64,000 nucleotides of DNA. Origin: an uncultured Candidatus Saccharibacteria bacterium. Lineage in GTDB: Bacteria; Patescibacteriota; Minisyncoccia; UBA6257; Colwellbacteraceae. The notes under the pieces are model-generated. The model had not been told where the DNA came from. It saw only the letters and a list, made by a program, of their open reading frames with translations, and did no database searches. The stretch covers positions 73,049-137,048 of the forward strand of contig CAZXPC010000002.1 of NCBI GenBank assembly GCA_964643135.1, in the 5' to 3' direction. How positions within the stretch are numbered: position 1 is the first letter of the stretch; each line of letters starts with the position of its first letter. This document shows positions 1-64,000 of this stretch, in pieces. The translations under genes and the position numbers were made by a program.

Positions 1-10
1 ACCCCAGCAT

Positions 11-1150
11 ATGAAACTAAATAAAACATATCTTGGTTTTTCTTCAGCATTCTTGTTATTAGTTATAGGTTATCTGTTCTCAGTTTCCGCAGTCCTGGCC
101 GCCCCCACCCAAAACCCTCCCAATGGCGGAGTGATCCAGATAACCCCTTCAGCTACCGTCACCCCTCTCGTCATCAATGCCGCTACCGGAGCCATCACAA
201 CCGGTATTTGGAACGGCACTCCCGTTAGCCTCATCTATGGCGGCACTGGCCGAGCTATCACCGACTCTGCGAGCAAGACCGCCTTCAGAAACGATGTCCT
301 AGCCGCCCAAGGCAACGGCCAGAATGATGATATTACCGCCTTCTCTATCCTTAACAGCATCACGAGTAACACTTCTTTAGCCCTGAATGCCGGAGGCTCC
401 AACCAAAACATCACCCTGACTCCATCGGGGACGGGCTATACCATTCTGAATGGCAAGGTGGGAATTGGGATTGCGATTCCGCTGTCTACCCTTCATGTTA
501 GATCTTCAGGGAATGCCTTTGAAAGACTAGACGCAGATACGGGCGGCTATGCCGGCCTACAATTTAATACCGGTTCGACGGTAAACTGGACTATTCAACG
601 GCCGCCTAGCACAACCGACTTGAGGTTCAACGATGGTTCGGCGGATCGGCTAACGCTGAAGAACGGCGGCAACATTACCATTGCAGGCACGCTCGATTTG
701 GGTGCGAATAAAATTACCAACGTAGCTGCTCCGACGGCTAGTTCTGATGCTGCAACTAAAGGCTATGTTGATGCCGCGGCTGGAGGATGTAGCGGTTCTC
801 CAAAGGCTACCAACGACACTAGCCCATGGAATTATACTGGCGTTCTGGCAAACCTAACCGCATATGGTCCTTACGCCAGCCTATCTCCAGCTTTCAGCCA
901 AAACGGCTGTGTTTTTGGAGTATCAGTCTGGAACAAAAGCGGCACAAGTACGTCAATGAGTCTCGAGCTTTCAGTCGATGATGCCTCGAACACAGTGATA
1001 GCAGTAATTCCAATAGCATCATACACTGGTACTACACAGTATGTTTATTTCCCTCCCGTTCAAGTTGCCAGCGGACGCACTGTGCGTGGGCGCCTAGCTA
1101 CACATGATAATGCCCCCACTATTGATTTATCACTGCTCATGGATCGATAA
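11..1150 (+). CDS. Secreted protein with a phage tail-fibre-like motif
   Basis: N-terminal signal peptide (…FSVSAVLAAP…). Thr/Gly/Ser/Asn-rich. Contains LDLGANKITNVAAPTASSDAATKGYVD, the conserved motif found in phage tail fibres and CPR surface fibres. Confidence 0.5.
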   Translation: MKLNKTYLGFSSAFLLLVIGYLFSVSAVLAAPTQNPPNGGVIQITPSATVTPLVINAATGAITTGIWNGTPVSLIYGGTGRAITDSASKTAFRNDVLAAQGNGQNDDITAFSILNSITSNTSLALNAGGSNQNITLTPSGTGYTILNGKVGIGIAIPLSTLHVRSSGNAFERLDADTGGYAGLQFNTGSTVNWTIQRPPSTTDLRFNDGSADRLTLKNGGNITIAGTLDLGANKITNVAAPTASSDAATKGYVDAAAGGCSGSPKATNDTSPWNYTGVLANLTAYGPYASLSPAFSQNGCVFGVSVWNKSGTSTSMSLELSVDDASNTVIAVIPIASYTGTTQYVYFPPVQVASGRTVRGRLATHDNAPTIDLSLLMDR

Positions 1151-1215
1151 GGTAGGGTCAGGCCAGAATCTTCAAACTACGAATTTGCCTCTATTTGTGA
1201 GATAATCTCATAAAT

Positions 1216-2271
1216 ATGGACATCTTGTTTTTAGCCTTGATACTTGTTGCTGTTGTCGTCGGCTTCGGCGCGCTGTTTTTATATATCAAAAAGAATTCTC
1301 GGCCGGTTGAAACAGGGAAGGATAGTTTTCTGATGCTTCAGAACCAAATTAATGATTTGAACCGGGCGATGGAGGCCCGTATGCACGAATCGAATCGGAC
1401 TCTTAGAGAGCAGTCCAGCGAAAGCAATAAAACTGTCCGCGATGTTATCGAAAAGCTCACTAGGCTTGAGGAGACCAATAAGCAGGTTGTCGGTTTTGCC
1501 GATCAGCTTAAGTCTCTTCAGGATATTTTGAAAAACCCGAAACAGAGGGGAGTTCTCGGCGAATATTATTTGGAAACTTTATTGAAGAATGTCCTCCCGC
1601 CGGGCATCTATCAAATGCAATATCCGTTTAAGGACGGCGCGATCGTTGACGCGGTTGTGTTTGTTGGCAAGAAGCCGAATGAGAAAATAATTCCCATTGA
1701 CTCAAAGTTTTCGCTCGAAAATTATAATCGGCTCATCGAAGCCAGGGATCCGTCCGAAAAGGACCGCCTCGAGAAACTTTTTGTCAGCGACCTTAAGAAC
1801 CGAATTGTCGAGACATCAAAATATATCCGTCCTGAAGAGGGAACGACAGATTTTGCCTTTATGTTTATTCCGCATGAAGCGATTTATTATGATTTGCTTA
1901 TTAACAAAGTCGGAGCAGTTACCGAAGACACCGAGAATCTTATCCAGCGCGCCGCCGGGAAATACAAAGTATTAATTGTTTCGCCGACATCCTTCTTGGC
2001 TTATCTCCAAACTGTGCTTCAAGGCTTGAGAGCGGTCAAAATAGAAGAATCAGCCAAGGAAATAATTAAGCAAGTCGAGAATTTAGGCAAACACCTGAAA
2101 GGTTACGAAGACTACCACAACAAGTTGGGAAAGAACCTGGACACAGTAGTCAATCAATACAATCTTTCCGGCAATGAATTTAAAAAAATAGGCAAAGACG
2201 TTTTGAAGATCAGCGAATTCGCGATGAATGTCGAGCCGTTAGAGGTTGCGGGTCCAAAAAACGAAGAATAA
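1216..2271 (+). CDS. rmuC: RmuC-family DNA recombination protein (membrane-anchored, coiled-coil)
   Basis: Single N-terminal TM helix, a long coiled coil, and a C-terminal region with FAFMFIPHEAIYYDLL resembling the RmuC nuclease-like core. Confidence 0.5.
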   Translation: MDILFLALILVAVVVGFGALFLYIKKNSRPVETGKDSFLMLQNQINDLNRAMEARMHESNRTLREQSSESNKTVRDVIEKLTRLEETNKQVVGFADQLKSLQDILKNPKQRGVLGEYYLETLLKNVLPPGIYQMQYPFKDGAIVDAVVFVGKKPNEKIIPIDSKFSLENYNRLIEARDPSEKDRLEKLFVSDLKNRIVETSKYIRPEEGTTDFAFMFIPHEAIYYDLLINKVGAVTEDTENLIQRAAGKYKVLIVSPTSFLAYLQTVLQGLRAVKIEESAKEIIKQVENLGKHLKGYEDYHNKLGKNLDTVVNQYNLSGNEFKKIGKDVLKISEFAMNVEPLEVAGPKNEE

Positions 2272-2321
2272 TTAAATAAACCAAAGTCACCTCTATTGAC
2301 GATCGTTAATGTAGGCGACAT

Positions 2322-2993
2322 TTGAGAAAAATGAATGAGGAGTTGTTAAAAAATAAGTGGTCTGAGTTTCGTCGCCGGGCAGCGCTTTTTAACCATATTC
2401 CTTTTATTGATTTTGTCATGGCCGCTGGCTCGATGGCGATGGGGACGGCGAAGGAATCGTCTGATTTTGATGTGATCGTGGGCGTCCGCGCCGGCCGCAT
2501 GTTCACCGTAAGAATCTTGTCGGTGCTATTTTTTAATTTGGCTGGTTGGAGGAGGAATAAAGATGACAGCAAAGACAAGAATGAGTCGAAAGATAAAATT
2601 TGTCTCAGCCATTTTGTAACCCCGGCGAGCTACCGCCTCACTCCGCCGCACAATTCATATTGGGTAAAACTCTACCAGTCGCTGGTGCCGCTTGTCGGTA
2701 GCGCCGATAAAATAGGAGAATTTTTTGCGGCGAATGAAGACTGGGCTGCTCCTATGCCGAAATACAACGGCGGCGATCTCCGCAACCCTTCATTCATAAG
2801 AGCAGTCTTAGAGCTCATTCTCGGCGGCCGCTTCGGCGACTGGGCCGAGAAAAAATTTAAAGCTTATCAAATAAAGCGAGTGGAGCGCGGAATGGCCGAA
2901 ACGCCAACTTTCAAGCCGCGCATAATCTATTCGGATATTGAATTGGAATTCCATCCCCACACCAAAAGAATTGAGGAGATGATCTCGCGTTGA
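2322..2993 (+). CDS. Pol-beta-superfamily nucleotidyltransferase-domain protein
   Basis: N-terminal GS…D.D motif (AAGSMAMGTAKESSDFDVIVGV), as in KNTase/AadA-like nucleotidyltransferases. C-terminal ~120 aa not assigned. Confidence 0.5.
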   Translation: MRKMNEELLKNKWSEFRRRAALFNHIPFIDFVMAAGSMAMGTAKESSDFDVIVGVRAGRMFTVRILSVLFFNLAGWRRNKDDSKDKNESKDKICLSHFVTPASYRLTPPHNSYWVKLYQSLVPLVGSADKIGEFFAANEDWAAPMPKYNGGDLRNPSFIRAVLELILGGRFGDWAEKKFKAYQIKRVERGMAETPTFKPRIIYSDIELEFHPHTKRIEEMISR

Positions 2994-3027
2994 CTTTCAT
3001 CAGTAATTCCGATAGTTTTTAACAGAG

Positions 3028-3441
3028 TTGATCCTCGTGGTATTTGAGCACATGCCTGTTCTCATCCCCGTAGCAGGAAAGACGCCGCCGGAAGCGCATG
3101 CTCTTTTTAGAAAAGCCGGTCTTCGAAAGGGGACGCCTGAAGAGATCATGGTATTTCTGCAAGCCAACCCAGAGCTCGGACCGATTAGGATTGTCTGGCC
3201 AAAGTGGTACGGCAGTCCGAACGGCTTCGAGATCCTGAGCTCCGTGTATGGGCTTGTCTCGGGAAGGGTAGACAACAAGTGGGCGTACAATCAGGTTACC
3301 CAGATCAGAGCTGGAGTCTTCATACTGGGTTTCAAGTCCGTCCGTGTTCGGACAAGGAAGAAGAAGCTCGCCAAGCCCAAGTCCGTGAGAATGGGCTTGC
3401 GTTGCGATGACGATGCTCTGGCCGCCATAGACAGGTCCTAA
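3028..3441 (+). CDS. Hypothetical protein in a GC-rich island
   Basis: 137-aa ORF in a locally GC-rich stretch (~55%+). An intrinsic terminator follows. Overlapping ORFs on both strands make the strand call ambiguous. Confidence 0.3.
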   Translation: MILVVFEHMPVLIPVAGKTPPEAHALFRKAGLRKGTPEEIMVFLQANPELGPIRIVWPKWYGSPNGFEILSSVYGLVSGRVDNKWAYNQVTQIRAGVFILGFKSVRVRTRKKKLAKPKSVRMGLRCDDDALAAIDRS

Positions 3442-3454
3442 GTCTCTCGTCCCC

Positions 3455-3486
3455 CCTCGGTCCCGTGATCGAGGCTTTTTCTTTTC
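3455..3486 (+). terminator. Rho-independent terminator (5-bp GC stem CCTCG/CGAGG plus T-run CTTTTTCTTTTC)
   Basis: Hairpin followed by a T-tract directly after ORF 3028..3441 and before the SMC gene. Confidence 0.4.
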
Positions 3487-3516
3487 AACTAATTCTCTAT
3501 ATAATAACTCTATACT

Positions 3517-5712
3517 ATGTTGCTGAAATCACTGGAATTGCAGGGGTTCAAGTCATTTGCTGATAAAACAGTTTTGGACTTAAGTTCTGACATCACGGGC
3601 ATCGTTGGCCCGAACGGTTCGGGCAAATCGAACGTGACGGACGCGATCCGCTGGCTTTTGGGTGAGCGCGATGCCCGCAACTTGCGTGGCGGCAAAGTTG
3701 AGGACCTGATTTTTGCGGGCACTGAAAAAAAGCCCCGCTCGGGCCAAGCGCAGGCGACTTTAACTTTTGATAATTCGACTAAGTTTTTCCCAGTTGATTA
3801 CAACGAGGTCTCGATTTCCCGCAAAGTAACGCGTGACGGCGATTCGCTTTTTTATATCAATAAAGCCGAAGTGCGCCTGAAAGACGTGATCGATTTTTTT
3901 GCCAAAGCTAAACTCGGTGCGCGCGGGCTAACAATCATTACTCAAGGCTCAAGCGATTTATTTATCCGCTCGACGCCGGTGGAGAGAAAAGAGATGATCG
4001 AAGAGATTTTGGGTCTCAAGGAATATCAGATCAAAAAGAACGACTCGATACGTAAACTTAAGAATTCCAATATCAATTTAGAGACGGTTAACGCTTCGCT
4101 TCAGGAGCTGAAGCCTCATCTGAGATTCTTAAAGCGCCAGGTTTCGCGGTACGAAGAGCGCGACACCATGGCCACCGAACTAAAAAGTTTGGAAGACGGT
4201 TTCTATGGCCGCAAGTTTAAGTTTTTGAAAACAGATTCAGTAAATTTCAAGTCGCAGCTGGAGCGGATTGAGAAGATAATCATCGATGAGCAAAAGCTGT
4301 ATCAAGAGCTGGAAGCAAAACTGGCCGAGGTCAAGAAAACTGAACCGGAGAGCGCCGGCGACTTTAAAGCGCTCGAGCATGATCGGACGGCATTGCTTGT
4401 GAAACGCGCCGAGATTCAGCGCGAACTGGGCAAATTAGAGGCTCGTATCGAGTTTGAGATGGAGGCCGAAGTCGCCAAAAGCGTAGATGCTTTAGAAACC
4501 TTGAAAGAGCTAAGAGCAATCGCTGAGGATATACAATATGAGTCAGACGTGGCCAAGCTTAAGATTAAAATTGACGAAATGCTTGTTAAGATCGATGAGG
4601 TTTTTAATGGCCCCAAGGCTCCGTCCAAAGCCAAAAAAGAAATGAGCCCCGAGCTAAAAGAGCTGGAAAAAGGGCTGGGGACGCAGTTAAAGGGATTGGA
4701 TGCTGAAATAAAAGAATTGGCGCTCAAAGAAGAGCAGGTGCGGAGCGGGCTAAGCGGGTTCAATAAGCTTTTTAGCGAGAGCTACGAGCGGGCTGAGAGC
4801 CAGCGGAAAAAAGTAGACGGGCTCGCGGCCGACAAAAATAGATTGCAATTCGAAATTGAGAAAGTTGAACTAAAAATCAGCAACCTCAAAGAAGAAATCA
4901 TGCAGGCCGGGCGAACTCTGGAGTCTTTGGACGACGCCGGTTCAAAAGATTTGCCGAGCGGTATGGGTGATGATGAAATTATGCGCCGGATGTTTAAGCT
5001 GCGCGGCGAATTGGCCGGCATTGGCGAGATCGATCAAAATTTGGTTAAGGATGCGAAGGAGACCGAAGAAAGGTTTAATTTCCAAACTCAGCAGGTGGCC
5101 GACTTGGAAACGGCTATCAAGGATTTGAAAGTATTGATCAAGGATTTGGATCAAAAAATCCATTATGATTTTACCGAGGCGATTAAAACTATTAACGAGG
5201 AATTTATTAAATTGATTCGCATGACCTTCGGCGGGGGAACGGCGAAATTGGTCATCAAAAAAATTGAAACGAAGAGCGAAATTGAGGAGGTAGAGGAGGA
5301 GCAAGAGGGCGCGAAAAATAAGTCGGAGGAACTGGTCCCCGAGGAAAAAGAAGCAGCGCAGGGAATTGAAGTTGAGTTAAATCTGCCCAAAAAAAGGATC
5401 AAGGGCTTGGATGTTTTGTCCGGCGGAGAAAGAACTCTGGTTTCGGTAGCGGTCTTGTTCTCGCTGATTTCGGTCTCGCCGCCGCCGTTTCTAGTTTTAG
5501 ACGAAGTTGATGCGGCGCTCGATGAAGCGAACGCGCGCCGCTGCAGCGAAATATTAAAAGAATTTTCTAAAAAATCGCAGTTTATTGTGGTGACCCACAA
5601 CCGGGCGACGATGGAGGTAGCGAACGTGCTCTACGGAGTCACTATGCAAAACGACGGCACTTCTCGTCTTTTGTCTCTTAAATTGGAAGACGCCGATAAG
5701 GTTATTGCCTGA
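3517..5712 (+). CDS. smc: SMC-family chromosome segregation ATPase, short and hinge-less
   Basis: N-terminus MLLKSLELQGFKSFADK…GPNGSGKSNVTDAIRWLLGE (Walker A). C-terminus LSGGERTLVSVAVLFSLI…LVLDEVDAALDE (signature and Walker B), then …YGVTMQNDGTSRL. Central region is coiled-coil with no Gly-rich hinge. Only 731 aa. Confidence 0.7.
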   Translation: MLLKSLELQGFKSFADKTVLDLSSDITGIVGPNGSGKSNVTDAIRWLLGERDARNLRGGKVEDLIFAGTEKKPRSGQAQATLTFDNSTKFFPVDYNEVSISRKVTRDGDSLFYINKAEVRLKDVIDFFAKAKLGARGLTIITQGSSDLFIRSTPVERKEMIEEILGLKEYQIKKNDSIRKLKNSNINLETVNASLQELKPHLRFLKRQVSRYEERDTMATELKSLEDGFYGRKFKFLKTDSVNFKSQLERIEKIIIDEQKLYQELEAKLAEVKKTEPESAGDFKALEHDRTALLVKRAEIQRELGKLEARIEFEMEAEVAKSVDALETLKELRAIAEDIQYESDVAKLKIKIDEMLVKIDEVFNGPKAPSKAKKEMSPELKELEKGLGTQLKGLDAEIKELALKEEQVRSGLSGFNKLFSESYERAESQRKKVDGLAADKNRLQFEIEKVELKISNLKEEIMQAGRTLESLDDAGSKDLPSGMGDDEIMRRMFKLRGELAGIGEIDQNLVKDAKETEERFNFQTQQVADLETAIKDLKVLIKDLDQKIHYDFTEAIKTINEEFIKLIRMTFGGGTAKLVIKKIETKSEIEEVEEEQEGAKNKSEELVPEEKEAAQGIEVELNLPKKRIKGLDVLSGGERTLVSVAVLFSLISVSPPPFLVLDEVDAALDEANARRCSEILKEFSKKSQFIVVTHNRATMEVANVLYGVTMQNDGTSRLLSLKLEDADKVIA

Positions 5713-5782
5713 TTGACTCTTCGTGCCTTTCACGGTATAAAGAAGATGATCGCAGAGGGTCGTAAGACTTTTCTGCGTATGG

Positions 5783-6139
5783 ATGAGGGAACCGTACATG
5801 AGTGAAGAGCTTCGTGAATATCTGAAGGGGTGTGCGCAAGAACTCCAGGCCAGTTATCGCGGCTACGAGAAGCGGAAGCAAAGCTCGGCCGGGACGGCGG
5901 GTGAACATGTGGCCAAGTTCGAAGCAACGGTCTTGATGCTCGCAGCCATGGTCGACCACGGCGAGATCACTCTCGAGGAACTCGCTTTGGAAGGCGGACT
6001 GCTCTTGGACCTGCAAGGCAAGCTCAAGGGTCGACGGACCAAGGCCGAGCGCGCGATCGAGAGCGAGCGTCAAGAACTCGCGATCGTTGCGTTGGCGCAG
6101 ACGCTCTCTTCGGAGGAGCGGCTCTCGACGCAGTGGTAG
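5783..6139 (+). CDS. Hypothetical protein in a GC-rich island
   Basis: 118-aa ORF, local GC ~58%, followed by a clear intrinsic terminator. An antisense ORF overlaps it. Confidence 0.35.
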   Translation: MREPYMSEELREYLKGCAQELQASYRGYEKRKQSSAGTAGEHVAKFEATVLMLAAMVDHGEITLEELALEGGLLLDLQGKLKGRRTKAERAIESERQELAIVALAQTLSSEERLSTQW

Positions 6140-6145
6140 TGCTCT

Positions 6146-6190
6146 CACGGCTGCCTAGTTAGCCAGACTGGTCAGCCGTGTTTTATTTTT
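6146..6190 (+). terminator. Rho-independent terminator (CACGGCTG…CAGCCGTG plus TTTTATTTTT)
   Basis: 8-bp stem followed by a T-run. Confidence 0.55.
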
Positions 6191-6214
6191 GAATTATTAT
6201 GGTTTAATTAGGCT

Positions 6215-6829
6215 ATGGAAAGACTACCAAATAGAGAAAACCCAGGAATTCCGCATGATGTTGTGGTTAGGCCGGAAGAGGTTGTAGTTACTGCCAAGGT
6301 ACGAAACGGTGGCGACATCGAAGACGTAAACACTGCTGTCTACGAGGACTCCGGCGTGCAAAAGCTAAGAGTAAAAATCATACGCGAAAACGCCATCGAC
6401 AGTTTTGTGGCCGAGATGCCCGTAAAGGTCGCCGCGGGCACGAGGAACATTGAGACAAACTTTACCGATGATGGGATTGAGATAAGGGTTAGGAGAACTG
6501 GAGAGAGTGTGAAGATACTAAAGGATTTACCAGCCATCGAACCGAAAGATACTCTTTCGCCGCTGATTGCGCGAGATTTGGACCGAAATGGGTTTGTGTT
6601 CGATGTTGATCTGCATATGGTCGGTAACCCCGATGTTGAGATAACGCCCCGCAAGGAAGAAGGGACCGGCAAAGATTTAATTGATGTTAGAATCTCGATT
6701 GACAACGGAGAGTCGACGCTTCAGACTTTCCGGTTTCCGCTGCCCATTGACGTTGCGAGAATTAAGAAGAATACGAATAACGGCCAGCTCGAAGTTTTTT
6801 TCCCGATAAAGGTTGACAATAACGGATAA
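6215..6829 (+). CDS. Hypothetical protein, possibly Hsp20/alpha-crystallin-like with two beta-sandwich repeats
   Basis: Two internal repeats. C-terminal GQLEVFFPIKV resembles the Hsp20 C-terminal strand. Weak. Confidence 0.3.
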   Translation: MERLPNRENPGIPHDVVVRPEEVVVTAKVRNGGDIEDVNTAVYEDSGVQKLRVKIIRENAIDSFVAEMPVKVAAGTRNIETNFTDDGIEIRVRRTGESVKILKDLPAIEPKDTLSPLIARDLDRNGFVFDVDLHMVGNPDVEITPRKEEGTGKDLIDVRISIDNGESTLQTFRFPLPIDVARIKKNTNNGQLEVFFPIKVDNNG

Positions 6830-6859
6830 TCCTTTATTATCTTAAGCACACAAAAACAC

Positions 6860-7201
6860 ATGTTAGCTATCAAATTACAAGGAGCCGGCAAGAAGCATCA
6901 GCGGTCTTTTCGTTTTGTCGTTCAGGAAAGGCGCTCAAAGCTCGTCGGCAAGTCGATTGAAGACTTGGGCTGGTATAACCCCCACACCAATAAGTCAGAG
7001 ATCAACAAAGACCGGGCCGCTCACTGGATCAAAGTTGGCGCCAAGCCGACTATGACCGTGGCTCAGATTTTTAAGAAAAACAAAATCTCTTTACCGAAGG
7101 GTTTGAAGACATCAAAAACATACGCATTGAAGAAGTCTGAAGAGCCGGCCAAGGCCGCTCCAGCTGCCGCGCCAGCGGCTGAAGCTCCGGCCGCCGCCTA
7201 G
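6860..7201 (+). CDS. rpsP: 30S ribosomal protein S16
   Basis: MLAIKLQGAGKKHQRSFRFVV…GWYNP…HWIKVGAKPT matches the S16 consensus. An Ala/Pro-rich tail follows. Confidence 0.85.
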   Translation: MLAIKLQGAGKKHQRSFRFVVQERRSKLVGKSIEDLGWYNPHTNKSEINKDRAAHWIKVGAKPTMTVAQIFKKNKISLPKGLKTSKTYALKKSEEPAKAAPAAAPAAEAPAAA

Positions 7202-7293
7202 TTCTCTCTAAGATCGCCGCCGCAATTCAGATATTGTATAATCAGAGTTGATCAGAAAGGTCGAAAGAATAACAGATAATCCTAAAACGAAAG

Positions 7294-7653
7294 ATGTCAG
7301 AATTCGCTGATGAGAAGTTTCTAGAATTTGTTGTTAAGAACATTGTCGACAACCCGAATGATGTCAAAATCAACCGTGTTGTGGACGAAATGGGTGTGCT
7401 CTTGTCTTTGACCGTTAACGCTAAAGACATGGGCCAGGTGGTCGGTCGCGAAGGCAATACCGCCAAGGCTATTCGTTCATTGCTCCGTATAGTTGGTATC
7501 AAGCACAACGCTCGCATCAACCTGAAGATCGAGGAACCCGAGGGAGGAAGAATGAGCGGTACGCCGGCAGGCCAAGCGCCTGCTGAAGCCGCTCCACGCG
7601 CACCAAGAATGGGTGCTATGGACAAAGTGATCGACGATATTAAAGGAATGTAG
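7294..7653 (+). CDS. KH-domain RNA-binding protein (YlqC/UPF0109-like)
   Basis: VGREGNTAKAIRSLLRIVG (KH GxxG-type core). Sits in the conserved position after rpsP. Confidence 0.7.
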   Translation: MSEFADEKFLEFVVKNIVDNPNDVKINRVVDEMGVLLSLTVNAKDMGQVVGREGNTAKAIRSLLRIVGIKHNARINLKIEEPEGGRMSGTPAGQAPAEAAPRAPRMGAMDKVIDDIKGM

Positions 7654-7740
7654 AAACCAAGACCCGCCGGAAGGCGGGTCTTGAATTTGATAAGCTAGAA
7701 TCCTGTGATAACCTAAAGTTGTACAGATTCCATACTAAAC

Positions 7741-8058
7741 ATGGCTAATCAATCTATTTTTACAAAAGAGATGGGATTGTTCGCGATAGGTTTTTTTGCC
7801 GTAATCTTAATCTTGGCGTGGGGTATCATTATCCTGAGCCTGGGTTGTTATGGGTATAATTGTCTCGGGGCGGCATTAGCATTTTTCTGGGGCGCAATCC
7901 CAACATCAATATTAGGAGAAATTAGTTCGATCTTCGTCCTAATTGGCTCGAAGCAAGATAATATTACCAGAACTAAAGCCCTGTTCGCATCCATATTTTT
8001 TGGATTATTCATTCTTGTGTTTTTATTTTTCCTAATATCAGGAACTTCTCCTATTTAG
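7741..8058 (+). CDS. Small integral membrane protein (3 TM), hypothetical
   Basis: Hydrophobic 105-aa ORF occupying the slot where rimM normally sits. Confidence 0.35.
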   Translation: MANQSIFTKEMGLFAIGFFAVILILAWGIIILSLGCYGYNCLGAALAFFWGAIPTSILGEISSIFVLIGSKQDNITRTKALFASIFFGLFILVFLFFLISGTSPI

Positions 8059-8072
8059 CCTTATTCTTTTTA

Positions 8073-8747
8073 ATGCAATTTTACATCGTCACACTTTTTC
8101 CGGAAGTTATTGAGGCTTACACCAATGAGTCTATTATTGGTCGGGCGGTTAAAAATAAGCTGATCAAGGTTAAGACTGTTAATTTGCGCGAGTACGGAGA
8201 AGGTAAGCGGCGGAATGTTGATGAGCGCGCGTATGGCGGCGGGCCGGGGATGGTACTAAAGATTGGTCCGATATTAAAAGCGATCCAATATTTAACTAAA
8301 AGCTATAAGCTAAAAACTAAAAGCTCTAAAATTATTATTACTTCAGCTGGCGGGAAAACTTTTGATGACAAAATGGCGATCAATCTCTCAAAAAAGTTTA
8401 GAGATATTATAATTTTATGCGGTCACTACGAGGGGATTGATGAACGACTTAAGAAAATCCTGAAAGATCAGGGTTTCGCGGTGGAAGAGGTTTCGATAGG
8501 GGATTATGTTTTAACCGGCGGCGAATTGCCGGCGCTTGTTATGCTCGACTCGATTGCGCGGAAAATTCCTGGCGTTTTAGGCAAATTTGAATCGCTCGAG
8601 GAGAACCGCCTTGGCGCGGGCGTGCCGAGCTACACCCGGCCGGAAACTTTCAAATACAGAGGTGTCACCTATGCAGTTCCGAAAGTGCTGCTTTCGGGCC
8701 ACCATGCAGAAATTGAGAAGTGGAGAGCAAGCAAAAAGAAAATTTGA
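8073..8747 (+). CDS. trmD: tRNA (guanine37-N1)-methyltransferase TrmD
   Basis: MQFYIVTLFPE…YGGGPGMVLK…CGHYEGIDERL…LTGGELPALVMLDS. Classic SPOUT TrmD motifs. Confidence 0.9.
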   Translation: MQFYIVTLFPEVIEAYTNESIIGRAVKNKLIKVKTVNLREYGEGKRRNVDERAYGGGPGMVLKIGPILKAIQYLTKSYKLKTKSSKIIITSAGGKTFDDKMAINLSKKFRDIIILCGHYEGIDERLKKILKDQGFAVEEVSIGDYVLTGGELPALVMLDSIARKIPGVLGKFESLEENRLGAGVPSYTRPETFKYRGVTYAVPKVLLSGHHAEIEKWRASKKKI

Positions 8748-8792
8748 CGGAGTGGCGGGAAGACATATACTTTTAACGTTGGAGGAAAAAGC

Positions 8793-9119
8793 GTGTCTTC
8801 GCTAATCGCAGAAGCGCGATCTCCTCTCAATGTCGAGGGGATCATTCATTTCCCGGGCATAGGGAACACCTTCAATTACAAGGAGCTCCTGAAGCGCTAC
8901 CAACCTGTTTTTGAGGGCGATGCCGTTGTGATCATTGTCTTCGAAGATAACACGATGGTCCGTGCTGAAACCTTTGGTTTCCTCGTGTTGTCCATTCTGG
9001 GCAGTCATCAGCACCCGATCCGCGAGGTCCTGCGCATTCCTCTCCGCATCTGGGATAGTAAACCTATGCGCGAGATCGTGTCTAAGGTTATCATCCCGGA
9101 CCTCAGGGGGCCCATCTAG
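8793..9119 (+). CDS. Hypothetical protein in a GC-rich island (GTG start)
   Basis: GGAGG RBS upstream of a GTG start. A terminator hairpin follows at ~9138-9175. Confidence 0.3.
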   Translation: MSSLIAEARSPLNVEGIIHFPGIGNTFNYKELLKRYQPVFEGDAVVIIVFEDNTMVRAETFGFLVLSILGSHQHPIREVLRIPLRIWDSKPMREIVSKVIIPDLRGPI

Positions 9120-9304
9120 ACACTTAGACTCTTGCCATCGCTCCGCCGCTTGAATTGGCCGCGGAGCATTTTCTTACTTGAAAATAAAAAGGACCTAGTA
9201 TATGATTCTGGAACTAACTTATACCTTTTCTAGGTAGCCCCTGTGCTTTAACGGGAGGCGGTAAGTAAGTTTTTTATTAATCAAAACAAAAGTTAATTAT
9301 CAAC

Positions 9305-10129
9305 ATGACAAAAACAACAGCAGATCTTGAGGCAAATTTGGAAGAAGCGCAGAAATTAGAAGCCGCTGAACCGGAGGTGACTTTGACCCCCGCTGAAGAA
9401 ACTGAAATGAAAGCCATGATTGAGGCGAATGTTTTCTATGGCCACGCGAAGTCTAAGACCAATCCGAAGAACCGGCCACACATTGCCGCCACAAAATCAG
9501 GCGTTGAAATAATCGACCTTTTAAAGACTATCAAAGCCACCGAAGCTGTTGCCAAGCTCATCAAAGACAAAGTTTCAAAAGGCGGCACTATTTTATTCGT
9601 AGGTACGACTTCGGCTGCGAAATTTGCTGTTAAAGAAACTGCGGTGAAGCTCGGCATGCCGTATGTGACCGAGCGCTGGTTGGGTGGAACCTTAACTAAC
9701 TTCAAAACCATCTCTTCGCGCGTATCTTACTTCAAGAAGCTGGAAGACGACAAAAAGACCGGCCGCTGGGAGAAATATACCAAGAAAGAGAGGGTCGGCA
9801 TCGATCGCGAGCTCAGCCGTTTCGAGAAGGTTTTGCGAGGCATCAGCGCCATGGACAAGATGCCGGCGGCCGTGTTTGTAGCCGACTTGGGTACCAACGA
9901 GATTGCCGCTCATGAAGCTCGACGTATGAAGATACCGTCGATCGCGCTTGTTAACACCACTTCCGACCCGGACTTAGTTAACTACGCTATCCCGGCCAAC
10001 GATCGCAACTCAAAGAGCGTGGTTTATATCTTGTCCAAGATCGAAGCCGCTGTTGAAGAAGGTAGAAAGGCTGCCAAGGCAGCTGAGGACGCGAAGATTG
10101 TGAACGTGACCAAAACTCAGTCGGCTTAA
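9305..10129 (+). CDS. rpsB: 30S ribosomal protein S2, with an acidic N-terminal extension (alternative start at 9407)
   Basis: …VFYGHAKSKTNPK…ILFVGTTSAAKFAVKETAVKLGMPYVTERWLGGTLTNFKTI… matches the S2 core. Confidence 0.85.
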   Translation: MTKTTADLEANLEEAQKLEAAEPEVTLTPAEETEMKAMIEANVFYGHAKSKTNPKNRPHIAATKSGVEIIDLLKTIKATEAVAKLIKDKVSKGGTILFVGTTSAAKFAVKETAVKLGMPYVTERWLGGTLTNFKTISSRVSYFKKLEDDKKTGRWEKYTKKERVGIDRELSRFEKVLRGISAMDKMPAAVFVADLGTNEIAAHEARRMKIPSIALVNTTSDPDLVNYAIPANDRNSKSVVYILSKIEAAVEEGRKAAKAAEDAKIVNVTKTQSA

Positions 10130-10144
10130 TCTTTCAACCAAAAC

Positions 10145-10591
10145 ATGATTGATCCAACATTAGTTCAAAAGTTACGAGTTGAAACTGGCGCGGGGATTAT
10201 GGAATGTAAAAAAGCGCTTTTGGAAGCGAACGGCGATTACGACCGCGCGCGAGAATTGGTTCAGGAGAAAGGCGTGGCTAAGGCCGAAAAGAGGGCCGAC
10301 CGCGAGGCCGGCGCCGGCTTGGTTCACTCATACATTCATAACGGTCGTGTAGGTGTTTTGCTCCAGCTTAATTGCGAGACTGATTTTGTGGCCAGGAACG
10401 AGCAGTTTAAGGAATTGGCGCACAACATTGTGATGCAAATTGCCTCGATGAACCCGCAGACCGACGAAGAGCTCTTGTCCTCGCCCTACATCAAAGACCC
10501 ATCTATGACGGTTGATGCGCTAATTAAGGCTTCAATTGCTAAGATCGGCGAGAATATCAAGGTAGGCAAGTTTATACGCTACGAGGTCTAA
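10145..10591 (+). CDS. tsf: Elongation factor Ts, very short 148-aa form
   Basis: LRVETGAGIMECKKALLEANGDYDRARELV (UBA-like N-terminus) and …LNCETDFVARNEQF. Confidence 0.8.
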   Translation: MIDPTLVQKLRVETGAGIMECKKALLEANGDYDRARELVQEKGVAKAEKRADREAGAGLVHSYIHNGRVGVLLQLNCETDFVARNEQFKELAHNIVMQIASMNPQTDEELLSSPYIKDPSMTVDALIKASIAKIGENIKVGKFIRYEV

Positions 10592-10611
10592 TTTAGTATA
10601 ATTAGTTAAAC

Positions 10612-10902
10612 ATGTACGACTTAATTTTGCAGGTGGTTTTAATGGCGTCCTTGGGGGCAATCATTTATGTTTTTGCTTTGGCTATTCCCCGAACCGACGG
10701 CACTTTTTCGGCGAAGTTTGAAAGGCTAAGAGGGTGGGTCAAGAACCTGCCCTTTCACCACGTTGATGAAGCGATTAACGCATCAAAAGATAAATTTTTG
10801 CGCAAGGCCAAGATCGTCGTCATGAAGACCGAGAACATCATCAACAAGAACTTAAATAAAGATAAGGATGGTACCGGCTTAACGCCTGGTTCACAGGCAT
10901 AA
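10612..10902 (+). CDS. Small membrane protein, hypothetical
   Basis: One TM helix and a Lys-rich C-terminus. Confidence 0.3.
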   Translation: MYDLILQVVLMASLGAIIYVFALAIPRTDGTFSAKFERLRGWVKNLPFHHVDEAINASKDKFLRKAKIVVMKTENIINKNLNKDKDGTGLTPGSQA

Positions 10903-10938
10903 TTGATTCTTATCTAGCGAGAGGGTAAACTACAACTC

Positions 10939-11029
10939 ATGTGTTTTGGGCGGATACCGAAGTGGTCAAACGGGGGTGACTGTAAATCACCTGGCATCGC
11001 CTTCGGAGGTTCGAATCCTCCTCCGCCCA
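10939..11029 (+). tRNA. tRNA-Tyr(GUA), type II with long variable arm; CCA encoded at 11030-11032
   Basis: Acceptor GGGCGGA/TCCGCCC. Anticodon loop CTGTAAA. T-arm GGAGG-TTCGAAT-CCTCC. Confidence 0.8.
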
Positions 11030-11058
11030 CCAATTTAATTCTTGAGAATTAAATTATT

Positions 11059-11130
11059 GCCACCCTAGCTCAATGGCAGAGCAACTCTTTTGTAAAGAGA
11101 AGGTTGGAGGTTCAAGTCCTCTGGGTGGCT
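11059..11130 (+). tRNA. tRNA-Thr(UGU)
   Basis: Acceptor GCCACCC/GGGTGGC. Anticodon loop TTTGTAA. T-arm GGAGG-TTCAAGT-CCTCT. One A·A mismatch at 27:43. Confidence 0.7.
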
Positions 11131-11131
11131 C

Positions 11132-11476
11132 ATGGAGAATCCAATTGATCAACCGCATACCGATCCGCTTGAAGACGCCAGAAAAGTGGCTAAAAATGCA
11201 CGTGAATCAATTAATGCAGAATTGCTCAAAGCCCTGAATCAAACTTGGCTTGAGTGTTTTAGCTCGGTCGCCACAGCCTTGGGGAATTACCTCAGCATAG
11301 CTAAGAAGAAGAACCTGGTGGACGAGAGAGAATATTCCCTTTGGGAGAGCCGGTTCGAGGGTGTTTTAAGCAAGATTAGACAATATAAGCAAGAATACGA
11401 TGCCGAAAGGAAGGTGATGCCAGAAGAATTGAAAGAAGAACTATTGGCTGACATTGATATTTTTAGAGAGGAGTAG
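11132..11476 (+). CDS. Hypothetical protein
   Basis: 114-aa ORF starting one nucleotide after tRNA-Thr(UGU). Confidence 0.3.
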   Translation: MENPIDQPHTDPLEDARKVAKNARESINAELLKALNQTWLECFSSVATALGNYLSIAKKKNLVDEREYSLWESRFEGVLSKIRQYKQEYDAERKVMPEELKEELLADIDIFREE

Positions 11477-11548
11477 CCTCTATTGGTTGATTAAGATATG
11501 CACTTGGAGTAGCTTGACCAACGATTTCCCATATCTTATAATAGTGGT

Positions 11549-12154
11549 GTGTCCAACTCCCTTTCAGAATCAGAATTGAAAAGACTTTATTTGGATAAGA
11601 AATATTCTTCTGCGAAAATAGCAAAGCTATTTAATTGTTCGATCCACAAAGTAAATTATTGGCTTTTAGCGTATGCGATTCCCAAGAGATCTATTTCGGA
11701 CGCTATTTATGCCAAGCATAATCCTAATGGAGATCCTTTCAAATTCAGTCCACCGAAGAGTATTGAGGATGCTAAACTATTCGGTTTAGGGATTGGCCTG
11801 TATTGGGGAGAGGGGACTAAGGCGAATCAGAATTCAATACGATTGGGCAATACAGATCCCTATTTGATTGAGAAATTTATCGAATTCTTGGTTAGATTTT
11901 TTAATATTCGGAGAGAGGACATGACTTTCGGGTTGCAACTATTTACTGATATAGATCCCAAAAAGGCTCTGGACTTTTGGGCAAAACACCTTAGAATAAA
12001 TAAACATCAGTTCAATAAGCCAGTTGTTACGATATCTGGTTCAATCGGAACCTACCGAAGAAAAAACGAATTCGGAGTTCTCACGGCCATGTATCATAAT
12101 AAAAAGCTCAGAGACTTGATGATTAGTTTGATTGCAGAATATAAGCCAATGTAG
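11549..12154 (+). CDS. LAGLIDADG-type homing-endonuclease-like protein (single motif, N-terminal HTH)
   Basis: Motif LFGLGIGLYWGEGTK matches the LAGLIDADG pattern. The N-terminus has an HTH-like segment. The stop codon overlaps the 5' end of the intron-bearing tRNA gene. Confidence 0.45.
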   Translation: MSNSLSESELKRLYLDKKYSSAKIAKLFNCSIHKVNYWLLAYAIPKRSISDAIYAKHNPNGDPFKFSPPKSIEDAKLFGLGIGLYWGEGTKANQNSIRLGNTDPYLIEKFIEFLVRFFNIRREDMTFGLQLFTDIDPKKALDFWAKHLRINKHQFNKPVVTISGSIGTYRRKNEFGVLTAMYHNKKLRDLMISLIAEYKPM

Positions 12155-12410
12155 CTCAGTCGGTAGAGCAACTCCATGGTGGCTCGCGTAGAAATACAGA
12201 AGCCTGCCCACTAGATCGGTAACGGTTTAGTGAATCCCGAATAACGGTTAATAGCCTGATTAGGGCCAAGACCGTGGCGCAGATAGCTGCGCCCGAACGA
12301 CTGACAAGGGAATCCGATAAAATCGGATTAAGATACAGTCTAGCCCTCATATAACCAAGTTGAGGTGTAAGCGAAGGAGTAGGTCGTCGGTTCAATTCCG
12401 ACCATTGGCT
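12145..12410 (+). tRNA. tRNA-Thr(GGU) interrupted by a ~193-nt group I-like intron between positions 36 and 37
   Basis: 5' exon 12145-12180: GCCAATG-TA-GCTC-AGTCGGTA-GAGC-A-ACTCC-ATGGT. 3' exon 12374-12410: AA-GGAGT-AGGTC-GTCGG-TTCAATT-CCGAC-CATTGGC-T. The last exon nucleotide is U and the last intron nucleotide is G, as group I splicing requires. Confidence 0.6.
12181..12373 (+). ncRNA. Candidate small group I intron in the tRNA-Thr anticodon loop
   Basis: Contains AAGATACAGTCTAGCC (compare group I S element AAGAUAUAGUCC), an upstream GACTGACAAGG (R-like, P7 pairing GACUG/CAGUC) and ACTAGATCGG. Terminal G present. Confidence 0.5.
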
Positions 12411-12603
12411 CATAAATAAAATTGCTCAACTTTATGTTGGGCGATTTTATTTCTATGACATTGTGGTCGAATTGAACGGGAAGGGGGTCGGGAAAACGGT
12501 AGTTTTCCCGTAGCGGAAGGCTTGAAACCGCTGGGTTTCAAAGCGCAAGCCGATGTATATCGACTGAGCAGTGAAATAGCGAAGCGTCCGACCATTGGCT
12601 CAG
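12411..12603 (+). repeat. tRNA-flanking element, copy 1
   Basis: Opens with an inverted degenerate copy of the tRNA 3' arm (ATTGTGGTCGAATTGAACGG), then a conserved core GGGAAGGGGGTCGGGAAAACGGTAGTTTTCCCGTAGCGGAA…AAACCGCTGGGTTT, and ends with a direct copy of the tRNA 3' end lacking the T-loop (AGCGAAGCGTCCGACCATTGGCTCA). Confidence 0.5.
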
Positions 12604-12670
12604 GAATTGTCTGTGAACTTGCCATTTTTACGGTAATCATTTAATATACCCACTATCTAAATTAAACGTT

Positions 12671-12841
12671 ATGGGAAAGAAATTATCGGAAAACCTAATA
12701 AGACTGCGTTGCGCGACCTGCAAGCGTATTAACTATTACACTCGTAAGAACAAGAAGACCGTGGAGAAGAAGCTTGACTACAAGAAATTCTGTAACTGGT
12801 GCCGCCTTCACACGACTCACAAGGAAATTAAAGTTAAATAA
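12671..12841 (+). CDS. rpmG: 50S ribosomal protein L33 (56 aa; absent from the ORF track)
   Basis: MGKKLSENLIRLRCATCKRINYYTRKNKKTVEKKLDYKKFCNWCRLHTTHKEIKVK, with the Cys4 zinc ribbon of L33. Confidence 0.8.
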   Translation: MGKKLSENLIRLRCATCKRINYYTRKNKKTVEKKLDYKKFCNWCRLHTTHKEIKVK

Positions 12842-12848
12842 CGTTCGC

Positions 12849-12962
12849 CTCCGAAATCCGATCTACCCTTCAGGGCACAGGATAAATTTGGGGCTCAAAT
12901 TTTCCTTTCCGCTCGCCTACCCGGCTCCGCGAATCCCTTCAGAATAGATCCGGATTTCTCGG
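12849..12962 (+). repeat. Long imperfect hairpin closed by CTCCGAAATCCGATCTA / TAGATCCGGATTTCTCGG with a T-rich tail; member of a GAAATCCGA-stem family
   Basis: 17-18 nt inverted repeat enclosing ~80 nt, followed by GGATTTTTTGATTTG. A homologous closing stem occurs at 56207..56379. Confidence 0.5.
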
Positions 12963-13008
12963 CTGTGCTTCAGTGGATTTTTTGATTTGTTTGAAGTAAG
13001 ATAGGGCT

Positions 13009-13326
13009 ATGAAAATCAACATCACTGGCAATAACCTGGAGTTGACTCCGGCTCTTAAGGAGTATATCGAGAATCATTTGGGCACCTTGAGCAAACTACT
13101 CGGCAAATATGACGCTGATGCTGTGCAGGCGCACATTGTGGTGGCGCGGACGACCAAGCACCACAGCCACGGCGACGTCTACCAAGCTGAAATTTATCTC
13201 ACGATTCCCAAAAAATCGATTGCGGTTAAGGCCGATGCGGGGGATGCGCGGATTGCTATCGATGTTTCGGTTGATAAGCTGAAGCACGAAATTGTTAAAC
13301 ACAAAGAACAGACTTTAGGGCACTAG
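13009..13326 (+). CDS. hpf: Ribosome hibernation promoting factor (HPF/RaiA family, short form)
   Basis: MKINITGNNLELTPALKEYIE…HIVVARTT…YQAEIYL…DVSVDKLKHEIVKHKE, typical sigma-54 modulation/YfiA fold signature. Confidence 0.8.
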   Translation: MKINITGNNLELTPALKEYIENHLGTLSKLLGKYDADAVQAHIVVARTTKHHSHGDVYQAEIYLTIPKKSIAVKADAGDARIAIDVSVDKLKHEIVKHKEQTLGH

Positions 13327-13344
13327 CTCGGGATTTTAATATTT

Positions 13345-15930
13345 ATGTCTATTTTATCGAAACTTTTTAAGTTCGGGGGCGAAAAGGCTCCGGGAGAAAT
13401 TGCTATCATCAATTCGCTTGAAGAAGAGCTGAAGTCTTTGCCCAACGAAAAAATTCGCGAAGAATCTTTGGCTTTGCGCGACCGAGTTAAAAACGGCGAA
13501 AGCCTGAACGCAGTTTTGCCGAGAGCTTATGCTTTGGTGCGCGAGTCAGCTCGGCGCACCTTGAATCAGCGCCACTTCGATGTTCAGCTTTGGGGCGGCA
13601 TTGTTTTACATAGCGGCGCGATTGCCGAAATGTTTACGGGCGAGGGTAAAACTTTAACCGCGACCTCGCCGGCTTATTTAAATGCTTTGGAAGGCAAGGG
13701 CGTGCATGTGGTTACCGTCAATGACTACCTGGCCAAGCGTGATGCGGTTTGGATGGGCCAGATTTATTATTTTCTAGGCCTCACGACCGCCTGCATCTTG
13801 CACGACTCGGCTTTTATCTATGACCCGTCATGGAAAGTTCAGAAAGAAAACACCGAAGAAATGGCGGCGACTGATAAAGAGCGCGACATAAAAGGCGGGT
13901 TTCAAGTTGAGATGGATTATCTCCGTCCTATTTCGAGAAAAGAGGCCTACTTGGCCGACATCACTTATGGAACTAACCATGAGTTCGGTTTTGATTACCT
14001 GCGGGACAATTTAAGCCACACCATAGAAGGCCGGGTTCAGCGCGAATTGAATTTTGCGGTTATCGACGAGGTTGACTCGATTTTAATTGATGAGGCCAGG
14101 ACGCCGCTCATTATTTCGGTGCCCGATACTGAATCATCTGAATTTTACAAAGTCTTTTCGCGGGCGGTCCGCAACTTGAAGAAAGACGAGGACTATGTGG
14201 TTGATGAAAAGTTGAAATCGGTTGAGATCTTGGAGCCGGGGATCGATAAAATCGAGGCCTTTACTGGAGTTAAGGATCTATACGCCGCCGAGAATATCCG
14301 GCTGGTTCATTTCTTAGAAGCCAGCCTTAAAGCCCATGCGCTATTCCACTTAGATAAAGACTACGTGGTTCGCAAAAACGGCGATGGTCAGGGCGAGATC
14401 GTGATCGTCGACCAATTTACGGGCCGCTTAATGCTCGGCCGCCGCTACTCAGCCGGCTTGCACCAGGCGATTGAGGCTAAAGAGAATGTTCTGGTCAAAG
14501 AGGAAACCAGGACTTACGCCCAGATTTCGATCCAGAATTATTTTAGGCTTTACCAGAAGATTTCCGGCATGACCGGCACGGCCCAAACTTCGGCCGAAGA
14601 ATTCCACAAGGTTTATAAACTTGAGGTGTATACTATTCCGTCGAACAGGAAATTTGTGAGAGCTGATTTGCCGGACTTGGTTTTTAAGAATACCGAAGCC
14701 AAATATCGCGCCATGGTTGAAGACATGAGGGAACGCCACAAAAAAGGCCAGCCGATCCTGATCGGCACGGTCTCAATTGAGAAGAACGAGATGCTGGGCA
14801 AGGTTTTGCGCGACGCCGGCTTGCCTTTCGAAATATTGAATGCCAAAAACCACGAGCGTGAAGGCGCGATTATCGCTCAAGCGGGCCGCCTCGGCGCGAT
14901 CACGGTTGCCACCAACATGGCCGGTCGAGGCGTCGACATTATTTTAGGAGGCAACCCGCCGGACAAGGCCGAGGCTGAGAAAGTTCGCGCTTTAGGCGGC
15001 CTGCACATTATTGGCACGGAACGCCACGAAGCGCGGCGCATTGATAACCAGCTTCGCGGCCGCGCCGGCCGGCAAGGCGACCCGGGTTCATCGCAATTTT
15101 ACTTGTCTCTTGACGACGACCTCATGCGTATTTTTGGCGGCGACAGGATTAAAGGCATGATGGAGCGGTTTAAACTCGAAGATAACATTCCGATGAGCGG
15201 TATTGTTACGAAATCGATTGCTCAGGCTCAGTCGAGAGTTGAGGGTTTTAACTTCGATGCCCGCAAACATTTGCTCGAGTACGACGATGTGCTGAATAAG
15301 CAGAGAATCAATTATTATGCCCGCCGGCTGAATATTCTGGCTAACATAGCGAACGCCGAAGAAATAAAGAAAGTAGAAAAGGAATCTTTGGAGAGATATA
15401 TGGAGGTTTTTAACGGCCCGGACATTGAAGCCGACGAAATCAGAAAAATGATCGTGGCGACCGAGATTCTGCCGGCCGACGAGGCGGCTAAACATGACTA
15501 TAAAGAAGACCTTCTTAACGCTGCCCGCGAAACGGCTTTAGAAAAAATAGAGAAGCAGGAAGGCTGGAACTTTATCGGCCGGCAGATGTTGGCGGTGCTC
15601 GATATGTTCTGGATGACGCACTTGGAAGACATCGAGGCCTTAACCGAGTCGGTTCGCATGCGCGCTTATGCGCAGAAAGATCCGCTTGTAGAATACCGCC
15701 GCGAGAGCTACAAACTCTTTGAGGAGCTGAAATCTAATTTCGACGCCTGGGTTTTTAATAACGTCTTTAAGTTGGAGGTGGAAGCTAAGAAGATGGCTCA
15801 AGGCCAAATGTCGGGAAATGTTCCGAAAGTTGTTTTGAATACGCCTAAAGTGGAGTACAAAGATGTCGGCCGGAACGACCCCTGCCCGTGTGGCAGCGGC
15901 AAAAAATATAAGAACTGTCATGGAAGGTAA
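13345..15930 (+). CDS. secA: Preprotein translocase ATPase SecA
   Basis: DEAD-motor motifs (MFTGEGKTLTAT, VIDEVDSILIDEARTPLIIS, TNMAGRGVDI) and a C-terminal zinc finger CPCGSGKKYKNCHG. Confidence 0.95.
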   Translation: MSILSKLFKFGGEKAPGEIAIINSLEEELKSLPNEKIREESLALRDRVKNGESLNAVLPRAYALVRESARRTLNQRHFDVQLWGGIVLHSGAIAEMFTGEGKTLTATSPAYLNALEGKGVHVVTVNDYLAKRDAVWMGQIYYFLGLTTACILHDSAFIYDPSWKVQKENTEEMAATDKERDIKGGFQVEMDYLRPISRKEAYLADITYGTNHEFGFDYLRDNLSHTIEGRVQRELNFAVIDEVDSILIDEARTPLIISVPDTESSEFYKVFSRAVRNLKKDEDYVVDEKLKSVEILEPGIDKIEAFTGVKDLYAAENIRLVHFLEASLKAHALFHLDKDYVVRKNGDGQGEIVIVDQFTGRLMLGRRYSAGLHQAIEAKENVLVKEETRTYAQISIQNYFRLYQKISGMTGTAQTSAEEFHKVYKLEVYTIPSNRKFVRADLPDLVFKNTEAKYRAMVEDMRERHKKGQPILIGTVSIEKNEMLGKVLRDAGLPFEILNAKNHEREGAIIAQAGRLGAITVATNMAGRGVDIILGGNPPDKAEAEKVRALGGLHIIGTERHEARRIDNQLRGRAGRQGDPGSSQFYLSLDDDLMRIFGGDRIKGMMERFKLEDNIPMSGIVTKSIAQAQSRVEGFNFDARKHLLEYDDVLNKQRINYYARRLNILANIANAEEIKKVEKESLERYMEVFNGPDIEADEIRKMIVATEILPADEAAKHDYKEDLLNAARETALEKIEKQEGWNFIGRQMLAVLDMFWMTHLEDIEALTESVRMRAYAQKDPLVEYRRESYKLFEELKSNFDAWVFNNVFKLEVEAKKMAQGQMSGNVPKVVLNTPKVEYKDVGRNDPCPCGSGKKYKNCHGR

Positions 15931-15962
15931 AAGCGTTAAGTAATTTCAAGGAAATTTGGCAA

Positions 15963-16349
15963 ATGAGACAAATTACGAAACGTTTGATTGATGGAGCCGA
16001 TCTGAGAGAAGGGATCACTGCTATAGCTAAAGAAAATAATATTAAGGCTGGAGTTATTATCTCGGCGGTAGGGAGTTTGAAGAAGGCTAACCTAAGGATG
16101 GCAGGAGGGGAAACTTCAAGATCTTGGGACGGACCGCTTGAGATCGTTTCGGCGACAGGAACCCTATCGCAAGATGGCATGCACATACATATCTCTGTCT
16201 CCGACAAAGATGGCAGTGTTTTTGGCGGCCACTTGAGCGAGGGTTGTTTCGTTCGGACGACGGTGGAGATCGTTGTCTTAACTTTTGACGACGCTGAATA
16301 TAAAAGGGAGTTGGACGATACGACGGGCTACAAAGAGTTGAAAGTTTAG
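15963..16349 (+). CDS. PPC/DUF296-domain protein (predicted DNA-binding)
   Basis: …GPLEIVSATGTL…HIHISVSDKDGSVFGGHL… matches the PPC-domain signature. Confidence 0.55.
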   Translation: MRQITKRLIDGADLREGITAIAKENNIKAGVIISAVGSLKKANLRMAGGETSRSWDGPLEIVSATGTLSQDGMHIHISVSDKDGSVFGGHLSEGCFVRTTVEIVVLTFDDAEYKRELDDTTGYKELKV

Positions 16350-16390
16350 GTAGTTGGCAATTCTTCCTGCATAAGGTTATAATTTTTCTA

Positions 16391-17278
16391 ATGTTCAAGG
16401 ATGTTAAAAGTGTGTTGATGATCTTCGGGTATATTCTGCTTTCAATGGTGGCGATTGTCTTTTTCCCGCAGCTCGACAAAATGATATCGCCAAGCAATGT
16501 TCCGGCAAATCTAAACCCTTGCTGCTACCATTCAATCCCTGGTCCGATTACATTCATTGGCACCGGTCTCGCCCTTTCTTTATTTACTGCTTGTCTTTTA
16601 TATTTCGGTCTCGCCTCCAAAATGCAGGCCTACAAAAAGTTTTTTCTCTACGCCATTCTTTATAATGTCTTAATCATAATAATTAAATTCACTTTAGCTC
16701 CATTCAATTTATATTCTTACAATCAGCAAACCCCGTTTCTTATTGGCGTAGACCCCCTAGCCAATCTCAAGGGTCAGCCTCTTCTCACTCTTATTTTCGT
16801 TAGCCTGTTTGCCTTGGCTCTATACTTACTGATTTTTTATATCATTAACAAAGTTTCAAGAAATGAACTCAATCAGAGCTTAACAAAAGGCACGGCGTTA
16901 AAAACTGGTTTTCCATTTTTTGCTACAATTTTAACTTTCCTGATTCTAATAATAACGTCGATTTTACCTTTTGCCATGTTTATTATCCCAGGCTTGGGCG
17001 GGGCGTTCGGCAATTATTTAATGGACATTCTCTGGACAGGTCCAGTTTTCGGCATCATAATCGCCCTGCTTTTATTGGCGGCTGTTGTGCTCTGCGGCAA
17101 AGCTAGCCAGTCGGCAGCCTCAGCCGCTTTGGCTGTGAAAGATGTGGCTATTCTGAATTCTTTTATCATCGTTGGCTTTGGTCTTCTAATCTTTTTCCAT
17201 TTTCTCTGGGTCGTTTATATGTTTACGCTGGCTACGCTTTGGCCTTTTAATGTGGCCTACCCGGGCGGCGGCAAATAA
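16391..17278 (+). CDS. Polytopic membrane protein (~8 TM), hypothetical
   Basis: Hydrophobic throughout. 4-nt gap to the downstream UbiA-family gene, so probably co-transcribed. Confidence 0.4.
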   Translation: MFKDVKSVLMIFGYILLSMVAIVFFPQLDKMISPSNVPANLNPCCYHSIPGPITFIGTGLALSLFTACLLYFGLASKMQAYKKFFLYAILYNVLIIIIKFTLAPFNLYSYNQQTPFLIGVDPLANLKGQPLLTLIFVSLFALALYLLIFYIINKVSRNELNQSLTKGTALKTGFPFFATILTFLILIITSILPFAMFIIPGLGGAFGNYLMDILWTGPVFGIIIALLLLAAVVLCGKASQSAASAALAVKDVAILNSFIIVGFGLLIFFHFLWVVYMFTLATLWPFNVAYPGGGK

Positions 17279-17281
17279 GCG

Positions 17282-18268
17282 ATGGCAAAAATTCTGCGTT
17301 TATATATTTTAATGCTGCGCTATCGCGTGGCGATTATGCTCGCTATCTTCTTTTTGATCGGAGCTTCCGCGCGGTCTGGGCTGTCTGAATTTAAAACCTC
17401 TTATCTTTTCGGAATACTGGCGCTCTTCTTTAGCTTTATAGCGGCGACCTCAATCAACGATATCTCCGATAAAGATATCGATAAAATTAACCATCCGGGT
17501 GTAAAGGGGAGGCCTTTAGTTACGGGCGAAGCGACCGAAAAAGACTTGTATTTGGTTCATATCTCAGCTGGCATTTTGGCCATCCTTTTCGGCTTACTCA
17601 TCAATTTAGAGGGGGCATTGATCATGACTTCCTCTCTCATCATCAATTATATTTATTCGGCCAAACCATTTAGGATTTCTTATAAAACTCATTTTGCTCC
17701 ACTCCTTCTTACTGTTGCTTACGTTCTGGTGCCGTTTCTTTTGGGGTTCCAGGCTTCAAACTCGAATTTTATTTGGAACCAGGATGGATTTTTTGTTCTA
17801 TCTCTCATGCTGATGTTCGGCGGGAGACTGATTCTTAAAGATCTAAGAGACAGAAAAGGGGATTCGCTCTACGGCAAACCAACTTTTCTTTTAAAATACG
17901 GCAAAACCGCTACTTGTTTGGCCAGCCTGGCTTTAGTTTTTTCCGGGAATTTACTTTTATTCTGGTCTTTTCATGAGCCTTGGCTGCTCAAGCTCTTATT
18001 GGAGCCATACTTTTTGGCAATTTATTTTCTGCTTTACCGGCTTTGGCTTCTGCCGGAAGGAGAGATGGAGCAGTCTGCTATTGCCATTGCGGCTAAGATG
18101 GGCAACGGGGTTCTTTTGTCGATTTTAGGAATCCAGATTCTTAATGCTTATTATTTCCCGTCAAGCTATTATTACGGCTTTGTTTTTTCTCTTCTCGTGA
18201 TGTTCTTTTCCGTTTTTCTCTCTTTGCTTTCTAATCCTAAGTATGCAAGTATTGGATATAAAGGATAA
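17282..18268 (+). CDS. UbiA-family polyprenyl-phosphate (phosphoribosyl/aryl) transferase
   Basis: First Asp-rich motif NDISDKDIDKIN (NDxxDxxxD). Second motif DLRDRKGD (DxxxD). 8-9 TM. Confidence 0.65.
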   Translation: MAKILRLYILMLRYRVAIMLAIFFLIGASARSGLSEFKTSYLFGILALFFSFIAATSINDISDKDIDKINHPGVKGRPLVTGEATEKDLYLVHISAGILAILFGLLINLEGALIMTSSLIINYIYSAKPFRISYKTHFAPLLLTVAYVLVPFLLGFQASNSNFIWNQDGFFVLSLMLMFGGRLILKDLRDRKGDSLYGKPTFLLKYGKTATCLASLALVFSGNLLLFWSFHEPWLLKLLLEPYFLAIYFLLYRLWLLPEGEMEQSAIAIAAKMGNGVLLSILGIQILNAYYFPSSYYYGFVFSLLVMFFSVFLSLLSNPKYASIGYKG

Positions 18269-18270
18269 AA

Positions 18271-18744
18271 ATGAAGTTTCTGGCTTGGTTTTCGAAATAT
18301 CTCAAATATCTTTTAGTGTTCTTAATTGGCATAGCGATTGGCGGCTATCTTTTTTCGGGCGTTCAGCCGAGAACGTTTATCACGCCTAGCGGCTGTTTCG
18401 CCAAGTGCTTCTCTAAAAGCGAATTTTTAGGACTTTTGGCTTCAGTCGGTATACAGAGAACCGGAGGAACATTTTTCCCGATTGTTTTGGAAACCGATAA
18501 AACAATTGTGATCAATGACCCCGATAAATTGGCCACCGAAAAATATAATTTTATTATTATTCCCAAGAAAGACATTCATGACGCGGCCGACATTAGTGAA
18601 GAGGACCAGGCTTATCTAATAGACGCCTTTAATGTGATCCATAAGTTAGTTGCTCAATATCACTTAACTAGCTTTAAGGTTGTCTCGAACGGTCCAGGTT
18701 TTAGGAAGATGGCTTATCTCCACTTCCACCTGATCGCGCAGTAG
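18271..18744 (+). CDS. HIT-family (histidine triad) protein with an N-terminal TM anchor
   Basis: …NFIIIPKKDI… and C-terminal HFHLI (HxHxH-like triad). Confidence 0.5.
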   Translation: MKFLAWFSKYLKYLLVFLIGIAIGGYLFSGVQPRTFITPSGCFAKCFSKSEFLGLLASVGIQRTGGTFFPIVLETDKTIVINDPDKLATEKYNFIIIPKKDIHDAADISEEDQAYLIDAFNVIHKLVAQYHLTSFKVVSNGPGFRKMAYLHFHLIAQ

Positions 18745-19869
18745 CTAGCTTTTGAATGTCACGTAGTTTTGGATAACTTCCGAGAGTTTGCGTTTAAAAT
18801 TACTCTTCGAAAATTTGTGGGCGGTTTCTTTGACGCGGCCTCGGTCTAGATCTGAGGTCAGAAAAGTGGCGACGGCCTTGATTAGTGAATCGGGGTGCTG
18901 TTTTTTGAAGAAGAAGCCGTTTCGGCCCTCTTCGATAATTTCTCGGGCGCCTCCGCCGTCGTAGGCAATAACCGGAACGCCAGAAGAGATCGCTTCGGCG
19001 GCCACCAGCCCAAAATCTTCGACTTGCGGAAAGATCAGCGCTTTGGCCCGGCGCAAAATTTGGATGAGTTCTTGATCCGGCGGGGGAGCCATTAGGGTAA
19101 TGTTCTCAGATTTGATCAACTTTTCTAGATTTTTCTTATGCGGACCGCTGCCCATAATAATGAGCGGCAAGCCGAGCTTGTTAAAGGCCTCGATGATCAG
19201 ATCGAACCTTTTATAATGCAGGAGGCGGCCGTAAGCGACAAAATAATCGCTGGGGTAATCAACTGATTGGCTTGGCGCAGAGAACTGGTCATCAACGGGC
19301 GGGTAAATGATCTTGGCTTCGCGGTTATAATAATTTGAAATTTTTTCGGCGATGAATTTCGAATTGGCTACGATCAGATCAGGTTTTTGCGCGGCTTTGT
19401 AGTCCCACCGGCGCACATAAGAGATGATCGGTCCTCCGAGTTTGATCAGGAATTTTGGCAAAAGAGTGCCGAGATACATTTCCGGCTCCCAGGCGTAACG
19501 CAGAGGGGAATGGATGTAGCTGATGTGGATGCCCTTGGAATGATTAACGCCCTTTCCGAAACCGGCCGAGTCGGAAATTATTAGGTCATATTTATCTTTG
19601 AGATTCAAAGATTCGGCGGCTACGGGGAAGAACGGAATAAATAAGCGGTGGTAGTGCCGCACGATGACATTATCGAGAAAGCTGGTTTTGATGACGCGGT
19701 CTTTAAACTTGCCGCGGAGCAACTTTTTGTCGTAGAAAAGCGTGTAAATCGGGGCATCCGGGAACATTTCGGCCAGGCATTCCAGAACCCGCTCAGCGCC
19801 GCCGTATTGGTTTAAATAATCGTGGACTAAAGCCACCCGTAGTTTTTTGGAAGTATTAGCACCTATCAT
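18745..19869 (-). CDS. GT4-family glycosyltransferase (glycosyl transferase group 1)
   Basis: EDFGLVAAEAISSGVPVIAYDGGGAREII (the GT4 E-x7-E region). Confidence 0.8.
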   Translation of the reverse strand: MIGANTSKKLRVALVHDYLNQYGGAERVLECLAEMFPDAPIYTLFYDKKLLRGKFKDRVIKTSFLDNVIVRHYHRLFIPFFPVAAESLNLKDKYDLIISDSAGFGKGVNHSKGIHISYIHSPLRYAWEPEMYLGTLLPKFLIKLGGPIISYVRRWDYKAAQKPDLIVANSKFIAEKISNYYNREAKIIYPPVDDQFSAPSQSVDYPSDYFVAYGRLLHYKRFDLIIEAFNKLGLPLIIMGSGPHKKNLEKLIKSENITLMAPPPDQELIQILRRAKALIFPQVEDFGLVAAEAISSGVPVIAYDGGGAREIIEEGRNGFFFKKQHPDSLIKAVATFLTSDLDRGRVKETAHKFSKSNFKRKLSEVIQNYVTFKS

Positions 19870-19926
19870 CTATATATTGTACGCTTACCACGAAAATTGT
19901 AAATTATTAACTTATGTAAGAGAATT

Positions 19927-20538
19927 ATGAGCGTGGATTACCCCCGTTGGAAAAGAATTGAAGATATTGTGGGCGCCAGTATCGGAATAATGGTTGTGTC
20001 TCCTTTTGTGCCGTTTATAGTCTTAGCTATTAAATTAGAATATCCCGGCGAGCCGGTTTTGGTAAAGCTGCCCCGGGTGAGCGGCGGCAAGGTTATCAAC
20101 GTTTTCAAATTCAGGAACATGATTCCCGATGCTCACAAAATGAAAGACAGCCTGCTGCACTTGAATGAAAGAAAAGACGGGCCCTTTTTTAAGATCAAGA
20201 ACGATCCGCGGGTAACCCGGGTGGGCCGGGTTTTGAGGAAGTTTCGCATTGATGAATTGCCCCAGCTTTTGAACGTTTTACGCGGGGACCTGGCCTTAGT
20301 CGGCCCGCGTCCGCATGAGCCGAAGGAAGTAGAGGCGTATCCCGAACAATATAAACACATTCCTCATTTCCGAGCCGGCGCGACCGGCTTGTCGCAGGTG
20401 AGCGGATCATCGAGTTTGCCGTTCCTGAAGGAATTGGAACTGGAAAAAAGCTATTTGGAAGAATTTTCGCCGGCTAAAGACATCAAGATTATTTTTCATA
20501 GCGCGGCTATCTTCCTCTTTGACCCGAACGCGGTCTAA
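19927..20538 (+). CDS. Polyprenyl-phosphate sugar-phosphate transferase (bacterial sugar transferase family, WcaJ/WbaP C-terminal-domain type)
   Basis: KRIEDIVGA…FKFRNM…DELPQLLNVLRGDLALVGPRP, the PF02397 signature. Confidence 0.8.
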   Translation: MSVDYPRWKRIEDIVGASIGIMVVSPFVPFIVLAIKLEYPGEPVLVKLPRVSGGKVINVFKFRNMIPDAHKMKDSLLHLNERKDGPFFKIKNDPRVTRVGRVLRKFRIDELPQLLNVLRGDLALVGPRPHEPKEVEAYPEQYKHIPHFRAGATGLSQVSGSSSLPFLKELELEKSYLEEFSPAKDIKIIFHSAAIFLFDPNAV

Positions 20539-20661
20539 TGCTCGCAAATTTTTAACGATGGCGTTGTTGCGGAGCCTCTCAAATTCGTCGAAGTAGTATT
20601 TAAAGACTACATCTCCTCATTTGTTTCTCCGCGCCTAGCCCTGGTTCAAAATTTGCGAGCA
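20539..20661 (+). repeat. Structured intergenic element A, copy 1 (18-bp outer inverted repeat TGCTCGCAAATTTTTAAC/GTTCAAAATTTGCGAGCA around a conserved ~71-nt core)
   Basis: Core 20566..20636 GTTGCGGAGCCTCTCAAATTCGTCGAAGTAGTATTTAAAGACTACATCTCCTCATTTGTTTCTCCGCGCCT recurs at 42323..42392 with one indel. Internal hairpins GCGGAG/CTCCGC and GTAGT/ACTAC. Confidence 0.6.
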
Positions 20662-20692
20662 TTGGCTTGCGATAGTATTATGGGATAGACCA

Positions 20693-22801
20693 ATGGACAA
20701 AATTCCGCCCAAAAACATAAAGAGGACGATGTCCGATATCCATCATCCCCGGAGAGATAATCGTTCCGGCGATTTGAGCCGGGCTATTAGCGAGAGCGCT
20801 GAAAAGCTCGACTCATCCGACAAATTCTTCAAGCGAGGCAACTCAACTTTTCATCAAGATTTTAAGGTAAAGAGGAGCGTATTCACCGTGGCAAGGATAG
20901 CAAAATACACCGGTCTCTTGGTTCTCATCTCGATTTTGGGTTATGGCACATATCTCTTGGCTTCGAAGGACGATTCGATTAAATCAGCTCAGGATATTTA
21001 TGCTAATTTTAAACAAATTAGCAAGGATATCGGCGCGCTTAATACCGGTTCAGTCGACGGGCTGATCGCTAAAATTAACGGCGACCTTGGCAGTTTGAAA
21101 AATAAGACCGGGCCGCTTAATTTAGCGCCGGTTCTGAATGAGATTCCTAAAACCATCGGCCTCCTGGGAGAAGTTTCGGGCAAAGTCGGCGCGCTTAATA
21201 AAGACCTCACCGAATTAAAGACTAACGGCTTCAAAGATTTTATGTCTAAACCCGAAAAGAGCGTGGAGGGTGTCGCCCAAAGCAGCCTGGCCGGGCTCTT
21301 GGAAGACGCTAATAAAAACATTAAAGATTTAAGCAGCCTTTCGGCCGACTTACGGAACGCCGCCGCGAAATTTGACTTGGTGCCGTCCGGTGTTGATGCG
21401 CAGTATCTGAAAAGCGCCGCCGACCTGAATCAGCTGACCGAATTTTTGGATGCGGCAATTCCGATTCTCAAGTCGGAGGGCGAGCGGCATTTCCTCGTTA
21501 TGTTTGAAAATCCGACCGAAATACGGCCGGCCGGCGGCTTCTTGGGAAGTTACGGAGACATTACTTTGTCGGGCGGCAGTATTTCCTCGATTGACGTGAA
21601 TGATATTTATTACGCGACCCATTTTGCTTCCGACAAAATAATTCCTCCGGCTGAACTGCAGAGCATTACGACGGCTTGGAGTCCGCAAGACGCGAATTGG
21701 TTTTTCGATTTTCCGACTTCCGCCAAAAAGACGGCTGATTTTATCGAGAACTCTGCCCCCTATTCGGACAACAAGATCGCTTATGAAGGCGTGATCTCGC
21801 TTAATGTGCGTATTGTGGAAGACTTGCTCAAGATTACGGGGCCAATCGATATACCGGAATATAATATCACGCTTAACGAGACTAACTTTTTGCCCGAAGT
21901 TCAGCGTGAAGTGGAACAGGGTAAGGACAAGAAACCGGGCCAGAACCCCAAAAAGGTTTTGAAATTTATCATGCCGGTTTTGCTCGATCGGCTCGGCCAC
22001 CTGAGCGACCAGGACAAGCTGGCTGTGTTGGATATCTTCCGCAACCGGTTTCTGAGCAAGGATATTCAGATCTACTTTAAGGATCCGATTTTTGAGAATA
22101 TGGCCGTTCAATACGGCGTGGGCGGAGAGGTGTTCGATCTGCCCCAGGGCAATGCCGATTATTTAGCTGTGGTTGATGCTAATGTGGCCGGCGGTAAAAG
22201 CGATATGTTTATTTCGCAGAAAATCAACTTGAGGTCCGAGATCGATCCTCTGGGAGTTTTGAATAATAGCCTCACGGTGAGCCGGGCGAGTGCGGGCGGG
22301 CACGAGGCTGATTGGTGGTACAATTCGATCAACCAAAATTATATAAAAATTTTTACCGCTCCGGGATTCCAGCTCGAAAGCATCAAGGGCAATTCTAAAA
22401 AGACGATTAAGCCGCCAATCGACTACGCGAAAGCCGGGTATCATGTCGACCCTGAGCTGAGCGCGGTGGAAAATACCAAGAAGCTGATTGCGAGCGCCAA
22501 CTCGGCGGTATCGAGCGAGAACGGTAAGGATGTTTTTGGGACCTGGTTCAATGTGAAGCCGGGGGAAAGCCGCGACCTGGTTCTTAACTACACCAATGCT
22601 AAAAAATTAGACCTGACGCCGGGGTCGAAATTTCAGTTCGTCTTTGAAAAACAATCGGGAGTGGAATCGGTTCTGAATTATTCGATTGATGCGCCGTCCG
22701 GATTCATCTGGCGCGAGGCCAAAGGCCCGACCTTCAGCTACGTGAATGATAAGTTGCCGGCTAGAGTCATCATCAACCTGACGCTCGATAAAGAGCAATA
22801 A
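20693..22801 (+). CDS. Membrane-anchored large extracellular protein, hypothetical
   Basis: N-terminal cytoplasmic tail, a single TM (LLVLISILGYGTYLLA), and a ~600-aa exported domain. Preceded by element A. Confidence 0.5.
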   Translation: MDKIPPKNIKRTMSDIHHPRRDNRSGDLSRAISESAEKLDSSDKFFKRGNSTFHQDFKVKRSVFTVARIAKYTGLLVLISILGYGTYLLASKDDSIKSAQDIYANFKQISKDIGALNTGSVDGLIAKINGDLGSLKNKTGPLNLAPVLNEIPKTIGLLGEVSGKVGALNKDLTELKTNGFKDFMSKPEKSVEGVAQSSLAGLLEDANKNIKDLSSLSADLRNAAAKFDLVPSGVDAQYLKSAADLNQLTEFLDAAIPILKSEGERHFLVMFENPTEIRPAGGFLGSYGDITLSGGSISSIDVNDIYYATHFASDKIIPPAELQSITTAWSPQDANWFFDFPTSAKKTADFIENSAPYSDNKIAYEGVISLNVRIVEDLLKITGPIDIPEYNITLNETNFLPEVQREVEQGKDKKPGQNPKKVLKFIMPVLLDRLGHLSDQDKLAVLDIFRNRFLSKDIQIYFKDPIFENMAVQYGVGGEVFDLPQGNADYLAVVDANVAGGKSDMFISQKINLRSEIDPLGVLNNSLTVSRASAGGHEADWWYNSINQNYIKIFTAPGFQLESIKGNSKKTIKPPIDYAKAGYHVDPELSAVENTKKLIASANSAVSSENGKDVFGTWFNVKPGESRDLVLNYTNAKKLDLTPGSKFQFVFEKQSGVESVLNYSIDAPSGFIWREAKGPTFSYVNDKLPARVIINLTLDKEQ

Positions 22802-22841
22802 TTTGCTATCCGAGGCGGTATTTTGCTAACCTGTCCTCACC

Positions 22842-24650
22842 ATGTCGCAAAACATACGCAACTTCGTCATAATTGCCCACATTGACCACGGCAAATCGAC
22901 CCTCGCGGATCGCATGCTTGAGATTACGCGGACGGTTCAGTCTCACAAAATGAAGGATCAATATCTTGATTCGCATGAGCTGGAACGCGAGCGGGGGATT
23001 ACAATCCGCATGGCTCCGGTGCGCATGCACTACAAGAAGGGCAACGAGGAATATATTCTGAATTTGATCGATACGCCGGGTCACAGCGATTTTTCATATG
23101 AAGTTTCGCGGTCGCTTAAGGCGGTGGAAGGCGCGGTTTTGCTGGTGGATGCGACGCAAGGCATCCAGGCTCAAACTTTGGCTAACCTGCACTTTGCGCA
23201 AAAAGCGGGCTTAAAAATAATTGGCGCCTTGAACAAGGTTGATATGAACCCAGCCGGCCTCGATGATTTGGCTTTTGAATTGGCGTCGCTTATTAACGTT
23301 GAGCCGGAGGATATACATAGAATCTCGGGCAAGACCGGTCTCGGTGTGCCGGCCCTTTTGGATGATGTGGTCGCCAAGGTGCCGCCCCCTTCCCGAGGCG
23401 TAGCCTCGGGGCAGTCGGCGCTTGTTTTTAGCTCTCAGTATGATAACCACAAGGGCGTCGTGGCCTTTGTCCGGGTGTTTGGCGGGAAACTTAGTGATCA
23501 TGAAGATACCAAGCTTATCGCCGCTAACCATAATTTTAAAATTAAAGAGCTCGGCTATTTCTTGCCGGAGCTGACACCAGCCCAGGAATTGAAAGAGGGG
23601 GAGATCGGTTATATCGCGACCGGCATCAAAGACCCGGGGTTGATCCGCGTGGGCGACACGATCGGCGTTACGCCGATGCCGGGCTTTAAAATTCCGGCGC
23701 CGGTTGTGTTCGTTTCGATTTATCCGGACGATGCGTCTGACTACGAAAACTTGAAAGCGGCGATGGGCAAACTCCAGCTCAATGATTCTTCACTGACTTT
23801 CCAACCCGACATGAGCGAAGTTTTGGGCCGCGGCTTTCGGTGCGGGTTTTTGGGCCGGCTCCACTTTGAGATTACGATGCAAAGATTAGAGCGCGAATTT
23901 AATTTGGAAGTGGTTAACAGCTTTCCATCGGTGTCGTACAAGGTTAAATTTAGAACTCTGAAGAACTTGCCGAACCATTTAACGAATAAAGTTGATCAAG
24001 ACGGCTACGTGACGATCGAGAACCCGAAGGATTTGCCCGATGATTATGTCGAGATCTTGGAGCCGATTACGAGAATCGAAGTCTTGATGCCTTCGGAATA
24101 TCTCGGCGCTTTCTTGGGGTTGAAGGATCTTTTCAGATTTTCCGACACCGAGACAACGTCATACGGCTTATCGAGCGTAAAAGTAACGGCCAAGTTGCCG
24201 CTCTCGGAATTGATTCTGGACTTTGATGATAAATTAAAATCAGCGACTTCGGGCTTCGCCTCGTTTAGCTACGAAATGACCGGCTATGAAAAAACCCAAG
24301 TAAAAAGGCTGGATATCCACGTGGCCGAAGAATTAGTGACGGGTCTTAGCCGCATTATCTACGACGAGAATATCGAGGCTGTCGGCCGCACCATGCTCTT
24401 GAGGCTCAAGGATCTTTTGCCGAAGCAGCAATTTTCGCAGGCCTTGCAGGCGGTCAATGGCGGGCGCATCATCGCGCGTGAGACGATTCCGGCGATGCAG
24501 AAAAACTTGGGCGACTTCGGCAAAAACGGGGGAGACCGTACCCGGAAAATGAAGCTTTGGAAAAAGCAGAAAGAAGGCAAGGCGAGGCTGAAAGAAAGCG
24601 GCAAGGTTCATATCTCGCCCGAGATATTTAAAGAATTGCTGAAGAAATAG
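22842..24650 (+). CDS. lepA: Elongation factor 4 (LepA)
   Basis: RNFVIIAHIDHGKSTLADR…DTPGHSDF…NKVD…, and an LepA-specific C-terminal domain. Confidence 0.95.
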   Translation: MSQNIRNFVIIAHIDHGKSTLADRMLEITRTVQSHKMKDQYLDSHELERERGITIRMAPVRMHYKKGNEEYILNLIDTPGHSDFSYEVSRSLKAVEGAVLLVDATQGIQAQTLANLHFAQKAGLKIIGALNKVDMNPAGLDDLAFELASLINVEPEDIHRISGKTGLGVPALLDDVVAKVPPPSRGVASGQSALVFSSQYDNHKGVVAFVRVFGGKLSDHEDTKLIAANHNFKIKELGYFLPELTPAQELKEGEIGYIATGIKDPGLIRVGDTIGVTPMPGFKIPAPVVFVSIYPDDASDYENLKAAMGKLQLNDSSLTFQPDMSEVLGRGFRCGFLGRLHFEITMQRLEREFNLEVVNSFPSVSYKVKFRTLKNLPNHLTNKVDQDGYVTIENPKDLPDDYVEILEPITRIEVLMPSEYLGAFLGLKDLFRFSDTETTSYGLSSVKVTAKLPLSELILDFDDKLKSATSGFASFSYEMTGYEKTQVKRLDIHVAEELVTGLSRIIYDENIEAVGRTMLLRLKDLLPKQQFSQALQAVNGGRIIARETIPAMQKNLGDFGKNGGDRTRKMKLWKKQKEGKARLKESGKVHISPEIFKELLKK

Positions 24651-24662
24651 TATACTAGAAGC

Positions 24663-24929
24663 ATGGTCAAGCAGTTGGCTTACATAGGAGCTGGTGTTGT
24701 TATCCTCGGCTTAGGCTACCATATTTATAATGCTAATTTGGTGCGGGCCGACCTGCAAAAGCAATACCAAACGCTTTCGTCTGACTATCAAGGCCTGAAG
24801 AAAGATAACAACACCATGCAGGGCGATATTCAGTATTTTTCAGACCCGCACAACCTGGAAAAAGAATTGCGCGGAGAGAATTACCGCGCGCCGAACGAAA
24901 AAGTGATCATAGTTGCTCCGCCAAAGTAG
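24663..24929 (+). CDS. Septum-formation-initiator-like protein (FtsB/DivIC family)
   Basis: N-terminal TM, a coiled coil, and a C-terminal …EKELRGENYRAPNEKVIIV resembling the FtsB C-terminus. Confidence 0.45.
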   Translation: MVKQLAYIGAGVVILGLGYHIYNANLVRADLQKQYQTLSSDYQGLKKDNNTMQGDIQYFSDPHNLEKELRGENYRAPNEKVIIVAPPK

Positions 24930-24953
24930 TCCTCGAGGTCCGACCTTGAGAAT

Positions 24954-25024
24954 GCGAGTGTAGTACAGTGGCAGTACGCGACCTTCCCAAGGTTGAGACG
25001 AGGGTTCAATTCCCTTCACTCGCT
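24954..25024 (+). tRNA. tRNA-Gly(CCC)
   Basis: Acceptor GCGAGTG/CACTCGC. Anticodon stem CGACC/GGTTG with loop TTCCCAA. T-arm GAGGG-TTCAATT-CCCTT. Confidence 0.75.
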
Positions 25025-25027
25025 CCT

Positions 25028-25255
25028 CTATTTTTTTACCTCCTCCGGTGGGGTGGCCACTTCGGTCGGCACTACTACTTCAGCTTTTTTCTTCTTTTTA
25101 AGACCAGATACAAGCTTCTGGCCCAGTCCGCGGCCGATATGGAGATGTACCGCTTTTTCGATCAGGAGGCTTTTTTCAGATTGCTTAATCTCGGCTTCGG
25201 TGGCGGGTCTTTCGTTCAAGATTGCGTCGAAAAATTGTTGAGTGTTTTTGTCCAT
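25028..25255 (-). CDS. Small Lys-rich hypothetical protein, last gene of the minus-strand pil operon
   Basis: 75-aa ORF, but overlapped by ORFs on the opposite strand and adjacent to tRNA-Gly. Uncertain. Confidence 0.25.
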   Translation of the reverse strand: MDKNTQQFFDAILNERPATEAEIKQSEKSLLIEKAVHLHIGRGLGQKLVSGLKKKKKAEVVVPTEVATPPEEVKK

Positions 25256-25265
25256 AAAATCTAAG

Positions 25266-25484
25266 TTAGATTTTTATTGGTGTTAATCCCAAGCGCGGTG
25301 CGATTTTGTTGAAGGTAGCCAGGTCCAGCGCGGCGCCGGTGCTGTTCACTTTGGATTCGTCGACTTGAAAAGAATTATTAATGCGTTCGGCAAAAAATTT
25401 GCCGGAAGAAATAATAAGAAAGGTGATTACGACGCCTAGTACAATGATAATGCCGAGATATGTCAGGTTTTTGGTTTTAAACAT
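25266..25484 (-). CDS. Small single-TM protein in the pilM/N/O operon (PilP-like position)
   Basis: N-terminal TM (LTYLGIIIVLGVVITFLII). Confidence 0.35.
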   Translation of the reverse strand: MFKTKNLTYLGIIIVLGVVITFLIISSGKFFAERINNSFQVDESKVNSTGAALDLATFNKIAPRLGLTPIKI

Positions 25485-25488
25485 GGTT

Positions 25489-26058
25489 TTAAATGCTGAT
25501 TTGCTTTAAGTAAATTTTACCATGCAGATTTATCGTCGAGGCGCTGTCCCAGCCCTGAGGGCCGCCCCCGACAATGGAGATGCTATCGACAGCTGCGAAA
25601 TATTGGAATTTTTCCAAGGCTTTCAAAAATCGGACAAATTGGCTTTCGGTGCCGGTTAGAGTCAGGGAAATATCAATGGTCGAGAGCGTCGCGCCCGGCT
25701 CATTGATAGCGATATCGGTGGGCGTCAGAGACCCGAATGATTTGGTCATCGCAACGCCGTTTCCCGCCGCGAGCTTGTCTAGAGCCGCGCCGATTTCGAC
25801 GACGTTATCGGTCGTGGGGAACGCGTTTAAGACCGCGTTGTAATTTTTGTCTCCTAGCATGGCAAAGTCGGTTTGGAGAGAACCGACGGCTTCGACCCGC
25901 TTTTGCAGAATTGCGTTGGCGGTGTTTTTCTCATTCATTTTGTCGCTGATACTGGAGATCTTTCCGACAAAGAAGAAGACCAGCCCCAGGCAGATCAAAA
26001 CGGCGATGGCCGGCTTAAGCGTATATTTTCCCACTCGCGCGAGCAGTTCTTTATTCAT
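25489..26058 (-). CDS. pilO: PilO-like type IV pilus assembly protein
   Basis: N-terminal TM, a coiled coil and a periplasmic domain. Located directly downstream of pilM/N. Confidence 0.45.
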   Translation of the reverse strand: MNKELLARVGKYTLKPAIAVLICLGLVFFFVGKISSISDKMNEKNTANAILQKRVEAVGSLQTDFAMLGDKNYNAVLNAFPTTDNVVEIGAALDKLAAGNGVAMTKSFGSLTPTDIAINEPGATLSTIDISLTLTGTESQFVRFLKALEKFQYFAAVDSISIVGGGPQGWDSASTINLHGKIYLKQISI

Positions 26059-26072
26059 GTTACTTAATTATA

Positions 26073-27482
26073 TTATTTTGGGGTTAACATACTCGGATCT
26101 TTTAAAGTGATTGAGGCAGAGAAAGATATGTTGGTCGTTTTTTCGAGGTCGGTTGGGGGGATCGGAGCCACAGTCCACATAGTTGAAGTATCAAGAGATT
26201 TCTTAAAGTTAGCCAGCTGTATCCTGGTTACGGCCGAGCCGGATATGCTGATCGCGCTTTGCGTACCGGCCGCGCTGAAATTGTTAATCGTGATGCCCGG
26301 CGTTATTTTAGTGCGCAGTTCGTCGAAAAAGATGCTCCAGTTGGGCGACCGGTCGATCACTGCTTTAACGGCCGCAACCATGGTATTGAATTTAGCAACT
26401 TTCGGTTCCAAGTCCGACCCATTTTGAGGCAGGGGACTAGTTGAAGACGCGGTATGGATGGACCGAGATTGGAGTGAGAGCATCAGTATCCACACCAGAA
26501 CGAAAGCGATTGCGATCACGGCGCTGATTGCAGCGATGGCGTCAGAAATGAATTTGGCAAAGAGCGTGTCTTTTTGGATTTCATAAGCCACTTCAGTGCC
26601 GACCGAAGTTAAGCTGATCAAGTTGTCTTCCGCCCGCGGCAAGAGCCCGCGCAAGGCGGCGCCCAGCGCGATGAGCCAGCTTTTCGGGTCGCCCGCTAAT
26701 TTCGGGTCGCCGGCAAACTTTTTCGCCATGGGCAACTCAGAGAGGTCGACGAACTTCTTGATGCTCTCATCGCTCACTTCATAAAAATCAGAAATCTTTT
26801 TAATTTCGGCATCAAGATCGGCGTCGGTCATGAGCCGGTTAATCATGCGGGAGAATTTGAGAGACTTGCCCTTCATGACTATGAAGCCGCTGTAACTCTT
26901 GCCTTTGACGATTACTAGAGTGGTTAGCTTGTCATCCAGCGCGATGCCGCGAACGAGGCTCAAGATATGAGTCTCAACGATAAACGGATTGAGGCCCGCC
27001 TTTTCTATGCTCTTTAAAAACGGGTCGACGATATTCTTGGGGATTAGCGCCAAGTAAACTTCGTTATCTTTTTCGGACGGAATCGTTTCCCAGTCGAGGT
27101 AAACGTCTTCGATCTTGACTGGTAGGTTAAAGCCGGCTGTGACCTTCATGGCGTCATTTATTTTCCCGCCGGGCAGAGTTTTAGGGAAAGAGAATATTTT
27201 TGAGTAAGCATTGAGGTCGCTTAAAGAGACGACGACATTTTTAACATGCCACTTAGTTTTGCCGATGAGCGATTTAAGGGCCGTTATAAAAGCCTCTTCG
27301 TTCTTTAAGATGCCGCTTTCGACAACACCGGCCGGGAGAGGCTCTTCGACAGCTTCTTTCACAAAAGTTAATTTAGCCCCACGGGTTTTGCCCAGCAAAA
27401 CTAACCGCAGAAATTCATCGCTAACTTCAAGCCCGCCAATAGGTTCTTTATCTGACAGCGCTTCGACTAGATTCAGTTTCAT
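26073..27482 (-). CDS. pilM: PilM-PilN fusion (actin-like ATPase domain, TM, periplasmic PilN-like domain)
   Basis: N-terminal PilM-like fold (…GGLEVSDEFLRLVLL…), a central TM (AIAAISAVIAIAFVLVWILMLSL) and a ~140-aa C-terminal domain. Confidence 0.55.
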   Translation of the reverse strand: MKLNLVEALSDKEPIGGLEVSDEFLRLVLLGKTRGAKLTFVKEAVEEPLPAGVVESGILKNEEAFITALKSLIGKTKWHVKNVVVSLSDLNAYSKIFSFPKTLPGGKINDAMKVTAGFNLPVKIEDVYLDWETIPSEKDNEVYLALIPKNIVDPFLKSIEKAGLNPFIVETHILSLVRGIALDDKLTTLVIVKGKSYSGFIVMKGKSLKFSRMINRLMTDADLDAEIKKISDFYEVSDESIKKFVDLSELPMAKKFAGDPKLAGDPKSWLIALGAALRGLLPRAEDNLISLTSVGTEVAYEIQKDTLFAKFISDAIAAISAVIAIAFVLVWILMLSLQSRSIHTASSTSPLPQNGSDLEPKVAKFNTMVAAVKAVIDRSPNWSIFFDELRTKITPGITINNFSAAGTQSAISISGSAVTRIQLANFKKSLDTSTMWTVAPIPPTDLEKTTNISFSASITLKDPSMLTPK

Positions 27483-27556
27483 CTTATAGATTATACATTA
27501 AAGAGGCATTTGGTATATAATTTTAAGATATCCACAGGCGCCCGTATTGCCGAGTT

Positions 27557-27584
27557 TTGCATTGGATGGGCGATGTAGTATAAT
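27557..27584 (+). promoter_or_regulatory. Sigma-70-like promoter for the pilin gene (TTGCAT, 16 nt spacer, TATAAT)
   Basis: Near-consensus -35/-10 hexamers 28 nt upstream of the pilin start codon. Confidence 0.45.
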
Positions 27585-27611
27585 AACCAGAGTTAATAAA
27601 TTAGTAATAAA

Positions 27612-28361
27612 ATGAATATAAATAAAGTTGTGGATGGAAAGCGGGTCAAAGGTTTCACATTGTTGGAACTTTTAATCGTTATCACCATCATTGCCATTTT
27701 GTCGGTTGCCCTAATCGTCGTCATCAACCCAGCTGAAACGCTCAAGAAATCTAGAGACACACAGAGAATCTCCGACATGGCTGCTTTGAAGACTGCCATT
27801 GGTATCTACACCACGACCGTATCGAGCCCTCTGATGGACAATGGAAGCAACACCCTTTGCCAGCCGACCACTGCTGGTACTTGGGCTAACAACGACCAAG
27901 TTTGGTACGACCAGACAGGCATGAATGCCACTATCACTTTTGCCGGCGGAACCAACAACACTAATCCGTTGTATGTCGGCAGTACCACGACAACTACAGG
28001 CGGCAGCGGCTGGTTGCCGATTAACTTCAATGCTATTACCGGCGGCTCTCCGATCTCCAACTTGCCGTTAGACCCGAGCAATACCTTTGCACCCGGCTCT
28101 GCCCCGATAGGCAACACAAATTCCTCAGTAGACAGGCCTAATGCAAATGCCCTGGTTTATCGCTATGCTTGTTTCTCTACAACTTTATTGCAGTACGAAA
28201 TTGATGCCACACTAGAAAGTGCCGCCTATGGGAACTCTGCTACCGGCAGCGACAACAAAATGGCCAGTGATGGGGGCAACTCGACGATTCAATACGAAGT
28301 TGGTACAAACCTCAGCATCCTTGGAGCCAATACGACTAACAACGGTACGGCCGGGTTCTAG
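27612..28361 (+). CDS. pilA: Type IV major pilin (prepilin N-terminal cleavage/methylation domain)
   Basis: …KRVKG|FTLLELLIVITIIAILSVALIVV… with Gly at -1 and Glu at +5. C-terminal region is S/T/N/G-rich with at least 9 N-x-S/T sequons. Confidence 0.85.
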   Translation: MNINKVVDGKRVKGFTLLELLIVITIIAILSVALIVVINPAETLKKSRDTQRISDMAALKTAIGIYTTTVSSPLMDNGSNTLCQPTTAGTWANNDQVWYDQTGMNATITFAGGTNNTNPLYVGSTTTTTGGSGWLPINFNAITGGSPISNLPLDPSNTFAPGSAPIGNTNSSVDRPNANALVYRYACFSTTLLQYEIDATLESAAYGNSATGSDNKMASDGGNSTIQYEVGTNLSILGANTTNNGTAGF

Positions 28362-28382
28362 CACCTTTTCTTAGACAGAGAA

Positions 28383-28409
28383 AAACGCCCCGATGAGGGG
28401 CGTTTTTTA
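28383..28409 (+). terminator. Strong rho-independent terminator (AACGCCCC-GATG-AGGGGCGTT plus TTTTTT)
   Basis: 8-bp GC-rich stem, tetraloop and U-run directly after the pilin gene. Confidence 0.8.
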
Positions 28410-28469
28410 ATTGCTCTGGAGTTACTCCACTTTGTCTTGTAATATACGAATTGACCATTACATAAACAC

Positions 28470-30086
28470 ATGACCAGATTGCTGTTGATAATTTACTTGT
28501 CCGCTATTTTTTTTGCCGCTTTGTATCCAGTATTCGATATCGACCTGGGTTATGTCATGAGAACCGGACAATATGTAGTTCAGAATCTTCAGGTGCCCAC
28601 TCATGATATCTTCTCCTTTTCCGCCGCCGGCGCGCCTTGGATAGCTCACTATTGGTTCTCAGGGGTTATTTTTTATATTACTCAACTGTTTTTTGGAATA
28701 AATGGGTTAATTGTTCTAGTGGGGATTATTGCCGCGGCAACGTACTTCTTTGTTATCAAGAAGGTTGCGCTTCATTTTAAAGACAATATTACTTTCTTCT
28801 GGCTTATTTTTGTAATAGGTTCTTTCTATTTTGCCTGGAGCGTCAGGGCTCAAATTTTTACCAACCTATTTTTAGCCATAACTCTATTTTTGCTTGAGAG
28901 ATATGAAGTTGATCATAAGAAAATCAGCCTCTATCTGATTCCTCCGCTAGTCATTTTCTGGGCCAACATGCACGCGGGTGTCGCTGTTATTTTGCCGATC
29001 ATTGTTTTGTGGATTCTGAGTAAGGTGATCGAACACAAATTTAGCCTCCAAAATATAAAGACAGAAATATTGTTGGCGGTTTCGGTATTTGTGGCCACGG
29101 TTGTAAATCCTTGGGGTTACAAGCTTTTGATGTATCAATTTTATGTAGATAAATATAATACACAATTTGTTACGCTCCTGGGCTTTTCCAATTTCGCCAT
29201 TGTTAGAGCGCTGATTTTTCTAATGGTAGCTTTTTCGGCCTTCATTTTGTTCAGACAATTATCAAAGTTGATAAAAGGCAAGGCAGTAAACTTCTTTGAG
29301 ATTGGCCTCACCGTTTTTGCGTTAGCTATGCCCCTTATCTCTGTGAGGCATATGATAATGTTCCCGATTATAGTTTTCCCGATTTTTGTTAAAGAATGGC
29401 ATAACTTTACCAAAGAGGGCCATTTTAAAGTTGAAAACCCCGGCAGATTTAGTGTTTATCTTCTTGTTTTAGGCCTCGGATTTATAGTTTGGCCGCTTAT
29501 CAATATTAAATCTAGATTTAATATTGATGAGAGTCTGCTGCCGAATAAAGGGGTCGATTTTATCAAGACTGCCAATGTCCCTGGCCCGACTTTTAATACT
29601 ATCGAATACGGTGGTTGGCTGATTTGGAAGCTTTGGCCGGACCGAAAGGTATATATCGATGGTCGCAATGACGTCTATTATGGAGGCATGATGGACGAAT
29701 ATCGCTCGATTCTTGCCGAGGCTCCCGGGTGGGAACATGTTGTTAATGATAAATATAAATTCGAATCTTTCATTATGTTTTATCGATCGGACAACCGTCC
29801 TTTTCAGTCCCAGGTAGGAAAATTAAGTGGGGATCTTATAGATAAATTAGATTTCAAATTGGTTTATTGGGACGATGCATCGATTGTTCTGGTTCGCGAT
29901 ACTCCTGAGAATTCTGAAATAATAAAAAAATACGGTTATAACATAATAAGACCATTTAAAAATCCATCAGTATTTTCTAAAGGAGATAGAATAATAGCCT
30001 TGGCCGAAGTTGAGCGCGCTCTGCGGATATCGCCAGACTCAGCGGTCTTACGAGACTTCAAAAGATTAATTTTAGAAAATCAGTAA
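28470..30086 (+). CDS. GT-C-like polytopic membrane glycosyltransferase paralog 1 (about 11-12 TM plus C-terminal soluble domain)
   Basis: Family motifs DLGY…KTGQYVVQNLQVPTHDIFSFSAAGAPWIAHYWFSG, WANMHAGV, GGWLIWKLWPDRKVYIDGRNDVY, KYKF, LVYWDDASIVLVRDT, ISPDS. Confidence 0.55.
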   Translation: MTRLLLIIYLSAIFFAALYPVFDIDLGYVMRTGQYVVQNLQVPTHDIFSFSAAGAPWIAHYWFSGVIFYITQLFFGINGLIVLVGIIAAATYFFVIKKVALHFKDNITFFWLIFVIGSFYFAWSVRAQIFTNLFLAITLFLLERYEVDHKKISLYLIPPLVIFWANMHAGVAVILPIIVLWILSKVIEHKFSLQNIKTEILLAVSVFVATVVNPWGYKLLMYQFYVDKYNTQFVTLLGFSNFAIVRALIFLMVAFSAFILFRQLSKLIKGKAVNFFEIGLTVFALAMPLISVRHMIMFPIIVFPIFVKEWHNFTKEGHFKVENPGRFSVYLLVLGLGFIVWPLINIKSRFNIDESLLPNKGVDFIKTANVPGPTFNTIEYGGWLIWKLWPDRKVYIDGRNDVYYGGMMDEYRSILAEAPGWEHVVNDKYKFESFIMFYRSDNRPFQSQVGKLSGDLIDKLDFKLVYWDDASIVLVRDTPENSEIIKKYGYNIIRPFKNPSVFSKGDRIIALAEVERALRISPDSAVLRDFKRLILENQ

Positions 30087-30088
30087 AG

Positions 30089-31717
30089 ATGTTCAACTCT
30101 TTGATTATAGTTTACTTATTCGCCGTTTTTATTTATGTGTTGGCGCCAATCGATAATGTTGATATTGGTTATATTTTAAAGACCGGTCAATATGTAGTTC
30201 AGAATCTTCAGGTGCCCACTCATGATATCTTCTCCTTTTCCGCCGCCGGCGCGCCTTGGATAGCTCACTATTGGTTCTCAGGGGTTTTGATGTATCTCGT
30301 TGTCCACTTCTTGGGTTTTTATGCCTTGATAGCCACCACGGCTCTGATTGCTGCCTTGACGTATTGGCTGGTTGTGAAGAAGTTCCAGCTTTATTTTAAA
30401 GATCCGTCGTTGGCGCTTCTATTGATTTTTCCAACCAGCATCTTGATATTTGGTTTTTGGAGTCCAAGGGGACAAATTTTTACCAATCTCTTCACCGGTT
30501 TATTTTTGTTTTTAATCGAAAAATGGAGACTGCAGAAAACAAAGATTATTCCTTATGTCATACCGCCTCTTGTCGTGCTCTGGGCCAATTTACATGCCGG
30601 AGTGATACTTGGTCTCGCCATCCTTGGTTTGTGGATGGTTGTAAGTTTTATAGAAGCCAGATTTGATCTAACAAAAATAAAAACCCAAGTTATGGTTTTC
30701 TTTGTCTCATGTCTTGCTTCGCTTGTAAATCCTTGGGGCTATAAGCTTCTGACGATCCAATCGTATGTCTATAAAGATAATGCCGAATTCCAATCGATAT
30801 TCAATGCTCTCGATAATCCCACCTTTTCCCTATTTCTCATAACTATGATTTTATCGCTGGGGTTTATTATTTACAGAAAGGTTCTCTACTGCAGAAGAAA
30901 TAAAACGATAGACCTATGGAATTTCGGCATTATGCTTTCTGCGTTTCTCATGCCCATTTTCGCGATAAGGCATGTGGTCTTGGTTCCGTTATTTATTCTT
31001 CCCCTATTGGCCAAAGATCTGTGGGAATTTTGGATTGAAATACGTCCCCGATTTAACAAACGCAAGCTATATATCGCGACTTTGGCAATTGGTTTGATGT
31101 TAATTATTTTAAGGCTGCCTTTTATATTCGGTATGGAAAGCGTTAATAGCCATAATATGCCGGTCAGTGTGGCCAATTTTATTAGAGAGCAGGGCGTTGC
31201 CGGACCTTTGTTTAACTCAAGTGTTTCCGGAGGGTGGCTTATTTGGCAACTCTGGCCCGGACATAGGGCTTATTTTGATAGCCGGAATGATGTTTATTCC
31301 AGCCAGATCTATGATGAGTATCTTAATATATTAAAGAAGGGAGATGGGTGGCAGGAAATTGTTAATGAGAAATATAAATTTAACGCTTTTCTAATTAATT
31401 ATCGTCTTTCCAAATCCGTTTATGTGCAAAAAACGATAGGATCGCTGATTGATTCGCTAATCGATGATTTACATTTCAAGTTGGTTTATTGGGATGACGT
31501 CGCCGTCATCCTGGTACGAGATACGAAGGATACTCAGGAAGTCATCAATAAGTATGACTATCATCTGATTAGGCCTTTCCAAAACCCAAGCTATTTCATA
31601 TCTCCCAAAGACCGACTTGATGCGATCGCCGAGGTCGATAGAGCTCTTAGCGTGTCACCGGATTCGACGGTGTTGCAAGATCTAAGAAATAGACTTTTGA
31701 AGCTAAACGGGGAATAA
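30089..31717 (+). CDS. GT-C-like membrane glycosyltransferase paralog 2
   Basis: Same motif set as paralog 1. A ~100-nt stretch (30181-30290) is nucleotide-identical to 28561-28670. Confidence 0.55.
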   Translation: MFNSLIIVYLFAVFIYVLAPIDNVDIGYILKTGQYVVQNLQVPTHDIFSFSAAGAPWIAHYWFSGVLMYLVVHFLGFYALIATTALIAALTYWLVVKKFQLYFKDPSLALLLIFPTSILIFGFWSPRGQIFTNLFTGLFLFLIEKWRLQKTKIIPYVIPPLVVLWANLHAGVILGLAILGLWMVVSFIEARFDLTKIKTQVMVFFVSCLASLVNPWGYKLLTIQSYVYKDNAEFQSIFNALDNPTFSLFLITMILSLGFIIYRKVLYCRRNKTIDLWNFGIMLSAFLMPIFAIRHVVLVPLFILPLLAKDLWEFWIEIRPRFNKRKLYIATLAIGLMLIILRLPFIFGMESVNSHNMPVSVANFIREQGVAGPLFNSSVSGGWLIWQLWPGHRAYFDSRNDVYSSQIYDEYLNILKKGDGWQEIVNEKYKFNAFLINYRLSKSVYVQKTIGSLIDSLIDDLHFKLVYWDDVAVILVRDTKDTQEVINKYDYHLIRPFQNPSYFISPKDRLDAIAEVDRALSVSPDSTVLQDLRNRLLKLNGE

Positions 31718-31734
31718 TATACGGATATTTCAAA

Positions 31735-32358
31735 ATGGATAACAAGCACCTGGTCATGCCCGAAGATCATATGGATGAGCTCTATAACTCATCCAACCCT
31801 ATTGTTAAGTTTGTGCACCGCGCCAGATTGAAGGCTATTATGGACGTTATGCCCGAGACTAAAGGATTAAAAGTTCTGGACGCCGGCTGCGGGGAGGGGC
31901 ATTTAATTGAAATGCTCAATACTAAATTTCCGGAGAATAAATATTATGGAGCTGATGTGACCGAGGTGGCGCTTAAGCGCGCGCGCGGAAGGTGTCCGCT
32001 TGCCGATTTTAGACTCGAAGACTTAAGCGACTTGAAGTTTGAAGATAAATATTTCGATGTCGTTATTATTACCGAAGTCTTGGAACACATTTTTGATTAT
32101 AAGAAAGTTATTACAGAGCTGAAGAGAGTTCTTAAGAAGGGCGGTATTTTAATCATCACTTTTCCGAATGAATTTCTCTGGACGGCTGGCAGGTTTGTTC
32201 TTGGGATAAGGCCGCCAAAAGTTCCGGACCATGTTAACTCTTTTAGCCCAGCTCAAATAGAAAACCTTGCTGGGATGAGAGTCGTAGACCGGCGAGGGTT
32301 GCCTCTGCGTTGGCCTTTCTTGATATCCTTAGGCTATTTGATCAAGTTTAAGAAATAA
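31735..32358 (+). CDS. Class I SAM-dependent methyltransferase
   Basis: Motif I VLDAGCGEGHLIEML. Post-I acidic GADV. Motif III LKKGGILIITFP. Confidence 0.75.
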   Translation: MDNKHLVMPEDHMDELYNSSNPIVKFVHRARLKAIMDVMPETKGLKVLDAGCGEGHLIEMLNTKFPENKYYGADVTEVALKRARGRCPLADFRLEDLSDLKFEDKYFDVVIITEVLEHIFDYKKVITELKRVLKKGGILIITFPNEFLWTAGRFVLGIRPPKVPDHVNSFSPAQIENLAGMRVVDRRGLPLRWPFLISLGYLIKFKK

Positions 32359-34011
32359 ATGACTTCGGCCAATAAAAATATCTTCCTCACCGCAATCTTC
32401 CTTTGCGCAGTCTTCTTATTCACCTTTTTCGCGATTAACAACACCGACTTAGGCTTCATCCTTAAGACTGGCCAATATATTTGGGAGCATCATGAGATTC
32501 CTCACAATGATATCTTCTCTTTCTCCGCCCCGGGCGTAGATTGGATCGCCCACTATTGGCTAACTGGCGTGTTATTCTACGGCATCTTCCTGCTAGGAGG
32601 CTACCTGGGCCTTAAGATCAGTGTGGCCTTGGTGGCTGCGCTGACCTTCTTCTTTGTTATCAAAAGGTTTGGCCTCTACAGCAAGGATTATCCTTTGTTC
32701 TTAATTCTCTTCTATCCGCTGACTTTCTTCTCGTTTGAATTTTGGAATGTCCGAGGTGAGAACTTCTCGAATCTCTTTCTGGCTATACTCTTATACCTTA
32801 TTGATCAATGGAGATTCAAGAAATCAAAGTGGGCGCTCTATCTAATTCCTCTCTTATCCATGCTGTGGGCCAATATGCATGGGGGAGTGCTGTTGGGGTT
32901 GGCGATACTCGGTTTCTGGGCGGCCGTTAGCCTATATGAAGCACATTTTGCGTTGTCAAAGATCAAAATACAGGCTTCTGTTTTTGTCGCCGCCTGTTTG
33001 GCGTCCCTTCTCAACCCATTCGGTTACAAGTCGCCACTTCTTCTCTTCTTGCTGAACTCGAAGGGGATTAGTGAATTTGATTCGCTCTTTGCGTTTGTTT
33101 TTGGACATGCGCCAAATCTACTGAGATACATAGCCTTTGGCATTATGGTGTTCGCGGCTGGGTTTCTGATTTGGAGACAATATTCGTTATGGAAAAGAGG
33201 CCGCTCGTTTGGAAAATTATTTGATATTGGTCTTGTATCGGTGGCATTTTTAATGCCCTTGATGTCAATCAGGTACATGGTTTTTTTGCCTCTTATAGCC
33301 TTGCCTTTCGTAATTGGAGAATTAAGCAGTTTTCTCACGGAGAGATTCCCGAATCAAGATCGGGAGAATCTTTTTAAGGCCGCGGTTGGGGTCGGCCTAA
33401 TTTTAATAGTTCTCCGTTTGCCGTTTGTCTTGTCCGAGCCTGATGTTAATACTGCCGCTATTCCTGTCGCTGCAACTGATTTTATTAAGAACGCGAATGT
33501 TCCAGAGCCTCTATTCAATAATTTGGAGAATGGAGGTTGGTTGATCTGGAAACTTTGGCCCGAGAGGAAAGTTTTTATCGACGGCCGTTCGGATATATAT
33601 AAATATGGAGTCTACGATGATTATCTTGATATTCGTTCCATGTCGAACGGCTGGGTAAATTTAGTTAACGAGAAATACAAATTTAATTCTTTTCTTCTTA
33701 GCTACCGCCTTAGCAAGGAGACTGAGATCCCTGTGAGTAATTTGATGAATAAATTGAATGATCTAGGGTTTAGGCTTATTTATTGGGATGATAACTATAT
33801 TATTCTGGTACGCGATACGCCTGAAAATCAGCCAATAATTAAAAAATATGCTTATTATTTCATCAAACCATTCCAAAACTCGGCTTCACTGCCGCCGGAT
33901 AAGCTGCCGTTGGCGCTAGAAGAAGTGCGTCGAGCCCTTAGCATTTCTCCGGATTCTAAGATTCTGCAGAATTTAGAAAAAAGCATTTTGAATATAATTA
34001 ACCTGCAATGA
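32359..34011 (+). CDS. GT-C-like membrane glycosyltransferase paralog 3
   Basis: Same motif set (…TGQYIWEHHEIPHNDIFSFSAPGVDWIAHYW…, WANMHGGV, LIYWDDNYIILVRDT). Confidence 0.55.
   Translation: MTSANKNIFLTAIFLCAVFLFTFFAINNTDLGFILKTGQYIWEHHEIPHNDIFSFSAPGVDWIAHYWLTGVLFYGIFLLGGYLGLKISVALVAALTFFFVIKRFGLYSKDYPLFLILFYPLTFFSFEFWNVRGENFSNLFLAILLYLIDQWRFKKSKWALYLIPLLSMLWANMHGGVLLGLAILGFWAAVSLYEAHFALSKIKIQASVFVAACLASLLNPFGYKSPLLLFLLNSKGISEFDSLFAFVFGHAPNLLRYIAFGIMVFAAGFLIWRQYSLWKRGRSFGKLFDIGLVSVAFLMPLMSIRYMVFLPLIALPFVIGELSSFLTERFPNQDRENLFKAAVGVGLILIVLRLPFVLSEPDVNTAAIPVAATDFIKNANVPEPLFNNLENGGWLIWKLWPERKVFIDGRSDIYKYGVYDDYLDIRSMSNGWVNLVNEKYKFNSFLLSYRLSKETEIPVSNLMNKLNDLGFRLIYWDDNYIILVRDTPENQPIIKKYAYYFIKPFQNSASLPPDKLPLALEEVRRALSISPDSKILQNLEKSILNIINLQ
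32386..33075 (+). repeat. Direct repeat (5' half of GT-C paralog 3), ~625 bp perfect then slightly diverged; partner at 34095-34784
   Basis: Nucleotide identity between the two gene 5' halves. Downstream segments alternate between diverged and near-identical. Confidence 0.85.
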
Positions 34012-34064
34012 TTGTTTTTGGTTACTTACTCTGTGTTACACTTATTTAATTAGAAATTATCCTA

Positions 34065-35720
34065 ATGACGTCTGTAAGCAAAAACGCTCTACTCACCGCA
34101 ATCTTCCTTTGCGCAGTCTTCTTATTCACCTTTTTCGCGATTAACAACACCGACTTAGGCTTCATCCTTAAGACTGGCCAATATATTTGGGAGCATCATG
34201 AGATTCCTCACAATGATATCTTCTCTTTCTCCGCCCCGGGCGTAGATTGGATCGCCCACTATTGGCTAACTGGCGTGTTATTCTACGGCATCTTCCTGCT
34301 AGGAGGCTACCTGGGCCTTAAGATCAGTGTGGCCTTGGTGGCTGCGCTGACCTTCTTCTTTGTTATCAAAAGGTTTGGCCTCTACAGCAAGGATTATCCT
34401 TTGTTCTTAATTCTCTTCTATCCGCTGACTTTCTTCTCGTTTGAATTTTGGAATGTCCGAGGTGAGAACTTCTCGAATCTCTTTCTGGCTATACTCTTAT
34501 ACCTTATTGATCAATGGAGATTCAAGAAATCAAAGTGGGCGCTCTATCTAATTCCTCTCTTATCCATGCTGTGGGCCAATATGCATGGGGGAGTGCTGTT
34601 GGGGTTGGCGATACTCGGTTTCTGGGCGGCCGTTAGCCTATATGAAGCACATTTTGCGTTGTCAAAGATCAAAATACAGGCTTCTGTTTTTGTCGCCGCC
34701 TGTTTGGCGTCCCTTCTGAACCCATTCGGTTACAAGTCGCCCCTGCTTCTATTTCTGCTGAACTCGAAGGGGATTAGTGAATTCCAGTCCATACTTGCTG
34801 ACTTTATATCCGAACCGGACATGATGCGAAATGTCGCTCTCGGCGCTATGGTCTTGACCACTGTTTTCCTGATGTGGAGGCAGTATTCGTCGAGAAAGAA
34901 TGATCGCCGGCCCGGCAGGCTATACGAGACCGGCCTGGTACTTGTGGCATTTATTATGCCCATGGTGTCGGTTCGCTATACAGTTTTTTTCCCGCTCATA
35001 ACTTTGCCTTTGATGATCAAGGAGTTAAGCATTTTCCTCAAGGAAAAATTCCCAGAGCAGGACGCGGGGAGTCTTTGGAAGGCGGCGCTCGGTGTTGGGT
35101 TTATTATGATCGCCGGCCGTTTGCCATTCGTTATATCGCAGCCCGATATTAATACTGAGGCGATCGCGGTTGGCGCGACTGACTTTGTTAAGAACGCGAA
35201 TGTTCCAGAGCCCTTATTTAATGGTCTGGGGAACGGCGGCTGGCTCATTTGGAAACTTTGGCCCGAGAGGAAAGTTTTTATCGACGGGCGTTCCGACATA
35301 TACAAATATGGAGTGTACGATGACTACCTTACTATCGAGTCGCAGTCTGACGGCTGGATAAATTTAGTTAATGAGAAATATAAATTTAATTCCTTCTTGG
35401 TTCCTTATCGTTCGAGCCAGGCGACTGCCATAGCCATGAGCCATTTAATAGATCAGCTGACCAATGACTTGGGGTTTAAACTTATATACTGGGATAACGA
35501 TTATATTATTCTGGCGCGCGATACGCCGGAGAATCAGGAAATTATTAAAAAATATGCCTATTCTGTTATAGGGCCCTTTAAGAACCCAGCTTCTATACCT
35601 AAAGATAAGCGGAAGTTAGCCCTGGAAGAGATTCGGCGCGCCCTCTCTATTTCTCCGGATTCCAAGGTTCTAAAAGATTGGGAAAGCAACATGGCTTTCT
35701 TAGCCAATCTCAGCAAATAA
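34065..35720 (+). CDS. GT-C-like membrane glycosyltransferase paralog 4 (N-terminal ~238 aa identical to paralog 3)
   Basis: Same motifs. Nucleotides ~34095-34784 are a near-perfect direct repeat of ~32386-33075. Confidence 0.55.
   Translation: MTSVSKNALLTAIFLCAVFLFTFFAINNTDLGFILKTGQYIWEHHEIPHNDIFSFSAPGVDWIAHYWLTGVLFYGIFLLGGYLGLKISVALVAALTFFFVIKRFGLYSKDYPLFLILFYPLTFFSFEFWNVRGENFSNLFLAILLYLIDQWRFKKSKWALYLIPLLSMLWANMHGGVLLGLAILGFWAAVSLYEAHFALSKIKIQASVFVAACLASLLNPFGYKSPLLLFLLNSKGISEFQSILADFISEPDMMRNVALGAMVLTTVFLMWRQYSSRKNDRRPGRLYETGLVLVAFIMPMVSVRYTVFFPLITLPLMIKELSIFLKEKFPEQDAGSLWKAALGVGFIMIAGRLPFVISQPDINTEAIAVGATDFVKNANVPEPLFNGLGNGGWLIWKLWPERKVFIDGRSDIYKYGVYDDYLTIESQSDGWINLVNEKYKFNSFLVPYRSSQATAIAMSHLIDQLTNDLGFKLIYWDNDYIILARDTPENQEIIKKYAYSVIGPFKNPASIPKDKRKLALEEIRRALSISPDSKVLKDWESNMAFLANLSK
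34095..34784 (+). repeat. Direct repeat (5' half of GT-C paralog 4); partner at 32386-33075
   Basis: See the partner entry. Confidence 0.85.
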
Positions 35721-35724
35721 GGCC

Positions 35725-36441
35725 TTAAAAGGAGAGACTGTATTTTTTGTTTAAATCGTTGGACTTGATTTTGCCTAACGCTGTCAGCATCGAGAATGGG
35801 TGTAAAAAGAAGTTTACTTTGGAATTATCGCTATTATTAAAAACGACCGGCACGGCCTTTATTTTGTAATTGTTTCTTACTGCAATTAGCAATATTTCTA
35901 CGTCATATGCGAAGCCGGTAATGGTTTGCTTGCTAAATATTTTTAACGCGGCCGTTCGTTTGAATAACTTGAAGCCGCATTGGGTGTCGTTAAAATTAGG
36001 AAGAAGGAGCAATCTTACAATTAAGTTAAATGTTTTGCCGCTCAAGGTGCGGTGCAGGGGATTGGTGTCGGATGAACCTCCATTCCGGTCGCCGATTACG
36101 AGGTCGAATTCAGGAATGCATTTTATAAACTCGGTTAGTGACTCAATCGGCGTTGAGAGGTCGGCGTCGCAGGTCAGAACTAGGTCTTTCGAGGCCTCTA
36201 TGACACCACGTTTCACAGCGTTGCCTTTGCCCGATCTTTGTCCGCTGTTTAATATGGGCCTTATTTTTTGATTCTTGAAGTCAACAATAATTTTTAATGT
36301 TCCCTCCGCGTCGCCATCGATTACAACCAATATTTCGTAATCGAAATTATTCTTTTCCAGATACTCAATGATCGATTCAAGGGTTTTCTTGATGCGTTGC
36401 TCTTCTTTATAGCTGGGTATGACGATAGATAGACCGATCAT
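35725..36441 (-). CDS. GT2-family polyprenyl-phosphate sugar synthase (Dpm1/GtrB/ArnC-like)
   Basis: LSIVIPSYKEEQRI…EILVVIDGDAEGT…DADLSTP… GT-A fold with DxD. Confidence 0.8.
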   Translation of the reverse strand: MIGLSIVIPSYKEEQRIKKTLESIIEYLEKNNFDYEILVVIDGDAEGTLKIIVDFKNQKIRPILNSGQRSGKGNAVKRGVIEASKDLVLTCDADLSTPIESLTEFIKCIPEFDLVIGDRNGGSSDTNPLHRTLSGKTFNLIVRLLLLPNFNDTQCGFKLFKRTAALKIFSKQTITGFAYDVEILLIAVRNNYKIKAVPVVFNNSDNSKVNFFLHPFSMLTALGKIKSNDLNKKYSLSF

Positions 36442-38045
36442 TGGTTGTAAAAGAATAGAGCATCGGGAGATTGTGTTCGGACGCGCTTCAATTCGGCCTG
36501 GTATTCTTGATTTTTTTCTTTAGGAACGTTTTGAGGGCTGACATACGGGCTGACAACATTATAACCGTATTTATCTATCACGGTTTTGTTTTCGGGAGTG
36601 TTTCTGACCAAGACTATTACCGATTCGCCCCAGTAAACCAGTTTAAATTCATTATTTTTTGTCAGCGCATTAAAAAGGTCGGCGACATAATTGGCGTTGG
36701 CGTCGCGGTACGAAAGGAAAAAGCTGTTAAATTTATATTTATCGTCGACAATTTTCTCCCAGTCGGGCGATTGGCGTACGATTGAAAGATATTCTTGGTC
36801 GACTGCTCCGGAATAGACATCGCTTCGGCCGTCGATAAAAATTTTATGATTTGGATAGAGCCTGTGTATCAGATAACCGCCAAAGATTGGGTCATTGAAC
36901 ATATTGTCAGCGAGGTTATTATACTCCACAAAACCTACCGCTTCGGCGGGCAAAAAGAATGAACTTGTGACGGGCGTTCTAAATGCCTGGAAAATACTTA
37001 AAGCGTTTAATAATAGGAAGGCTGTGAGGGTTGTGAGAGATAGGAGGACCCAATTTTTTGAAGATAGCTTGGTTTTGCGTTTTAGGTAGCTGATAAATAT
37101 CGGCAATATCAGGATCGGAAAGAAGCCGACGTATCTAATTGAGATGAGGGGCATGGCGAAGGCGGCTAATGTTAGGAGTGTGTCTGCGATCGGCCAGTTT
37201 CTAAAAGCTCTCTTTTTGCCAAAGATCTTATAGGAGATGAAAGCAGTTAGCGCGATAGATAAACACAAGAAGAATTTAGCTTCCCCAGTCTGCAGAAAAT
37301 CCAGAAGTGATCGGAATTCGAGAACGTTCATTGCTTTCACTGCGGGGGATATAGTCCAACTAAAAATGATTAGTTTATAGCCATTCGGGTTGATTAAGGT
37401 GGCAGCGATCGAGGTGAGGGCCGTAATCAAAAATCTGACATCGTATTTTTTAATTATATTTTCCAGCATGTAGGCGCCCAAGATCGCGATGCCCAGAATG
37501 ACCCCACCGTGGAGGTTGGCCCAGACGAGCATGAGCGGGGGCATTAAATAAAGTAATTTTGAACTGGGGGCCGATTTCCATTTTTCTAAAAGGAATATAA
37601 GTATAGCTGTGCATAAGTAAGAGAAAATTTGTGGTCTGGTAAACCAGGCGTCATAAGTGATGAAGCTGAGTGGTATTATCAGAATCAGAGAGAGCAAATT
37701 GCGGCCGGACTTTAAAAGAGCCGTTTTATAAACAAAAAAGTAGGTTAGAGCGGCAATAAGCGAGGTGCCGAGCGTTAGGCCTAGAAAGCCGAGCCATTTA
37801 TACTCGAAGAATAGAATGATCCCGGAGAGCCAGTAGTGGGCGATCCACTCGTTTTTGGGGTAAGCGAATGAAAATATGTCTTCGTGTGGAACGCTGAAGT
37901 GCTGAAGGACATACTCGCCGGTTTTCATTTCATAACCAACATCTCCAAAAGTTTCGCCGACGGTTCTGATTGTTAGGGAAAATACTGCCGTAAGGAATAA
38001 CAGTAGTAGCAGCCATTGAACGTGCTTAATAGACATTGAGGCCAT
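36438..38045 (-). CDS. GT-C-like membrane glycosyltransferase paralog 5 (minus strand; overlaps the GT2 gene by 4 nt)
   Basis: …KTGEYVLQHFSVPHEDIFSFAYPKNEWIAHYWLSG…, WANLHGGV, GGYLIHRLYPNHKIFIDGRSDVY, LVYWGESVIVLVRNT, QSPDA. Confidence 0.55.
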   Translation of the reverse strand: MASMSIKHVQWLLLLLFLTAVFSLTIRTVGETFGDVGYEMKTGEYVLQHFSVPHEDIFSFAYPKNEWIAHYWLSGIILFFEYKWLGFLGLTLGTSLIAALTYFFVYKTALLKSGRNLLSLILIIPLSFITYDAWFTRPQIFSYLCTAILIFLLEKWKSAPSSKLLYLMPPLMLVWANLHGGVILGIAILGAYMLENIIKKYDVRFLITALTSIAATLINPNGYKLIIFSWTISPAVKAMNVLEFRSLLDFLQTGEAKFFLCLSIALTAFISYKIFGKKRAFRNWPIADTLLTLAAFAMPLISIRYVGFFPILILPIFISYLKRKTKLSSKNWVLLSLTTLTAFLLLNALSIFQAFRTPVTSSFFLPAEAVGFVEYNNLADNMFNDPIFGGYLIHRLYPNHKIFIDGRSDVYSGAVDQEYLSIVRQSPDWEKIVDDKYKFNSFFLSYRDANANYVADLFNALTKNNEFKLVYWGESVIVLVRNTPENKTVIDKYGYNVVSPYVSPQNVPKEKNQEYQAELKRVRTQSPDALFFYNQ

Positions 38046-38116
38046 TCTAATACAGAAATCGCCCTAATGCCACTTGCCTGGAACTCGAAGGGGATTTATA
38101 ATTCCACATAAACAAA

Positions 38117-38794
38117 ATGATTAATTTTCTGCTTTATGTGGTCATCTGGCTGCCGATTATATTTTACTGGGCGGTTTTTGTAGCGGCGCTATTGCTATAT
38201 GCTTTTAGGCATCACGAGAAAGCGGCGATTAAGTCGAAATTTTTGAACTACAGGGTGATTATCATCGGGACGATCGTTTTCCGGTTCCTCTATGCGCTCT
38301 TGGAATCGGTTGCGCAATATTACGTTTGGACGACCAGCGATCTGACCAGGAGTTTGCTGAACAGCCCCCTTAGCGACAAGGTGCCGCCGGAGGGTTTTAT
38401 TGTGCAGGCTTTCCCATCGCTCTTTAAGACTGGGGCGGGATACTTCTTGTATTATGCTTACGGCCGGTTTTTTCTAAACGCCATACTCGTCGTTATCTGC
38501 GCTTTTATTTTCTACTTTATTCTAAAAGCTCTACAGAAATACCAGGATCGGTTCTTTGATACGGGCGAGACTGAATTGGGCTTTTTGTGCTGCCTCATCG
38601 TCGGCTGGCCGGCCTTTGTGGTTTTTGTGCCGCTCGCTTTTGTGGCGGTTGTCATTGTCTCTGTTTTCCGCGGTATTTTCTTCAGGGAACTTTATACCAC
38701 GCTGGGCTATCCGTTCCTTTTGGCCGCGCTGATGTGCCTGATACTCGGGGAAAACTTGATTACGATGTTCAATCTCCTGGTCTTGAAAGTGTAG
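38117..38794 (+). CDS. Integral membrane protein (~6 TM), hypothetical
   Basis: Hydrophobic. Weak similarity to the prepilin-peptidase GGGDVKL region that lacks the catalytic Asp, so not called as PilD. Confidence 0.35.
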   Translation: MINFLLYVVIWLPIIFYWAVFVAALLLYAFRHHEKAAIKSKFLNYRVIIIGTIVFRFLYALLESVAQYYVWTTSDLTRSLLNSPLSDKVPPEGFIVQAFPSLFKTGAGYFLYYAYGRFFLNAILVVICAFIFYFILKALQKYQDRFFDTGETELGFLCCLIVGWPAFVVFVPLAFVAVVIVSVFRGIFFRELYTTLGYPFLLAALMCLILGENLITMFNLLVLKV

Positions 38795-38797
38795 GAG

Positions 38798-38830
38798 GAA
38801 CTCATAACTGATAACGTATAACTCATAACA
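38798..38830 (+). repeat. ATAACTCATAAC-type repeat arm (left arm of the cassette around the 4HB gene)
   Basis: AACTCATAACTGATAACGTATAACTCATAAC. Its reverse-complement partner lies at 39196-39254. Confidence 0.6.
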
Positions 38831-38832
38831 AT

Positions 38833-39195
38833 TTGGAAATCTTTAGATTTAAAAATTGGAAAGTTTATAAGGAATCCAAGGATTTGTTTAAACTTCTACT
38901 CAAGATATCTGATAAATTGCCTAAGGATTATAAATATTCTATTGGTTCGCAGGTTTTAAGGTCGGGGCTGTCGATCATCCTAAACATTGCAGAAGGTAGC
39001 GGCAAAGATTCTGATAAAGAATTAAATCGATATTTCAACATATCCATAGGTTCAATAAATGAGACTTTGGCATTTACTGATACATTGACCGATTTAGGCT
39101 TGATAACGGCAACTGAGTTCCAGAATGTATATAAATTATGTGAGAGCATCTCTCGGCAGTTGGGTGGTTTTAAGAGAAGGCTTAAAGAAGAATAG
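38833..39195 (+). CDS. Four-helix-bundle protein (TIGR02436, 23S rRNA intervening-sequence protein family); TTG start
   Basis: …LSIILNIAEGSGKDSDKELNRYFNISIGSINETLAF… The family signature NIAEG…S.E is present. Confidence 0.7.
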   Translation: MEIFRFKNWKVYKESKDLFKLLLKISDKLPKDYKYSIGSQVLRSGLSIILNIAEGSGKDSDKELNRYFNISIGSINETLAFTDTLTDLGLITATEFQNVYKLCESISRQLGGFKRRLKEE

Positions 39196-39254
39196 GTTTT
39201 AAGTTATAATATGGAAGTTATTAGTTATGAGTCATAAGTTATAAGTTACCCGAT
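39196..39254 (+). repeat. ATAACTCATAAC-type repeat arm (right arm: GTTATTAGTTATGAGTCATAAGTTATAAGTTAC)
   Basis: Reverse complement of the motif at 38798-38830. Ends at the pilB start codon. Confidence 0.6.
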
Positions 39255-40967
39255 ATGCACTTAACTCCCGATAAACTTAAAATTTTACTGCGAGAATCCG
39301 GCGTGGTTGACGAGGATGCTTTTGATACGGCGGTTAAAGAAGCTGAGCAGACCGGCCGCTCGGTGGAAGAAATTTTAATTGCCCGCGGCGATGTGCCGGA
39401 ACACTACCTAACCGAGCTCTTAGCTAAATATTTTAATGTTCCGGTTGTGAATCTCGACTCGGTTGTGATTCCCAAAGAAGTAATCGAGCTTATTCCCGAG
39501 AGCTACGCTCAGCTTAAGAAGCTAGCCATCTTCGATTACAAAAAGGGGGAGTACGCCAAGGTCGCCATGCTGGACCCGCTCGACTACGACGCGATCGAAT
39601 ATTTGAAAACTAAGCTGGGTGTGGCGATCCAGCCCTCTCTTACGACCGGTTCCAGCCTGAGCAATGCTTTGAAGCAGTACAAGGAGCAAATCGGGAATGA
39701 ATTTAGCAAGATCATCCGCGAGAACGTGGAAAAATCGGTTACTCAAACCGGAGAAACCGACCTGGCCAAAATGGCGGCCGCCGTGCCGGTGGTGGCCATT
39801 CTAAAAAGTATTATCGAATACGCTATTTCTTTAAATGCGTCGGACATTCACTTTGAGCCGTTTTTCCAGAATTTGGTTATCAGGTACCGCGTCGACGGCG
39901 TTTTGCGCGAGGCTTTCGATTTGCCCAAACAAGTCGAGCCGACCATTGTGGCGCGCGTTAAAATTTTGGCCAACTTGCAGATCGACGAGCACCGCCTGCC
40001 GCAGGACGGCCGATTCAAATTTAATGTGACGGAAAAAGAAACGATTGATGTGCGTGTCAACATTATCCCGGTGCTTTACGGCGAAAAGGCGGAAATGAGG
40101 CTGTTGCGGAGCAGTTCGCGGCCGATTATGCTGGAAGACATCGGCTTCTCTAAAGAGGCGGTTGAAAAGGTGAACGACGAGATTCGGAAACCGCACGGTA
40201 TGATTTTGGTTACCGGTCCGACCGGTTCCGGTAAAACGACGACTCTTTACGCGATTTTGAGTATTTTGAATACGCCCAAGGTTAACATTACGACCATTGA
40301 AGACCCGATCGAGTACGAAGTTTCGGGCATCAACCAGATTCAGGTCAACACGAAAGCGGGCGTAACTTTTGCGTCGGGGCTGCGCGCTATTTTGAGGCAG
40401 GACCCGAACGTGATCATGATTGGTGAAATTCGCGACAACGAAACGGTTGAGATCGGCATTCAGGCGGCCTTGACCGGACACTTGGTTTTGTCGAGCTTGC
40501 ACACCAACGACGCGCCGTCGGCTCTGCCGAGGCTCTTGGACATGGGGGCGCCGGCGTTTTTGCTTGCTTCAACCGTTAACCTCTCAATCGCGCAGAGGCT
40601 GGTTCGTAAAATTTGCACTTCCTGCATCGAATCATACGTGCCTTCGGAAGAGTCCCGGCGGCTCGCTTTGGCGCAGTTTGAATTGGCCGGGCACAAGATT
40701 GACAAAGAGGCTATTCCTAAAAATCTATACCGCGGCAAGGGCTGTAATGTCTGCACCAATACCGGCTACCGCGGCCAGATCGCTATTTTTGAACTTATGA
40801 AAATGAGCGATGCGATCAGGGCTATGGTTTTGAAGATGGCCCCGTCGGGAGAGATCAGAGAACAGGCGATCAAAGAAGGTATGACGACGATTTTTGAGGA
40901 CGGCCTCGATAAAGCGAAAAAGGGGATCACCACGCTCGATGAGGTCCTGCGCGTGATACAAGAATAA
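39255..40967 (+). CDS. pilB: Type IV pilus assembly ATPase PilB (GspE family)
   Basis: N-terminal GSPII_E_N-like domain. Walker A GPTGSGKTTTLYA. Asp box, His box. Tetracysteine CTSC…CNVC. Confidence 0.9.
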   Translation: MHLTPDKLKILLRESGVVDEDAFDTAVKEAEQTGRSVEEILIARGDVPEHYLTELLAKYFNVPVVNLDSVVIPKEVIELIPESYAQLKKLAIFDYKKGEYAKVAMLDPLDYDAIEYLKTKLGVAIQPSLTTGSSLSNALKQYKEQIGNEFSKIIRENVEKSVTQTGETDLAKMAAAVPVVAILKSIIEYAISLNASDIHFEPFFQNLVIRYRVDGVLREAFDLPKQVEPTIVARVKILANLQIDEHRLPQDGRFKFNVTEKETIDVRVNIIPVLYGEKAEMRLLRSSSRPIMLEDIGFSKEAVEKVNDEIRKPHGMILVTGPTGSGKTTTLYAILSILNTPKVNITTIEDPIEYEVSGINQIQVNTKAGVTFASGLRAILRQDPNVIMIGEIRDNETVEIGIQAALTGHLVLSSLHTNDAPSALPRLLDMGAPAFLLASTVNLSIAQRLVRKICTSCIESYVPSEESRRLALAQFELAGHKIDKEAIPKNLYRGKGCNVCTNTGYRGQIAIFELMKMSDAIRAMVLKMAPSGEIREQAIKEGMTTIFEDGLDKAKKGITTLDEVLRVIQE

Positions 40968-41067
40968 CTCTAACTCATAACCAATAACTCATCACTAATC
41001 ACAGTGGACTTTTAGGATTTAACTCATTGTAATGTATAATTGTCATAAGTAATAAGTTATTAGTTAT
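40964..41067 (+). repeat. ATAACTCATAAC-type palindromic element with no gene inside (pilB-pilC intergenic)
   Basis: Left arm TAACTCTAACTCATAACCAATAACTCATCAC overlaps the pilB stop. Right arm TGTCATAAGTAATAAGTTATTAGTTAT ends at the pilC start. Confidence 0.6.
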
Positions 41068-42294
41068 ATGTTATTCACTTACGAAGCTTTTAATCGGAAT
41101 GGCGCTATTGTTACGGGTGAAGTCGACGCCGAAGATGAGAGAGGCGTAGTTTTATATCTCGAAACCAAAGACTTAATTCCGTCGAAGATCCGGCCCAAAG
41201 GCGAGAAGGGCGGTATATTAGATTTAAAATTTCTGCAGAAAATCAGGCTCTTTGAAAGAGTTAAGACGACCGACATTATCTTCTTGGTCCGGAACTTGGC
41301 GACTGCGATCAAGGCCGGCCTTAGCATTTCCGAGGCGCTTGAAATATTGATCAATGACTCCAAGCCGGGAACTTTGCGGTATGTTTTAATCAGCGCCAAG
41401 GCCACTGTTCAAGCCGGGCGGCCGCTTTCAGACGCTTTTGAGCAATATAAGAAAATATTCCCGTCGGTTTTTATCGGCCTCATTAAAGCCGGCGAGGTTT
41501 CGAGCCGTTTGGATAAGGCGCTCGAGGAACTCTCGAACCATTTGGTGAAGGAATATAACTTGGTGCGCAAAATCCGGTCGGCCATGGTTTATCCGGCTCT
41601 GCTTTTAGTGGCCACGATCGGCGTAACTGTTTTTTTGCTGACGGTTGTTTTGCCGAAGCTCACTAAAGCCTTCCAGCAGAGCAACGCTTCACTGCCGCTC
41701 ATCACGAAAATCCTTCTCGCGACCGGCACCTTTATGGCGCATAATTTTATTATTCTCTCGATTATCACGACAGCTCTGATCGGCGGATTTATCTATATGG
41801 CCAGCACCGAAAGGGGCAAGCTTTATATCGAAAAAATATTATTGAAGATTCCCGTTGTGAACGAGCTGATGAAGCGGGTCGACCTGGTGCGTTTTACCCG
41901 GACGCTGGGCAGTTTGCTCGCGAGCGCGATGCCGGTTTTAGACGCTTTGCAGATTTCAGCCGATGCGATCGGCAGCTATACCTACCGCGCGGCGCTGAAA
42001 GACGTGATCGATAAGGTTAAGTCCGGCGTGCCGCTCTCGAAGAGCCTGCAGTTCCACAAAGACCTTTTCCCGACGCTTTTGACGAGCCTGATTTCGGTGG
42101 GCGAGCGGACGGGCAACCTCGAATATGTGCTCACGACTTTTTCGGATTTCTACGATGAAGAAGTCGACAACAAGCTGAAAGACCTGACAACGCTTTTCGA
42201 ACCGATTATGCTCCTGGTGATGGGTGTTATCGTGGGCGGCGTCGCGCTTTCGATACTCTTGCCGATCTACAGCCTGGTCAGCCAGTTCACCTAA
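41068..42294 (+). CDS. pilC: Type IV pilus platform protein PilC (GspF family)
   Basis: Two GspF repeats. 3 TM. …ISEALEIL… and …GERTGNLEYVL…. Confidence 0.85.
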   Translation: MLFTYEAFNRNGAIVTGEVDAEDERGVVLYLETKDLIPSKIRPKGEKGGILDLKFLQKIRLFERVKTTDIIFLVRNLATAIKAGLSISEALEILINDSKPGTLRYVLISAKATVQAGRPLSDAFEQYKKIFPSVFIGLIKAGEVSSRLDKALEELSNHLVKEYNLVRKIRSAMVYPALLLVATIGVTVFLLTVVLPKLTKAFQQSNASLPLITKILLATGTFMAHNFIILSIITTALIGGFIYMASTERGKLYIEKILLKIPVVNELMKRVDLVRFTRTLGSLLASAMPVLDALQISADAIGSYTYRAALKDVIDKVKSGVPLSKSLQFHKDLFPTLLTSLISVGERTGNLEYVLTTFSDFYDEEVDNKLKDLTTLFEPIMLLVMGVIVGGVALSILLPIYSLVSQFT

Positions 42295-42416
42295 AAATAA
42301 ATTAAATTTGATGCACTTCTACGTTGCGGAGCCTCTCAAATTCGTCGAAGTAGTATTTAAGACTACATCTCCTCATTTGTTTCTCCGCGCCTTGAATTGC
42401 GTCAAATTAAATTGAT
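42295..42416 (+). repeat. Structured intergenic element A, copy 2 (core 42323-42392)
   Basis: The same ~70-nt core as at 20566-20636, flanked by a different imperfect inverted repeat (AAATTAAATTTGATGCA / TGCGTCAAATTAAATT). Confidence 0.6.
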
Positions 42417-42422
42417 TTTCCA

Positions 42423-45400
42423 ATGTTTATTCTAAAAGAGAAAGCTCAGAGGCTAAGGGGGTATAGAAGCGGCTTCACTCTGCTTGAGTTTTTGATTGTC
42501 TCGACGGTGCTGGTGATTTTAGCCGTTGTGGCCATCAATTCTTTCGGCGGTTTTTCGCGCAAAGCTGCAATTGATAGCGCGGCCCGGGCGATTATTTCCG
42601 ACCTTCGGACGGTTCAGAGTAAGGCGGTAGCCGGGACTGATGCCGATAGTGGCGGCTCGGCTGACGACTGGGGAATTTGTTTCGTGCATGCCGCGTCGGG
42701 AGACTATTACCAAACCGTGGGAGCTATGATCGCAGCTTCATGTAAGACAACCGGCTACGATACTGCTTCCGGCGGAGTTGTCCAGGCTAAAATATTTTTG
42801 CCCAGCGGCGTAACTTATTCAACAGCCGATGATTGGTATACCAGCCCCGGCTTCGACGCCATAGTTTTTAATAAAATCAGCGGCACGCCTTCAACTACCG
42901 ACAATGTCATTGTTATCACTTCTTCCCTGGCCGACAAAATTACGACCGTCAGCTCCGATGGGCTTATTACCCAAACCTCAGTTGATATTACCTCTGTCGT
43001 TCCGACTTCAGGAATCAACACCAATTCAGCTTTCCAATTTACTCAAATCAACGGCCACGGTTTTGCGTCGGGTGCCTCGGTCAGCCTCCAGCGAAATATC
43101 CAAGGGACAGTTAATACCATAAGCTGTACCGGTGCGTCGGTCAACGCCACTGGAACGCAGATCACCGGAGCGACATGCAATTTGACCTTAGACAAACCGG
43201 CGAGCTGTACGGGCTGCCATGCTTTGGCGGGCAAGTGGGATGTTTTGGTTACGAATACCGACACCACTTCCGCGACTTTGCCCGGGGGACTCACTGTTAC
43301 CGCCAATCCGCCGACTGTGACTACGATAGTTCCGACCTCGACCGTGAACGACGACACATCGGCTCACAACACGTTAACGACGGTTAACGGTTCTAATTTT
43401 CAGGCCGGCGCAACCGTGCAGCTGACGAGAAGCGGCACGACCATTAATTGCGATACGACTTCTTCGACCATCGTGGCCGGTTCAATTTCGAGCGTCACCT
43501 GTAACGACATCGGCGGCGCTTTGGGCGCGAGCGATTGGAATGTTGTGGTAACCAATACTCTGGGAGATGGCGCCAGCGCTACTTGCAATCCGGCGTCTTG
43601 CTTAACTATCAATAACCCGACGCCGACTATAGCCGTGGGCAGTCTTACTCCGAACAGATCTAGCGCTGGCGATAGTGTGGATATAACCCTGGTCGGGGAT
43701 TCGACAGCTAACAACGGACATAATTTTGCGACCAATGCCAAAGTAAAATGGGACTGTACCAGCGACTGCACAACCGATGCTTCGAGTACAGGCATAAGCA
43801 ATGTCGTTGTCAATTGGTCCACCGATACCATTACCGCGACCGTCGCTTCGTCGTTAACAACAACCGCTGGCAGCCCTCACGCGGTCAAAGTTTTTAATCC
43901 AACTCCCGGAGGTGGCATTTCGACAAACTCGGAGCCATTTACGGTGAGCGGGGGCGCTACTTTCGGGATTACCGGCCTTAAAACTTCCGGCAGCTGTCCG
44001 GGCAGCGCTTCGGTTACGAGCAATAACGCCGGTTCTTTTGCATTCGATATTTGCGGGTCAGGTTTTTCCACAATTTCTGGCGACGTTAAAGTAACTCTTC
44101 ATGAGTCCGGCCAGCCGACCATAACCTGCAGCGGTTTCACCGTGGCGGCCAACCTCATAACCGGCGCCTCGTGCGATTTAACTAACGTGGCGGTTGCGAG
44201 CGATTGGGATGTTTGGGTAACCAACCTCTCAACCGATTCGACTGCCAAATGCTCTGACGTTGGGGGCACCGGGCCGACCCCGCGCTGCGAAGTGATTGTC
44301 ACCGCGCAGGGAGTTTCGGTGGGAAGCATCACGCCGGCTAATGGCATTCAGTTTACCTGGAACCAGCCGATTTTAGCCATTAGCGGGACCAGTTTTTCCG
44401 GCACGCCAACAGTAACCCTTACTAATGGCGGGTCCACTATAACTTGCACTGGTTTTACGGTGGCTAGTTCAACCTTGCTCATAAACGGTAGCTGTCCGAT
44501 TACTAATACAACTGCTGCCACCACCTGGACTGTACACGTGATTGTTGGCGCCTCTGATGCCACATGCGCGTGTTTTTCGATTGTAACTGCCGCTAATAAT
44601 GCCACGCTTACGCCAATAGCGCGTTTTTGGTTCCCGGCGGTTGGCGGAAGTTGCGGCTTGAGCGCTTGCGGGACCGGCAGCTGGAGTACCACCAACACCT
44701 TGAATTGGGCGACTACGCCAACCGGTTTAGGCACGGACGGCATAACTCCTACCACCGGCGCGACTGTGCCTACGACGGCGACAGATGTTTATTTTACTAA
44801 GAATTCTTTTACGGCCGACGGGGAAACAGTTACGGTTTCGAACCCTGCCTCCGCATCAAGTCTGGTTTTTTCAGGACCCGACGGGGTAAGCAAAAATATC
44901 ACTTTTACCGGTGGGGCCGAAGCAATTACTTTAGGCGATGCGACCCATGATGGCTCATTGAACTTTCAGCCTTCATGCCCTAGCACTTGCACAATAACTC
45001 GTAGTGGTGAGACTGGAGATATCAACTTCAAGTCGGGCCACGTGGGACAAGTTGCTAACTTTGCCGCGAAAGACACCGACCCCAGCTCCACCCAAAATTC
45101 TTTCGGCAAAGTTTTCTTTAATAACGGCGGAACCTATACGTTTATCAACCCATATAATTCAAACACTGCGGCTAGCAACGACATTGCTATTCTAAATTCA
45201 ACCACTGTTAATACCAATAACAACGCCCTGATATTCGGGTCCCTCACTTTCAGTTCCGGAACATTTAACCTGGGCACTAGCACCGTAACTCTTAAAGACA
45301 GCGGCAGCACGAGTTGGAGTGTGACCGGCGGAACTTTAAACGCCGCTTCCAGCACTATCGCGGTTAGTCCGGCGAGTTCCGGCACCAATACTTTTTTGGG

Positions 45401-48400
45401 CGGCGGCAAGACCTATAGCGATGTTACTTTTTCAAGCAACAATACCAATGTGACCTTAGACAGCGATGCCGCTAACAGTACCTTTAACGACATTACTTTT
45501 AGCAATACCGGCACAGTCGCATACGGAGCCGCTAGCCAAGCGACGACGGCACATGACGTCAAATTCAATAACACCAATCAGGCCGTAACGGTTAACGGCA
45601 CGGCGAATGTTTTTTACGGTATTGTTGTTAAGTGTCAAGACACTTGCGCGGGAGACACAGGCGCATTTACTTTGAGCAGCGGCTCCTCGAGCACCTTCTA
45701 TAAAACTGCGAAATTTAATAATACGACGGGCGGCACTTCCATCAGCGGCAGCAATACTTTTACCGGCGCCGTCACGTCTGCCGGAACAGTTTCAATTACC
45801 GGCAGCAGCAATACGTTTTCCAGCACGCTCGACATAGGCGGCAGCGGCAACCTGACCGTGAGCGCGAGCCAGACTTCCAACGATTATAAGGCAGCAGTTA
45901 CGGTGGCCGGCAATGCAACCTTGGAGTCGGGCAACCATTTCGAATCGACTTTAACGATTTCGGGAACGACCGCCTCGTCGATGGCCGGCGCGAGCGGCAC
46001 TTCGGCCAACAATTTTGACGATGTGGTCCGATTCGGCGGTAGTACTACCATTAAGGGGACCAACAACACCTTCGCTAAGACGCTTTGTATAGGCACGAAT
46101 AGCGGCTGCACTACGGGCTCCGGTGATTTGATATTCCATAATACGACCAACGACAACCTTGTCCACGACAACACTTTTACGGGCGCCGTCACGGTTATGG
46201 GAGTGCTGACTATGAATACTTTGCCATACGCTAATACTTTTGGAGCTAACGGGCACACCGGCGCGATCCTGACGGTGAACGGCACCACTGCTTCGTCCAT
46301 ATCAGGCAAAGGCAGCGGCACGGCCGGCAACAAATTCAACGGCGATGTTTCGATTGCCGGGACGACCAACATTAACGCCGACAACAACGAAATTACCGGC
46401 TCTTTCACTACGACCGGTTCGAGCCACGTTAATAATTTGGTTTTGACCGGCTCGGCCGGACACGACAACAAATTTGATGGAGCAGTTACAGTTGATGGAG
46501 TGCTCAATATGAATACCTCTAATACCAACACTTTTTCCGGCGCGGTCACGGTTAACGGCACCGGCACCTCGACCGTCTCAACGGGCAATACCTTTGATGT
46601 TGGAGCGCCGGTCATTGTAAGCGGAGCGTTGTCCTTGGGGTCAACCAATACGTTTAGAAGCACGGTCAATATTACCGGCGTGCTTACGGCTGTGTCGACC
46701 AACCATTTCGATGACAGCACCCACGACACGCTTACTTGCAACGATGCGGCCAATCCGGTCAATGTTTGCGTGGCGGGCACGACTTTGTCTTCCATGACCG
46801 ATAGCAACACTTTTGCCGGCAATGTTAAATTCTCTGGCGTCGGCGGCAGTGCCAGGGTGACCATGGGATCAGGCAATCAGGTTAATAATCAGAAGACTTT
46901 TAAGGTTATGGGGTCCGGCAATTCGAGCGTGATCGGGACGTCGCTCTTGCCCAACAGCTTTACCGGCACGATGTACTTCGGCGGTCAGCTTACCATTAGC
47001 GGCACTAACAACACTTTTGGAGACACCTCGGGCGACACACTGACTCTTAATACCGGCGACCTGATTTTCAGTTCCGGCGCGAGCACCAACACTTTTGCTG
47101 GCGCGGTTGCGATTACGGCCGGAGTCCTCAATATGCAAGGCACGACCAATACCAATACAAATCAGTTTTTGAGCACGCTCACGGCCGGCGGAAGCGGAGC
47201 CTCGACCATATCTTCCGGCACCAGCACAGGAACGAAAAATACTTTTGCCGGGCTAGCCACTTTTACAGGGAGGCTCGACGTGGGCAATTGGAATGCTTTT
47301 TCGGCCACGCCGACCTCGCTCACTGTGGCGGGGACAGGGACTTCTACGATGGGGCAGGACAATTCCTTTAGCGGGGCGGTGTCGTTCTCAAACGCGGGGA
47401 GCGACCTGACTTTAGCGGCAACCTCCGGGCACACCAACACTTTTAGCGGCGCCTTGACTGTTTCGGGAACGGGTGCATTTACCGGCACGGCCTACGCCAA
47501 CAACACTTTTAGTGGTGCCGTGAATATTGCCAACTCGGCTATGGCCGTAGGGTTAAACACTTGGAACACGGGCAGCTCCCTGACTCTAACCGGGGCTAGT
47601 CCGGCTCTCTCGGGCGGAAACACCTTCAAGGATGTTACGCTGAGCGGCGGCGGAACGGCGACCGTAACCGGAACTAATTCTTTCGTGAATTTGACTCGCA
47701 ACCCGGCCGCGGCTGCGACGTCTGACGGCATAACTTTCCCGGCCAGCGTTACTCAGACTGTGAGCGGCACTCTGACATTAACGGGCCACGATTTGGGCAG
47801 CCGGCTCTTTGTCACTTCCGGCACCCCGGGAACCAGAGCTACTCTTTCGGCGGCTACCGTGGCGCTTTCCAATTCTAACTTCCAAGATATAGCCGCGACC
47901 GGGACTGGAACAAAAACCGGTCCGGCTTGCGATGACGTGGCTGTGTCTACCACCTGGTGCGGAGTGTCCTTGGGAGACAACGGCAACAATACCGGCATAC
48001 ACTTTAGCGCCACCAAAACCTGGTATTGGAAGAGCGCCGGCAACACCGGCAATTGGTCGGACAGCTCGAAGTGGGCCAGCAACTCCGCCGGCACAACTCT
48101 TTGCACCTGTGTGCCTTTGCCTCAGGATACGTCTATTTTTAACGCCAACAGTTTCAACACCGGAAGCCAAATTATACACGTTGATGTTTCGAGAATCGGC
48201 GCCATCGATTTTACCGGCGTTACCAATGCTCCTCAGATTTCATTCGATACAGCGACAACTATTATGGGGGACCCGGCGACCAACGATAACAATATTATTA
48301 CTATGACGAGCGGCACCGGCAGCCCGACTATCGCCGGTACGACTGCGCTCACCTTCGGCAACGTCGGCGTAAGGAAAAAAATAACAAGCGCCACCAAGAC

Positions 48401-51038
48401 ATTTACCATGCCGATCGTGATTGATGCGACAGGGGGTAAGATTACCCTCGTTGACGCCCTCTCTATCTCGAATACTTTGACCTTAACCAATGGAACTTTA
48501 GACGCTAACAATCAAGCCGTCAGCGTTACGACATTCGATGGGTCGAACAGCAATACCAGGGGTCTTGTTATGGGCACCGGCACCTGGACTTTGAGCGGCA
48601 CGGGCACGGTTTGGAACTTATCGACCACGACCAACCTTACATATACGGCACCGACAAGTCCCGGCCTTATCACCATGAACGGTTCGAGTACCAGCGCTAA
48701 GAATTTTAACGGCGGCGGTTTGACTTACTATAACGTCTCGGTAAGCAACGGCACAACTTCGGCCTCGACCACATCAATTGACGCTTCGAATACGTTTCAG
48801 GACTTGACCGATTCGAGTGCCGGAGTTTTGACAATCGCGGCGCCCAGCACTGTTAACGGTAACTTTAATTACAGCGGCGCCGGCGGCGTGACTCTTAATT
48901 CCGGTACGGGCCCGCTCAGCGTAACCGGAACTTTCGCCGCGACCGGCGCGGTAACGATTAACGGCACCAGCAATGCTTTTCATAGCACTGCAGATATCGG
49001 GAGCGGAGCGAACGCGGTAGCGATTAACAATGCCAGCAACCATTTCTACGGCGATGTGAATTTTAATAATACCGGCAACTTAACTATCGCGGGCGGCAGC
49101 AATACTTTCGACGGGTCAGTCAATATCGCGAGCAACGGCACAGCCACGATTAGCGGTACCAGCAATACTTTCGGCAACAGCGTGACGAACAAGACCTTCA
49201 AGGTAACGGGTACGGGCGGGATCACTATCAACGGGTCGCATTTCTTCGGCACGGGCTTAACCGGCTGCGTGGTTGGAGGCATAACTCAGGCGAGCAACTG
49301 TTTCGGCGGCAACGTAACCCTGGCTTCGGGCAGCAATACTTTCGACAGTTCGTTTGGCACAACCACGGCGGGCGGCGGATCTCTAACGGCGAACACCGGC
49401 ACCACAGCCAACCTTTTCTCGGGAACGGTTACGGTCGCCGGCAACGCTGCTCTGAACTCAGTTACTTCGGATCCGACGGTTACATTCAGCAACACGGTCA
49501 ATATTACAGGGAACCTGACTCTCGGATCGTTTGCTCATTTCAACGACACCCTGACAGTGGCGAGCGCGAGCGCATCGACTATTACGAGCAGTAACGTGTT
49601 TGCCAAGGCGGTTAACTTTAGCGGCGCCGGCTTAACCATGACCGACAGCAATAACTTCTCGACCATCGCTTCGTCACTGAACGTGGCCGGAGCATTGTCG
49701 ATAGGCATAGCCAATAAATTCCACGCCACGGCTGTTTTAAATTGCACCGGCGGCAATGCGCCTGTCTGCGTAGCCGGCGGCGTGACTCTCAAAGGAGACA
49801 ACAATACTTTTGACGGTGCCTTGACGACTACTTCCAGCGGCGATTTGATATTCCATAATACGACCAACGACAACCTCGTTCACGACAACACCTTTACCGG
49901 CGCTGTCGTTGTTGCCGGAGTATTAACCATGAACACGACTCCATATAAAAATACTTTTAGCAGCACTCTCAATGTGGCCGGGAGTGGCGCCTCGTCGATC
50001 TCGGGCAAGGGCAGCGGTACGGCCGGCAATACCTTCACCAATGCTGTTTCTATAGCCGGCACGACTACAATTAATGCCGATAGCAATACTTTCAGCAGTA
50101 CGCTTGATATTACCGGGGCTCATAACTTAGTTTTCGCGGCGGCGGCCACGAGCAATATCTTTACCAGCACGGTTACGGTGGGCGGCATTTTGACCATGAA
50201 CACCGGCGCGAATAGCAATCAATTCCAGTCGACCACGACGGCTTTGAGTGTATCCGGCTCGGGCACCTCGTCGATCTCGGCTTCCAATATTTTCGGCTCG
50301 GGTTCGTCGGGGTCGGTGACGATCACCAATGCCACCGGTTCATCAACGATTGGCGACAGCAACGCTTTCCATGGACCATTCAGCTTTACCGGCACGAACG
50401 GCAGCGTGACGGTTGGTTCAAGCGCCGGGGGCAACGTATTTAGCAGCACTTTCAGTTATACCAATAGTGGACCGGCGTCTGGGTCAGTAACTTTCACCGG
50501 CGCGGGGAATAATGTGGCGAGCGGACTGACCACTCTGACCTTTAACGGCGGAGGACTCTTCAGTATCGCGGGGGCGAATACATTTCAAGATTTTACGGTT
50601 AACGGTTCCAGCATGATTACTTCCAGCTTCGCCAGTGACAATACATTTAGAGACTTTACATTCACGGGCAGTAATAGCGGAGGCATAACTTTCAAGGGAA
50701 CCGGCACTTCGACTTTTAGGAATTTCACAGTTGATACCGCTCCGAAAACCGTGAAGGTCCACACCGCCAGCACGCTCTCGATAACTAACGGATTCACGGC
50801 TACAGGCAGCCTTGCCGCCGCGGGGAGTCAGATCACTTTTTCCATGGATGGCGGAACGACCGGAGTTAACAGCTGGAATATTAGCGCTAATACCACGAGC
50901 GTAGGCGGCTTAAACGTGGCCGACAGCACCGCGAGCTTAACTGGTTCCACGCCGCATGGAGACTCATTTACCTGCAGCACCTTGAGTGAAAATTGTACCG
51001 GCATCGTTCACGACAGCGGCTGGACATTCACGCCATAG
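42423..51038 (+). CDS. Giant (2871 aa) pilin-like surface protein: type IV prepilin N-terminal domain followed by a Thr/Ser/Gly/Asn-rich beta-rich repetitive region
   Basis: N-terminus MFILKEKAQRLRGYRSG|FTLLEFLIVSTVLVILAVVAINSF (Gly at -1, Glu at +5). Then 4 tandem ~95-aa Cys-pair modules (…C.G…GA.C.LT…WDV.VTN…), then >2000 aa of G.NTF.G/NTF repeats including a long internal duplication (~46085-46420 vs ~49740-50110). Confidence 0.8.
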   Translation: MFILKEKAQRLRGYRSGFTLLEFLIVSTVLVILAVVAINSFGGFSRKAAIDSAARAIISDLRTVQSKAVAGTDADSGGSADDWGICFVHAASGDYYQTVGAMIAASCKTTGYDTASGGVVQAKIFLPSGVTYSTADDWYTSPGFDAIVFNKISGTPSTTDNVIVITSSLADKITTVSSDGLITQTSVDITSVVPTSGINTNSAFQFTQINGHGFASGASVSLQRNIQGTVNTISCTGASVNATGTQITGATCNLTLDKPASCTGCHALAGKWDVLVTNTDTTSATLPGGLTVTANPPTVTTIVPTSTVNDDTSAHNTLTTVNGSNFQAGATVQLTRSGTTINCDTTSSTIVAGSISSVTCNDIGGALGASDWNVVVTNTLGDGASATCNPASCLTINNPTPTIAVGSLTPNRSSAGDSVDITLVGDSTANNGHNFATNAKVKWDCTSDCTTDASSTGISNVVVNWSTDTITATVASSLTTTAGSPHAVKVFNPTPGGGISTNSEPFTVSGGATFGITGLKTSGSCPGSASVTSNNAGSFAFDICGSGFSTISGDVKVTLHESGQPTITCSGFTVAANLITGASCDLTNVAVASDWDVWVTNLSTDSTAKCSDVGGTGPTPRCEVIVTAQGVSVGSITPANGIQFTWNQPILAISGTSFSGTPTVTLTNGGSTITCTGFTVASSTLLINGSCPITNTTAATTWTVHVIVGASDATCACFSIVTAANNATLTPIARFWFPAVGGSCGLSACGTGSWSTTNTLNWATTPTGLGTDGITPTTGATVPTTATDVYFTKNSFTADGETVTVSNPASASSLVFSGPDGVSKNITFTGGAEAITLGDATHDGSLNFQPSCPSTCTITRSGETGDINFKSGHVGQVANFAAKDTDPSSTQNSFGKVFFNNGGTYTFINPYNSNTAASNDIAILNSTTVNTNNNALIFGSLTFSSGTFNLGTSTVTLKDSGSTSWSVTGGTLNAASSTIAVSPASSGTNTFLGGGKTYSDVTFSSNNTNVTLDSDAANSTFNDITFSNTGTVAYGAASQATTAHDVKFNNTNQAVTVNGTANVFYGIVVKCQDTCAGDTGAFTLSSGSSSTFYKTAKFNNTTGGTSISGSNTFTGAVTSAGTVSITGSSNTFSSTLDIGGSGNLTVSASQTSNDYKAAVTVAGNATLESGNHFESTLTISGTTASSMAGASGTSANNFDDVVRFGGSTTIKGTNNTFAKTLCIGTNSGCTTGSGDLIFHNTTNDNLVHDNTFTGAVTVMGVLTMNTLPYANTFGANGHTGAILTVNGTTASSISGKGSGTAGNKFNGDVSIAGTTNINADNNEITGSFTTTGSSHVNNLVLTGSAGHDNKFDGAVTVDGVLNMNTSNTNTFSGAVTVNGTGTSTVSTGNTFDVGAPVIVSGALSLGSTNTFRSTVNITGVLTAVSTNHFDDSTHDTLTCNDAANPVNVCVAGTTLSSMTDSNTFAGNVKFSGVGGSARVTMGSGNQVNNQKTFKVMGSGNSSVIGTSLLPNSFTGTMYFGGQLTISGTNNTFGDTSGDTLTLNTGDLIFSSGASTNTFAGAVAITAGVLNMQGTTNTNTNQFLSTLTAGGSGASTISSGTSTGTKNTFAGLATFTGRLDVGNWNAFSATPTSLTVAGTGTSTMGQDNSFSGAVSFSNAGSDLTLAATSGHTNTFSGALTVSGTGAFTGTAYANNTFSGAVNIANSAMAVGLNTWNTGSSLTLTGASPALSGGNTFKDVTLSGGGTATVTGTNSFVNLTRNPAAAATSDGITFPASVTQTVSGTLTLTGHDLGSRLFVTSGTPGTRATLSAATVALSNSNFQDIAATGTGTKTGPACDDVAVSTTWCGVSLGDNGNNTGIHFSATKTWYWKSAGNTGNWSDSSKWASNSAGTTLCTCVPLPQDTSIFNANSFNTGSQIIHVDVSRIGAIDFTGVTNAPQISFDTATTIMGDPATNDNNIITMTSGTGSPTIAGTTALTFGNVGVRKKITSATKTFTMPIVIDATGGKITLVDALSISNTLTLTNGTLDANNQAVSVTTFDGSNSNTRGLVMGTGTWTLSGTGTVWNLSTTTNLTYTAPTSPGLITMNGSSTSAKNFNGGGLTYYNVSVSNGTTSASTTSIDASNTFQDLTDSSAGVLTIAAPSTVNGNFNYSGAGGVTLNSGTGPLSVTGTFAATGAVTINGTSNAFHSTADIGSGANAVAINNASNHFYGDVNFNNTGNLTIAGGSNTFDGSVNIASNGTATISGTSNTFGNSVTNKTFKVTGTGGITINGSHFFGTGLTGCVVGGITQASNCFGGNVTLASGSNTFDSSFGTTTAGGGSLTANTGTTANLFSGTVTVAGNAALNSVTSDPTVTFSNTVNITGNLTLGSFAHFNDTLTVASASASTITSSNVFAKAVNFSGAGLTMTDSNNFSTIASSLNVAGALSIGIANKFHATAVLNCTGGNAPVCVAGGVTLKGDNNTFDGALTTTSSGDLIFHNTTNDNLVHDNTFTGAVVVAGVLTMNTTPYKNTFSSTLNVAGSGASSISGKGSGTAGNTFTNAVSIAGTTTINADSNTFSSTLDITGAHNLVFAAAATSNIFTSTVTVGGILTMNTGANSNQFQSTTTALSVSGSGTSSISASNIFGSGSSGSVTITNATGSSTIGDSNAFHGPFSFTGTNGSVTVGSSAGGNVFSSTFSYTNSGPASGSVTFTGAGNNVASGLTTLTFNGGGLFSIAGANTFQDFTVNGSSMITSSFASDNTFRDFTFTGSNSGGITFKGTGTSTFRNFTVDTAPKTVKVHTASTLSITNGFTATGSLAAAGSQITFSMDGGTTGVNSWNISANTTSVGGLNVADSTASLTGSTPHGDSFTCSTLSENCTGIVHDSGWTFTP
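46085..46420 (+). repeat. Internal long-range repeat within the giant pilin-like gene, copy 1 (approximate bounds)
   Basis: GGTGATTTGATATTCCATAATACGACCAACGACAACCTTGTCCACGACAACAC… recurs at 49839 with ~85% identity. Protein-level …GDLIFHNTTNDNLVHDNTFTGAV…SISGKGSGTAGN…INAD…. Confidence 0.7.
49740..50110 (+). repeat. Internal long-range repeat within the giant pilin-like gene, copy 2 (approximate bounds)
   Basis: See copy 1. Confidence 0.7.
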
Positions 51039-51077
51039 TTTCATTATCAAGCTTAAATTTGTGATATAATCTGACTA

Positions 51078-53327
51078 ATGGATAAATCTTTGAGGCGCGG
51101 CCAGCTTATTTTGGAAGCTCTGATGGCTATTGGCGTGGCCGCTATTGTGGTCGGCCTCAGCGCCGGAATTTTCACGATCAGTTTGCGCGGTAACAAAGTA
51201 TCATTAGAGCGCGATATCGCGACCGGCCTGCTCGCCGAAACCATGGATGCCGTCAAGGCAATCGGTTTTGAGAAGTGGCTGAATCTATCTAACCCGATTG
51301 ACAACACCAATACAGGCACACCGAATAAGGGGACAGGCAATCTTTATTTTATAAGCCAATCCGATTCTTCGAACGCCTTTCTTTTAGCCAGCCAGGCGCC
51401 GAGCGCAGCTCCCAATTGGCAGGCTACGTCGTCTTCATCGCCGCGGAATGTTTGGGCAGTCGGTTCGGCCTTGTCGAGCAAGGGCCAAGCCTGGAAATGG
51501 GACGGAGAAAACTGGATTGATTATTCATCGGACAGCGGCGGCGTCTCTTATTTTGGCAATGTTACCATGAACGGGGTCTCGGCTGTTTCTCTCAACGAGG
51601 TGTGGGCAGTTGGCGATACCGCCTCATCGAACTTCAAAGTTTTTAAATTTGACGGCAATGGGTTTGTCGATGAGCACGGCAACTTAACGAGCGGCGCGGT
51701 CAACCTCAATGACGTTTCGGCTCCCGGTTCAACCTCTTCTGATAAAACCAGGGTTTGGATTGTGGGGGACGGCGGTTTTGTCAGATTTAATTCGGGCCTA
51801 ACGACACCTAGCTGGAGTAATAAAGGGTATTCCGGGAGCGCAAATCTTTTCGGCGTTTCCGGGGTTGTCGATGCCGCTAATAATAATGCCGACGATGCTT
51901 TGGTGGTCGGCGCGAGCGGCACGGTCAAACTCTATAACGGTAAAGATGATGCCTGGACGGATCACACTCCGGGTGCCGGGGTGAGGTGGTCCACCAACAC
52001 TATGCGCGGCGCTTCCATGATCTCGACCAAGGATCTTTGGGTAGCGGGCGATGGGGGCAACGTTTGGAGTTACAACGGCACTACCTGGACCAGCCGCTCA
52101 AGCGATACCGGTGCCAGTTGGGGAGCGACTAACTTAAAAAAAATAACGGCTTTTAATGACAACTATGTTATCGTAACAGGCGCGAGCGGCAACGTGTGGA
52201 CTTGGAATGGTTCGACCTGGTCTAATCTCACTCCCGCCGCGGGCACAAAGTGGGACTCAAATACCATGCGCGTTTCTGATAGGTTCTCAACGGACCTCTG
52301 GTTTGTTGGAGACAATGTCGGAGGCAGCCAGGTGTGGAGATACCAGCCGGTCAAGTGGACGATTGGTTCTTGCGGCGGATCAACTTGCACGGGCACTCCG
52401 CCGGTTGATCAGGTTACCGAAAACGGCGTTACCTATAACCGCCACTTCTTTATTCAAAATATTTGCCGCTCTACTTCTGCCAATACAATTATCACCGGCC
52501 CGACCGACAGTAACGGCAATGATACAGCATGCGTCGGCAGCACGGGTTCACAAGATCCGTCAACTTTAGGTGTTACGGCTACTGTAACCTGGGCCGGCGG
52601 CAGTGTTTCTTCGTCTGACTATGTAACGAGGTGGGCTAATATTGCCTGCACCCAATCATCATGGAACGGTAGTGTTGTAGCGGATCCCAACGACGCCAAA
52701 AAGAACACTAATGTCTCGACTTGCGGCACGAGCAACTTTTCGAGTATCACTACCGATACGACTCCGCAGCATAACGCGCAATTGGCTCAATCGCCAAACG
52801 GCAATTTAGCCATTGGCAGTGCCGAGACCAAGGGAGGGACATTTACCTCGGGTGTTTTCGATGGAACTCTCTTGCCCTATAACCAAGCGCAAGGAGGCGC
52901 GTTTCCGATCGCTTCGAGGGGAGTAACTCTAAATTCGCTAATATGGAATGGCAGCAATAGCATCGGTTCTGGAGCGGTTAGGATTGCCGTTGCCACATCG
53001 AATTGCCCTAATGCCTCGACCAATGACGGGACTCACTCAGGCGATACCGGGACATGCCTGCCCGCCGGAACTTGGAATTTTGTGAATGAGTCGGGTGCCG
53101 CCGTTGGTTATGATGCGTCGAATTGCAATACCCCCGCTGGGAAATGTCTTTTGACGAGCAATTTTATGACCCCGGACCCGGGGAAGTTTGTGAAATTTAA
53201 TAATAGCAGTTTTACTAACACAAGATATTTTCGTTTTCAATTTACACTTTGCCGCACCGCTGTTTGCGCAGTATCTGTCAGTGCCCAGCCAACATTTAAT
53301 TCTATTACCATCAACTATTCTCCCTAG
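51078..53327 (+). CDS. Pseudopilin-like protein with a large W-rich repeat (propeller-like) extracellular domain
   Basis: N-terminus …LRRG|QLILEALMAIGVAAIVVGL (Glu at +5). C-terminal region has recurring …G.VW.WNG.TW…/VW.VGD… units at a ~40-50 aa period. Confidence 0.6.
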   Translation: MDKSLRRGQLILEALMAIGVAAIVVGLSAGIFTISLRGNKVSLERDIATGLLAETMDAVKAIGFEKWLNLSNPIDNTNTGTPNKGTGNLYFISQSDSSNAFLLASQAPSAAPNWQATSSSSPRNVWAVGSALSSKGQAWKWDGENWIDYSSDSGGVSYFGNVTMNGVSAVSLNEVWAVGDTASSNFKVFKFDGNGFVDEHGNLTSGAVNLNDVSAPGSTSSDKTRVWIVGDGGFVRFNSGLTTPSWSNKGYSGSANLFGVSGVVDAANNNADDALVVGASGTVKLYNGKDDAWTDHTPGAGVRWSTNTMRGASMISTKDLWVAGDGGNVWSYNGTTWTSRSSDTGASWGATNLKKITAFNDNYVIVTGASGNVWTWNGSTWSNLTPAAGTKWDSNTMRVSDRFSTDLWFVGDNVGGSQVWRYQPVKWTIGSCGGSTCTGTPPVDQVTENGVTYNRHFFIQNICRSTSANTIITGPTDSNGNDTACVGSTGSQDPSTLGVTATVTWAGGSVSSSDYVTRWANIACTQSSWNGSVVADPNDAKKNTNVSTCGTSNFSSITTDTTPQHNAQLAQSPNGNLAIGSAETKGGTFTSGVFDGTLLPYNQAQGGAFPIASRGVTLNSLIWNGSNSIGSGAVRIAVATSNCPNASTNDGTHSGDTGTCLPAGTWNFVNESGAAVGYDASNCNTPAGKCLLTSNFMTPDPGKFVKFNNSSFTNTRYFRFQFTLCRTAVCAVSVSAQPTFNSITINYSP

Positions 53328-53330
53328 ATT

Positions 53331-54035
53331 ATGAAGACTAATCCGAAGAAAGGCTTCAGCTTGATTGAACTCCTTATTTATACGGCTCTTTTTGCCGCTA
53401 TTTCCATTTTCACGACCGGAACTTTTATTTCGGTCAGCAAAGGAGCCGCTAAGAACACTTCTTCTTACGAAGTGGTCTCCAATATGCGGTTTGCCTTGGA
53501 AAAAATCAGGCAAGATGTCAAAAATTCGATTGCGATTATCAGCCCGGTGCCGGACCAATCGAGTTCGACCCTTAATCTTCTGGTTGATACCGTCCAGGTA
53601 GCGTACAGCATCTCGGGCGGAGTTCTCCAGAGACAGACAATCGACCCCGTTTCTGGCAGTGTTCTTACAACTGGCAATATCACGTCCAGTGATACCAATG
53701 TGACCAATATCACTTTCCGATTTTTTGATAATCCTGCCATTCCTTTAGGCGTGGATCTTGCTGCGAGTATTAATACTGATATTTCCGCAAAATATAACAG
53801 CGGTTCGCCTGACTACAGCTACTCCGGAGAGCTGAATCAAACAGCCCTGGTTGAGGGCCGCTTGTCGGTCGAGAGAGGCTACTTCGGCAGTTATATCGGC
53901 GGCGGCGGCAACAACCATCCGACGAATTGTAGCAATGTATATAACAATTGGTGGCGAGAAATCTTCCTAAAAAAGGCCTATGCTCTATTACCGCCGTCAG
54001 GTTTCCCTTGCGTAGCCTCCGTGCCGCCACTATAA
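53331..54035 (+). CDS. Minor pilin / pseudopilin (prepilin-type N-terminus)
   Basis: MKTNPKKG|FSLIELLIYTALFAAISIF. Confidence 0.7.
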   Translation: MKTNPKKGFSLIELLIYTALFAAISIFTTGTFISVSKGAAKNTSSYEVVSNMRFALEKIRQDVKNSIAIISPVPDQSSSTLNLLVDTVQVAYSISGGVLQRQTIDPVSGSVLTTGNITSSDTNVTNITFRFFDNPAIPLGVDLAASINTDISAKYNSGSPDYSYSGELNQTALVEGRLSVERGYFGSYIGGGGNNHPTNCSNVYNNWWREIFLKKAYALLPPSGFPCVASVPPL

Positions 54036-54036
54036 A

Positions 54037-54873
54037 ATGAAGAATAGGAAATTTAAAAAAATCGAGGCTTTTGTGGCGGTGCCGGTGGTGCTGGTTTTAG
54101 CGATACTTATGATCTCACTGGGCGGGCTGGCGCTTTCGACTTCTTACAACAACATAATTTCTTCCGGCCAAGCGGCCACGGCCGCGCGTGCCTTTCTTTT
54201 TGCCGAAGCGGGGGCGAGGGACATTTTGGGTTTGCTCGCAGTTAATCGAGACTATTGCGGTCTAGCCCAAGCATCGTGCACAACTAGTACGTCTCTTGCT
54301 TACGGCATCAATTTTAAAACCGGTGCATCCGGAAGCAGTGTCTGCGCCTCGACGAGTGATTTTACCGACGGCTGCGCCTTAGTCCGCCTCGAAGCGGAGC
54401 CTAATGATGCTTCAACTGTGGCCATAAGTTCAATGAGAATTGCAACCATAACCGGCCACCTTAAGGATGCCGTGCGGAAACTTGAATATGACGTGCTTTT
54501 TTCATCGTCAGGAAAGATTCTTAATATAAACCAAGCCGAGGTCCAGAACCAACCCACGGCTGCGACTGCCGGCGCAACCGGCGTAACTACCAATGGGGCC
54601 AACCTAAATTTGTTCACCAATCCGAACGGCAAAACAGTGACGGCTTGGTTCAGATATGGCACTAGCAACCCAACAGTTTGCAATGATACCGATTTTGGCA
54701 AGTCCACTAATCCTCCTACTTCGGGTAATTTAACCGGGACCAATCCGACATCGTATTCGGTGGGGATAAGCTCATTAAACGCGGGAACGGTCTATTACTA
54801 CTGTGCTATTGTTCAAGACACCGTGACTCTAACCAAATATTACGGCGACGTTCTTTCCATGCAGACTAACTAG
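54037..54873 (+). CDS. Pilin-like or exported protein (N-terminal hydrophobic segment with Glu, non-canonical cleavage site)
   Basis: MKNRKFKKIEAFVAVPVVLVLAILMISLGG… 1-nt gap to the upstream pilin gene. Confidence 0.4.
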   Translation: MKNRKFKKIEAFVAVPVVLVLAILMISLGGLALSTSYNNIISSGQAATAARAFLFAEAGARDILGLLAVNRDYCGLAQASCTTSTSLAYGINFKTGASGSSVCASTSDFTDGCALVRLEAEPNDASTVAISSMRIATITGHLKDAVRKLEYDVLFSSSGKILNINQAEVQNQPTAATAGATGVTTNGANLNLFTNPNGKTVTAWFRYGTSNPTVCNDTDFGKSTNPPTSGNLTGTNPTSYSVGISSLNAGTVYYYCAIVQDTVTLTKYYGDVLSMQTN

Positions 54874-54880
54874 TTTTATT

Positions 54881-55070
54881 CTTGCGGAGCCGAAGGTGGG
54901 AGATCTCACGTCGTCGCTACGCTCCTCCCTAAAACCCAGCGGTTTTAGCTCGCGTCTATCGGCGCTTTTCCGCCACGGGAAAACTCCCGTTTTCCCGACC
55001 CCTTTCCCGTTCGATTCCTTCACCACCAAAATCAAAAAGGGAATGATTTAGCATCATTCCATTCTTGATT
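54881..55070 (-). repeat. tRNA-flanking element, copy 2 (downstream of minus-strand tRNA-Thr(CGU))
   Basis: In tRNA orientation: an inverted degenerate copy of the tRNA 3' arm (GGTGGTGAAGGAATCGAAC), then a core GGGAAAGGGGTCGGGAAAACGGGAGTTTTCCCGTGGCGGAA…AAACCGCTGGGTTT homologous to 12411-12603, then a direct copy of the tRNA 3' end with the T-loop replaced by AGATCT (GACGTGAGATCTCCCACCTTCGGCTCC, plus strand 54884-54908). Confidence 0.5.
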
Positions 55071-55144
55071 TGGAGCCGAAGGTGGGAATCGAACCCACGT
55101 CTATGCTTTACGAAAGCATTGTTCTACCACTGAACTATATCGGC
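55071..55144 (-). tRNA. tRNA-Thr(CGU), CCA encoded; acceptor stem has two mismatches (6:67, 7:66)
   Basis: Reverse complement GCCGATA-TA-GTTC-AGTGGTA-GAAC-A-ATGCT-TTCGTAA-AGCAT-AGACG-GTGGG-TTCGATT-CCCAC-CTTCGGC-T-CCA. Confidence 0.5.
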
Positions 55145-55228
55145 TTTTTGGGCCCGTTAGAGATATTAATAGATTTGGTTTAAATAGACAATCTTGGATA
55201 TTAGCTCAATTTGCTTCATAATGGCTAG

Positions 55229-56194
55229 ATGGACAAGAAAGAAACAAATAACCTGGCCGATCTGATTGCTGACCTGGCCTCGAAGCTGGACATTCCGGCG
55301 AAAAAGAATCAGTTGAGAGAACTAGAGGGCGAGATTGGCGACCCGGATATTTGGCGGAACGATCGGGCTTTGGCCGAAGAAAAGAACAAAGAGGCCGGAT
55401 TTCTCCGCGATATGATTGAGAAGTTTGAAGCGATTAAATCGGTGGAAGATATCCGCGCCTTGGAAACGCACTTGGCGATGCGGGGCAAGTACGACAAGCT
55501 GGGGGCAATTATTTCAACTTTCCCCGGCGTGGGCGGGGAAGATGCAGCGAATTGGGCCGAAATGCTTTTGGCTATGTATGAACGCTATGGAGCCAAACGT
55601 GGCTGGAAAATGCGTCTCTTGGACGACAACGCTTTGGAAGTTTCTTCGCCTTTTGCCTATGGCTTCTTGAAAAAAGAAATGGGCGTTCACCGGCTGGTCC
55701 GAATATCGCCCTACGACTCAAAGAAGCTTCGCCACACGGCTTTTGCGCTGGTGGAAGTTGTGCCTGATTTGCCGCCGACTGATTCGGAAAATATAAAATT
55801 GCCGCCGGAAGATTTGAAGCTCGAATTTGCGCGGTCGGGCGGCCCGGGCGGACAAAACGTGAACAAAGTTGAAACGGCGGTGCGCATCGTCCACATTCCG
55901 ACCGGCATCTTTGCCGCGTCGCGCGCCGAGCGGTCACAGCAGCAGAACCGCGAAAAAGCGATGGCGCTCCTCAAGGGCAAGTTAGTAAAGTTGATGGAAC
56001 AGAACCATGCGCAGGAACTTTCCGAGCTGCGCACCAAAGTTAAGCCGGAGTGGGGAAACCAAATTAGAAGCTACGTGATGCACCCCTATAAAATGGTAAA
56101 AGATCATCGCACAGAAATGGAGACTTCAGACGTCGATGGGGTTTTGGCAGGGGACTTGGACAAATTTATCGAGGCGGAGCTTTCGATAAAATAA
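55229..56194 (+). CDS. prfB: Peptide chain release factor 2, compact, no programmed +1 frameshift
   Basis: SPYDS motif (RF2-specific tripeptide anticodon SPF-class). GGQ motif ([21 protein letters not shown]). No in-frame UGA near codon 25. Confidence 0.85.
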
Positions 56195-56206
56195 CTCCAT
56201 CCGCCT

Positions 56207-56379
56207 CCAGAAATCCGAATCTCCTCCTCGCTTAGCTCTCTCCTCGTGACCGTACTCGCACACTGTCTACAAGATAGCGCTCATGGCCGCTTGGCCCAGC
56301 TTTACTATCTTTACGACAGTATGCTCGCCAACTCGGGGGAGCTAGAGCTCAGGATAGATTTCGGATTTCTCGGCTCTGG
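56207..56379 (+). repeat. Long imperfect hairpin closed by CCAGAAATCCGAATCT / AGATTTCGGATTTCTCGG; family partner of 12849-12962
   Basis: ~165-nt irregular helix with an apical GGCCGCTTGGCC hairpin and internal complementary segments (AAGATAG/CTATCTT, ACTGTC/GACAGT). Confidence 0.5.
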
Positions 56380-56496
56380 TTGCTAAAACTAGCTATATAG
56401 CCTCCGAACCGCCAGGCTCTGAAGCAACATCCCGCAGGAGAGTGGAGCTTGGTGCGCCGTTTTATATCTACGGCGACCACTCTCCGAGGGCGAAGA

Positions 56497-56530
56497 AAAA
56501 TCTGCCGCAGGAGCAGATTTATTCTGTTTG
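56497..56530 (+). terminator. Rho-independent terminator candidate (AATCTGC-CGCAGGA-GCAGATT plus TATTCTGTTTG)
   Basis: 7-bp stem with a U-rich tail between prfB and ftsE. Confidence 0.4.
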
Positions 56531-56609
56531 CTGAAGGGTTTGGTGGTGAGGGGGCGGAGGAGAGTTCTTATCGCGTGACTAATGACATTTCGATTTTTTT
56601 CTGATAGAC

Positions 56610-56638
56610 TTGAAAAATAGTTCCTAGACGAGTATATA
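56610..56638 (+). promoter_or_regulatory. Sigma-70-like promoter for ftsEX (TTGAAA, 17 nt spacer, TATATA)
   Basis: Hexamers at the appropriate distance (~34 nt) upstream of the ftsE start. Confidence 0.4.
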
Positions 56639-56671
56639 GCTAGTGTATATCCCGGTAACGCCAACAACAAA

Positions 56672-57349
56672 ATGATAAATTTTCAGAACGTTTCTAAAAA
56701 TTATGGCCCGGAAGAATCACTGAGAGACGTCAGCTTCCACGTTGATCCGCGGGAATTTGTTTCGATTGTGGGCCGTTCGGGCGCGGGCAAGTCGACCATC
56801 ATCAAGCTCTTAATCGGCGAAGAAAAGCCGTCGAAGGGCCGGATTACTTTTGGCCAGTATGATGTTAATAAGCTGAAGAGCCACGACCTGCCGAGGCTGC
56901 GCCGTCATATCGGGATTGTTTTCCAGGATTTTAAATTATTGCCGACCAAAAATGTTTATGAAAATATTGCTTTTGCTTTGGAAGTGGCCGGCAAGCCGGA
57001 ACCGGAAATTAGGGAACTGGTTAAAGAAGTGCTGGACCTGGTCGGCATTGCCGATAAAGAAAAGCATTTTATCCACCAGCTTTCGGGCGGGGAAAAGCAG
57101 AGGGTGGCGATTGCGCGCGCGATGGTCAACCGTCCCGACGTTGTGATCGCCGACGAGCCGACCGGAAATTTAGACCCGATGAACACGATGGGCATTTTGA
57201 ACCTCCTCACCAAAATTAATGAGATGGGCACGACGATCATCTTGGCGACTCACAGCAAGGATATGGTGAACCAATTGCGCAAGCGCGTGATTGTGATCGA
57301 GGACGGACGGCTCATTAAGGATGAGGAAAATAGTAAATATCAGCTATAA
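56672..57349 (+). CDS. ftsE: Cell division ABC ATPase FtsE
   Basis: Walker [10 protein letters not shown]. Signature [14 protein letters not shown]. Walker [13 protein letters not shown]. Confidence 0.9.
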
Positions 57350-57352
57350 AAT

Positions 57353-58267
57353 ATGGTTACCGCTTTATACCGCATAATTAAATATGGATTGAAGAATTTC
57401 TGGCGGCAAAGGCTGATTTCTTTAGCGACATTGACGATTATTTTGCTGGCCGTTTTTGTTTTGCAGGGACTCCTGATTTTTAATGCGGTGGCGAACAAGC
57501 TGCTCGCGACGATCGAAGATAAGATCGACATCAGCGTTTACTTTAATACCAATGCGCCGGAAGATCAGATCTTGAATCTCAAGAAAAGTTTGGAAGGATT
57601 AAGCGAGGTTAAGAATGTTGAATACGTTTCCCGCCAGCAGGCGCTCGATACCTTTAAAGCCAATCACGCTAACGACAAAGATGGCAATATTGTGAAAGCG
57701 ATTGACCAACTGGGCGACAACCCCTTGCCGGCCTCGCTCAATATCAAGGCCAATGACCCGACTAAATATGCCGATATCGCGACTCACCTGACTGGAGATG
57801 CGCTCAGTAGTATCGTGAGCGAAGTCAGCTACAGCCAGAACCAGACAGTGATCGACAAGCTCGCTTCGATAATTGATGTGAGCAAAAAAGGCGGCATACT
57901 TTTGACGATTGTGCTTTCGCTGGTGGCTATGATCGTATCTTTCAACACGATTCTTTTGGCGATCTATTCGAACCGCGAAGAGATCGGGATAATGAGGCTC
58001 GTGGGCGCTTCGAACACATTTATCCGCGGGCCGTTTGTGGTCGAGGGCATCATTTACGGATTGGTAGCTTCAGTTTTGTGTATTGCCATAACTTTGCCGG
58101 TTATTTATTCGCTTTCGCCCTATCTCAAATTATTATCCAGCGATATCGATCTCTCAGCCTATTATGCCGCGAATATTTTCTCGCTTTTCGGCTACGAATT
58201 GCTGTTCGCCATCTCAATCGGGGTCGCCTCGAGCTTGGTCGCCATCAGAAAATACATCAAAATATAG
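57353..58267 (+). CDS. ftsX: Cell division permease FtsX
   Basis: N-terminal TM, large extracytoplasmic domain, C-terminal 3 TM. Immediately follows ftsE. Confidence 0.85.
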   Translation: MVTALYRIIKYGLKNFWRQRLISLATLTIILLAVFVLQGLLIFNAVANKLLATIEDKIDISVYFNTNAPEDQILNLKKSLEGLSEVKNVEYVSRQQALDTFKANHANDKDGNIVKAIDQLGDNPLPASLNIKANDPTKYADIATHLTGDALSSIVSEVSYSQNQTVIDKLASIIDVSKKGGILLTIVLSLVAMIVSFNTILLAIYSNREEIGIMRLVGASNTFIRGPFVVEGIIYGLVASVLCIAITLPVIYSLSPYLKLLSSDIDLSAYYAANIFSLFGYELLFAISIGVASSLVAIRKYIKI

Positions 58268-58270
58268 TTT

Positions 58271-58564
58271 ATGCTAAGCAGTATCAAGCCGCTTTCAAAC
58301 CATATTTTCCTTGAGGTCGCCGAAGAGGAGAAAAAGACTAAATCGGGAATTTATATTCCGGAAACTGCGTCGCAGGAGAAGCCGACAACGGGCACGGTGG
58401 TGGCAGCGGGTCCGGGGAAATATAACGACTCCGGCGAGATAGTGCCGATGACGGTTAAGGTCGGCGACAAGGTGCTCTTCAAGAAATACGGCATGGATGA
58501 AATTGAGATTAACGGCAAGAAATATCTGGTCGGCGACGAAGACGACGTACTGGCGATTCTCTAA
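58271..58564 (+). CDS. groES: Co-chaperonin GroES
   Basis: IKPLSNHIFLEVAEEEKKTKSGIYIPETA…GTVVAAGPG…. Confidence 0.9.
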   Translation: MLSSIKPLSNHIFLEVAEEEKKTKSGIYIPETASQEKPTTGTVVAAGPGKYNDSGEIVPMTVKVGDKVLFKKYGMDEIEINGKKYLVGDEDDVLAIL

Positions 58565-58669
58565 CTCATAACACATAACTAATAACAAATAACAAAATGC
58601 AATTAAGAATAAAATTCAGAAACAAAAAGTCGTTATCAGTCATAAGTTATCAGTCATAAGTTATTTATT
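58562..58669 (+). repeat. ATAACTCATAAC-type palindromic element in the groES-groEL spacer
   Basis: Left arm TAACTCATAACACATAACTAATAACAAATAAC overlaps the groES stop. Right arm GTCGTTATCAGTCATAAGTTATCAGTCATAAGTTAT ends 5 nt before the groEL start. Confidence 0.6.
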
Positions 58670-60331
58670 ATGGCCAAGCAAATTTTGTTTAACGAAGCGG
58701 CGCGGGCGGCGATGAAAAAGGGCATCGATAAGCTGGCTAATGCAGTTATGATGACTTTGGGGCCTCGGGGCCGCGCGGTCGTGATTGAGAAAACTTACGG
58801 CGCGCCGCAGGTTACTTTTGACGGCGTTACGGTTGCTAAAGAAATTACACTGGAAGATAAATTTGAAAATCTCGGCGCCGAGCTTATTAAACAAGCGGCG
58901 GACAAGACCAATGACAACGTCGGCGACGGCACGACGACCTCGATTGTTCTAGCCCATGCGCTGATTAATGAAGGCGATCAGGCTATCAAAGAAAGGGGAT
59001 TTAACGTGATCCAGCTTGGGCGCGAACTTCATAAAGCTAGTGAGTCGGTCCTAAAAAGCCTGGAGAGCCAGAAAGAATTGATTAATGATAATAAAAAGAT
59101 CGAAGAAGTCGCGACCCTTTCGGCAAAGGATAAAAATATCGGCAAGCTGATTGCGGAAGTGATGGAGAAGATAGGCAAAGAGGGGGTGGTTACGATCGAA
59201 GACTCCAACACGATCGCGAATAGCTACGAGCTGGTTGAAGGCATGGAATTCGACCGAGGCTATATTTCTCAATACATGGTTTCCAACCCAGAACGCATGG
59301 AATCCTCGATCGATGACCCTTATATTCTCGTAACTGACAAAAAAATCTCTTCGATCAAGGAAATTTTGCCGATTTTGGAAAAGGTGATGGAGAGCGGCAA
59401 GAAAGACTTGGTTATTGTGGCCGAAGATCTTGACGGCGAAGCGCTGACGACCTTGGTTTTGAACAAGATTCGCGGCGTTTTCAATGTTTTGGCGGTTAAG
59501 GCGCCGGGTTTTGGCGACCGCCGCAAAGAAATGCTAGAAGACATCGCGGCTGTAACCGGCGCAGAATTCATTTCTGAAGATCTGGCTAAAAAACTTGAGA
59601 CGACTGATGTTGGCGCTCTCGGCCGAGCGCATCGCGTGGTTTCAACCAAAGATAAGACCATTATCGTTGGCGGCAAAGGAGATAAGAAAAATATTGAAGC
59701 CAGGATTTCCCAGATTAAAGCGCAAATCAAAAAGGCTGAATCCGATTTTGATAAGGAGAAGATGCAGGAAAGGTTGGGCAAACTGTCGGGCGGGGTGGCG
59801 GTAATTCGTGTCGGTGCGCCGACTGAATCGGCTCAAAAAGAATTGAAGCAAAGAGTGGAAGATGCGGTCTCGGCGACCCGCGCGGCCATGGAAGGCGGTA
59901 TTGTCCCGGGTGGCGGCATTGCGCTTTATAATGTCCGCTTGGAATTGGGCGAGGCGAAAGAAGAATATAAAACGGAGGCCGACGCAGCGAGAGCGATTTT
60001 GAAACGCGCTCTGGAAGCCCCGATTACGTCGATTGTGATGAATAGCGGCGAAAAGCCGGAGAAAGTTTTGGAAGAATTAAAGTCTAAAAAGATCGCCTTA
60101 AAGAGTTTGGAGGGAGTTTGGCTGGGATTCAATTCGGAACACAACAAAATAGATGACCTCAAGAAGGCGGGGATTATCGATCCGCTTAAAGTTGTGAAAG
60201 AGGCCTTGATGAATGCGCTTTCAGTGGCGACTAACTATTTAATGATCGGCGCCGCCGTGGCTAATATTCCGGAGAAGAAAGAAAATGCCTCAAATGCATC
60301 TGGCATGTCGGGCATGGGTGGGGAATTTTAA
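58670..60331 (+). CDS. groEL: Chaperonin GroEL
   Basis: [12 protein letters not shown]…[23 protein letters not shown]…[10 protein letters not shown]…. Gly/Met-rich C-terminal tail. Confidence 0.95.
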
Positions 60332-60373
60332 TTTGTTTTTCAAATTTAGTGATATTTGTGATATAGTGGACTG

Positions 60374-60919
60374 ATGATTATATTAATTTTGGTTGTGTTT
60401 TTGTTGGCATGGGTCGCGTATGTTTTTAATTCTTTAGTTATTAAGAAAAATAGGGTTTCCAATGCGTGGTCGGATATCGATGTTCAGCTCAAAAGGAGAT
60501 ACGACCTTGTCCCCAACCTGGTAGAGACGGTCAAAGGTTATAAAAACCATGAGGCCTCGGTTTTGGAAAATGTTACCAAGGCCCGAACCAGCGCCATGAA
60601 TGCCGGAGGAGGCAGCTTAGCTCAGAAGGCGGAAGCGGAAAATATGCTTTCCGGTGCTTTGAAAACTCTTTTCGCGGTTACCGAGAATTATCCGGACCTC
60701 AAGGCCTCGGAGAGTTTCCAGAAACTTCAAGATTCATTATCTTCTTTGGAAGATGAAATACAATCCGCTCGCAGGTATTACAACGCGGCCGTCCGAGAAT
60801 TTAACAATGCCATACAGGTTTTCCCGGCTAACATGATTGCCGGACAGTTAGGTTTCAAGCCGGCAGAATTTTTCGGTGCAGCGGAAGAGGAGAAGGCAAC
60901 GCCGAAAGTTTCCTTTTAG
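60374..60919 (+). CDS. lemA: LemA-family protein
   Basis: N-terminal TM plus …NAWSDIDVQLKRRYDLVPNLVETVKGY…TENYPDLKASESFQKLQ…. Confidence 0.85.
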   Translation: MIILILVVFLLAWVAYVFNSLVIKKNRVSNAWSDIDVQLKRRYDLVPNLVETVKGYKNHEASVLENVTKARTSAMNAGGGSLAQKAEAENMLSGALKTLFAVTENYPDLKASESFQKLQDSLSSLEDEIQSARRYYNAAVREFNNAIQVFPANMIAGQLGFKPAEFFGAAEEEKATPKVSF

Positions 60920-60923
60920 CTTT

Positions 60924-62744
60924 ATGTTCTCGCGAAAATTTTTATTTTATCTCATCTCGGGTCTGTCAGTTTTAGCCGTTTTTTTAAGCGTCTTTATCCC
61001 GAGAGCTTTGGCGGCGGACTACGGGGAGCGGATTGATTCTTTCGTCTCTAATATTGCTATTCATTCGGATGGTTTAGCGGTAGTGACGGAGAAACTTAAC
61101 TATAATTCTGGCTCTATCACGCGGCATGGAATTATAAGAGATATACCCTTTGGTAGTCACAATGGCCCGGATTTGAATCTTCGGGTCATCGGCGTCACGA
61201 GTGATTTCGGCTTAAAAGAAAATTATTTAACCTATTTAAGCGGTGATAATTTAGAGATAAAAATAGGTGATCCGAATATAACTTTCAACGGCCCCAGGTC
61301 TTATCAAATTGTCTACGAAGTCCGTAATGCCATTAGGCCGTTTACCGATCACGATGAATTCTACTGGAACGTTACTGGAAATGACTGGGATTTTCCTATT
61401 AACTCGGCTTCAGCCGTCATCTCGCTTCCGCCTGAGTTGAGCGGCCAGAATATTAAGATTAATTGTTTTACCGGGGTCCAGGGATCGTCCGACAAGAACT
61501 GCACAACGAAGAATCAGGGTAATATAGCGAGTGTTGTCGCATCGAATGTTTTGGATGCTGGGGAGGGCCTGACCGCGGCTGTCTCCTTCCCGACGGGTTA
61601 TATATCAACTAACGCGATAGCTTCGAATAGTGGTGATTATTCGGGAATTTCAGTTTCAGCCGGTCAGGGCTGGTTGTTTTTTATCGGCATCTTCGCCCTC
61701 TTCGGAATCATATTTGTTGTGGCGATAATAAAGCAGATCGTTCCCGCTCTATTCTATAAAAAGCCCAAACCGGTTGTCCCTTGGGCCTTAAGAGGTAAGC
61801 CGGTCGTGGTCGAATATACCCCGCCGGCTAACCTGCCGCCGATTGAAGTCGGGACGATCTTGGACCGGAAAGTCGACCTGACGGATATCTCCTCAGTCAT
61901 AGTGGATTTGGCGGTTAAGGGCTATCTTAAGATAAAATATATCAATAAAGAGATTCCATTTTGGCCTGACAAGAAAGATTACCAGCTAGTTAAGTTAAAA
62001 GATGGCGCCGATCTGGTTCACCCTGCCTATCAAATTATTTTCGACTACCTCTTCTCCGGCCGCGATGAGGTGACGCTGTCTGACCTAAAGAACAGCAGTT
62101 CCTATCAATCGGCTAAGCTGAAAGACCTGATCAAGGATACGCAAGACCATCTCCATGATGAGGGCTACCTGCCGATGACGAGCCAAAGCCTTAACGCAAT
62201 CAGAGTGGGGATGTCGATTGCAATCTTCTTCCTGCTTCAGCTCTCTCTTAGTTTTATCGCCGGGCCGATTTTTCCGCTCGTGATTATTATCGCCGTTGGC
62301 TCAATCGGTACGGTTAACAGGTATTTTTCTTCGAAATTAACACCGATGGGTTTGGATGTACTTTATAAGATTCTTGGTTTCAGGGATTTTCTCCGTCTCA
62401 CCGAAACTGACCGGTTGAAACTTTTGAACGCGCCGAAACTTGAGCCGCAGATTTTCGAAAAGTTTTTGCCCTATGCCATGGTCCTGGGTGTTGAGAACGA
62501 ATGGGCTAAGCAGTTCGAAGGCATTTATCAAGGTAGCCCGATCTGGTACGAAGACACGGTCAATCATAACTTAGCCTTCAACGCTCTTATTTTGAATAAC
62601 AGCCTCAACTCTTTCGGCAGCAGTTTTAATAAATCTTTTAGCGTGCCGGCTAACAAATATGGGAGCGGCTTTGGCGGCGGAGGCTTTGGCGGCGGAGGAT
62701 TTTCGGGCGGCGGCTCGGGCGGCGGCGGGGGACACGGCTGGTAG
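60924..62744 (+). CDS. DUF2207-family membrane protein with a Gly-rich C-terminus (start moved to the internal Met at 60924 to avoid overlap with lemA)
   Basis: Signal/TM segment, a large extracytoplasmic domain, internal TM helices and a C-terminal GSGFGGGGFGGGGFSGGGSGGGGGHGW. A classic LemA partner. Confidence 0.7.
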   Translation: MFSRKFLFYLISGLSVLAVFLSVFIPRALAADYGERIDSFVSNIAIHSDGLAVVTEKLNYNSGSITRHGIIRDIPFGSHNGPDLNLRVIGVTSDFGLKENYLTYLSGDNLEIKIGDPNITFNGPRSYQIVYEVRNAIRPFTDHDEFYWNVTGNDWDFPINSASAVISLPPELSGQNIKINCFTGVQGSSDKNCTTKNQGNIASVVASNVLDAGEGLTAAVSFPTGYISTNAIASNSGDYSGISVSAGQGWLFFIGIFALFGIIFVVAIIKQIVPALFYKKPKPVVPWALRGKPVVVEYTPPANLPPIEVGTILDRKVDLTDISSVIVDLAVKGYLKIKYINKEIPFWPDKKDYQLVKLKDGADLVHPAYQIIFDYLFSGRDEVTLSDLKNSSSYQSAKLKDLIKDTQDHLHDEGYLPMTSQSLNAIRVGMSIAIFFLLQLSLSFIAGPIFPLVIIIAVGSIGTVNRYFSSKLTPMGLDVLYKILGFRDFLRLTETDRLKLLNAPKLEPQIFEKFLPYAMVLGVENEWAKQFEGIYQGSPIWYEDTVNHNLAFNALILNNSLNSFGSSFNKSFSVPANKYGSGFGGGGFGGGGFSGGGSGGGGGHGW

Positions 62745-62798
62745 AGATTCATCAGCGCTCTTGCGGATTAATAATATTGGTTCTAATATACACAGCGC

Positions 62799-63485
62799 AT
62801 GAAAAATAAACTTGTGGTGGTCTCTTTGGGCGGCTCGATTGTCGCGCCTGACGGCATCGATGCTGATTTTCTAAAAAAGTTCAACCGCTTTATTCGCGGG
62901 TTCGTTAAAAGGGGTTATCAATTTGTGATTGTTGTTGGCGGGGGCAAAATTTGCCGCCACTATCAAGATGCCGCTTCGAAAGTTATGGGCAAAGTCTCAG
63001 ATGAAGACCAAGATTGGCTTGGCATTCACGCCACTCGTTTAAACGCTCAGCTGTTGCGGACGATTTTTAAAGATATCGCGAATCCGGTCTTATTCGATCA
63101 CGCCGGCCGTTTTCTGAAACTTGAATATCCGGTTACGATTGGCGCCGGCTGGAAGCCGGGCTGGTCGACTGATTACGTCACGTCAGCCATCGCAGTTGAG
63201 TTTGGCGCCAAGATTATTGTAAACGCGGGCAAGCCGACGCATGTTTTTGATAAAGATCCGCATGTGCATAAAGATGCTAAGCACTTCGGCGCTCTAAGCT
63301 GGAAGGATTACCGGAAATTCATACCTAAAAAGTGGTCGCCGGGGCTCTCGAGCCCGTTTGATCCGGTGGGCGCCAAGCTTTGTGAGAAGGAGGGGATTAG
63401 GGTCGCTATCATTAATGGCAAGGATCTAGAGAATTTCAAAAAGGTTATAGAAGGCAAAGACTTTGTCGGCACGATTATATCTTAA
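62799..63485 (+). CDS. pyrH: Uridylate kinase, archaeal-type (amino-acid kinase family)
   Basis: VVSLGGSIVAP…VIVVGGGK…GIHATRLNAQLL…GAGWKPGWSTDYV… colinear with archaeal-type PyrH. Confidence 0.7.
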   Translation: MKNKLVVVSLGGSIVAPDGIDADFLKKFNRFIRGFVKRGYQFVIVVGGGKICRHYQDAASKVMGKVSDEDQDWLGIHATRLNAQLLRTIFKDIANPVLFDHAGRFLKLEYPVTIGAGWKPGWSTDYVTSAIAVEFGAKIIVNAGKPTHVFDKDPHVHKDAKHFGALSWKDYRKFIPKKWSPGLSSPFDPVGAKLCEKEGIRVAIINGKDLENFKKVIEGKDFVGTIIS

Positions 63486-63516
63486 TGCGGAGGGCAGTGG
63501 ACGATGTTAGAACCTA

Positions 63517-63876
63517 TTGGCAGACTACTACGGAGAGGTTTTTCATACCAAGTTTATCAAACAGAGTATTCGTTTGAATAAAAAAAGCGTGAACTGGTCA
63601 CGCACCGCAAGAGCGGATTTATTTGAACGGATTGAATCGGTCAAGGAACTTGAGGAATCTTTCCAGCTTGTTACGAGGTCCGAAAGTTGGAACATTGTCC
63701 AGATGCCGGCTGGCTCCGCTCAAGGCTCTCGGACAGGCGAGCATTCGACAGTGGAGGTTATGGAATCCCTGCTGTGTTACACTCTCGTGGTTGTGGCAAA
63801 CCATATCGGTAATACCAGCTCCTCCACGATGTGGAGGACAAATCTTGTCTTGAGTCATTGTCACTCCACCCGGTAA
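63517..63876 (+). CDS. Questionable ORF (TTG start) in a region with overlapping ORFs on both strands; may be non-coding
   Basis: No recognizable motifs. Three other ORFs overlap it. Lies between pyrH and tRNA-Ser. Confidence 0.15.
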   Translation: MADYYGEVFHTKFIKQSIRLNKKSVNWSRTARADLFERIESVKELEESFQLVTRSESWNIVQMPAGSAQGSRTGEHSTVEVMESLLCYTLVVVANHIGNTSSSTMWRTNLVLSHCHSTR

Positions 63877-63909
63877 TATTGAAACACAAATATATTATTA
63901 CGTCAATTG

Positions 63910-63994
63910 CGGAGAGGGAGAGATTCGAACTCTCGATACCTTGCGGTATACAGTCTTTCCAGGACTGCCAATTAAACCACTCTTGCACCTCTCC
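63910..63994 (-). tRNA. tRNA-Ser(GGA), type II
   Basis: Reverse complement GGAGAGG-TG-CAA-GAGTGGTTTAA-TTG-G-CAGTC-CTGGAAA-GACTG-(16-nt variable arm)-GAGAG-TTCGAAT-CTCTC-CCTCTCC-G. Confidence 0.8.
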
Positions 63995-64000
63995 AGATAA

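Follow-up and report, generated by a model that had tools for sequence, protein, structure and literature searches.

The locus lies in a 64,000-nt stretch of DNA from a tiny CPR/Patescibacteria bacterium (hereafter ‘the window’; its contig is represented in runs SRR8931233 and SRR8931234) and comprises a tRNA-Thr(GGU) gene split by a 193-nt insert and, directly upstream, an open reading frame (ORF) encoding 201 aa; the features of both are collected in Table 1. The two genes overlap, in that the last 10 nt of the ORF are tRNA nucleotides 1–10 and its stop codon, TAG (12152–12154), coincides with U8-A9-G10, an overlap which the original prediction for this region had anticipated and which recurs, with the stop codon at tRNA nucleotides 8–10, in 50/80 genome loci. 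The start given in that prediction, 11132, lies too far upstream, as the span also takes in an unrelated 114-aa orphan ORF (11132–11476); this was considered as part of the cassette and rejected, having no homologue in any related locus.

Table 1. Features of the split tRNA-Thr(GGU) locus and its upstream ORF. Positions are those of the window; ‘x/46’ refers to the alignment of 46 related introns.
Feature	Position	Strand	Remarks
Sigma-70-like promoter TTGACC-17-TATAAT (predicted)	11514–11542	+	11/12 consensus matches; ends 6 nt before ORF start codon
201-aa ORF, N-terminal HTH and LAGLIDADG-fold domain, motif LFGLGIGLYWGEG, invariant E88	11549–12154	+	Probable free-standing homing endonuclease
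tRNA-Thr(GGU) 5′ exon	12145–12180	+	Nucleotides 1–36, last = U36
Group I intron, ORF-less, 193 nt	12181–12373	+	Between tRNA positions 36 and 37
P1	12178–12208	+	Exon GGU and intron GG (12178–12182) with CUGCC (12204–12208)
P1 splice-site wobble	U12180·G12206	+	U·G in 46/46
P1 extension loop	12183–12203	+	
P2 hairpin, GUAA (GNRA) loop	12209–12232	+	8/9 pairs with compensatory changes; GNRA in 44/46
P3 5′ strand CCC	12236–12238	+	Pseudoknot pairing with GGG 12308–12310
P4	12244–12275	+	ACGGUU 12244–12249 with GACCGU 12270–12275; invariant
P5 hairpin, inside P4	12254–12266	+	Covariation in 4/4 pairs
P6 hairpin	12276–12293	+	Covariation in 5/6 pairs
P7 5′ strand GACUG	12299–12303	+	Pairs with CAGUC 12336–12340; invariant 46/46; expected guanosine-binding helix
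P3 3′ strand GGG	12308–12310	+	
P8 hairpin	12311–12329	+	Covariation in 4/4 pairs
J8/7 AAGAUA and P7 3′ strand CAGUC (classical ‘S’ element)	12330–12340	+	Aligns with AAGAUAUAGUC of RF00028-positive intron
P9.0	12343–12372	+	GC 12343–12344 with GC 12371–12372, around P9
P9 hairpin	12345–12365	+	
omegaG, final intron nucleotide	12373	+	G in 46/46
tRNA-Thr(GGU) 3′ exon	12374–12410	+	Nucleotides 37–73, discriminator U, no encoded CCA

Joined, the two exons form a canonical tRNA-Thr(GGU) with a perfect cloverleaf, both exons being intact, and its G1-C72 and C2-G71 pairs and discriminator U recur in the window’s two other tRNA-Thr genes (the Thr set being GGU, represented by the split gene only, UGU and CGU). 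Neither ARAGORN with default settings nor the Rfam tRNA model called anything at 12145–12410. ARAGORN in intron mode located the split gene at this site and sized its insert at 193 nt, setting the boundary at 34/35 and labelling the gene Arg(GCG); we place the boundary at 36/37, as this is the sole position giving an exon-final U and an intron-final G. The call on the joined halves and the intron-mode result uphold the split gene as originally proposed, in exon and intron coordinates as in sequence features, and both terminal nucleotides named in that proposal are borne out at 36/37. The same split gene was present at 48/80 genome loci and on >110 metagenome contigs, a recurrence far beyond chance, and the intron family occurred as one copy per locus and in tRNA-Thr(GGU) only (169/169). 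A hidden or split tRNA-Trp was sought in 12414–12670, near where relatives carry tRNA-Trp, and was not found.

The secondary structure of the insert was derived by comparison of 46 distinct introns. The named structure comprises 11 helices, in which 96.3% of cells were paired, versus 33–44% with slid partners; compensatory change was seen in 32 pairs, and 0/500 shuffles matched any observed measure. RNAalifold, unaided, recovered P1, P2, P4–P9 and the anticodon stem. The helices follow the order P1-P2-P3-P4-P5-P6-P7-P3′-P8-P7′-P9 with the P3/P7 pseudoknot, as in group I introns, and compensatory changes were found in P1, P2, P5, P6, P8, P9 and P9.0, and in the last of these AU replaces GC on both strands together, with 19 and 21 double changes and 100% of cells paired. 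P4 and P7 are invariant and the comparison is neutral on both helices, while for P3, of 3 bp, 97.8% of cells were paired with two double changes, which amounts to weak support. The exon pairs of P1 beside the U·G were G-C in 46/46 introns, and GACTG (12299–12303), AAGATA (12330–12335) and CAGTC (12336–12340) were likewise invariant in 46/46. The conserved core, AAGAUACAGUC and CGACUGACAA, is invariant, with AAGAUAUAGUC and AGACUAGAUAC as its counterparts (‘S’ and ‘R’ elements) in an RF00028-positive intron. A convincing P10, pairing the 3′ exon with the guide sequence, was sought and not found; the exons are presumably aligned without P10 via the anticodon stem. Judged from the comparison of relatives, 12181–12373 is a compact group I intron. 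Covariation, splice-site U·G and terminal G favour the group I reading of the insert first made from this single sequence; the S-like element and the GACUG/CAGUC strands named there are invariant.

In size (~200 nt), in the lack of an ORF and in position (36/37, in the anticodon loop 3′ of the anticodon) the intron is like the IC3 introns of Azoarcus tRNA-Ile and of Agrobacterium and cyanobacterial tRNA-Arg. The IC3 tRNA introns also have, as here, a three-nucleotide exon part of P1, a GNRA L2 and exons held by the anticodon stem. The window intron differs from them in being too divergent for RF00028 and in a P3 of only ~3 bp.

The Rfam group I model (RF00028, Intron_gpI), applied to the window and to 13 relatives at both gathering and E-value thresholds, scored 12.4 bits in the window against a gathering score of 50 bits. 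The best member of the Thr-intron family reached 26.9 bits (E = 2e-4, locus L087), below threshold, and 11/12 further relatives gave no match. L087 also carries a tRNA-Tyr intron that is RF00028-positive at 61.7 bits, with which the core of the Thr intron aligns block by block. Given this positive control and the same failure in the literature (PMC13011429), the RF00028 miss is not counted against group I. The model to which the original prediction had looked for confirmation gave no usable match; the group I structure was shown by comparison of the 46 introns.

Introns of this type have been published. Nakagawa 2026 (mSystems; PMC13011429), citing Castelle 2018 (Nat Rev Microbiol), describes ‘divergent group I introns’ at 36/37 of Patescibacterial tRNA-Thr(GGU), detected by tFind (Williams 2020, bioRxiv), present in 3/95 complete Patescibacteria genomes, missed by RF00028 and miscalled by ARAGORN as Arg(GCG) with the boundary at 34/35. 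Host gene, insertion site, size range, RF00028 failure and ARAGORN miscall are all the same as in the window intron, which almost certainly belongs to the same family; the intron itself is therefore not new. In the published tree the Patescibacterial Thr introns group with subgroup IA, not IC; the published assays, which showed splicing in vitro, were on the Asn and Asp introns from that phylum, and the survey takes most tRNA introns to be hardly mobile for want of endonuclease genes (PMC13011429). It lists three genomes with the Thr intron and mentions no flanking ORF, and the portion examined gives neither structure nor covariation for the Thr introns.

The ORF is a probable homing endonuclease gene, its activity being predicted from sequence features. 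The fold of its product agrees with the LAGLIDADG core (alpha-beta-beta-alpha-beta-beta-alpha), in which the motif helix forms the dimer interface. GLYWGEG is an invariant motif, and its E88 is present in 25/25 members and retained in the paralogues (LYWGEGA/T, IYHCEG); from its position in the motif, E88 is likely to be the equivalent of the catalytic Asp, a metal ligand. Pfam LAGLIDADG_3 gave E = 0.14 for the window protein and at best 0.0063 in 9/25 members, below the cut-off, and no significant match was found by hhalign against I-CreI, by Foldseek against the PDB or by PDB sequence search. The single-motif LAGLIDADG enzymes I-CreI, I-CeuI, I-MsoI and I-Vdi141I, as well as WhiA, are without significant sequence similarity to the ORF product, the HTH of which is N-terminal rather than C-terminal as in WhiA, and its gene lies outside any intron or intein. 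Extended -10-like boxes occur 5–10 nt upstream of the start codon in many homologous loci, and the predicted promoter of the window probably functions as such. Of the two options raised by the original prediction for this ORF, a free-standing homing endonuclease appears the better fit.

Homologues of the ORF numbered >1090, with 55–70% identity, all in CPR bacteria. The ORF is patchily distributed, a search of 185,579 species genomes giving 296 matches; a larger figure for the superfamily from a representative search (7260 matches, E <= 1e-3) was inflated by HTH-only repeat proteins and was not used. Virtually all full C-terminal matches (114/115) adjoin tRNA-Thr(GGU), which was split in 80 cases and intact in 29, the remainder being contig-end cuts or ARAGORN misses, and paralogues adjoin intron-less tRNA-Trp, Tyr, Thr(UGU) and Met genes. 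An Azambacteria locus carries an ORF 64–66% identical to that of the window, a higher figure than the 46% for ribosomal protein S2 and 57% for L33 in this pair of genomes. Some ORF/tRNA junctions show duplicated tRNA 5′ ends; along with the patchiness, the decayed copies and the identity above that of ribosomal proteins, these would be indirect signs of cleavage and of gene conversion into empty sites. This family of tRNA-abutting probable homing endonucleases is large and, apparently, undescribed.

An ORF-less intron and a probable free-standing endonuclease gene lie side by side in one locus, and this pairing recurs. In a sample anchored on the intron, the ORF was intact in 35 cases, truncated by a contig end in two more, fragmentary or frameshifted in 11 and absent from 50 loci, so that the ORF, intact or decayed, accompanies about half of intron-bearing tRNA-Thr alleles. 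A sample anchored on the ORF had the intron in 48/79 alleles, against 3/95 complete Patescibacteria genomes in PMC13011429. That half of the intron-bearing alleles are ORF-less, and 31/79 ORF-bearing alleles intron-less, indicates that neither element needs the other. Two alleles, L017 and L076, have the ORF and no intron with exon sequence identical to that of intron-bearing alleles, which argues against cutting at the intron insertion site; the other ORF-bearing, intron-less alleles mostly differ in the anticodon stem. Uniform exon context (GAGCAACTCCATGGT|AAGGAGTAGGTC in 36/46 genome alleles) was set aside as evidence of co-conversion, as the metagenome shows many stems.

The explanation that we favour, with a probability of roughly 0.72, is that two separate selfish elements share one essential gene: an ORF-less intron and an adjacent, free-standing homing endonuclease gene. 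In the precursor, P1 arises from pairing of the anticodon GGU with the internal guide GCC and places the U·G wobble at the splice site, while the core around P7 is built by the P3-P8 and P4-P6 domains. By analogy with the rest of the family, free guanosine would cut after U36; and P9.0 would bring G12373 into the same site, the exons held by the anticodon stem then being ligated. The ORF would be expressed from its own promoter directly upstream, reading running into the tRNA as far as the stop formed by nucleotides 8–10. Its single-motif product, presumably a homodimer with an extra N-terminal HTH, would cut tRNA-Thr(GGU) loci lacking the ORF, and repair would then copy the ORF into the cut locus. 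At a distance of only 36 bp the intron would be co-converted, which would explain the frequent joint occurrence, and intact, decaying and absent ORF copies beside introns would follow from the usual life cycle of homing endonuclease genes.

A stricter partnership, in which the ORF product would cut the intron-less anticodon arm at or near 36/37 and thereby mobilise the intron in trans, the intron protecting the host gene, is possible, if doubtful. Enzymes of the I-CreI type, with a single LAGLIDADG motif, are homodimers acting on pseudo-palindromic sites; such a site would be expected here too, and the anticodon arm (ACTCC-ATGGTAA-GGAGT) is pseudo-palindromic. The joint enrichment of ORF and intron (48/79 ORF-bearing alleles against ~3% of complete genomes), their closeness and the differing anticodon stems of most ORF-bearing, intron-less alleles also speak for it; L017 and L076 do not, nor do the paralogues at other, intron-less tRNA genes, where the family works without introns, nor the many different anticodon stems within which the intron sits in the metagenome sample. 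Such collaborative homing has precedents in the free-standing F-CphI with the ORF-less psbA intron of cyanophage S-PM2 and in T4 mobE with the defunct I-TevIII intron (PMC3984707, PMC6083498, PMC2790892), pairs that co-occur, as here, far above expectation. Those, however, involve phage protein-coding genes and Endo VII-like or HNH enzymes, whereas the present pair involves a cellular bacterium, a tRNA gene and a putative LAGLIDADG fold, and, unlike in the F-CphI and mobE model, cutting at the intron site is partly contradicted by L017 and L076.

Two further readings would deny the locus an active pair of selfish elements. The ORF might encode a domesticated, LAGLIDADG-derived DNA or RNA binder, either a WhiA-like regulator of a tRNA operon or a maturase aiding intron folding, and this we regard as improbable. 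WhiA has lost the catalytic residues, whereas E88 in the GEG of the ORF product is invariant; a binder of either kind fits poorly with the patchy distribution, with fragments and frameshifted copies that persist before intron-bearing tRNAs and with a between-genome similarity exceeding that of ribosomal proteins, and a maturase does not fit the 29–31 intron-less ORF alleles or the paralogues at intron-less tRNAs. That the gene is instead a disrupted tRNA pseudogene, its insert a dead relic never removed, would accord with the negative RF00028 result and is very improbable: the exons are intact, the cloverleaf is perfect, the gene is the sole GGU isoacceptor in the window, and >160 loci in many CPR lineages have kept the insert, seven of its helices showing compensatory changes. 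Conservation to this degree requires selection on RNA structure.

The favoured reading of two separate elements could form part of a wider scheme, which is speculative and which we would not expect to hold in full: HTH-LAGLIDADG homing endonucleases of CPR bacteria would form a superfamily specialised on tRNA genes, with subfamilies for Thr-GGU, Trp, Tyr, Thr-UGU and Met, each of which would insert precisely where its tRNA begins and take its stop codon from the universally conserved U8-A9-G10, such that RNase P processing of the co-transcript would remove the stop and limit nuclease expression, and with the Thr-GGU subfamily mobilising the tRNA-Thr intron in trans. Free-standing endonuclease genes between phage tRNA genes, T4 SegB and T5 F-Tfl, promote inheritance of the adjacent tRNA region. 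These are GIY-YIG or HNH enzymes of phages and, to our knowledge, neither overlaps a tRNA with its reading frame nor has an associated intron.

Taken alone, the intron adds nothing new; it adds one more case, its secondary structure well supported, to a published type misannotated by standard tools, and both the Arg(GCG) miscall of ARAGORN and the misses by Rfam and default tRNA finders affect completeness estimates for CPR genomes. Surveys of tRNA introns do not look where the endonuclease-like gene is placed, 36 bp beyond the intron, and the same protein superfamily adjoins several other tRNA genes in extremely reduced genomes. Were mobilisation in trans to prove true, it would overturn the published inference (PMC13011429) that Patescibacterial tRNA introns, lacking endonuclease genes, are nearly immobile, and no earlier collaborative-homing pair would have come from a cellular genome or from a tRNA gene. 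Should nuclease activity be confirmed, the locus would offer a natural system for studying how free-standing endonucleases and ORF-less introns join, and how selfish elements exploit tRNA genes, as well as a possible source of new compact sequence-specific nucleases.

Downstream, a 190-nt element trailing the tRNA was considered as a second group I intron, in the T-loop, and rejected: no boundaries with exon-U and intron-G can be drawn for it, and of the copies of the tRNA 3′ end the tRNA-proximal one is, in most loci, the match to the acceptor stem.

Joining the two exons of the split tRNA-Thr(GGU) gene gives the complete cloverleaf of the original prediction, and the result is a textbook tRNA. 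With ARAGORN at its defaults and with the Rfam tRNA model, the window showed four or five ordinary tRNAs and none at 12145-12410; ARAGORN's intron mode recovered the split gene at this place, with 193 nt inserted, under the name Arg(GCG) and with the boundary at 34/35. Repeated bases permit three boundaries, and only at 36/37 does the exon end in U and the insert in G. G1-C72, C2-G71 and discriminator U are common to the split gene and the window's two other tRNA-Thr genes.

At its threshold the Rfam group I model (Intron_gpI, RF00028) did not report the insert; a permissive search gave 12.4 bits (E = 1.9) over 12266-12362. Because of this miss, relatives were gathered: 80 genome loci via the neighbouring 201-aa ORF, 48 of them interrupted at the same point of the tRNA by a homologous insert (165-229 nt), and at least 120 metagenome contigs via a pattern built from the intron core. 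An alignment of 46 distinct introns (A2), each with 12-nt exon flanks, alternates invariant blocks with variable hairpins. Unaided, RNAalifold recovered from it the anticodon stem, P1, P2, P4, P5, P6, P7, P8 and P9; the P3 pseudoknot and the 2-bp P9.0 were placed by eye. Standard pairs fill 96.3% of cells across the full structure, compared with only 33-44% when partners were slid by 1-3 columns, compensatory changes occur at 32/54 pairs, and 0/500 shuffles attained any observed measure.

Diagnostic features of group I introns accompany this covariation. In P1 the guide GCC pairs with exon GGU, and the splice-site U·G is invariant. The insert ends in the G that group I splicing needs in 46/46 introns, and P9.0, immediately 5′ of it, occurs as GC/GC, AU/AU, GU/AC and AC/GU with zero broken pairs. 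The proposed P7 (GACUG/CAGUC) was found, with J8/7 (AAGAUA) just before its 3′ strand, and L2 is a GNRA tetraloop in 44/46 introns. P3, seen only as CCC/GGG with two double changes, is the weak point of the structure; P4 and P7 never vary, so the comparison is silent on both helices. The comparative evidence identifies the insert in the anticodon loop as a true, compact group I intron that the Rfam model cannot see. Covariation in the insert across >160 loci all but rules out a disrupted tRNA pseudogene.

One related locus, L087, provides an internal control, one tRNA cluster there holding both a tRNA-Tyr(GUA) interrupted at 35/36 by a canonical group I intron of 212 nt and an intron of the Thr family. 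With RF00028 the Tyr intron scores 61.7 bits and the Thr intron 26.9 bits (E = 2e-4), and their cores align block by block; 12 other loci gave nothing, or 17 bits. The Tyr intron agrees with the 35/36 type of Nakagawa et al.

An intron in tRNA-Thr of a CPR-like genome was expected to be a notable new find, an expectation that does not hold: introns of this type are already published. In Nakagawa et al. (mSystems 2026, PMC13011429), three complete Patescibacteria genomes are listed with an intron at 36/37 of tRNA-Thr(GGU); the introns are termed “divergent group I introns”, following Castelle et al. 2018, and are stated to go undetected by RF00028. The tFind model (Williams) does pick them up. 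The splicing assays of the study concern Asn and Asp introns, not Thr. For its Thr introns the study displays the ARAGORN miscall Arg(GCG) 34/35, the identical artefact to that obtained here.

The ORF goes with the tRNA rather than with the intron. Its TAG stop codon, as predicted, overlaps the tRNA 5′ end, at nucleotides 8-10, and the stop lies exactly there in 50/80 genome loci, where the protein ends ...L-P-x and the Pro codon is C2-C3-N4; five further loci read through in another frame, to tRNA position 21. A family profile run over all collected loci (1.2 Mb total) gave 115 strong matches reaching the C-terminus, 109 of them followed within 150 nt by tRNA-Thr(GGU) (80 split, 29 intact). 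Of the remaining matches, five are truncated at a contig end or lie at a tRNA missed by ARAGORN, and the sixth is inverted. The ORF stands before an intron-less tRNA-Thr(GGU) in all Peribacteria loci and in many Saccharibacteria-labelled ones. In a few loci (L014, L053 and L042) the ORF finishes in a pseudo version of the tRNA 5′ end, GCCnnnnTAG, with the real tRNA 14-53 nt further on, which suggests that the cassette carries its own copy of ten tRNA-5′ nucleotides. Distant paralogues (25-32% identity) retain the HTH + LYWGEG architecture and lie directly 5′ of intron-less tRNA-Trp(CCA) (n = 8), tRNA-Tyr(GUA) (n = 3), tRNA-Thr(UGU) (n = 2) and tRNA-Met(CAU) (n = 1).

Coordinates of features in the window and in collected related loci (L numbers)
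Feature	Locus	Positions	Strand	Remark
114-aa ORF	window	11132-11476		begins directly after tRNA-Thr(UGU)
Putative promoter	window	11514-11542		TTGACC-17-TATAAT, against ORF start codon
201-aa ORF	window	11549-12154	+	
Split tRNA-Thr(GGU)	window	12145-12180 and 12374-12410		
Terminator-like hairpin and inverted tRNA copy	window	12414-12480		perfect hairpin, 3′ of tRNA-Thr(GGU), then the inverted copy
Inverted tRNA copy	window	12456-12480		partial; T-arm and 3′ end
tRNA-trailing element	window	12453-12602	+	
tRNA-trailing element	window	55026-54900	-	
tRNA-trailing element	L034	1499-1640 and 3403-3530		
tRNA-trailing element	L025	3359-3500		
tRNA-trailing element	L051, L035, L123, L144, L158/L166, L181, L191, others			
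tRNA-Thr, ORF-linked, with intron	L025	3079-3500		
tRNA-Tyr(GUA) with intron	L087	2141-2435		
Trp paralogue	L034	4045-4710		overlaps its tRNA by 10 nt, as 201-aa ORF does
Further paralogues	L113, L139, L142, L105, L119			
Further paralogues	L015, L070, L068, L180, L200, L209, L202, L107			

Fold and motif support the description of the protein as an N-terminal HTH plus one LAGLIDADG domain; significant sequence similarity does not: Pfam matches to HTH_7, HTH_23 and LAGLIDADG_3 (E = 0.14) are all sub-threshold, and over 25 family members HTH_23 was matched in 18 and LAGLIDADG_3 in 9 (best E 0.0063). The family, annotated hypothetical, comprises >1090 proteins of 55-70% identity, exclusively from CPR lineages, with an invariant GLGxGLYWGEG motif. 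Resolvase-type and sigma-type HTH domains match the N-terminus. Boxes like the -10 of the putative promoter precede the ORF in relatives' loci. The feature as originally drawn, from 11132, also takes in the 114-aa ORF, for which about 200 related loci yielded no homologue and Pfam no match; it is an orphan, or not a gene. Several proteins of 350-820 aa (P0129, P0135, P0140, P0151 and others) carry the family's HTH module (profile positions ~5-55) in tandem, with 5 to 14 matches; on these matches they are HTH-repeat arrays, and they inflate the superfamily match count.

ORF and intron are strongly associated, each also occurring alone. The intron is present in 48 ORF-anchored alleles (absent in 31, 1 cut), against 3/95 complete genomes in PMC13011429. 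Among 120 intron-anchored metagenome loci, counted where upstream sequence was sufficient, the ORF was full-length in 35 (plus 2 cut by a contig end), a C-terminal fragment or frameshifted copy in 11, and absent in 50. Its distribution is patchy (296 matches among 185,579 species genomes), and the window and an Azambacteria genome share 64-66% identity in the ORF, against 46% in S2 and 57% in L33. The mix of intact, decaying and absent copies, the patchiness and the ORF identity all fit the predicted life cycle of a homing endonuclease gene, as circumstantial evidence.

From the split gene, the intron secondary structure, the fold and fixed position of the ORF and the population pattern, all of them shown here, a mechanism can be proposed. 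The ORF product would be a free-standing LAGLIDADG homing endonuclease, expressed from its own promoter, that cuts ORF-less tRNA-Thr(GGU) loci; the ORF would be copied in by repair, and the intron, 36 bp away, carried along. Self-splicing of the intron would follow the standard two-step guanosine pathway, and the anticodon stem would keep the exons together. More speculatively, since the ORF stop codon sits within the tRNA, a co-transcript cut by RNase P would become a non-stop message.

Such an enzyme may cut either at the intron insertion site, which would make this true collaborative homing with precedents in F-CphI/psbA and mobE/I-TevIII (PMC3984707), or at the ORF junction. A homodimeric enzyme would be well served by the pseudo-palindromic anticodon arm, but two loci with the ORF and without the intron (L017 and L076) have an exon sequence identical to that of intron-bearing alleles, and the paralogues operate at intron-less tRNAs. 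Less likely, the product is a maturase or a WhiA-like binding protein that has been domesticated; an invariant acidic residue, decayed ORF copies, patchy distribution and intron-less alleles speak against this. The searchable literature yielded no description of a tRNA-abutting HTH-LAGLIDADG family or of its linkage to an “ORF-less” intron; both the family, kin to known free-standing homing endonucleases and collaborative homing, and its tight, non-obligatory intron linkage appear undescribed there.

Some tRNA genes (Thr-GGU, Thr-UGU, Thr-CGU, Trp, Tyr and Gln) are also trailed, at a distance of 20-60 nt and always on the tRNA's strand, by a structured element of ~95 nt, of which nhmmer located 25 copies across the 1.2 Mb of CPR loci. 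It matched no Rfam family, contains no ORF, and has two covarying hairpins; its joints GGAAAGGGGGUCGG and CCGUGGCGGAAG are conserved. A near-perfect repeat of the same tRNA's last ~16 nt lies 2-30 nt past it, in the window TCCGACCATTGGCTCA at 12397 and 12587. The element could be a scaffold-plus-guide RNA, or a miniature integrative element that attaches at the tRNA 3′ end. In the L025 tRNA-Thr, the 5′ acceptor strand GCCGATG has three mismatches with the 3′ strand CTGAGGC and none with the duplicate 3′ end past the element (CCGGCCATCGGCTCA); this could reflect a chimera made by recombination or conversion, a foreign 3′ end carried by the element, or a fault of the assembly. In most related loci Trp lies 200-1500 nt beyond tRNA-Thr(GGU), unlike the window, where tRNA-Trp(CCA) is absent between tRNA-Thr(GGU) and rpmG and after rpmG (12411-13008). 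Past the window's terminator-like hairpin (AAATAAAATTGCTCAAC...GTTGGGCGATTTTATTT), the inverted copy can pair with the 3′ half of the tRNA itself, as a long hairpin.

Follow-up and report, generated by a model that had tools for sequence, protein, structure and literature searches.

CPR bacteria (Patescibacteria) have genomes of about 1 Mb with few known mobile elements. Prophage e14 and phage 21, which insert in icd, are 20–40 kb long, carry an integrase and bring a substitute gene 3' end; the displaced pseudo-copy differs mainly synonymously. In CTX-phi attP(+), recombined by XerCD, and in integron attC, recombined by IntI, a pair of inverted arms, separated by about 90 nt, forms a hairpin whose stem imitates the chromosomal target, and one strand exchange followed by replication yields the order target, inverted arm, loop, target. 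The IS110 bridge RNA, the IS200/605 omega/reRNA and the EBS-bearing group II introns offer a further model, in which structured RNAs of about 100–180 nt contain target-matching segments and are encoded with their own recombinase, nuclease or reverse transcriptase. We know of no case in which these guide systems duplicate 16–85 nt of target.

The window, that is, the whole 64,000-nt stretch of DNA analyzed here, contains two segments of common organization downstream of two tRNA genes, as an earlier sequence-only reading had proposed. Both loci contain a 27-nt core, GGGTCGGGAAAACGGNAGTTTTCCCGT, which occurs exactly twice in the window and never in 100 shuffles, and both carry an exact AAACCGCTGGGTTT. 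With a covariance model of the core, the two loci score 85.0 bits (12476–12545, plus strand) and 69.1 bits (54925–55010, minus strand), in support of the conserved structured core claimed for two different tRNAs. No third core copy was found in the 64-kb window, where the next full-length model match reaches only 8.6 bits; the element is thus present at two of the six tRNAs. Its order, constant across the family described below, is the real gene end (T), an AT-rich locus-specific spacer, an inverted arm (S'), a four-helix core, a direct copy of T and the native flank. The gene is therefore left intact and its end is duplicated. Copy 1, at tRNA-Thr(GGU), has the following features.

12145–12410, plus strand: tRNA-Thr(GGU), the intron-bearing target gene (exons located by sequence)
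12145–12180, plus strand: exon 1 of tRNA-Thr(GGU)
12181–12373, plus strand: group-I-like intron of 193 nt in the anticodon loop (weak Intron_gpI match)
12374–12410, plus strand: exon 2 of tRNA-Thr(GGU)
12397–12412, plus strand: real T, the last 16 nt of the tRNA region, TCCGACCATTGGCTCA; upstream repeat copy
12413–12455, plus strand: AT-rich locus-specific spacer hairpin (R/u), unconserved between copies
12456–12477, plus strand: S', the inverted arm and 5' strand of P1 (complementarity to the tRNA)
12478–12488, plus strand: J1/2, purine-rich conserved joiner GGGAAGGGGGU (family consensus GGGAAAGGGGU)
12489–12510, plus strand: P2 hairpin, C-GGGAAAAC-GGUA-GUUUUCCC-G (compensated variants in other copies)
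12511–12521, plus strand: J2/3, UAGCGGAAGGC (consensus GYGGNGGAAG)
12522–12541, plus strand: P3 hairpin, UUGAAACC-GCUG-GGUUUCAA (8/8 pairs changed on both sides)
12542–12586, plus strand: variable 3' region, including J3/4 and a small P4 hairpin (about 12551–12562)
12571–12577, plus strand: GUGAAAU, a variant of the conserved GUGAGAU
12578–12586, plus strand: AGCGAAGCG mini-hairpin
12587–12602, plus strand: T copy, a perfect direct copy of 12397–12412 and 3' strand of P1
12619–12647, plus strand: rpmG promoter, beyond the T copy

Copy 2, at tRNA-Thr(CGU), lies on the other strand.

55074–55144, minus strand: tRNA-Thr(CGU), the target gene, with CCA encoded at 55073–55071
55072–55087, minus strand: real T, TCCCACCTTCGGCTCC
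55028–55071, minus strand: spacer
55060–55040, minus strand: terminator-like hairpin followed by a T-run, inside the spacer
55009–55027, minus strand: S', GGTGGTGAAGGAATCGAAC, with a degenerate acceptor part
54929–55008, minus strand: core
55008–54998, minus strand: J1/2
54997–54976, minus strand: P2
54975–54949, minus strand: J2/3 with an extra 17-nt hairpin
54948–54929, minus strand: P3, CUAAAACC-GCUG-GGUUUUAG
54902–54928, minus strand: variable 3' region, with GUGAGAU at 54909–54903
54886–54901, minus strand: T copy, a perfect direct copy of 55087–55072

From the start of S' to the end of the T copy, the two elements measure 147 nt (copy 1) and 142 nt (copy 2), which leaves no ORF-sized room. 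At both loci the T copy is a perfect 16-nt direct repeat of the 3' end of its own tRNA, and the inverted arm (12456–12477 and 55027–55009) matches the T-loop and T-stem of its own tRNA. In copy 1, AATTGAA within S' is the exact complement of the T-loop TTCAATT, and TGGTCG pairs with CGACCA of the T copy; in copy 2, AATCGAA is the exact complement of the T-loop TTCGATT. The inverted copy of the tRNA 3' arm reported at the start of each segment is real, although a locus-specific spacer hairpin of 43–44 nt precedes it. Two other details of that reading do not hold. The resemblance of the 3' end to the tRNA exon junction, seen in AGCGAAG, is coincidental: GUGAGAU followed by AGCGAAGCG recurs beside unrelated, intron-less tRNAs (L025, L054, L094, L105, L118 and L120). 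Nor is the T-loop precisely deleted from the downstream copy. The direct repeat merely starts at tRNA position ~61, and the preceding 7 nt are the conserved GUGAGAU of the element; in another subfamily the repeat starts at position 53 and the T-loop is kept (L020, L049, L055 and L060). The flank 3' of copy 1 is homologous to the tRNA trailer of element-free relatives. The tRNA-Thr(GGU) gene was missed by both ARAGORN and Rfam, and its orthologues at L121, L123 and L124 lack the intron. A self-splicing group I intron was rejected as the identity of the element itself, as the upstream tRNA is complete without it and the group-I-like intron of tRNA-Thr(GGU) is separate.

Alignment of the two loci showed that the similarity extends beyond tRNA-derived sequence, the shared part being of non-tRNA origin. 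The core hairpin pattern was found in at least 120 genome stretches, nearly all from Patescibacteria; this figure is a lower bound, and the family counts given below cover the matches listed. Because the core occurs in other genomes and the similarity is not confined to tRNA-derived parts, the finding stands. The covariance model recovers the listed copies at 50–92 bits, and the elements keep a constant size of ~100–190 nt and contain no ORF. The two window loci are thus members of a large, apparently undescribed Patescibacteria family of folded elements. That the window holds only two copies would also fit chance similarity or one local duplication in this genome. We give this explanation practically no credence, given the shuffles, the two model scores and the matching stretches elsewhere, and given that the two copies differ in arms, spacers, P3 sequences and P4.

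The earlier reading had failed to match the segments to a described element class, and database searches agree. Against Rfam 15 (4227 models), only tRNAs pass the gathering threshold in the window and in 15 related loci; at E values up to 10, both loci give just spurious miRNA and leader matches that reflect the long hairpin. The element has no match in phage records, plasmid records or viral contigs, and full-text literature searches, one of them for the core sequence, returned no description of it. Some known RNAs do resemble it in part. Its 5' arm, GGAAUCGAACGGGA, is similar to the 5' region of tmRNA, its 3' end consists of a tRNA acceptor strand and tmRNA_permuted gives a weak match; the likeness of the arm arises because it is the complement of the T-loop. 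A tmRNA or permuted tmRNA was rejected, as tmRNA_permuted scores 14.7 bits against a threshold of 47 and beta_tmRNA 8.1 against 84, ARAGORN gives no match, both window copies lack a T-loop at the 3' end, and neither a resume codon nor a tag ORF is present. Furthermore, there are many copies per genome, and the GGAAUCGAACGGGA-like motif is absent at protein-gene targets. The element also has what we take to be resemblances to RNase P CR-I and to SRP RNA (GGAAAG..UC..GGG; GGAGGAAGGCAGC), but either identity is unsupported by Rfam and does not fit an element present many times in a genome. A riboswitch or leader was discarded since the downstream gene is inconsistent and the rpmG promoter lies only after the element. 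One core frame reads K-G-V-G-K-T; it has no start codon, its third positions are conserved and the hairpin covaries, and a coding origin was rejected.

Among the four helices of the core, P2 and P3 form conserved hairpins whereas P4 varies; the joiners are rich in purines (GGGAAAGGGGU, GYGGNGGAAG and AGGAG). The core is closed by P1, a helix whose two strands are both set by the target: the 5' strand, S', complements the inner part of the gene end, and the 3' strand is the start of the T copy. In the core alignment, 95% of cells are paired and 14 of 17 pairs show changes on both sides; none of 500 shuffles reaches the observed values. P2 is wholly re-coded in some copies (GGAGGGGA/UCCCCUCC in L096, GGGGAAAA/UUUUCCCC in L011), P4 also has compensated changes, and P3 of the two window copies differs by two compensated pairs. 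A 4-bp pseudoknot between J2/3 and the P3 loop (GNGG:CCGC) is possible, with weak support. Several contigs of single MAGs carry copies, which are diverged within a genome, and tandem arrays are found in L003, L019, L056, L081, L104 and L119. The diverged copies of one genome keep the structure through compensatory changes, as seen in the window copies, in L048 versus L055 and in the tandem pair of L056.

Such conservation raises the question whether the copies are host-beneficial small RNA genes, transcribed with or just after a tRNA, whose mobility merely spreads the family. The third option of the sequence-only reading, a tRNA-linked structured RNA, was of this kind; the conserved fold it supposed is supported, but in the protein-gene class described below the element is antisense to its target. 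As an RNA gene, the element could use P1 as a tRNA-like acceptor/T-stem end that tRNA enzymes process or protect, S' could base-pair with the neighboring pre-tRNA at its T-arm, and the 3' tail of protein-gene copies, antisense to the start of the fusA or typA mRNA, could regulate the translation apparatus. The strongly conserved junction sequences and the compensatory changes between paralogues of one genome speak for this reading, as does a direct copy that is conserved beyond the needs of P1 pairing. At L020, the tRNA terminator is found only after the T copy, and the tRNA and the element must therefore be co-transcribed. Copy 2 of the window, on the other hand, is separated from its tRNA by the terminator-like hairpin, and no promoter consensus was found 5' of either window copy. 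Folding energies of the whole element, in keeping with an RNA gene, favor the tRNA-sense strand over its complement in 71 of 80 copies, but the strand signal is weak: mismatches in P3 are 5 of the G-U type versus 3 of the A-C type, and the forward strand itself is G-rich.

A tRNA of any isotype lies 30–230 nt upstream on the same strand in 71 of the 126 copies among the matches listed, and at least 17 isotypes are represented. The final 15–16 nt of the local tRNA recur in the direct copy in about 60 of 67 cases; in about 60 of 67, too, the inverted arm matches the T-loop and T-stem of that tRNA, the match fading toward the acceptor end. Exact complementarity of the arm to the local T-loop variant is seen in 41 of 69 copies, compared with 0–5% for non-local variants. 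In this class, an internal loop beside P1 places AUCGAAC opposite GUGAGAU. Other copies have the same geometry but lie antisense and upstream of protein genes, among them typA (L012), fusA (L042, L044, L063, L067 and L108), dinB, a murD-like gene and a GT4 gene, with direct repeats of 52–71 nt in the fusA/typA type. Of the explanations offered by the sequence-only reading, a small non-autonomous tRNA-targeting element fits best, yet it is too narrow in view of these insertions at the 5' ends of protein genes. Most of the known targets belong to the translation machinery (tRNAs, EF-G and TypA), as might suit an RNA gene. The fusA-type element sits antisense in the rpsG-fusA operon spacer, where the operon transcript would contain its reverse complement; this speaks against an RNA gene.

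Direct repeats of tRNA 3' ends, present at both window loci, are the classic signature of integration, and the segments had been suggested to be decayed ends of an integrative element. With the islands and prophages of tyrosine integrases, the element shares insertion at a tRNA 3' end, a gene kept intact by a replacement copy and the 3'-end direct repeat. It differs in having no integrase, a length of only ~100–190 nt, a folded core, a target-specific inverted arm and dozens of targets that include protein-gene 5' ends. Relics of attL and attR deleted down to ~185 nt would not be expected to retain, at 120 or more loci in many lineages, a ~75-nt core with compensatory changes; the interior is a conserved covarying structure, not a random remnant. 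The constant size, the specificity of the inverted arm for the local tRNA, the same architecture at protein genes and the lack of matches in phage, plasmid and viral collections point the same way. Clustering of 1302 neighbor ORFs from the 120 loci listed revealed no recurrent recombinase, integrase, transposase or reverse transcriptase, nor integrase fragment, and no recurrent protein family other than the targets themselves. We therefore regard an origin from integrase islands as very improbable.

Comparing filled and empty sites shows how the target is altered. In the filled fusA allele (L044 and L128–L131), 111 unique nt accompany two perfect 66-nt copies of the start of fusA. The empty allele is that of L132, which over 3.6 kb is 99.9% identical: native upstream sequence, one T and fusA follow one another, with 141/141 nt matching the flanks. 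The two alleles differ by 177 bp, made up of the 111 unique nucleotides and the perfect 66-bp duplication. In L133 (84% EF-G identity), rpsG and fusA are 15 nt apart. At the locus of copy 1, the native trailer follows tRNA-Thr(GGU) and the element is missing in the relatives L121, L122 and L124 (SecA 80% and 74%), whereas L125 (67%) carries an element whose arms match its own, different acceptor stem. Judged from these aligned alleles, the element is an insertion. Because it comes and goes among close relatives, it looks like a new kind of tiny mobile element; its absence there and its presence at only two of six window tRNAs further indicate that it is dispensable at any one locus, which is not what an RNA gene of use to the host would predict. 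The L132 contig begins exactly k = 141 nt before the first allele-specific base, as a k141 assembly-graph branch would, so both alleles probably coexist in that sample. It is possible that L132 is a chimera through the 66-nt repeat, and its empty allele could be a precise deletion through the repeat, not the ancestral state. JGI metagenome contigs scanned for the empty junction gave no second empty fusA allele. Other leads gave no further empty allele: the exact L33 protein is not on record, the FtsZ neighbor of L020 was found on a single contig only and the synteny of SecA P0075 differs.

Across the family, the duplication ranges from 13 to 85 nt and is sometimes perfect, and the duplicate begins exactly at the core boundary. 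These properties are also what a SINE-like retroelement would produce, if the T tail of its RNA hybridized to the target, a nick at the core/T boundary primed reverse transcription and a staggered second nick set the variable duplication. The order at L044 (T, reverse-complemented core, reverse-complemented S', spacer, T) is the one expected if an S'-core-T RNA were copied beginning at the 3' end of T. No reverse transcriptase was seen to recur near the copies, however, and a published survey reports group II introns to be absent from Patescibacteria (PMC13011429). The CCA status differs between repeat copies in both directions, which leaves no sign that mature tRNA served as the template. Between the two typA starts of L012, 11 codon differences are synonymous and 1 is non-synonymous; the starts look like the gene ends of two lineages, a pattern that fresh duplication followed by neutral decay would not leave. 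Retroposition thus seems improbable. In the tRNA class, the repeat ends 0–5 nt past the discriminator in 33 of 41 copies, where conservation between lineages stops. Import of gene ends from another lineage would give the pattern seen in the typA starts and in these repeat ends. The typA starts resemble e14 and phage 21 in the synonymous type of difference; in those prophages a 3' end is substituted, and here 111 nt and a duplication replace a 5' end.

Based on these observations, we suggest that both loci are probably, though by no means certainly, copies of a non-autonomous mobile family, confined to Patescibacteria as sampled, that enters by recombination inside T. The chromosome would recombine with a molecule that already carries T, spacer, S' and core, possibly a small circle or incoming DNA, and a single Campbell-type crossover would give the exact order observed. 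As the crossover regenerates the target, it would also explain the tandem arrays. A trans-acting factor might recognize the folded P1-core, in which P1 would mimic the target duplex; such recognition would be formally like that of the folded single-stranded attP of CTX-phi or of integron attC. We infer this mechanism from geometry. The order of parts is the same as in those systems, and the unpaired bubble of their stems would parallel AUCGAAC facing GUGAGAU; a folded single-strand recombination site of this type would agree with the element in geometry. The arms of CTX-phi and attC, however, are fixed (dif, attI) and bound by the recombinase, whereas the arms of the element change with each target, no recombinase is linked to it and its 'loop' is a conserved multi-helix structure. 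Miniature elements of the MITE, REP/REPIN, Correia, BOX and RUP kinds are likewise short, non-coding, multi-copy, foldable and non-autonomous. They have fixed terminal inverted repeats of their own and short fixed duplications; in the element the terminal helix is target-derived, the duplication is long and variable, and insertion is restricted to the ends of conserved genes. As expected of a mobile element, an otherwise identical site was found both occupied and empty, subject to the assembly branch at L132, and multiple sites are occupied within a genome.

Several observations weigh against recombination inside T. Diverged copies that keep their structure suggest that purifying selection has long acted on each of them, a situation more typical of useful RNA genes than of a recently bursting parasite. 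Plain homologous recombination leaves the re-specification of S' for each new target unexplained, and a double-stranded circle of 170–250 bp would be strained. Moreover, S' follows the local T-loop also in copies whose direct repeat, the P1 partner of S', does not contain it; recombination offers no reason for this, and it counts in favor of an RNA gene. An RNA gene, for its part, leaves the origin of matching arms at new loci unaccounted for, and we consider it possible but rather unlikely that the copies are host-beneficial RNA genes.

The element might also be a programmable, guide-directed insertion device. S' (8–20 nt, partly in the open loop facing GUGAGAU) would find the target by pairing, the core would recruit host recombination or repair in trans, and the element would insert beside the match, duplicating the gene end. 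It shares size and target-matching segments with the RNAs of IS110, IS200/605 and group II introns, and it exposes AUCGAAC in the internal loop beside P1; existing Rfam models for guide-bearing mobile-element RNAs do not match it. The device would be comparable in principle to IS110 bridge RNAs, yet physically apart from an enzyme gene. We hold this possibility to be unlikely; if true, it would represent a protein-less, retargetable mobile element whose specificity can be rewritten through one arm.

If the family is mobile, as we favor, CPR bacteria hold abundant tiny structured elements that are reported by no annotation pipeline and whose insertion sites are confined to the ends of the most strongly conserved genes (tRNAs, EF-G, TypA and DinB), which stay intact. 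Such elements would explain stretches of intergenic DNA, pseudo gene starts and partial tRNA copies, and may explain some assembly breaks. A terminal helix dictated by the target would be a new mobile architecture, and would point to either a new recombination route or a guide-based targeting that could be re-engineered. The imported gene ends would serve as a natural marker for horizontal exchange among uncultivated lineages. Were the copies functional RNAs instead, they would make up one of the most widely distributed bacterial RNA families still lacking annotation, linked to the genes of tRNAs and translation factors.

The neighboring sequences contain one other recurrent feature. An unusual ORF with an HTH and a LAGLIDADG-like motif, for which no Pfam or PDB match was found, is docked on tRNA 5' ends at 6 of the 120 loci, independently of the element.

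Downstream of both tRNA-Thr genes of the window lies one segment each, with its parts in identical order:

12145–12410, plus strand: intron-bearing tRNA-Thr(GGU)
12456–12602, plus strand: copy 1 of the element
55144–55074, minus strand: tRNA-Thr(CGU)
55027–54886, minus strand: copy 2 of the element

The core common to the two copies, GGGTCGGGAAAACGGNAGTTTTCCCGT, occurs exactly twice in the 64 kb and in none of 100 shuffles, and a covariance model built from other genomes scores the copies at 85.0 and 69.1 bits. Given these values, the similarity of the two loci is real and far beyond chance. A second stretch, AAACCGCTGGGTTT, is also present exactly at both loci. In a pairwise alignment the identity is centred on about 65 nt outside the tRNA-derived parts; the two copies have different spacers, 3′ regions and tRNA-derived ends. 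No full-model match above 8.6 bits was found in the rest of the window, so the four other tRNAs in it carry no element. The pairing of these loci, with a common core and a shared organization, was first noticed in the sequence-only reading; it is borne out, and it extends to a family in many genomes. The motif AGCGAAG, which had been taken for the tRNA exon junction, also adjoins intron-less tRNAs of other isotypes, and its likeness to the junction is therefore a coincidence. In an Rfam alignment, tRNA-Thr(CGU) (55074–55144, minus strand) has non-canonical U6-U67 and A7-C66 at the base of its acceptor stem. It encodes CCA; tRNA-Thr(GGU) does not.

Using an exact pattern for the P2 hairpin and its flank (GGTCGGGAAAACNNNNGTTTTCCCG), with one genome per species, we find this hairpin in at least 120 genome stretches. 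Read on the tRNA strand, the parts of the element (P, helices; J, joiners) are:

P1, 5′ strand (inverted arm, S′): variable, dictated by the target
J1/2: GGGAAAGGGGU
P2: C-GGGAAAAC-NNNN-GUUUUCCC-G
J2/3: GYGGNGGAAG, sometimes followed by an extra hairpin
P3: xxxAAACC-GNNG-GGUUUxxx
J3/4: AGGAG or AAAA
P4: hairpin, variable
Closing motif: GAC(G); GUGAGAU in many tRNA-linked copies, sometimes with AGCGAAGCG next
P1, 3′ strand: start of the direct target copy

Across 123 distinct matches, 95.3% of cells are paired and 14 of 17 pairs have changed on both sides. None of 500 shuffles reached the observed helix values, and pairing falls to 57–70% when the partner is slid by one column. P3 has been re-coded many times (UUGAAACC/GGUUUCAA, CUAAAACC/GGUUUUAG and CACGAACC/GGUUCGUG, among others), and two compensated pairs differ between copies 1 and 2. 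The sequence of P2 is fixed by the search pattern used; in divergent copies recovered by the model it is wholly compensated: GGAGGGGA/UCCCCUCC (L096), GGGGAAAA/UUUUCCCC (L011) and GGGGAAAC/GUUUCCCC (L075). Compensated changes in P4 occur inside one subfamily. A 4-bp pseudoknot of GNGG in J2/3 with CCGC at the P3 loop is possible and weakly supported.

The outer helix is tied to the neighbouring gene. Among the matches listed, 71 of 126 copies have a tRNA 30–230 nt upstream on the same strand, and the targets include at least 17 isotypes. In about 60 of 67 such pairs the core is followed by a direct copy of the last 15–16 nt of the tRNA. In about 60 it is preceded by sequence that reverse-complements the T-loop and the T-stem 3′ strand. 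This second match weakens toward the acceptor end, so that P1 always covers the T-stem at minimum and is 0–9 bp longer depending on the copy. Of 69 copies, 41 contain the exact antisense of their local T-loop variant, whereas beside other variants a given antisense is found in only 0–5% of cases, which indicates that the inverted arm is specific to the local tRNA. This specificity is kept in a subfamily whose direct copy begins at position 61, with GUGAGAU in the T-loop's place; there, AUCGAAC opposite GUGAGAU forms an internal loop.

Copies at protein genes have the same geometry and lie immediately upstream of the gene, on the other strand. At typA in locus L012, a 39-nt typA pseudo-start is followed by the reverse-complement core, by GTCAACGTGCGC, which is antisense to the AHVD codons, and, after 17 nt, by the real typA. 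Five fusA copies (L042, L044, L063, L067, L108) have repeats of 52–71 nt, spanning the AHIDA codons to a few nucleotides past the start codon. The element also sits at dinB (HLDMDA), a murD-like gene (VMGLG) and a GT4 glycosyltransferase (TWGG). Among the matches listed, the protein family found most often beside the core is that of the translational GTPases (15 loci); in 11 of the 15 the gene is on the opposite strand with the element upstream, at a median distance of 49 nt. The general order outward from a gene is its real end (T), spacer, S′, core, a direct repeat of T (T copy) and native flank. A direct repeat scoring at least 24 is found in 80 of the 113 copies with sufficient flank among the matches listed.

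Two side observations concern the GTPase genes. The 5′ arm of P2 with its flank, GGUCGGGAAAAC (12486–12497 and 54989–55000 in the window; 1355–1531 in L044), resembles the P-loop codons GAY-CAY-GGN-AAR-ACN, and right at the point of insertion the core start GGGAAAGG aligns with GGN-AAR codons in fusA and typA; a microhomology favouring GTPase genes as targets could account for this, or it may be a coincidence. In addition, the pseudo-start of fusA (L044 1289–1470) or typA (L012 1756–1911) opens an ORF through the reverse complement of the core. Its stop lies 9 nt (L044) or 4 nt (L012) ahead of the real start codon, a spacing that would allow translational coupling to the real gene.

Comparison of filled and empty loci shows that the element is an insertion that comes and goes between relatives. 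At fusA in L044, two perfect 66-nt copies of ATTT-ATG...GACGC flank 111 unique nt, made up of the reverse-complement core, a 12-nt inverted arm and a 22-nt spacer. Four more assemblies (L128–L131) with an EF-G protein identical to that of L044 have the same filled arrangement. The contig L132 has 3 mismatches in 3.6 kb and runs from native upstream sequence through one T into fusA, without the element; its junction is identical to the L044 flanks at 141 of 141 nt. In the next relative, L133 (EF-G 84% identical), the rpsG-fusA spacing is 15 nt. The first allele-specific base of L132 is base 142 of a k141 contig, as expected at an assembly-graph branch, so the filled and empty alleles probably both exist in its sample. 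Chimeric reads through the 66-nt repeat could possibly have produced the empty junction, and scans of JGI contigs for a second empty fusA allele found none. At the tRNA-Thr(GGU) locus, relatives ranked by SecA identity to the window have the following arrangements:

L121 and L122 (80%): intron-less tRNA, other sequence directly after; no element
L123 (75%): GGGACGGAATTGAACGGG after the tRNA
L124 (74%): tRNA, then 46 nt and rpmG; no element
L127 (69%): tRNA with intron; no element
L125 (67%): element present, arms fitting its own, different acceptor stem

Past the T copy, the window sequence (GGAATTG...CTTGCCATTTTTAC) has its homologue in the native trailer and the rpmG promoter region of the element-free relatives. 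In L123, which has no core, the 18-nt GGGACGGAATTGAACGGG (586–603), directly 3′ of the tRNA, is closer to the inverted arm of the window (GAATTGAACGGG matches at 12 of 12 nt) than to the complement of the L123 T-loop; it may be the remnant of a lost copy. The contigs of five close relatives of the window genome (L121, L122, L123, L124 and L126) stop about 0.1–1.5 kb upstream of secA, near the tRNA-Thr/rpmG region, which suggests that this locus is a frequent assembly breakpoint, possibly through repeats or population heterogeneity.

With a conserved folded core and filled and empty loci, the small non-autonomous element that the sequence-only reading listed among its options is the best-supported interpretation, which we hold with moderate confidence. 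How it may insert is indicated by the repeats. Each locus has its own spacer between gene end and S′; terminator-like hairpins are frequent in the spacers of the tRNA class, and a different terminator comes after the T copy. The tRNA-class repeat stops 0–5 nt past the discriminator in 33 of 41 copies and 12–65 nt further in six. Its end is the limit of sequence conservation between lineages, not a feature recognisable by a DNA-cutting enzyme. CCA status differs between gene and copy in some cases, in either direction. The two typA starts of L012 differ synonymously at 11 codons and non-synonymously at 1, indicating that both evolved within working genes. Together, the spacers, repeat ends, CCA status and typA divergence suggest that the gene-proximal T and spacer were imported with the element. 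The distal T copy would be the displaced resident gene end, as happens where a prophage brings its own replacement for the end of a gene. One crossover inside T, between the chromosome and a molecule of T, spacer, S′ and core, would give exactly the observed order and recreate the target, in agreement with the tandem arrays at L003, L019, L056, L081, L104 and L119.

Plain homologous recombination does not explain the need for a conserved folded core, the re-specification of S′ for each new target, or the reach of S′ past the repeat and over the T-loop. Some role, as recombination substrate or as guide, must therefore fall to the folded P1-core. In CTX-phi and at integron attC sites, a folded single strand whose stem imitates the target is integrated; integration of this type, with a stem of S′ and S, would formally give the same order. 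The 1302 neighbouring ORFs contain no recurrent recombinase, transposase or reverse transcriptase family among the matches listed. A retroelement mechanism appears unlikely, and that the direct repeats are relic att sites is very improbable.

The main rival, a family of host RNA genes, is possible and in our view doubtful. The following strand and transcription data bear on the choice between RNA and DNA as the acting polymer. In 71 of 80 copies the more stable fold is that of the tRNA-sense strand (mean difference 4.9 kcal/mol); this strand is, however, G-rich, and an unbiased count of P3 mismatch types gives 5 G-T versus 3 A-C. In L020 the tRNA terminator is located only past the T copy, so by its sequence tRNA and element must be co-transcribed. 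Copy 2 of the window has a terminator-like hairpin between tRNA and element, and no promoter consensus was found upstream of either window copy. A transcript of the fusA or typA operon would carry the element in reverse complement. Should a host RNA gene turn out to be moved by ordinary recombination, what is new would shrink to an RNA family; should S′ be a guide, it would be a new targeting principle. No described class known to us combines a conserved multi-helix core with a closing helix made of complement and copy of the target and with a 16–85-nt duplication of a conserved gene's end.

Record titles among the matches listed are almost all Patescibacteria: ‘Saccharibacteria’, Paceibacteria/Parcubacteria, Jorgensen-, Kaiser-, Taylor-, Lipton-, Colwell-, Nomura-, Moranii- and Berkelbacteria, Kazan and WS2. 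A few MAGs labelled Bdellovibrionales, Gammaproteobacteria, Syntrophaceae or Bathyarchaeia contain full cores, and mis-binning is suspected. The Desulfobacterales match L027 was rejected with the core model as a chance hairpin. By its SecA relatives, the window genome resembles Paceibacteria/Colwellbacteria. Among the matches listed, several MAGs have more than one contig with the pattern, and some contigs have two copies. None of 4227 Rfam families matched the element at the gathering threshold; permissive searches gave only spurious hairpin matches and tmRNA_permuted at 14.7 bits (threshold 47). No match was found in IMG/VR viral contigs, 50,697 phage records or 72,556 plasmid records, and full-text literature searches, including one with the core sequence itself, found no description of the element. 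At eight loci (L005, L008, L021, L024, L032, L061, L088, L110) the core lies inside a larger hairpin-rich repeat of about 300–500 nt, with recurring motifs GTCTCCCTTnGGAGGGAG, CCTCCTCCAAAGGAGGAC and GGGGCGACCTTCTAGTCGCC. This repeat recurs within and between genomes, has no Rfam match, and may be a composite or a bigger relative of the element.

Other sequences also occupy the tRNA loci. The tRNA-Thr(GGU) of the window, missed by ARAGORN and by Rfam, contains a 193-nt insert (12181–12373) after the anticodon GGU, with U as the last base of the 5′ exon and G as that of the insert. The insert matches Intron_gpI weakly (12.4 bits) and agrees with a report of group I introns in tRNAs of Patescibacteria (PMC13011429). 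The gene is uninterrupted in the relatives L121, L123 and L124; a homologous insert is present in L127 and L055. An ORF family of 200–230 aa, with the motif GLxLYWxEGxK, a LAGLIDADG-like appearance and an N-terminal HTH in one member, has no Pfam or PDB match:

11549–12154, plus strand: member in the window
L011 5475–6161; L023 135–764; L055 7651–7998; L071 1800–2471; L077 7062–7694; L096 6473–7150: members in other genomes

Six of the seven end overlapping, or within about 15 nt of, a tRNA 5′ end (Thr, Met, Arg, Gly, Ala, ‘cta’), and in L055 an element copy lies between ORF and tRNA. The ORF has the appearance of a free-standing gene of homing-endonuclease type that is docked at the 5′ ends of tRNAs, and would be a second occupant of these loci, independent of the element. 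Finally, tRNA-Lys in L020 (5130–5250, minus strand) shows another type of partial tRNA duplication, 5′ of a gene with the element on its 3′ side: a 34-nt copy of upstream sequence plus tRNA positions 1–22 is followed by a 47-nt filler, which includes a copy of anticodon-loop sequence, and then by the complete tRNA-Lys.

Follow-up and report, generated by a model that had tools for sequence, protein, structure and literature searches.

What do five related membrane proteins do between a type IV pilin gene and the genes of the pilus machinery? The question was raised by a window of 64,000 nucleotides from an uncultured Candidatus Saccharibacteria bacterium (contig CAZXPC010000002.1), the whole stretch of DNA analysed here, for which a first-pass annotation had proposed a system glycosylating pilins or surface proteins. 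The observations behind this proposal are partly confirmed, and the proposal as a whole is supported, all checks suggested with it having gone in its favour. With a probability of about 0.55, we read the region as an extracytoplasmic glycosylation module built into the type IV pilus gene cluster, with the pilins as its acceptors. Type IV pili serve CPR/Patescibacteria in host attachment and movement and are common phage receptors, and in the few systems studied pilin glycans alter adhesion, antigenicity and phage sensitivity. The literature searched contained no description of a route for glycosylating pilins in CPR bacteria or in Flp/Tad pili.

Five GT-C paralogs inside a pilus gene cluster

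The array sits between the pilin gene and the genes for the PilB ATPase (39255-40967) and the PilC platform (41068-42294, both on the plus strand), with a PilM-like pilus assembly gene (26073-27482, minus strand) on the far side of the pilin; a search of the window turned up no gene for a prepilin peptidase. Four of the paralogs are encoded on the plus strand, namely A (28470-30086, 538 aa), whose start lies 108 nt beyond the pilin stop codon, B (30089-31717, 542 aa), C (32359-34011, 550 aa) and D (34065-35720, 551 aa), and one, E (36438-38045, 535 aa), on the minus strand. All five proteins of about 540 aa announced by the first-pass annotation were thereby located, every motif that it quoted for them is present, and the window holds no other gene of the family.

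Pairwise identities among the paralogs range from 34 to 44%, except for the pair formed by C and D, which reaches 79.5%. Residues 1-212 of these two proteins, comprising TM1 to TM7, are identical, whereas from external loop 4 onward identity falls to 50-82%. This pair reflects recent gene conversion or duplication. The phase-variable-like diversification suggested earlier finds no support, and no homopolymer or simple-sequence tracts able to sustain phase variation were found. The single GT-C protein encoded in the pilus cluster of the nearest relative is closer to E (40% identity) than to the other copies (35-36%). Moreover, the G+C content of the array (42%) is lower than that of its flanks (49-51%), so the array could be a recent insertion.

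A probable donor synthase, a methyltransferase and a possible flippase

The array also encodes a GT2 protein of 238 aa without a membrane anchor (35725-36441, minus strand), whose gene overlaps the end of paralog E by 4 nt. It matches Glycos_transf_2 (E 2e-23), its best PDB relatives are GtrB, DPMS and ArnC, and its best NCBIfam matches, all below their cut-offs, are PgfS, Dol-P-hexose transferase, AglJ, ArnC and PpgS, in keeping with the Dpm1/GtrB/ArnC type of polyprenyl-phosphate sugar synthase to which it had been assigned. GT2 genes lie near the family GT-C not only in the window but also in at least ten other loci (L011, L016, L036, L046, L049, L057, L058, L060, L061 and L066), and in L046 the enzyme is fused to a GtrA/DPMS transmembrane domain. 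On these indirect grounds, a polyprenyl-phosphate-linked sugar is the likely donor of the GT-C family.

Between paralogs B and C we find the anticipated class I SAM-dependent methyltransferase (31735-32358, plus strand, 207 aa; Methyltransf_11/31, E ~1e-22), in which neither a signal peptide nor a transmembrane segment was detected. It turned out to be a recurrent partner of the family, since a methyltransferase of the same kind accompanies the GT-C in L016, L036, L049, L057, L058, L060, L061, L065 and L066. GtrA, a flippase family, completes the cassette of relatives; none is encoded in the window. A possible flippase here is a multi-TM protein of 225 aa with no assigned function (38117-38794, plus strand), divergent from E. 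It shows no profile similarity to GtrA, and a gene for a weakly similar 246-aa protein separates pilin and GT-C in the nearest relatives (L006, L009); whether the 225-aa protein is part of the glycosylation system is uncertain.

Gene neighbourhoods of the family

The co-occurrence with pilins that had been expected for these genes extends to related and unrelated genomes. In the nearest relatives, L006 and L009, the order is pilin, membrane protein, one GT-C, PilB and PilC. In the Tad loci L028, L031 and L032 the GT-C stop codon lies 0-13 nt from the start of a Flp pilin, in the Tad locus L038 the GT-C follows a TadE-like gene by 3 nt, and L046 carries an independent array of five paralogs plus a GT2, divergent from flp and a prepilin peptidase gene. 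On a Phyllobacterium zundukense plasmid, the annotation reads Flp, Flp, GT2, methyltransferase, GtrA and family GT-C. Altogether, at least seven contexts (Flp/Tad loci, the Phyllobacterium plasmid and the nearest CPR relatives) place a family GT-C next to a pilin gene or one gene away, as close as in the window or closer in L006/L009, L028, L031, L032, L046 and L057, and members linked to Tad genes are spread over five or more clades of the tree. Type IV filament genes lie within 10 kb in 15 of about 62 distinct contexts, in a sample of loci drawn by motif search and not phylogenetically independent throughout.

These neighbourhoods also feed the strongest alternative, which we consider possible though doubtful: the same enzymology would serve another envelope component (a wall polysaccharide, a lipoglycan, an S-layer or secreted proteins in general), and the position in the pilus cluster would be an accidental insertion. 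Most CPR homologs are single-copy genes in housekeeping surroundings that lack a nearby pilin or GT2; three of the four Rhizobiales plasmids with the cassette lack Flp genes; Azospira and Sulfuricystis carry it by conjugation genes; and a Sphingomonas homolog sits in a cox operon. The family therefore surely has acceptors besides pilins. The assembly of GT2, methyltransferase, GtrA and GT-C moves among contexts, including Rhizobiales and conjugative plasmids, much as Gtr-type seroconversion cassettes do, and in the window the array is a G+C-poor island with a glycan-synthesis cluster (Bac_transf, GT4, DUF4012 and UbiA-family genes) 6-11 kb upstream that could supply an acceptor polymer. An accidental insertion is, however, at odds with the presence of one family GT-C at the same place of the pilus cluster in the nearest relatives, and with the finding that in several clades the GT-C gene directly adjoins a Flp or TadE-like gene in the same orientation. 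The enzymes closest in fold (AglB/STT3, DPY19 and PMT) all use polypeptide acceptors, which also counts against this alternative.

Fold and candidate active site

The assignment of the paralogs to GT-C enzymology is well supported. An AF2 model of a paralog (pLDDT 93.1, pTM 0.91) predicts 11 TM helices, within the 11-12 first proposed, followed by an alpha/beta C-terminal domain of ~190 aa, larger than the ~150 aa first estimated, which in paralog A is luminal-dome-like. The model displays the multi-spanning GT-C fold with its conserved N-terminal TM module and a variable module, and structure comparison retrieved GT-C enzymes only, with the three groups just mentioned as the closest, so the superfamily architecture originally recognized stands. 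Searches of Pfam and NCBIfam gave no match at E <= 1 for any of the five paralogs, to non-glycosyltransferase families or otherwise; no PDB sequence match was obtained even with a 49-sequence profile; and the distant family members matched nothing in Pfam at E <= 1 except TPRs.

From the positive-inside character of the loops, the N-terminus is predicted inside and the C-terminus outside. Among 28 members from distant lineages, D25, W62, W164-x-N166-x-H168, P214, R293 and D397/R399 are invariant, while D46 (27/28), R126 (27/28), E232 (25/28, replaced by Q in paralog A) and G398 (21/28) are kept in most, and all of these residues map to the predicted outer face. The external loops are the best-conserved parts, with 59% for EL1 compared to 10-40% for the cytoplasmic loops. 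A conserved acidic residue had been sought in this first extracytoplasmic loop, between TM1 and TM2, and two are found there: D46, the candidate put forward at first, and D25, directly after TM1, which is no weaker a candidate for catalysis.

Non-catalytic subunits with a GT-C fold do exist, such as PIG-U/GAB1, and after their model the paralogs could be accessories of pilus assembly or anchoring, or flippases or polymerases of lipid-linked sugars, that transfer no sugar. We regard this as unlikely, as charged and aromatic residues of the outer loops are invariant across distant lineages and members repeatedly occur together with a polyprenyl-phosphate sugar synthase and GtrA.

The pilin and other possible acceptors

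The proposed acceptor, a major type IV pilin candidate of 249 aa (27612-28361, plus strand), was correctly recognized as such: it matches Pfam N_methyl (E 6e-8) and TIGR02532 (E 1e-6) and shows both the class III signal peptide (KGFTLLELL, with its G/F-T-L-x-E motif) and the hydrophobic N-terminal helix. Ser and Thr make up 22% of its residues and form runs, TTT and STTTTTGGSG among them. A Terrybacteria MAG has a pilin of 43% identity whose gene likewise lies ahead of a family GT-C. Possible further acceptors are a 2871-aa protein (42423-51038, plus strand; Ser and Thr 30%), whose class III signal peptide bears out its description as pilin-like, and a minor pilin candidate with an N_methyl motif (53331-54035, plus strand).

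The pilin gene had been placed between a near-consensus promoter and a strong terminator, and both signals are present. The terminator (28383-28408, plus strand) is perfect, with an 11-bp GC-rich stem, a 5-nt loop and a T6 tract (AAAAACGCCCC-GATGA-GGGGCGTTTTTT), and the intergenic stretch after the pilin folds at -30.2 kcal/mol (z -3.7). The pilin is thus transcriptionally separated from the GT-C array, a point that we count against the pilin as acceptor. Upstream, a sigma-70-like site (TTTGCA-17-TATAAT, 27556-27584, plus strand) has 10 of 12 consensus matches, but it is to be taken as a consensus match only, because the region holds 27 such sites against 25.8 expected from shuffles.

The sequon argument did not survive counting. 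Instead of the nine or more claimed, the pilin has eight N-x(not P)-S/T sequons, a number within what its N/S/T-rich composition predicts (5.4 +/- 2.0 in composition shuffles, P = 0.16), and the 2871-aa protein, thought to be sequon-dense, has fewer than expected (63 against 76.7). With this argument gone and the STT3 signature WWDYG absent, O-linkage is more likely than N-linkage. That the paralogs are bacterial N-oligosaccharyltransferases of the PglB/AglB kind acting on the pilin sequons is highly improbable, since the likeness to AglB and STT3 as closest structures, C-terminal domain included, and the eight sequons themselves are countered by GG[WY]LIW...DGR in place of WWDYG, by the lack of a Pfam STT3 match, by sequon numbers not above composition in the pilin and below it in the giant protein, by a partner GT2 of the type that makes monophosphate-linked single sugars and not a diphosphate-linked oligosaccharide, and by the occurrence of the luminal-dome fold in DPY19 and Emb/Aft enzymes as well (PMC10154233).

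Proposed mechanism and wider meaning

The best reading of the module is a lipid-phosphate-sugar-dependent O-glycosylation of pilins. Its fold, conserved external residues, gene partnerships and link to the pilus are observed, whereas we infer the sugar, the methylation step, the flippase, the O-linkage and, from genomic context, the pilin as acceptor. First, judging by homology, the soluble GT2 would use a nucleotide sugar to charge polyprenyl phosphate on the inner membrane face. The cytoplasmic methyltransferase would then probably methylate the lipid-linked sugar at this same face, before flipping, as its repeated association with the GT2 and the lack of an export signal suggest. The lipid-linked sugar would be flipped by some protein other than the GtrA of relatives, which the window lacks. 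Finally, the five GT-C paralogs, with their active sites at the outer face, would transfer the sugar to Ser/Thr of the major pilin, and possibly of other proteins with class III signals, while these are still membrane-anchored before assembly. The five copies may extend the glycan stepwise or differ in their acceptors; in C and D, the donor/catalytic half would be identical and the acceptor-side half not.

The spread of the family is wide, with thousands of clusters in CPR, Acidobacteria-like bacteria, Proteobacteria, Chloroflexota and Firmicutes, and no sequence relative in Pfam, NCBIfam or the PDB. Since unrelated bacteria have the same GT-C family beside their pilin genes, it probably represents a widespread and unstudied route for pilus glycosylation. 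A broader proposal, offered tentatively, is that this very large undescribed family forms with the Dpm1-like GT2, the SAM methyltransferase and GtrA a four-part cassette whose recurrent role is to O-link a (methylated) sugar from a polyprenyl-phosphate donor to subunits of type IV filaments, a general route distinct from ligase-type enzymes such as PglL, TfpO and TfpM. If so, the acceptors would include, in CPR bacteria, T4a-like pilins and, in other lineages, those of the Flp/Tad type, and the tandem arrays, which arose independently in the window and L046, would build or diversify the glycan. Tens of thousands of 'hypothetical proteins' would gain a testable function, and the three-component paradigm of glycosylation a version containing a methyltransferase. 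The uncultured source organism does not permit experiments, for which Phyllobacterium zundukense, Pararhizobium, Azospira, Granulicella and Alicyclobacillus offer cultured entry points. Moreover, an OST-like architecture without WWDYG bears on how GT-C enzymes recognize peptide acceptors.

Comparison with known systems

To our knowledge, CPR bacteria have no lipid A, the acceptor of the ArnC/ArnT pair, and the paralogs resemble ArnT less in structure than OST, DPY19 and PMT. They share with the GT66 enzymes AglB, STT3 and PglB an OST-type alpha/beta extracytoplasmic C-terminal domain, but have 11 TM helices instead of 13, no HMM similarity and neither the WWDYG motif, as had been noticed at the outset, nor DK/MI motifs; the WWDYG counterpart is GG[WY]LIWxLWP...(I/V)DGR. 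The likely donor also differs, being a monophosphate-linked monosaccharide, and sequons are not enriched. From the DPY19 C-mannosyltransferase and the PMT/TMTC/TMEM260 O-mannosyltransferases they are set apart by the absence of MIR domains and by another motif set, and neither the paralogs nor the distant members match Pfam Dpy19, PMT or PMT_2 (GT98, GT39, GT83/ArnT).

The three-component systems (GtrA/GtrB/Gtr*, CsbB/GtcA/YfhO and the GT136 pentofuranose systems) combine a GT2, a small flippase and a GT-C in a mobile cassette (PMC11127046). Exactly this set of GT2, GtrA and GT-C is found among relatives of the window genes, whereas the window itself encodes the GT2 and the GT-C alongside, without GtrA. 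These systems are known to modify O-antigens, teichoic acids and further glycopolymers rather than pilins. Furthermore, the family described here adds a conserved SAM methyltransferase and several GT-C paralogs per cassette, and its GT-C falls in no described family.

The precedent invoked from the beginning was TfpW, the pilin D-arabinofuranosyltransferase of Pseudomonas aeruginosa group IV, a GT-C enzyme whose gene directly follows the pilin gene; its targets are Ser/Thr of the pilin, and it may be responsible for attachment as well as extension of the glycan (preprint 10.1101/2020.04.19.049825). Compared by description, its donor pathway runs through DPPRS and an epimerase instead of a Dpm1-like GT2 with a methyltransferase, its periplasmic loop 1 carries a DDX motif where the paralogs, which lack a DD pair, have D25-x-G and (H/N/E)-D46-I-F-S-F, and its C-terminal domain consists of TPRs, in contrast to the alpha/beta luminal-dome domain of the window paralogs, in which no TPRs were found. 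The gene order holds for paralog A, the paralogs are likewise predicted to have 11 TM helices with the N-terminus in and a large C-terminal domain out, and many other members of the GT-C family do carry C-terminal TPRs like those of TfpW.

Architecture of the array

The glycosyltransferase array follows a gene for a 249-aa pilin (27612-28361) with the class III signal KGFTLLELL and a Pfam N_methyl match (E 6e-8), which is enclosed by a promoter-like site (27556-27584) and a textbook intrinsic terminator (28383-28408; intergenic fold of -30.2 kcal/mol, z -3.7). On the plus strand come paralogs A (28470-30086) and B (30089-31717), a class I SAM methyltransferase (31735-32358), and paralogs C (32359-34011) and D (34065-35720), with gaps of 0-53 nt. 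Convergent with them, on the minus strand, lie a GT2 of the polyprenyl-phosphate sugar synthase type (35725-36441) and paralog E (36438-38045), which overlap by 4 nt. A family profile search recovered exactly these five members in the window, with pairwise identities of 34-44% except for C and D (79.5%). The array is flanked by a type IV pilus cluster with a PilM-like gene, PilB, PilC, a 2871-aa class III-signal protein and a minor pilin. Our ORF map agrees with the first-pass annotation, whose description of this arrangement was real in all but its claim of sequon enrichment, and whose interpretation as a glycosylation system is supported by the analysis below.

The array (28470-38045) has a G+C content of 42.2% (39-40% in A and B) versus 49-51% in the pilus genes on either side, and may have been acquired or be evolving differently. 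In a related locus, L009, the single GT-C gene has the G+C content of its genome. A gene for a '23S rRNA intervening sequence' four-helix-bundle protein (38833-39195, 34% G+C) lies inside the pilus cluster upstream of pilB, and a weak homolog (31% over 67 aa) occurs downstream of pilB in L009 (13575-13946). The 2871-aa protein (42423-51038) and the 749-aa S/T-rich protein without family match that comes next (51078-53327) are unusually large for pilin-like or pilus-associated proteins. No Peptidase_A24 (prepilin peptidase) homolog was found in the window (1-64000), the pilus cluster being otherwise complete.

An apparently new family of GT-C-like enzymes

None of the five paralogs matched any Pfam or NCBIfam model at E <= 1, distant members of the family matched only TPR models in the same libraries, and PDB sequences, queried both with a single protein and with a profile of 49 sequences, yielded chance matches only. 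Relatives are nevertheless abundant: among 1.84 billion cluster representatives, a profile picked up 27,407 at E <= 1e-3, of which 4,905 also pass E <= 1e-30, the named ones being annotated as 'hypothetical' or, where TPRs are fused C-terminally, as 'tetratricopeptide repeat protein'. A scan of GTDB genomes with the five paralogs as query gave three loci, and viral contigs yielded one distant member, without partner genes.

Paralog A gave an AlphaFold2 model of high confidence (pLDDT 93.1, pTM 0.91), and the charge distribution predicts 11 TM helices with the N-terminus inside and the C-terminus outside. Among 28 members from very different lineages, D25, D46, W62, R126, W164-x-N166-x-H168, P214, E232, R293 and D397-G-R399 are invariant or nearly so, and in the predicted topology all these signature residues fall on the outer face; the outer loops also show the best conservation within the window paralogs. 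All five retain the signature, apart from Q in place of E232 in A and G in place of D468 in E. The STT3 motif WWDYG is absent from the paralogs. We conclude that they belong to a so far undescribed GT-C family whose build resembles that of OST and DPY19, a statement that concerns fold and architecture, not GT66 membership. Ogt, the cyanobacterial pilin glycosyltransferase, is a cytoplasmic GT41 unrelated to this family.

Partner genes and the proposed donor pathway

The closest relatives of the GT2 are polyprenyl-phosphate sugar synthases, in the PDB GtrB, DPMS and ArnC, and in NCBIfam PgfS, Dol-P-hexose transferase, AglJ, ArnC and PpgS. The same partnership recurs widely: it is seen on RefSeq-annotated plasmids from two species of Phyllobacterium and from Pararhizobium, Azospira and Sulfuricystis, with a GT2, a class I SAM methyltransferase, GtrA and one or two copies of the family GT-C in overlapping reading frames, and on a Rhizobium plasmid whose annotation, though incomplete, includes the methyltransferase, GtrA and the GT-C. 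In three metagenomic loci (L016, L036, L049) methyltransferase and GT2 genes adjoin the family gene, and in another (L046) the GT2 is fused to a GtrA/DPMS TM domain. The cassette follows the scheme that Mann and Whitfield call 'three-component' (PMC11127046), with the methyltransferase as an extra. Altogether, we put at about 0.85 the probability that the paralogs are active transferases of the GT-C type, supplied by the GT2.

The window methyltransferase has no export signal and must therefore act on the cytoplasmic side, which points to methylation of a nucleotide- or lipid-linked sugar. The archaeal AglP offers a precedent, as it adds a methyl group to a glycan bound to dolichol phosphate.

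GtrA was not found in the window. In three pilus clusters a multi-TM protein of 225-246 aa without family match lies beside the GT-C gene (window 38117-38794(+); L006 8446-9186; L009 9165-9905); the similarity among these proteins is weak (E 0.003), with a GWP motif in common. The 225-aa protein of the window was rejected both as GtrA and as prepilin peptidase (hhalign probability 0.1-0.2%), and one candidate role for the group is that of the missing flippase, another that of a pilus-specific factor.

A second group of glycan-related genes (16391-22801) occurs 5-11 kb upstream, with an unknown ORF of 295 aa, a UbiA-family prenyltransferase (17282-18268), a HIT-like protein, a GT4 (18745-19869, minus strand), a polyprenyl glycosylphosphotransferase (19927-20538) and a DUF4012 protein (20693-22801). 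Identity of the UbiA-family gene as a decaprenyl-phosphate phosphoribosyltransferase would have paralleled the donor pathway of TfpW, the GT-C enzyme for pilin in P. aeruginosa, but the match is weak (E 4.6e-5, far below the cut-off) and leaves it unsupported.

Association with pilus genes

The nearest relatives comprise two loci, L006 (a Terrybacteria MAG) and L009, whose pilin and PilB are 43% and 54.5% identical to those of the window, and where the gene order is pilin, membrane protein, a single family GT-C, PilB and PilC. Paralog E is the window copy closest to this single GT-C (40% versus 35-36%). A-D form a clade of their own with P0005, a homolog on another, short contig. The window therefore represents an expansion of a gene already present in the pilus cluster, together with a GT2 and a methyltransferase.

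Family genes were also found in Tad/Flp loci of unrelated lineages; in a neighbour-joining tree, the Tad-linked members are spread over no fewer than five clades. In three of these loci (L028, L031, L032) the family gene ends 0-13 nt upstream of a Flp pilin gene, followed by rcpC and a secretin gene; in others it starts 3 nt downstream of a TadE-like gene (L038), precedes a prepilin peptidase gene (L030) or lies within a few kb of CpaE/CpaF/TadG (L013, L017, L018, L026, L029). The Flp pilins adjoining family genes have Ser/Thr-rich C-terminal tails. The cassette of Phyllobacterium zundukense starts 229 nt downstream of an annotated Flp pilin gene, and an Alicyclobacillus plasmid carries a family copy close to a T2SS-F gene. 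A second five-paralog array, on a high-G+C metagenomic contig (L046 8350-19865), includes a GT2 and an Acyl_transf_3 gene and is divergent from flp, after which come the prepilin peptidase, RcpC, secretin, TadG and CpaE genes of a full Tad cluster; its copies form a separate clade, so this expansion was independent of that in the window.

By our count, type IV filament genes occur within 10 kb in 15 of about 62 distinct contexts, and in 7-8 of them a pilin or pseudopilin gene is adjacent or one gene away. As a rough estimate, the probability of lying beside a pilin gene by chance would be less than 1% per genome.

Contexts outside pilus clusters

In eight other CPR contexts a single copy lies beside housekeeping genes, and two further unselected contexts (P0038, P0036) showed nothing pilus-related. 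No Flp gene is annotated close to three of the four Rhizobiales cassettes, and those of Azospira and Sulfuricystis adjoin conjugation genes. Such contexts mean that the family acts on several acceptors, and pilins are assigned as acceptors only for the members embedded in pilus clusters, those of this window among them; here we lean, with modest confidence, towards pilins as the acceptors.

Several other CPR genomes have a conserved position for the single-copy homolog, between a PfkB-family kinase gene and a gene for a 422-aa protein without family match (L001 9004-12961; L007 6970-10989). On two conjugative or mobilizable plasmids, Azospira pAZI09 (L058 5107-10440) and Sulfuricystis pSTJ1 (L061 2096-7434), the order GT2, methyltransferase, GtrA, small ORF, GT-C, GT-C is found with a PRTRC-system gene on one side and the genes traG/traH/traF for conjugal transfer on the other. 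In Sphingomonas sp. (L050 6735-14081) a member with the full residue signature sits in the cytochrome c oxidase (cox) operon, flanked by the genes for COX1 and for heme O synthase (CtaB).

Linkage type and paralog number

An N-linked reading was tested on the N-x-S/T sequons, which had been claimed to be abundant in both the pilin and the 2871-aa protein. The pilin has 8, against 5.4 +/- 2.0 in composition-preserving shuffles (P = 0.16), and the 2871-aa protein falls below expectation (63 versus 76.7). These numbers simply reflect the Asn/Ser/Thr richness of both proteins (S+T of 22% and 30%, respectively); the enrichment claim fails, and the N-linked reading found no support in it. Homopolymer or simple-sequence tracts that might drive the phase-variable-like diversification once proposed for the surface glycan are absent.

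Five copies could serve stepwise extension of the glycan, or divide the labour among several class-III-signal proteins. C and D are essentially identical over their first ~690 nt (32359-33050 and 34065-34756, respectively), corresponding to residues 1-212 and TM1-TM7, and 50-82% identical beyond, which shows recent gene conversion or duplication. The break falls in external loop 4 and coincides with the border between the conserved (donor/catalytic) and the variable (acceptor-side) modules of the GT-C literature. Such a pattern would be expected if both enzymes used the same donor with a different acceptor or linkage, and it suggests a recent gene conversion that preserved the donor side while letting the acceptor side vary.

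Comparison with known systems

In the literature searched there was no account of the family, of glycosyltransferases acting on Flp or CPR pilins, or of a GT2-methyltransferase-GtrA-GT-C cassette. The kind of system is already known, both as a GT-C enzyme encoded beside a pilin gene (TfpW) and as three-component glycosylation. Against that literature the enzyme family appears to be new, as do the cassette with its methyltransferase, the link to Flp/Tad and CPR pili, and the paralog arrays.
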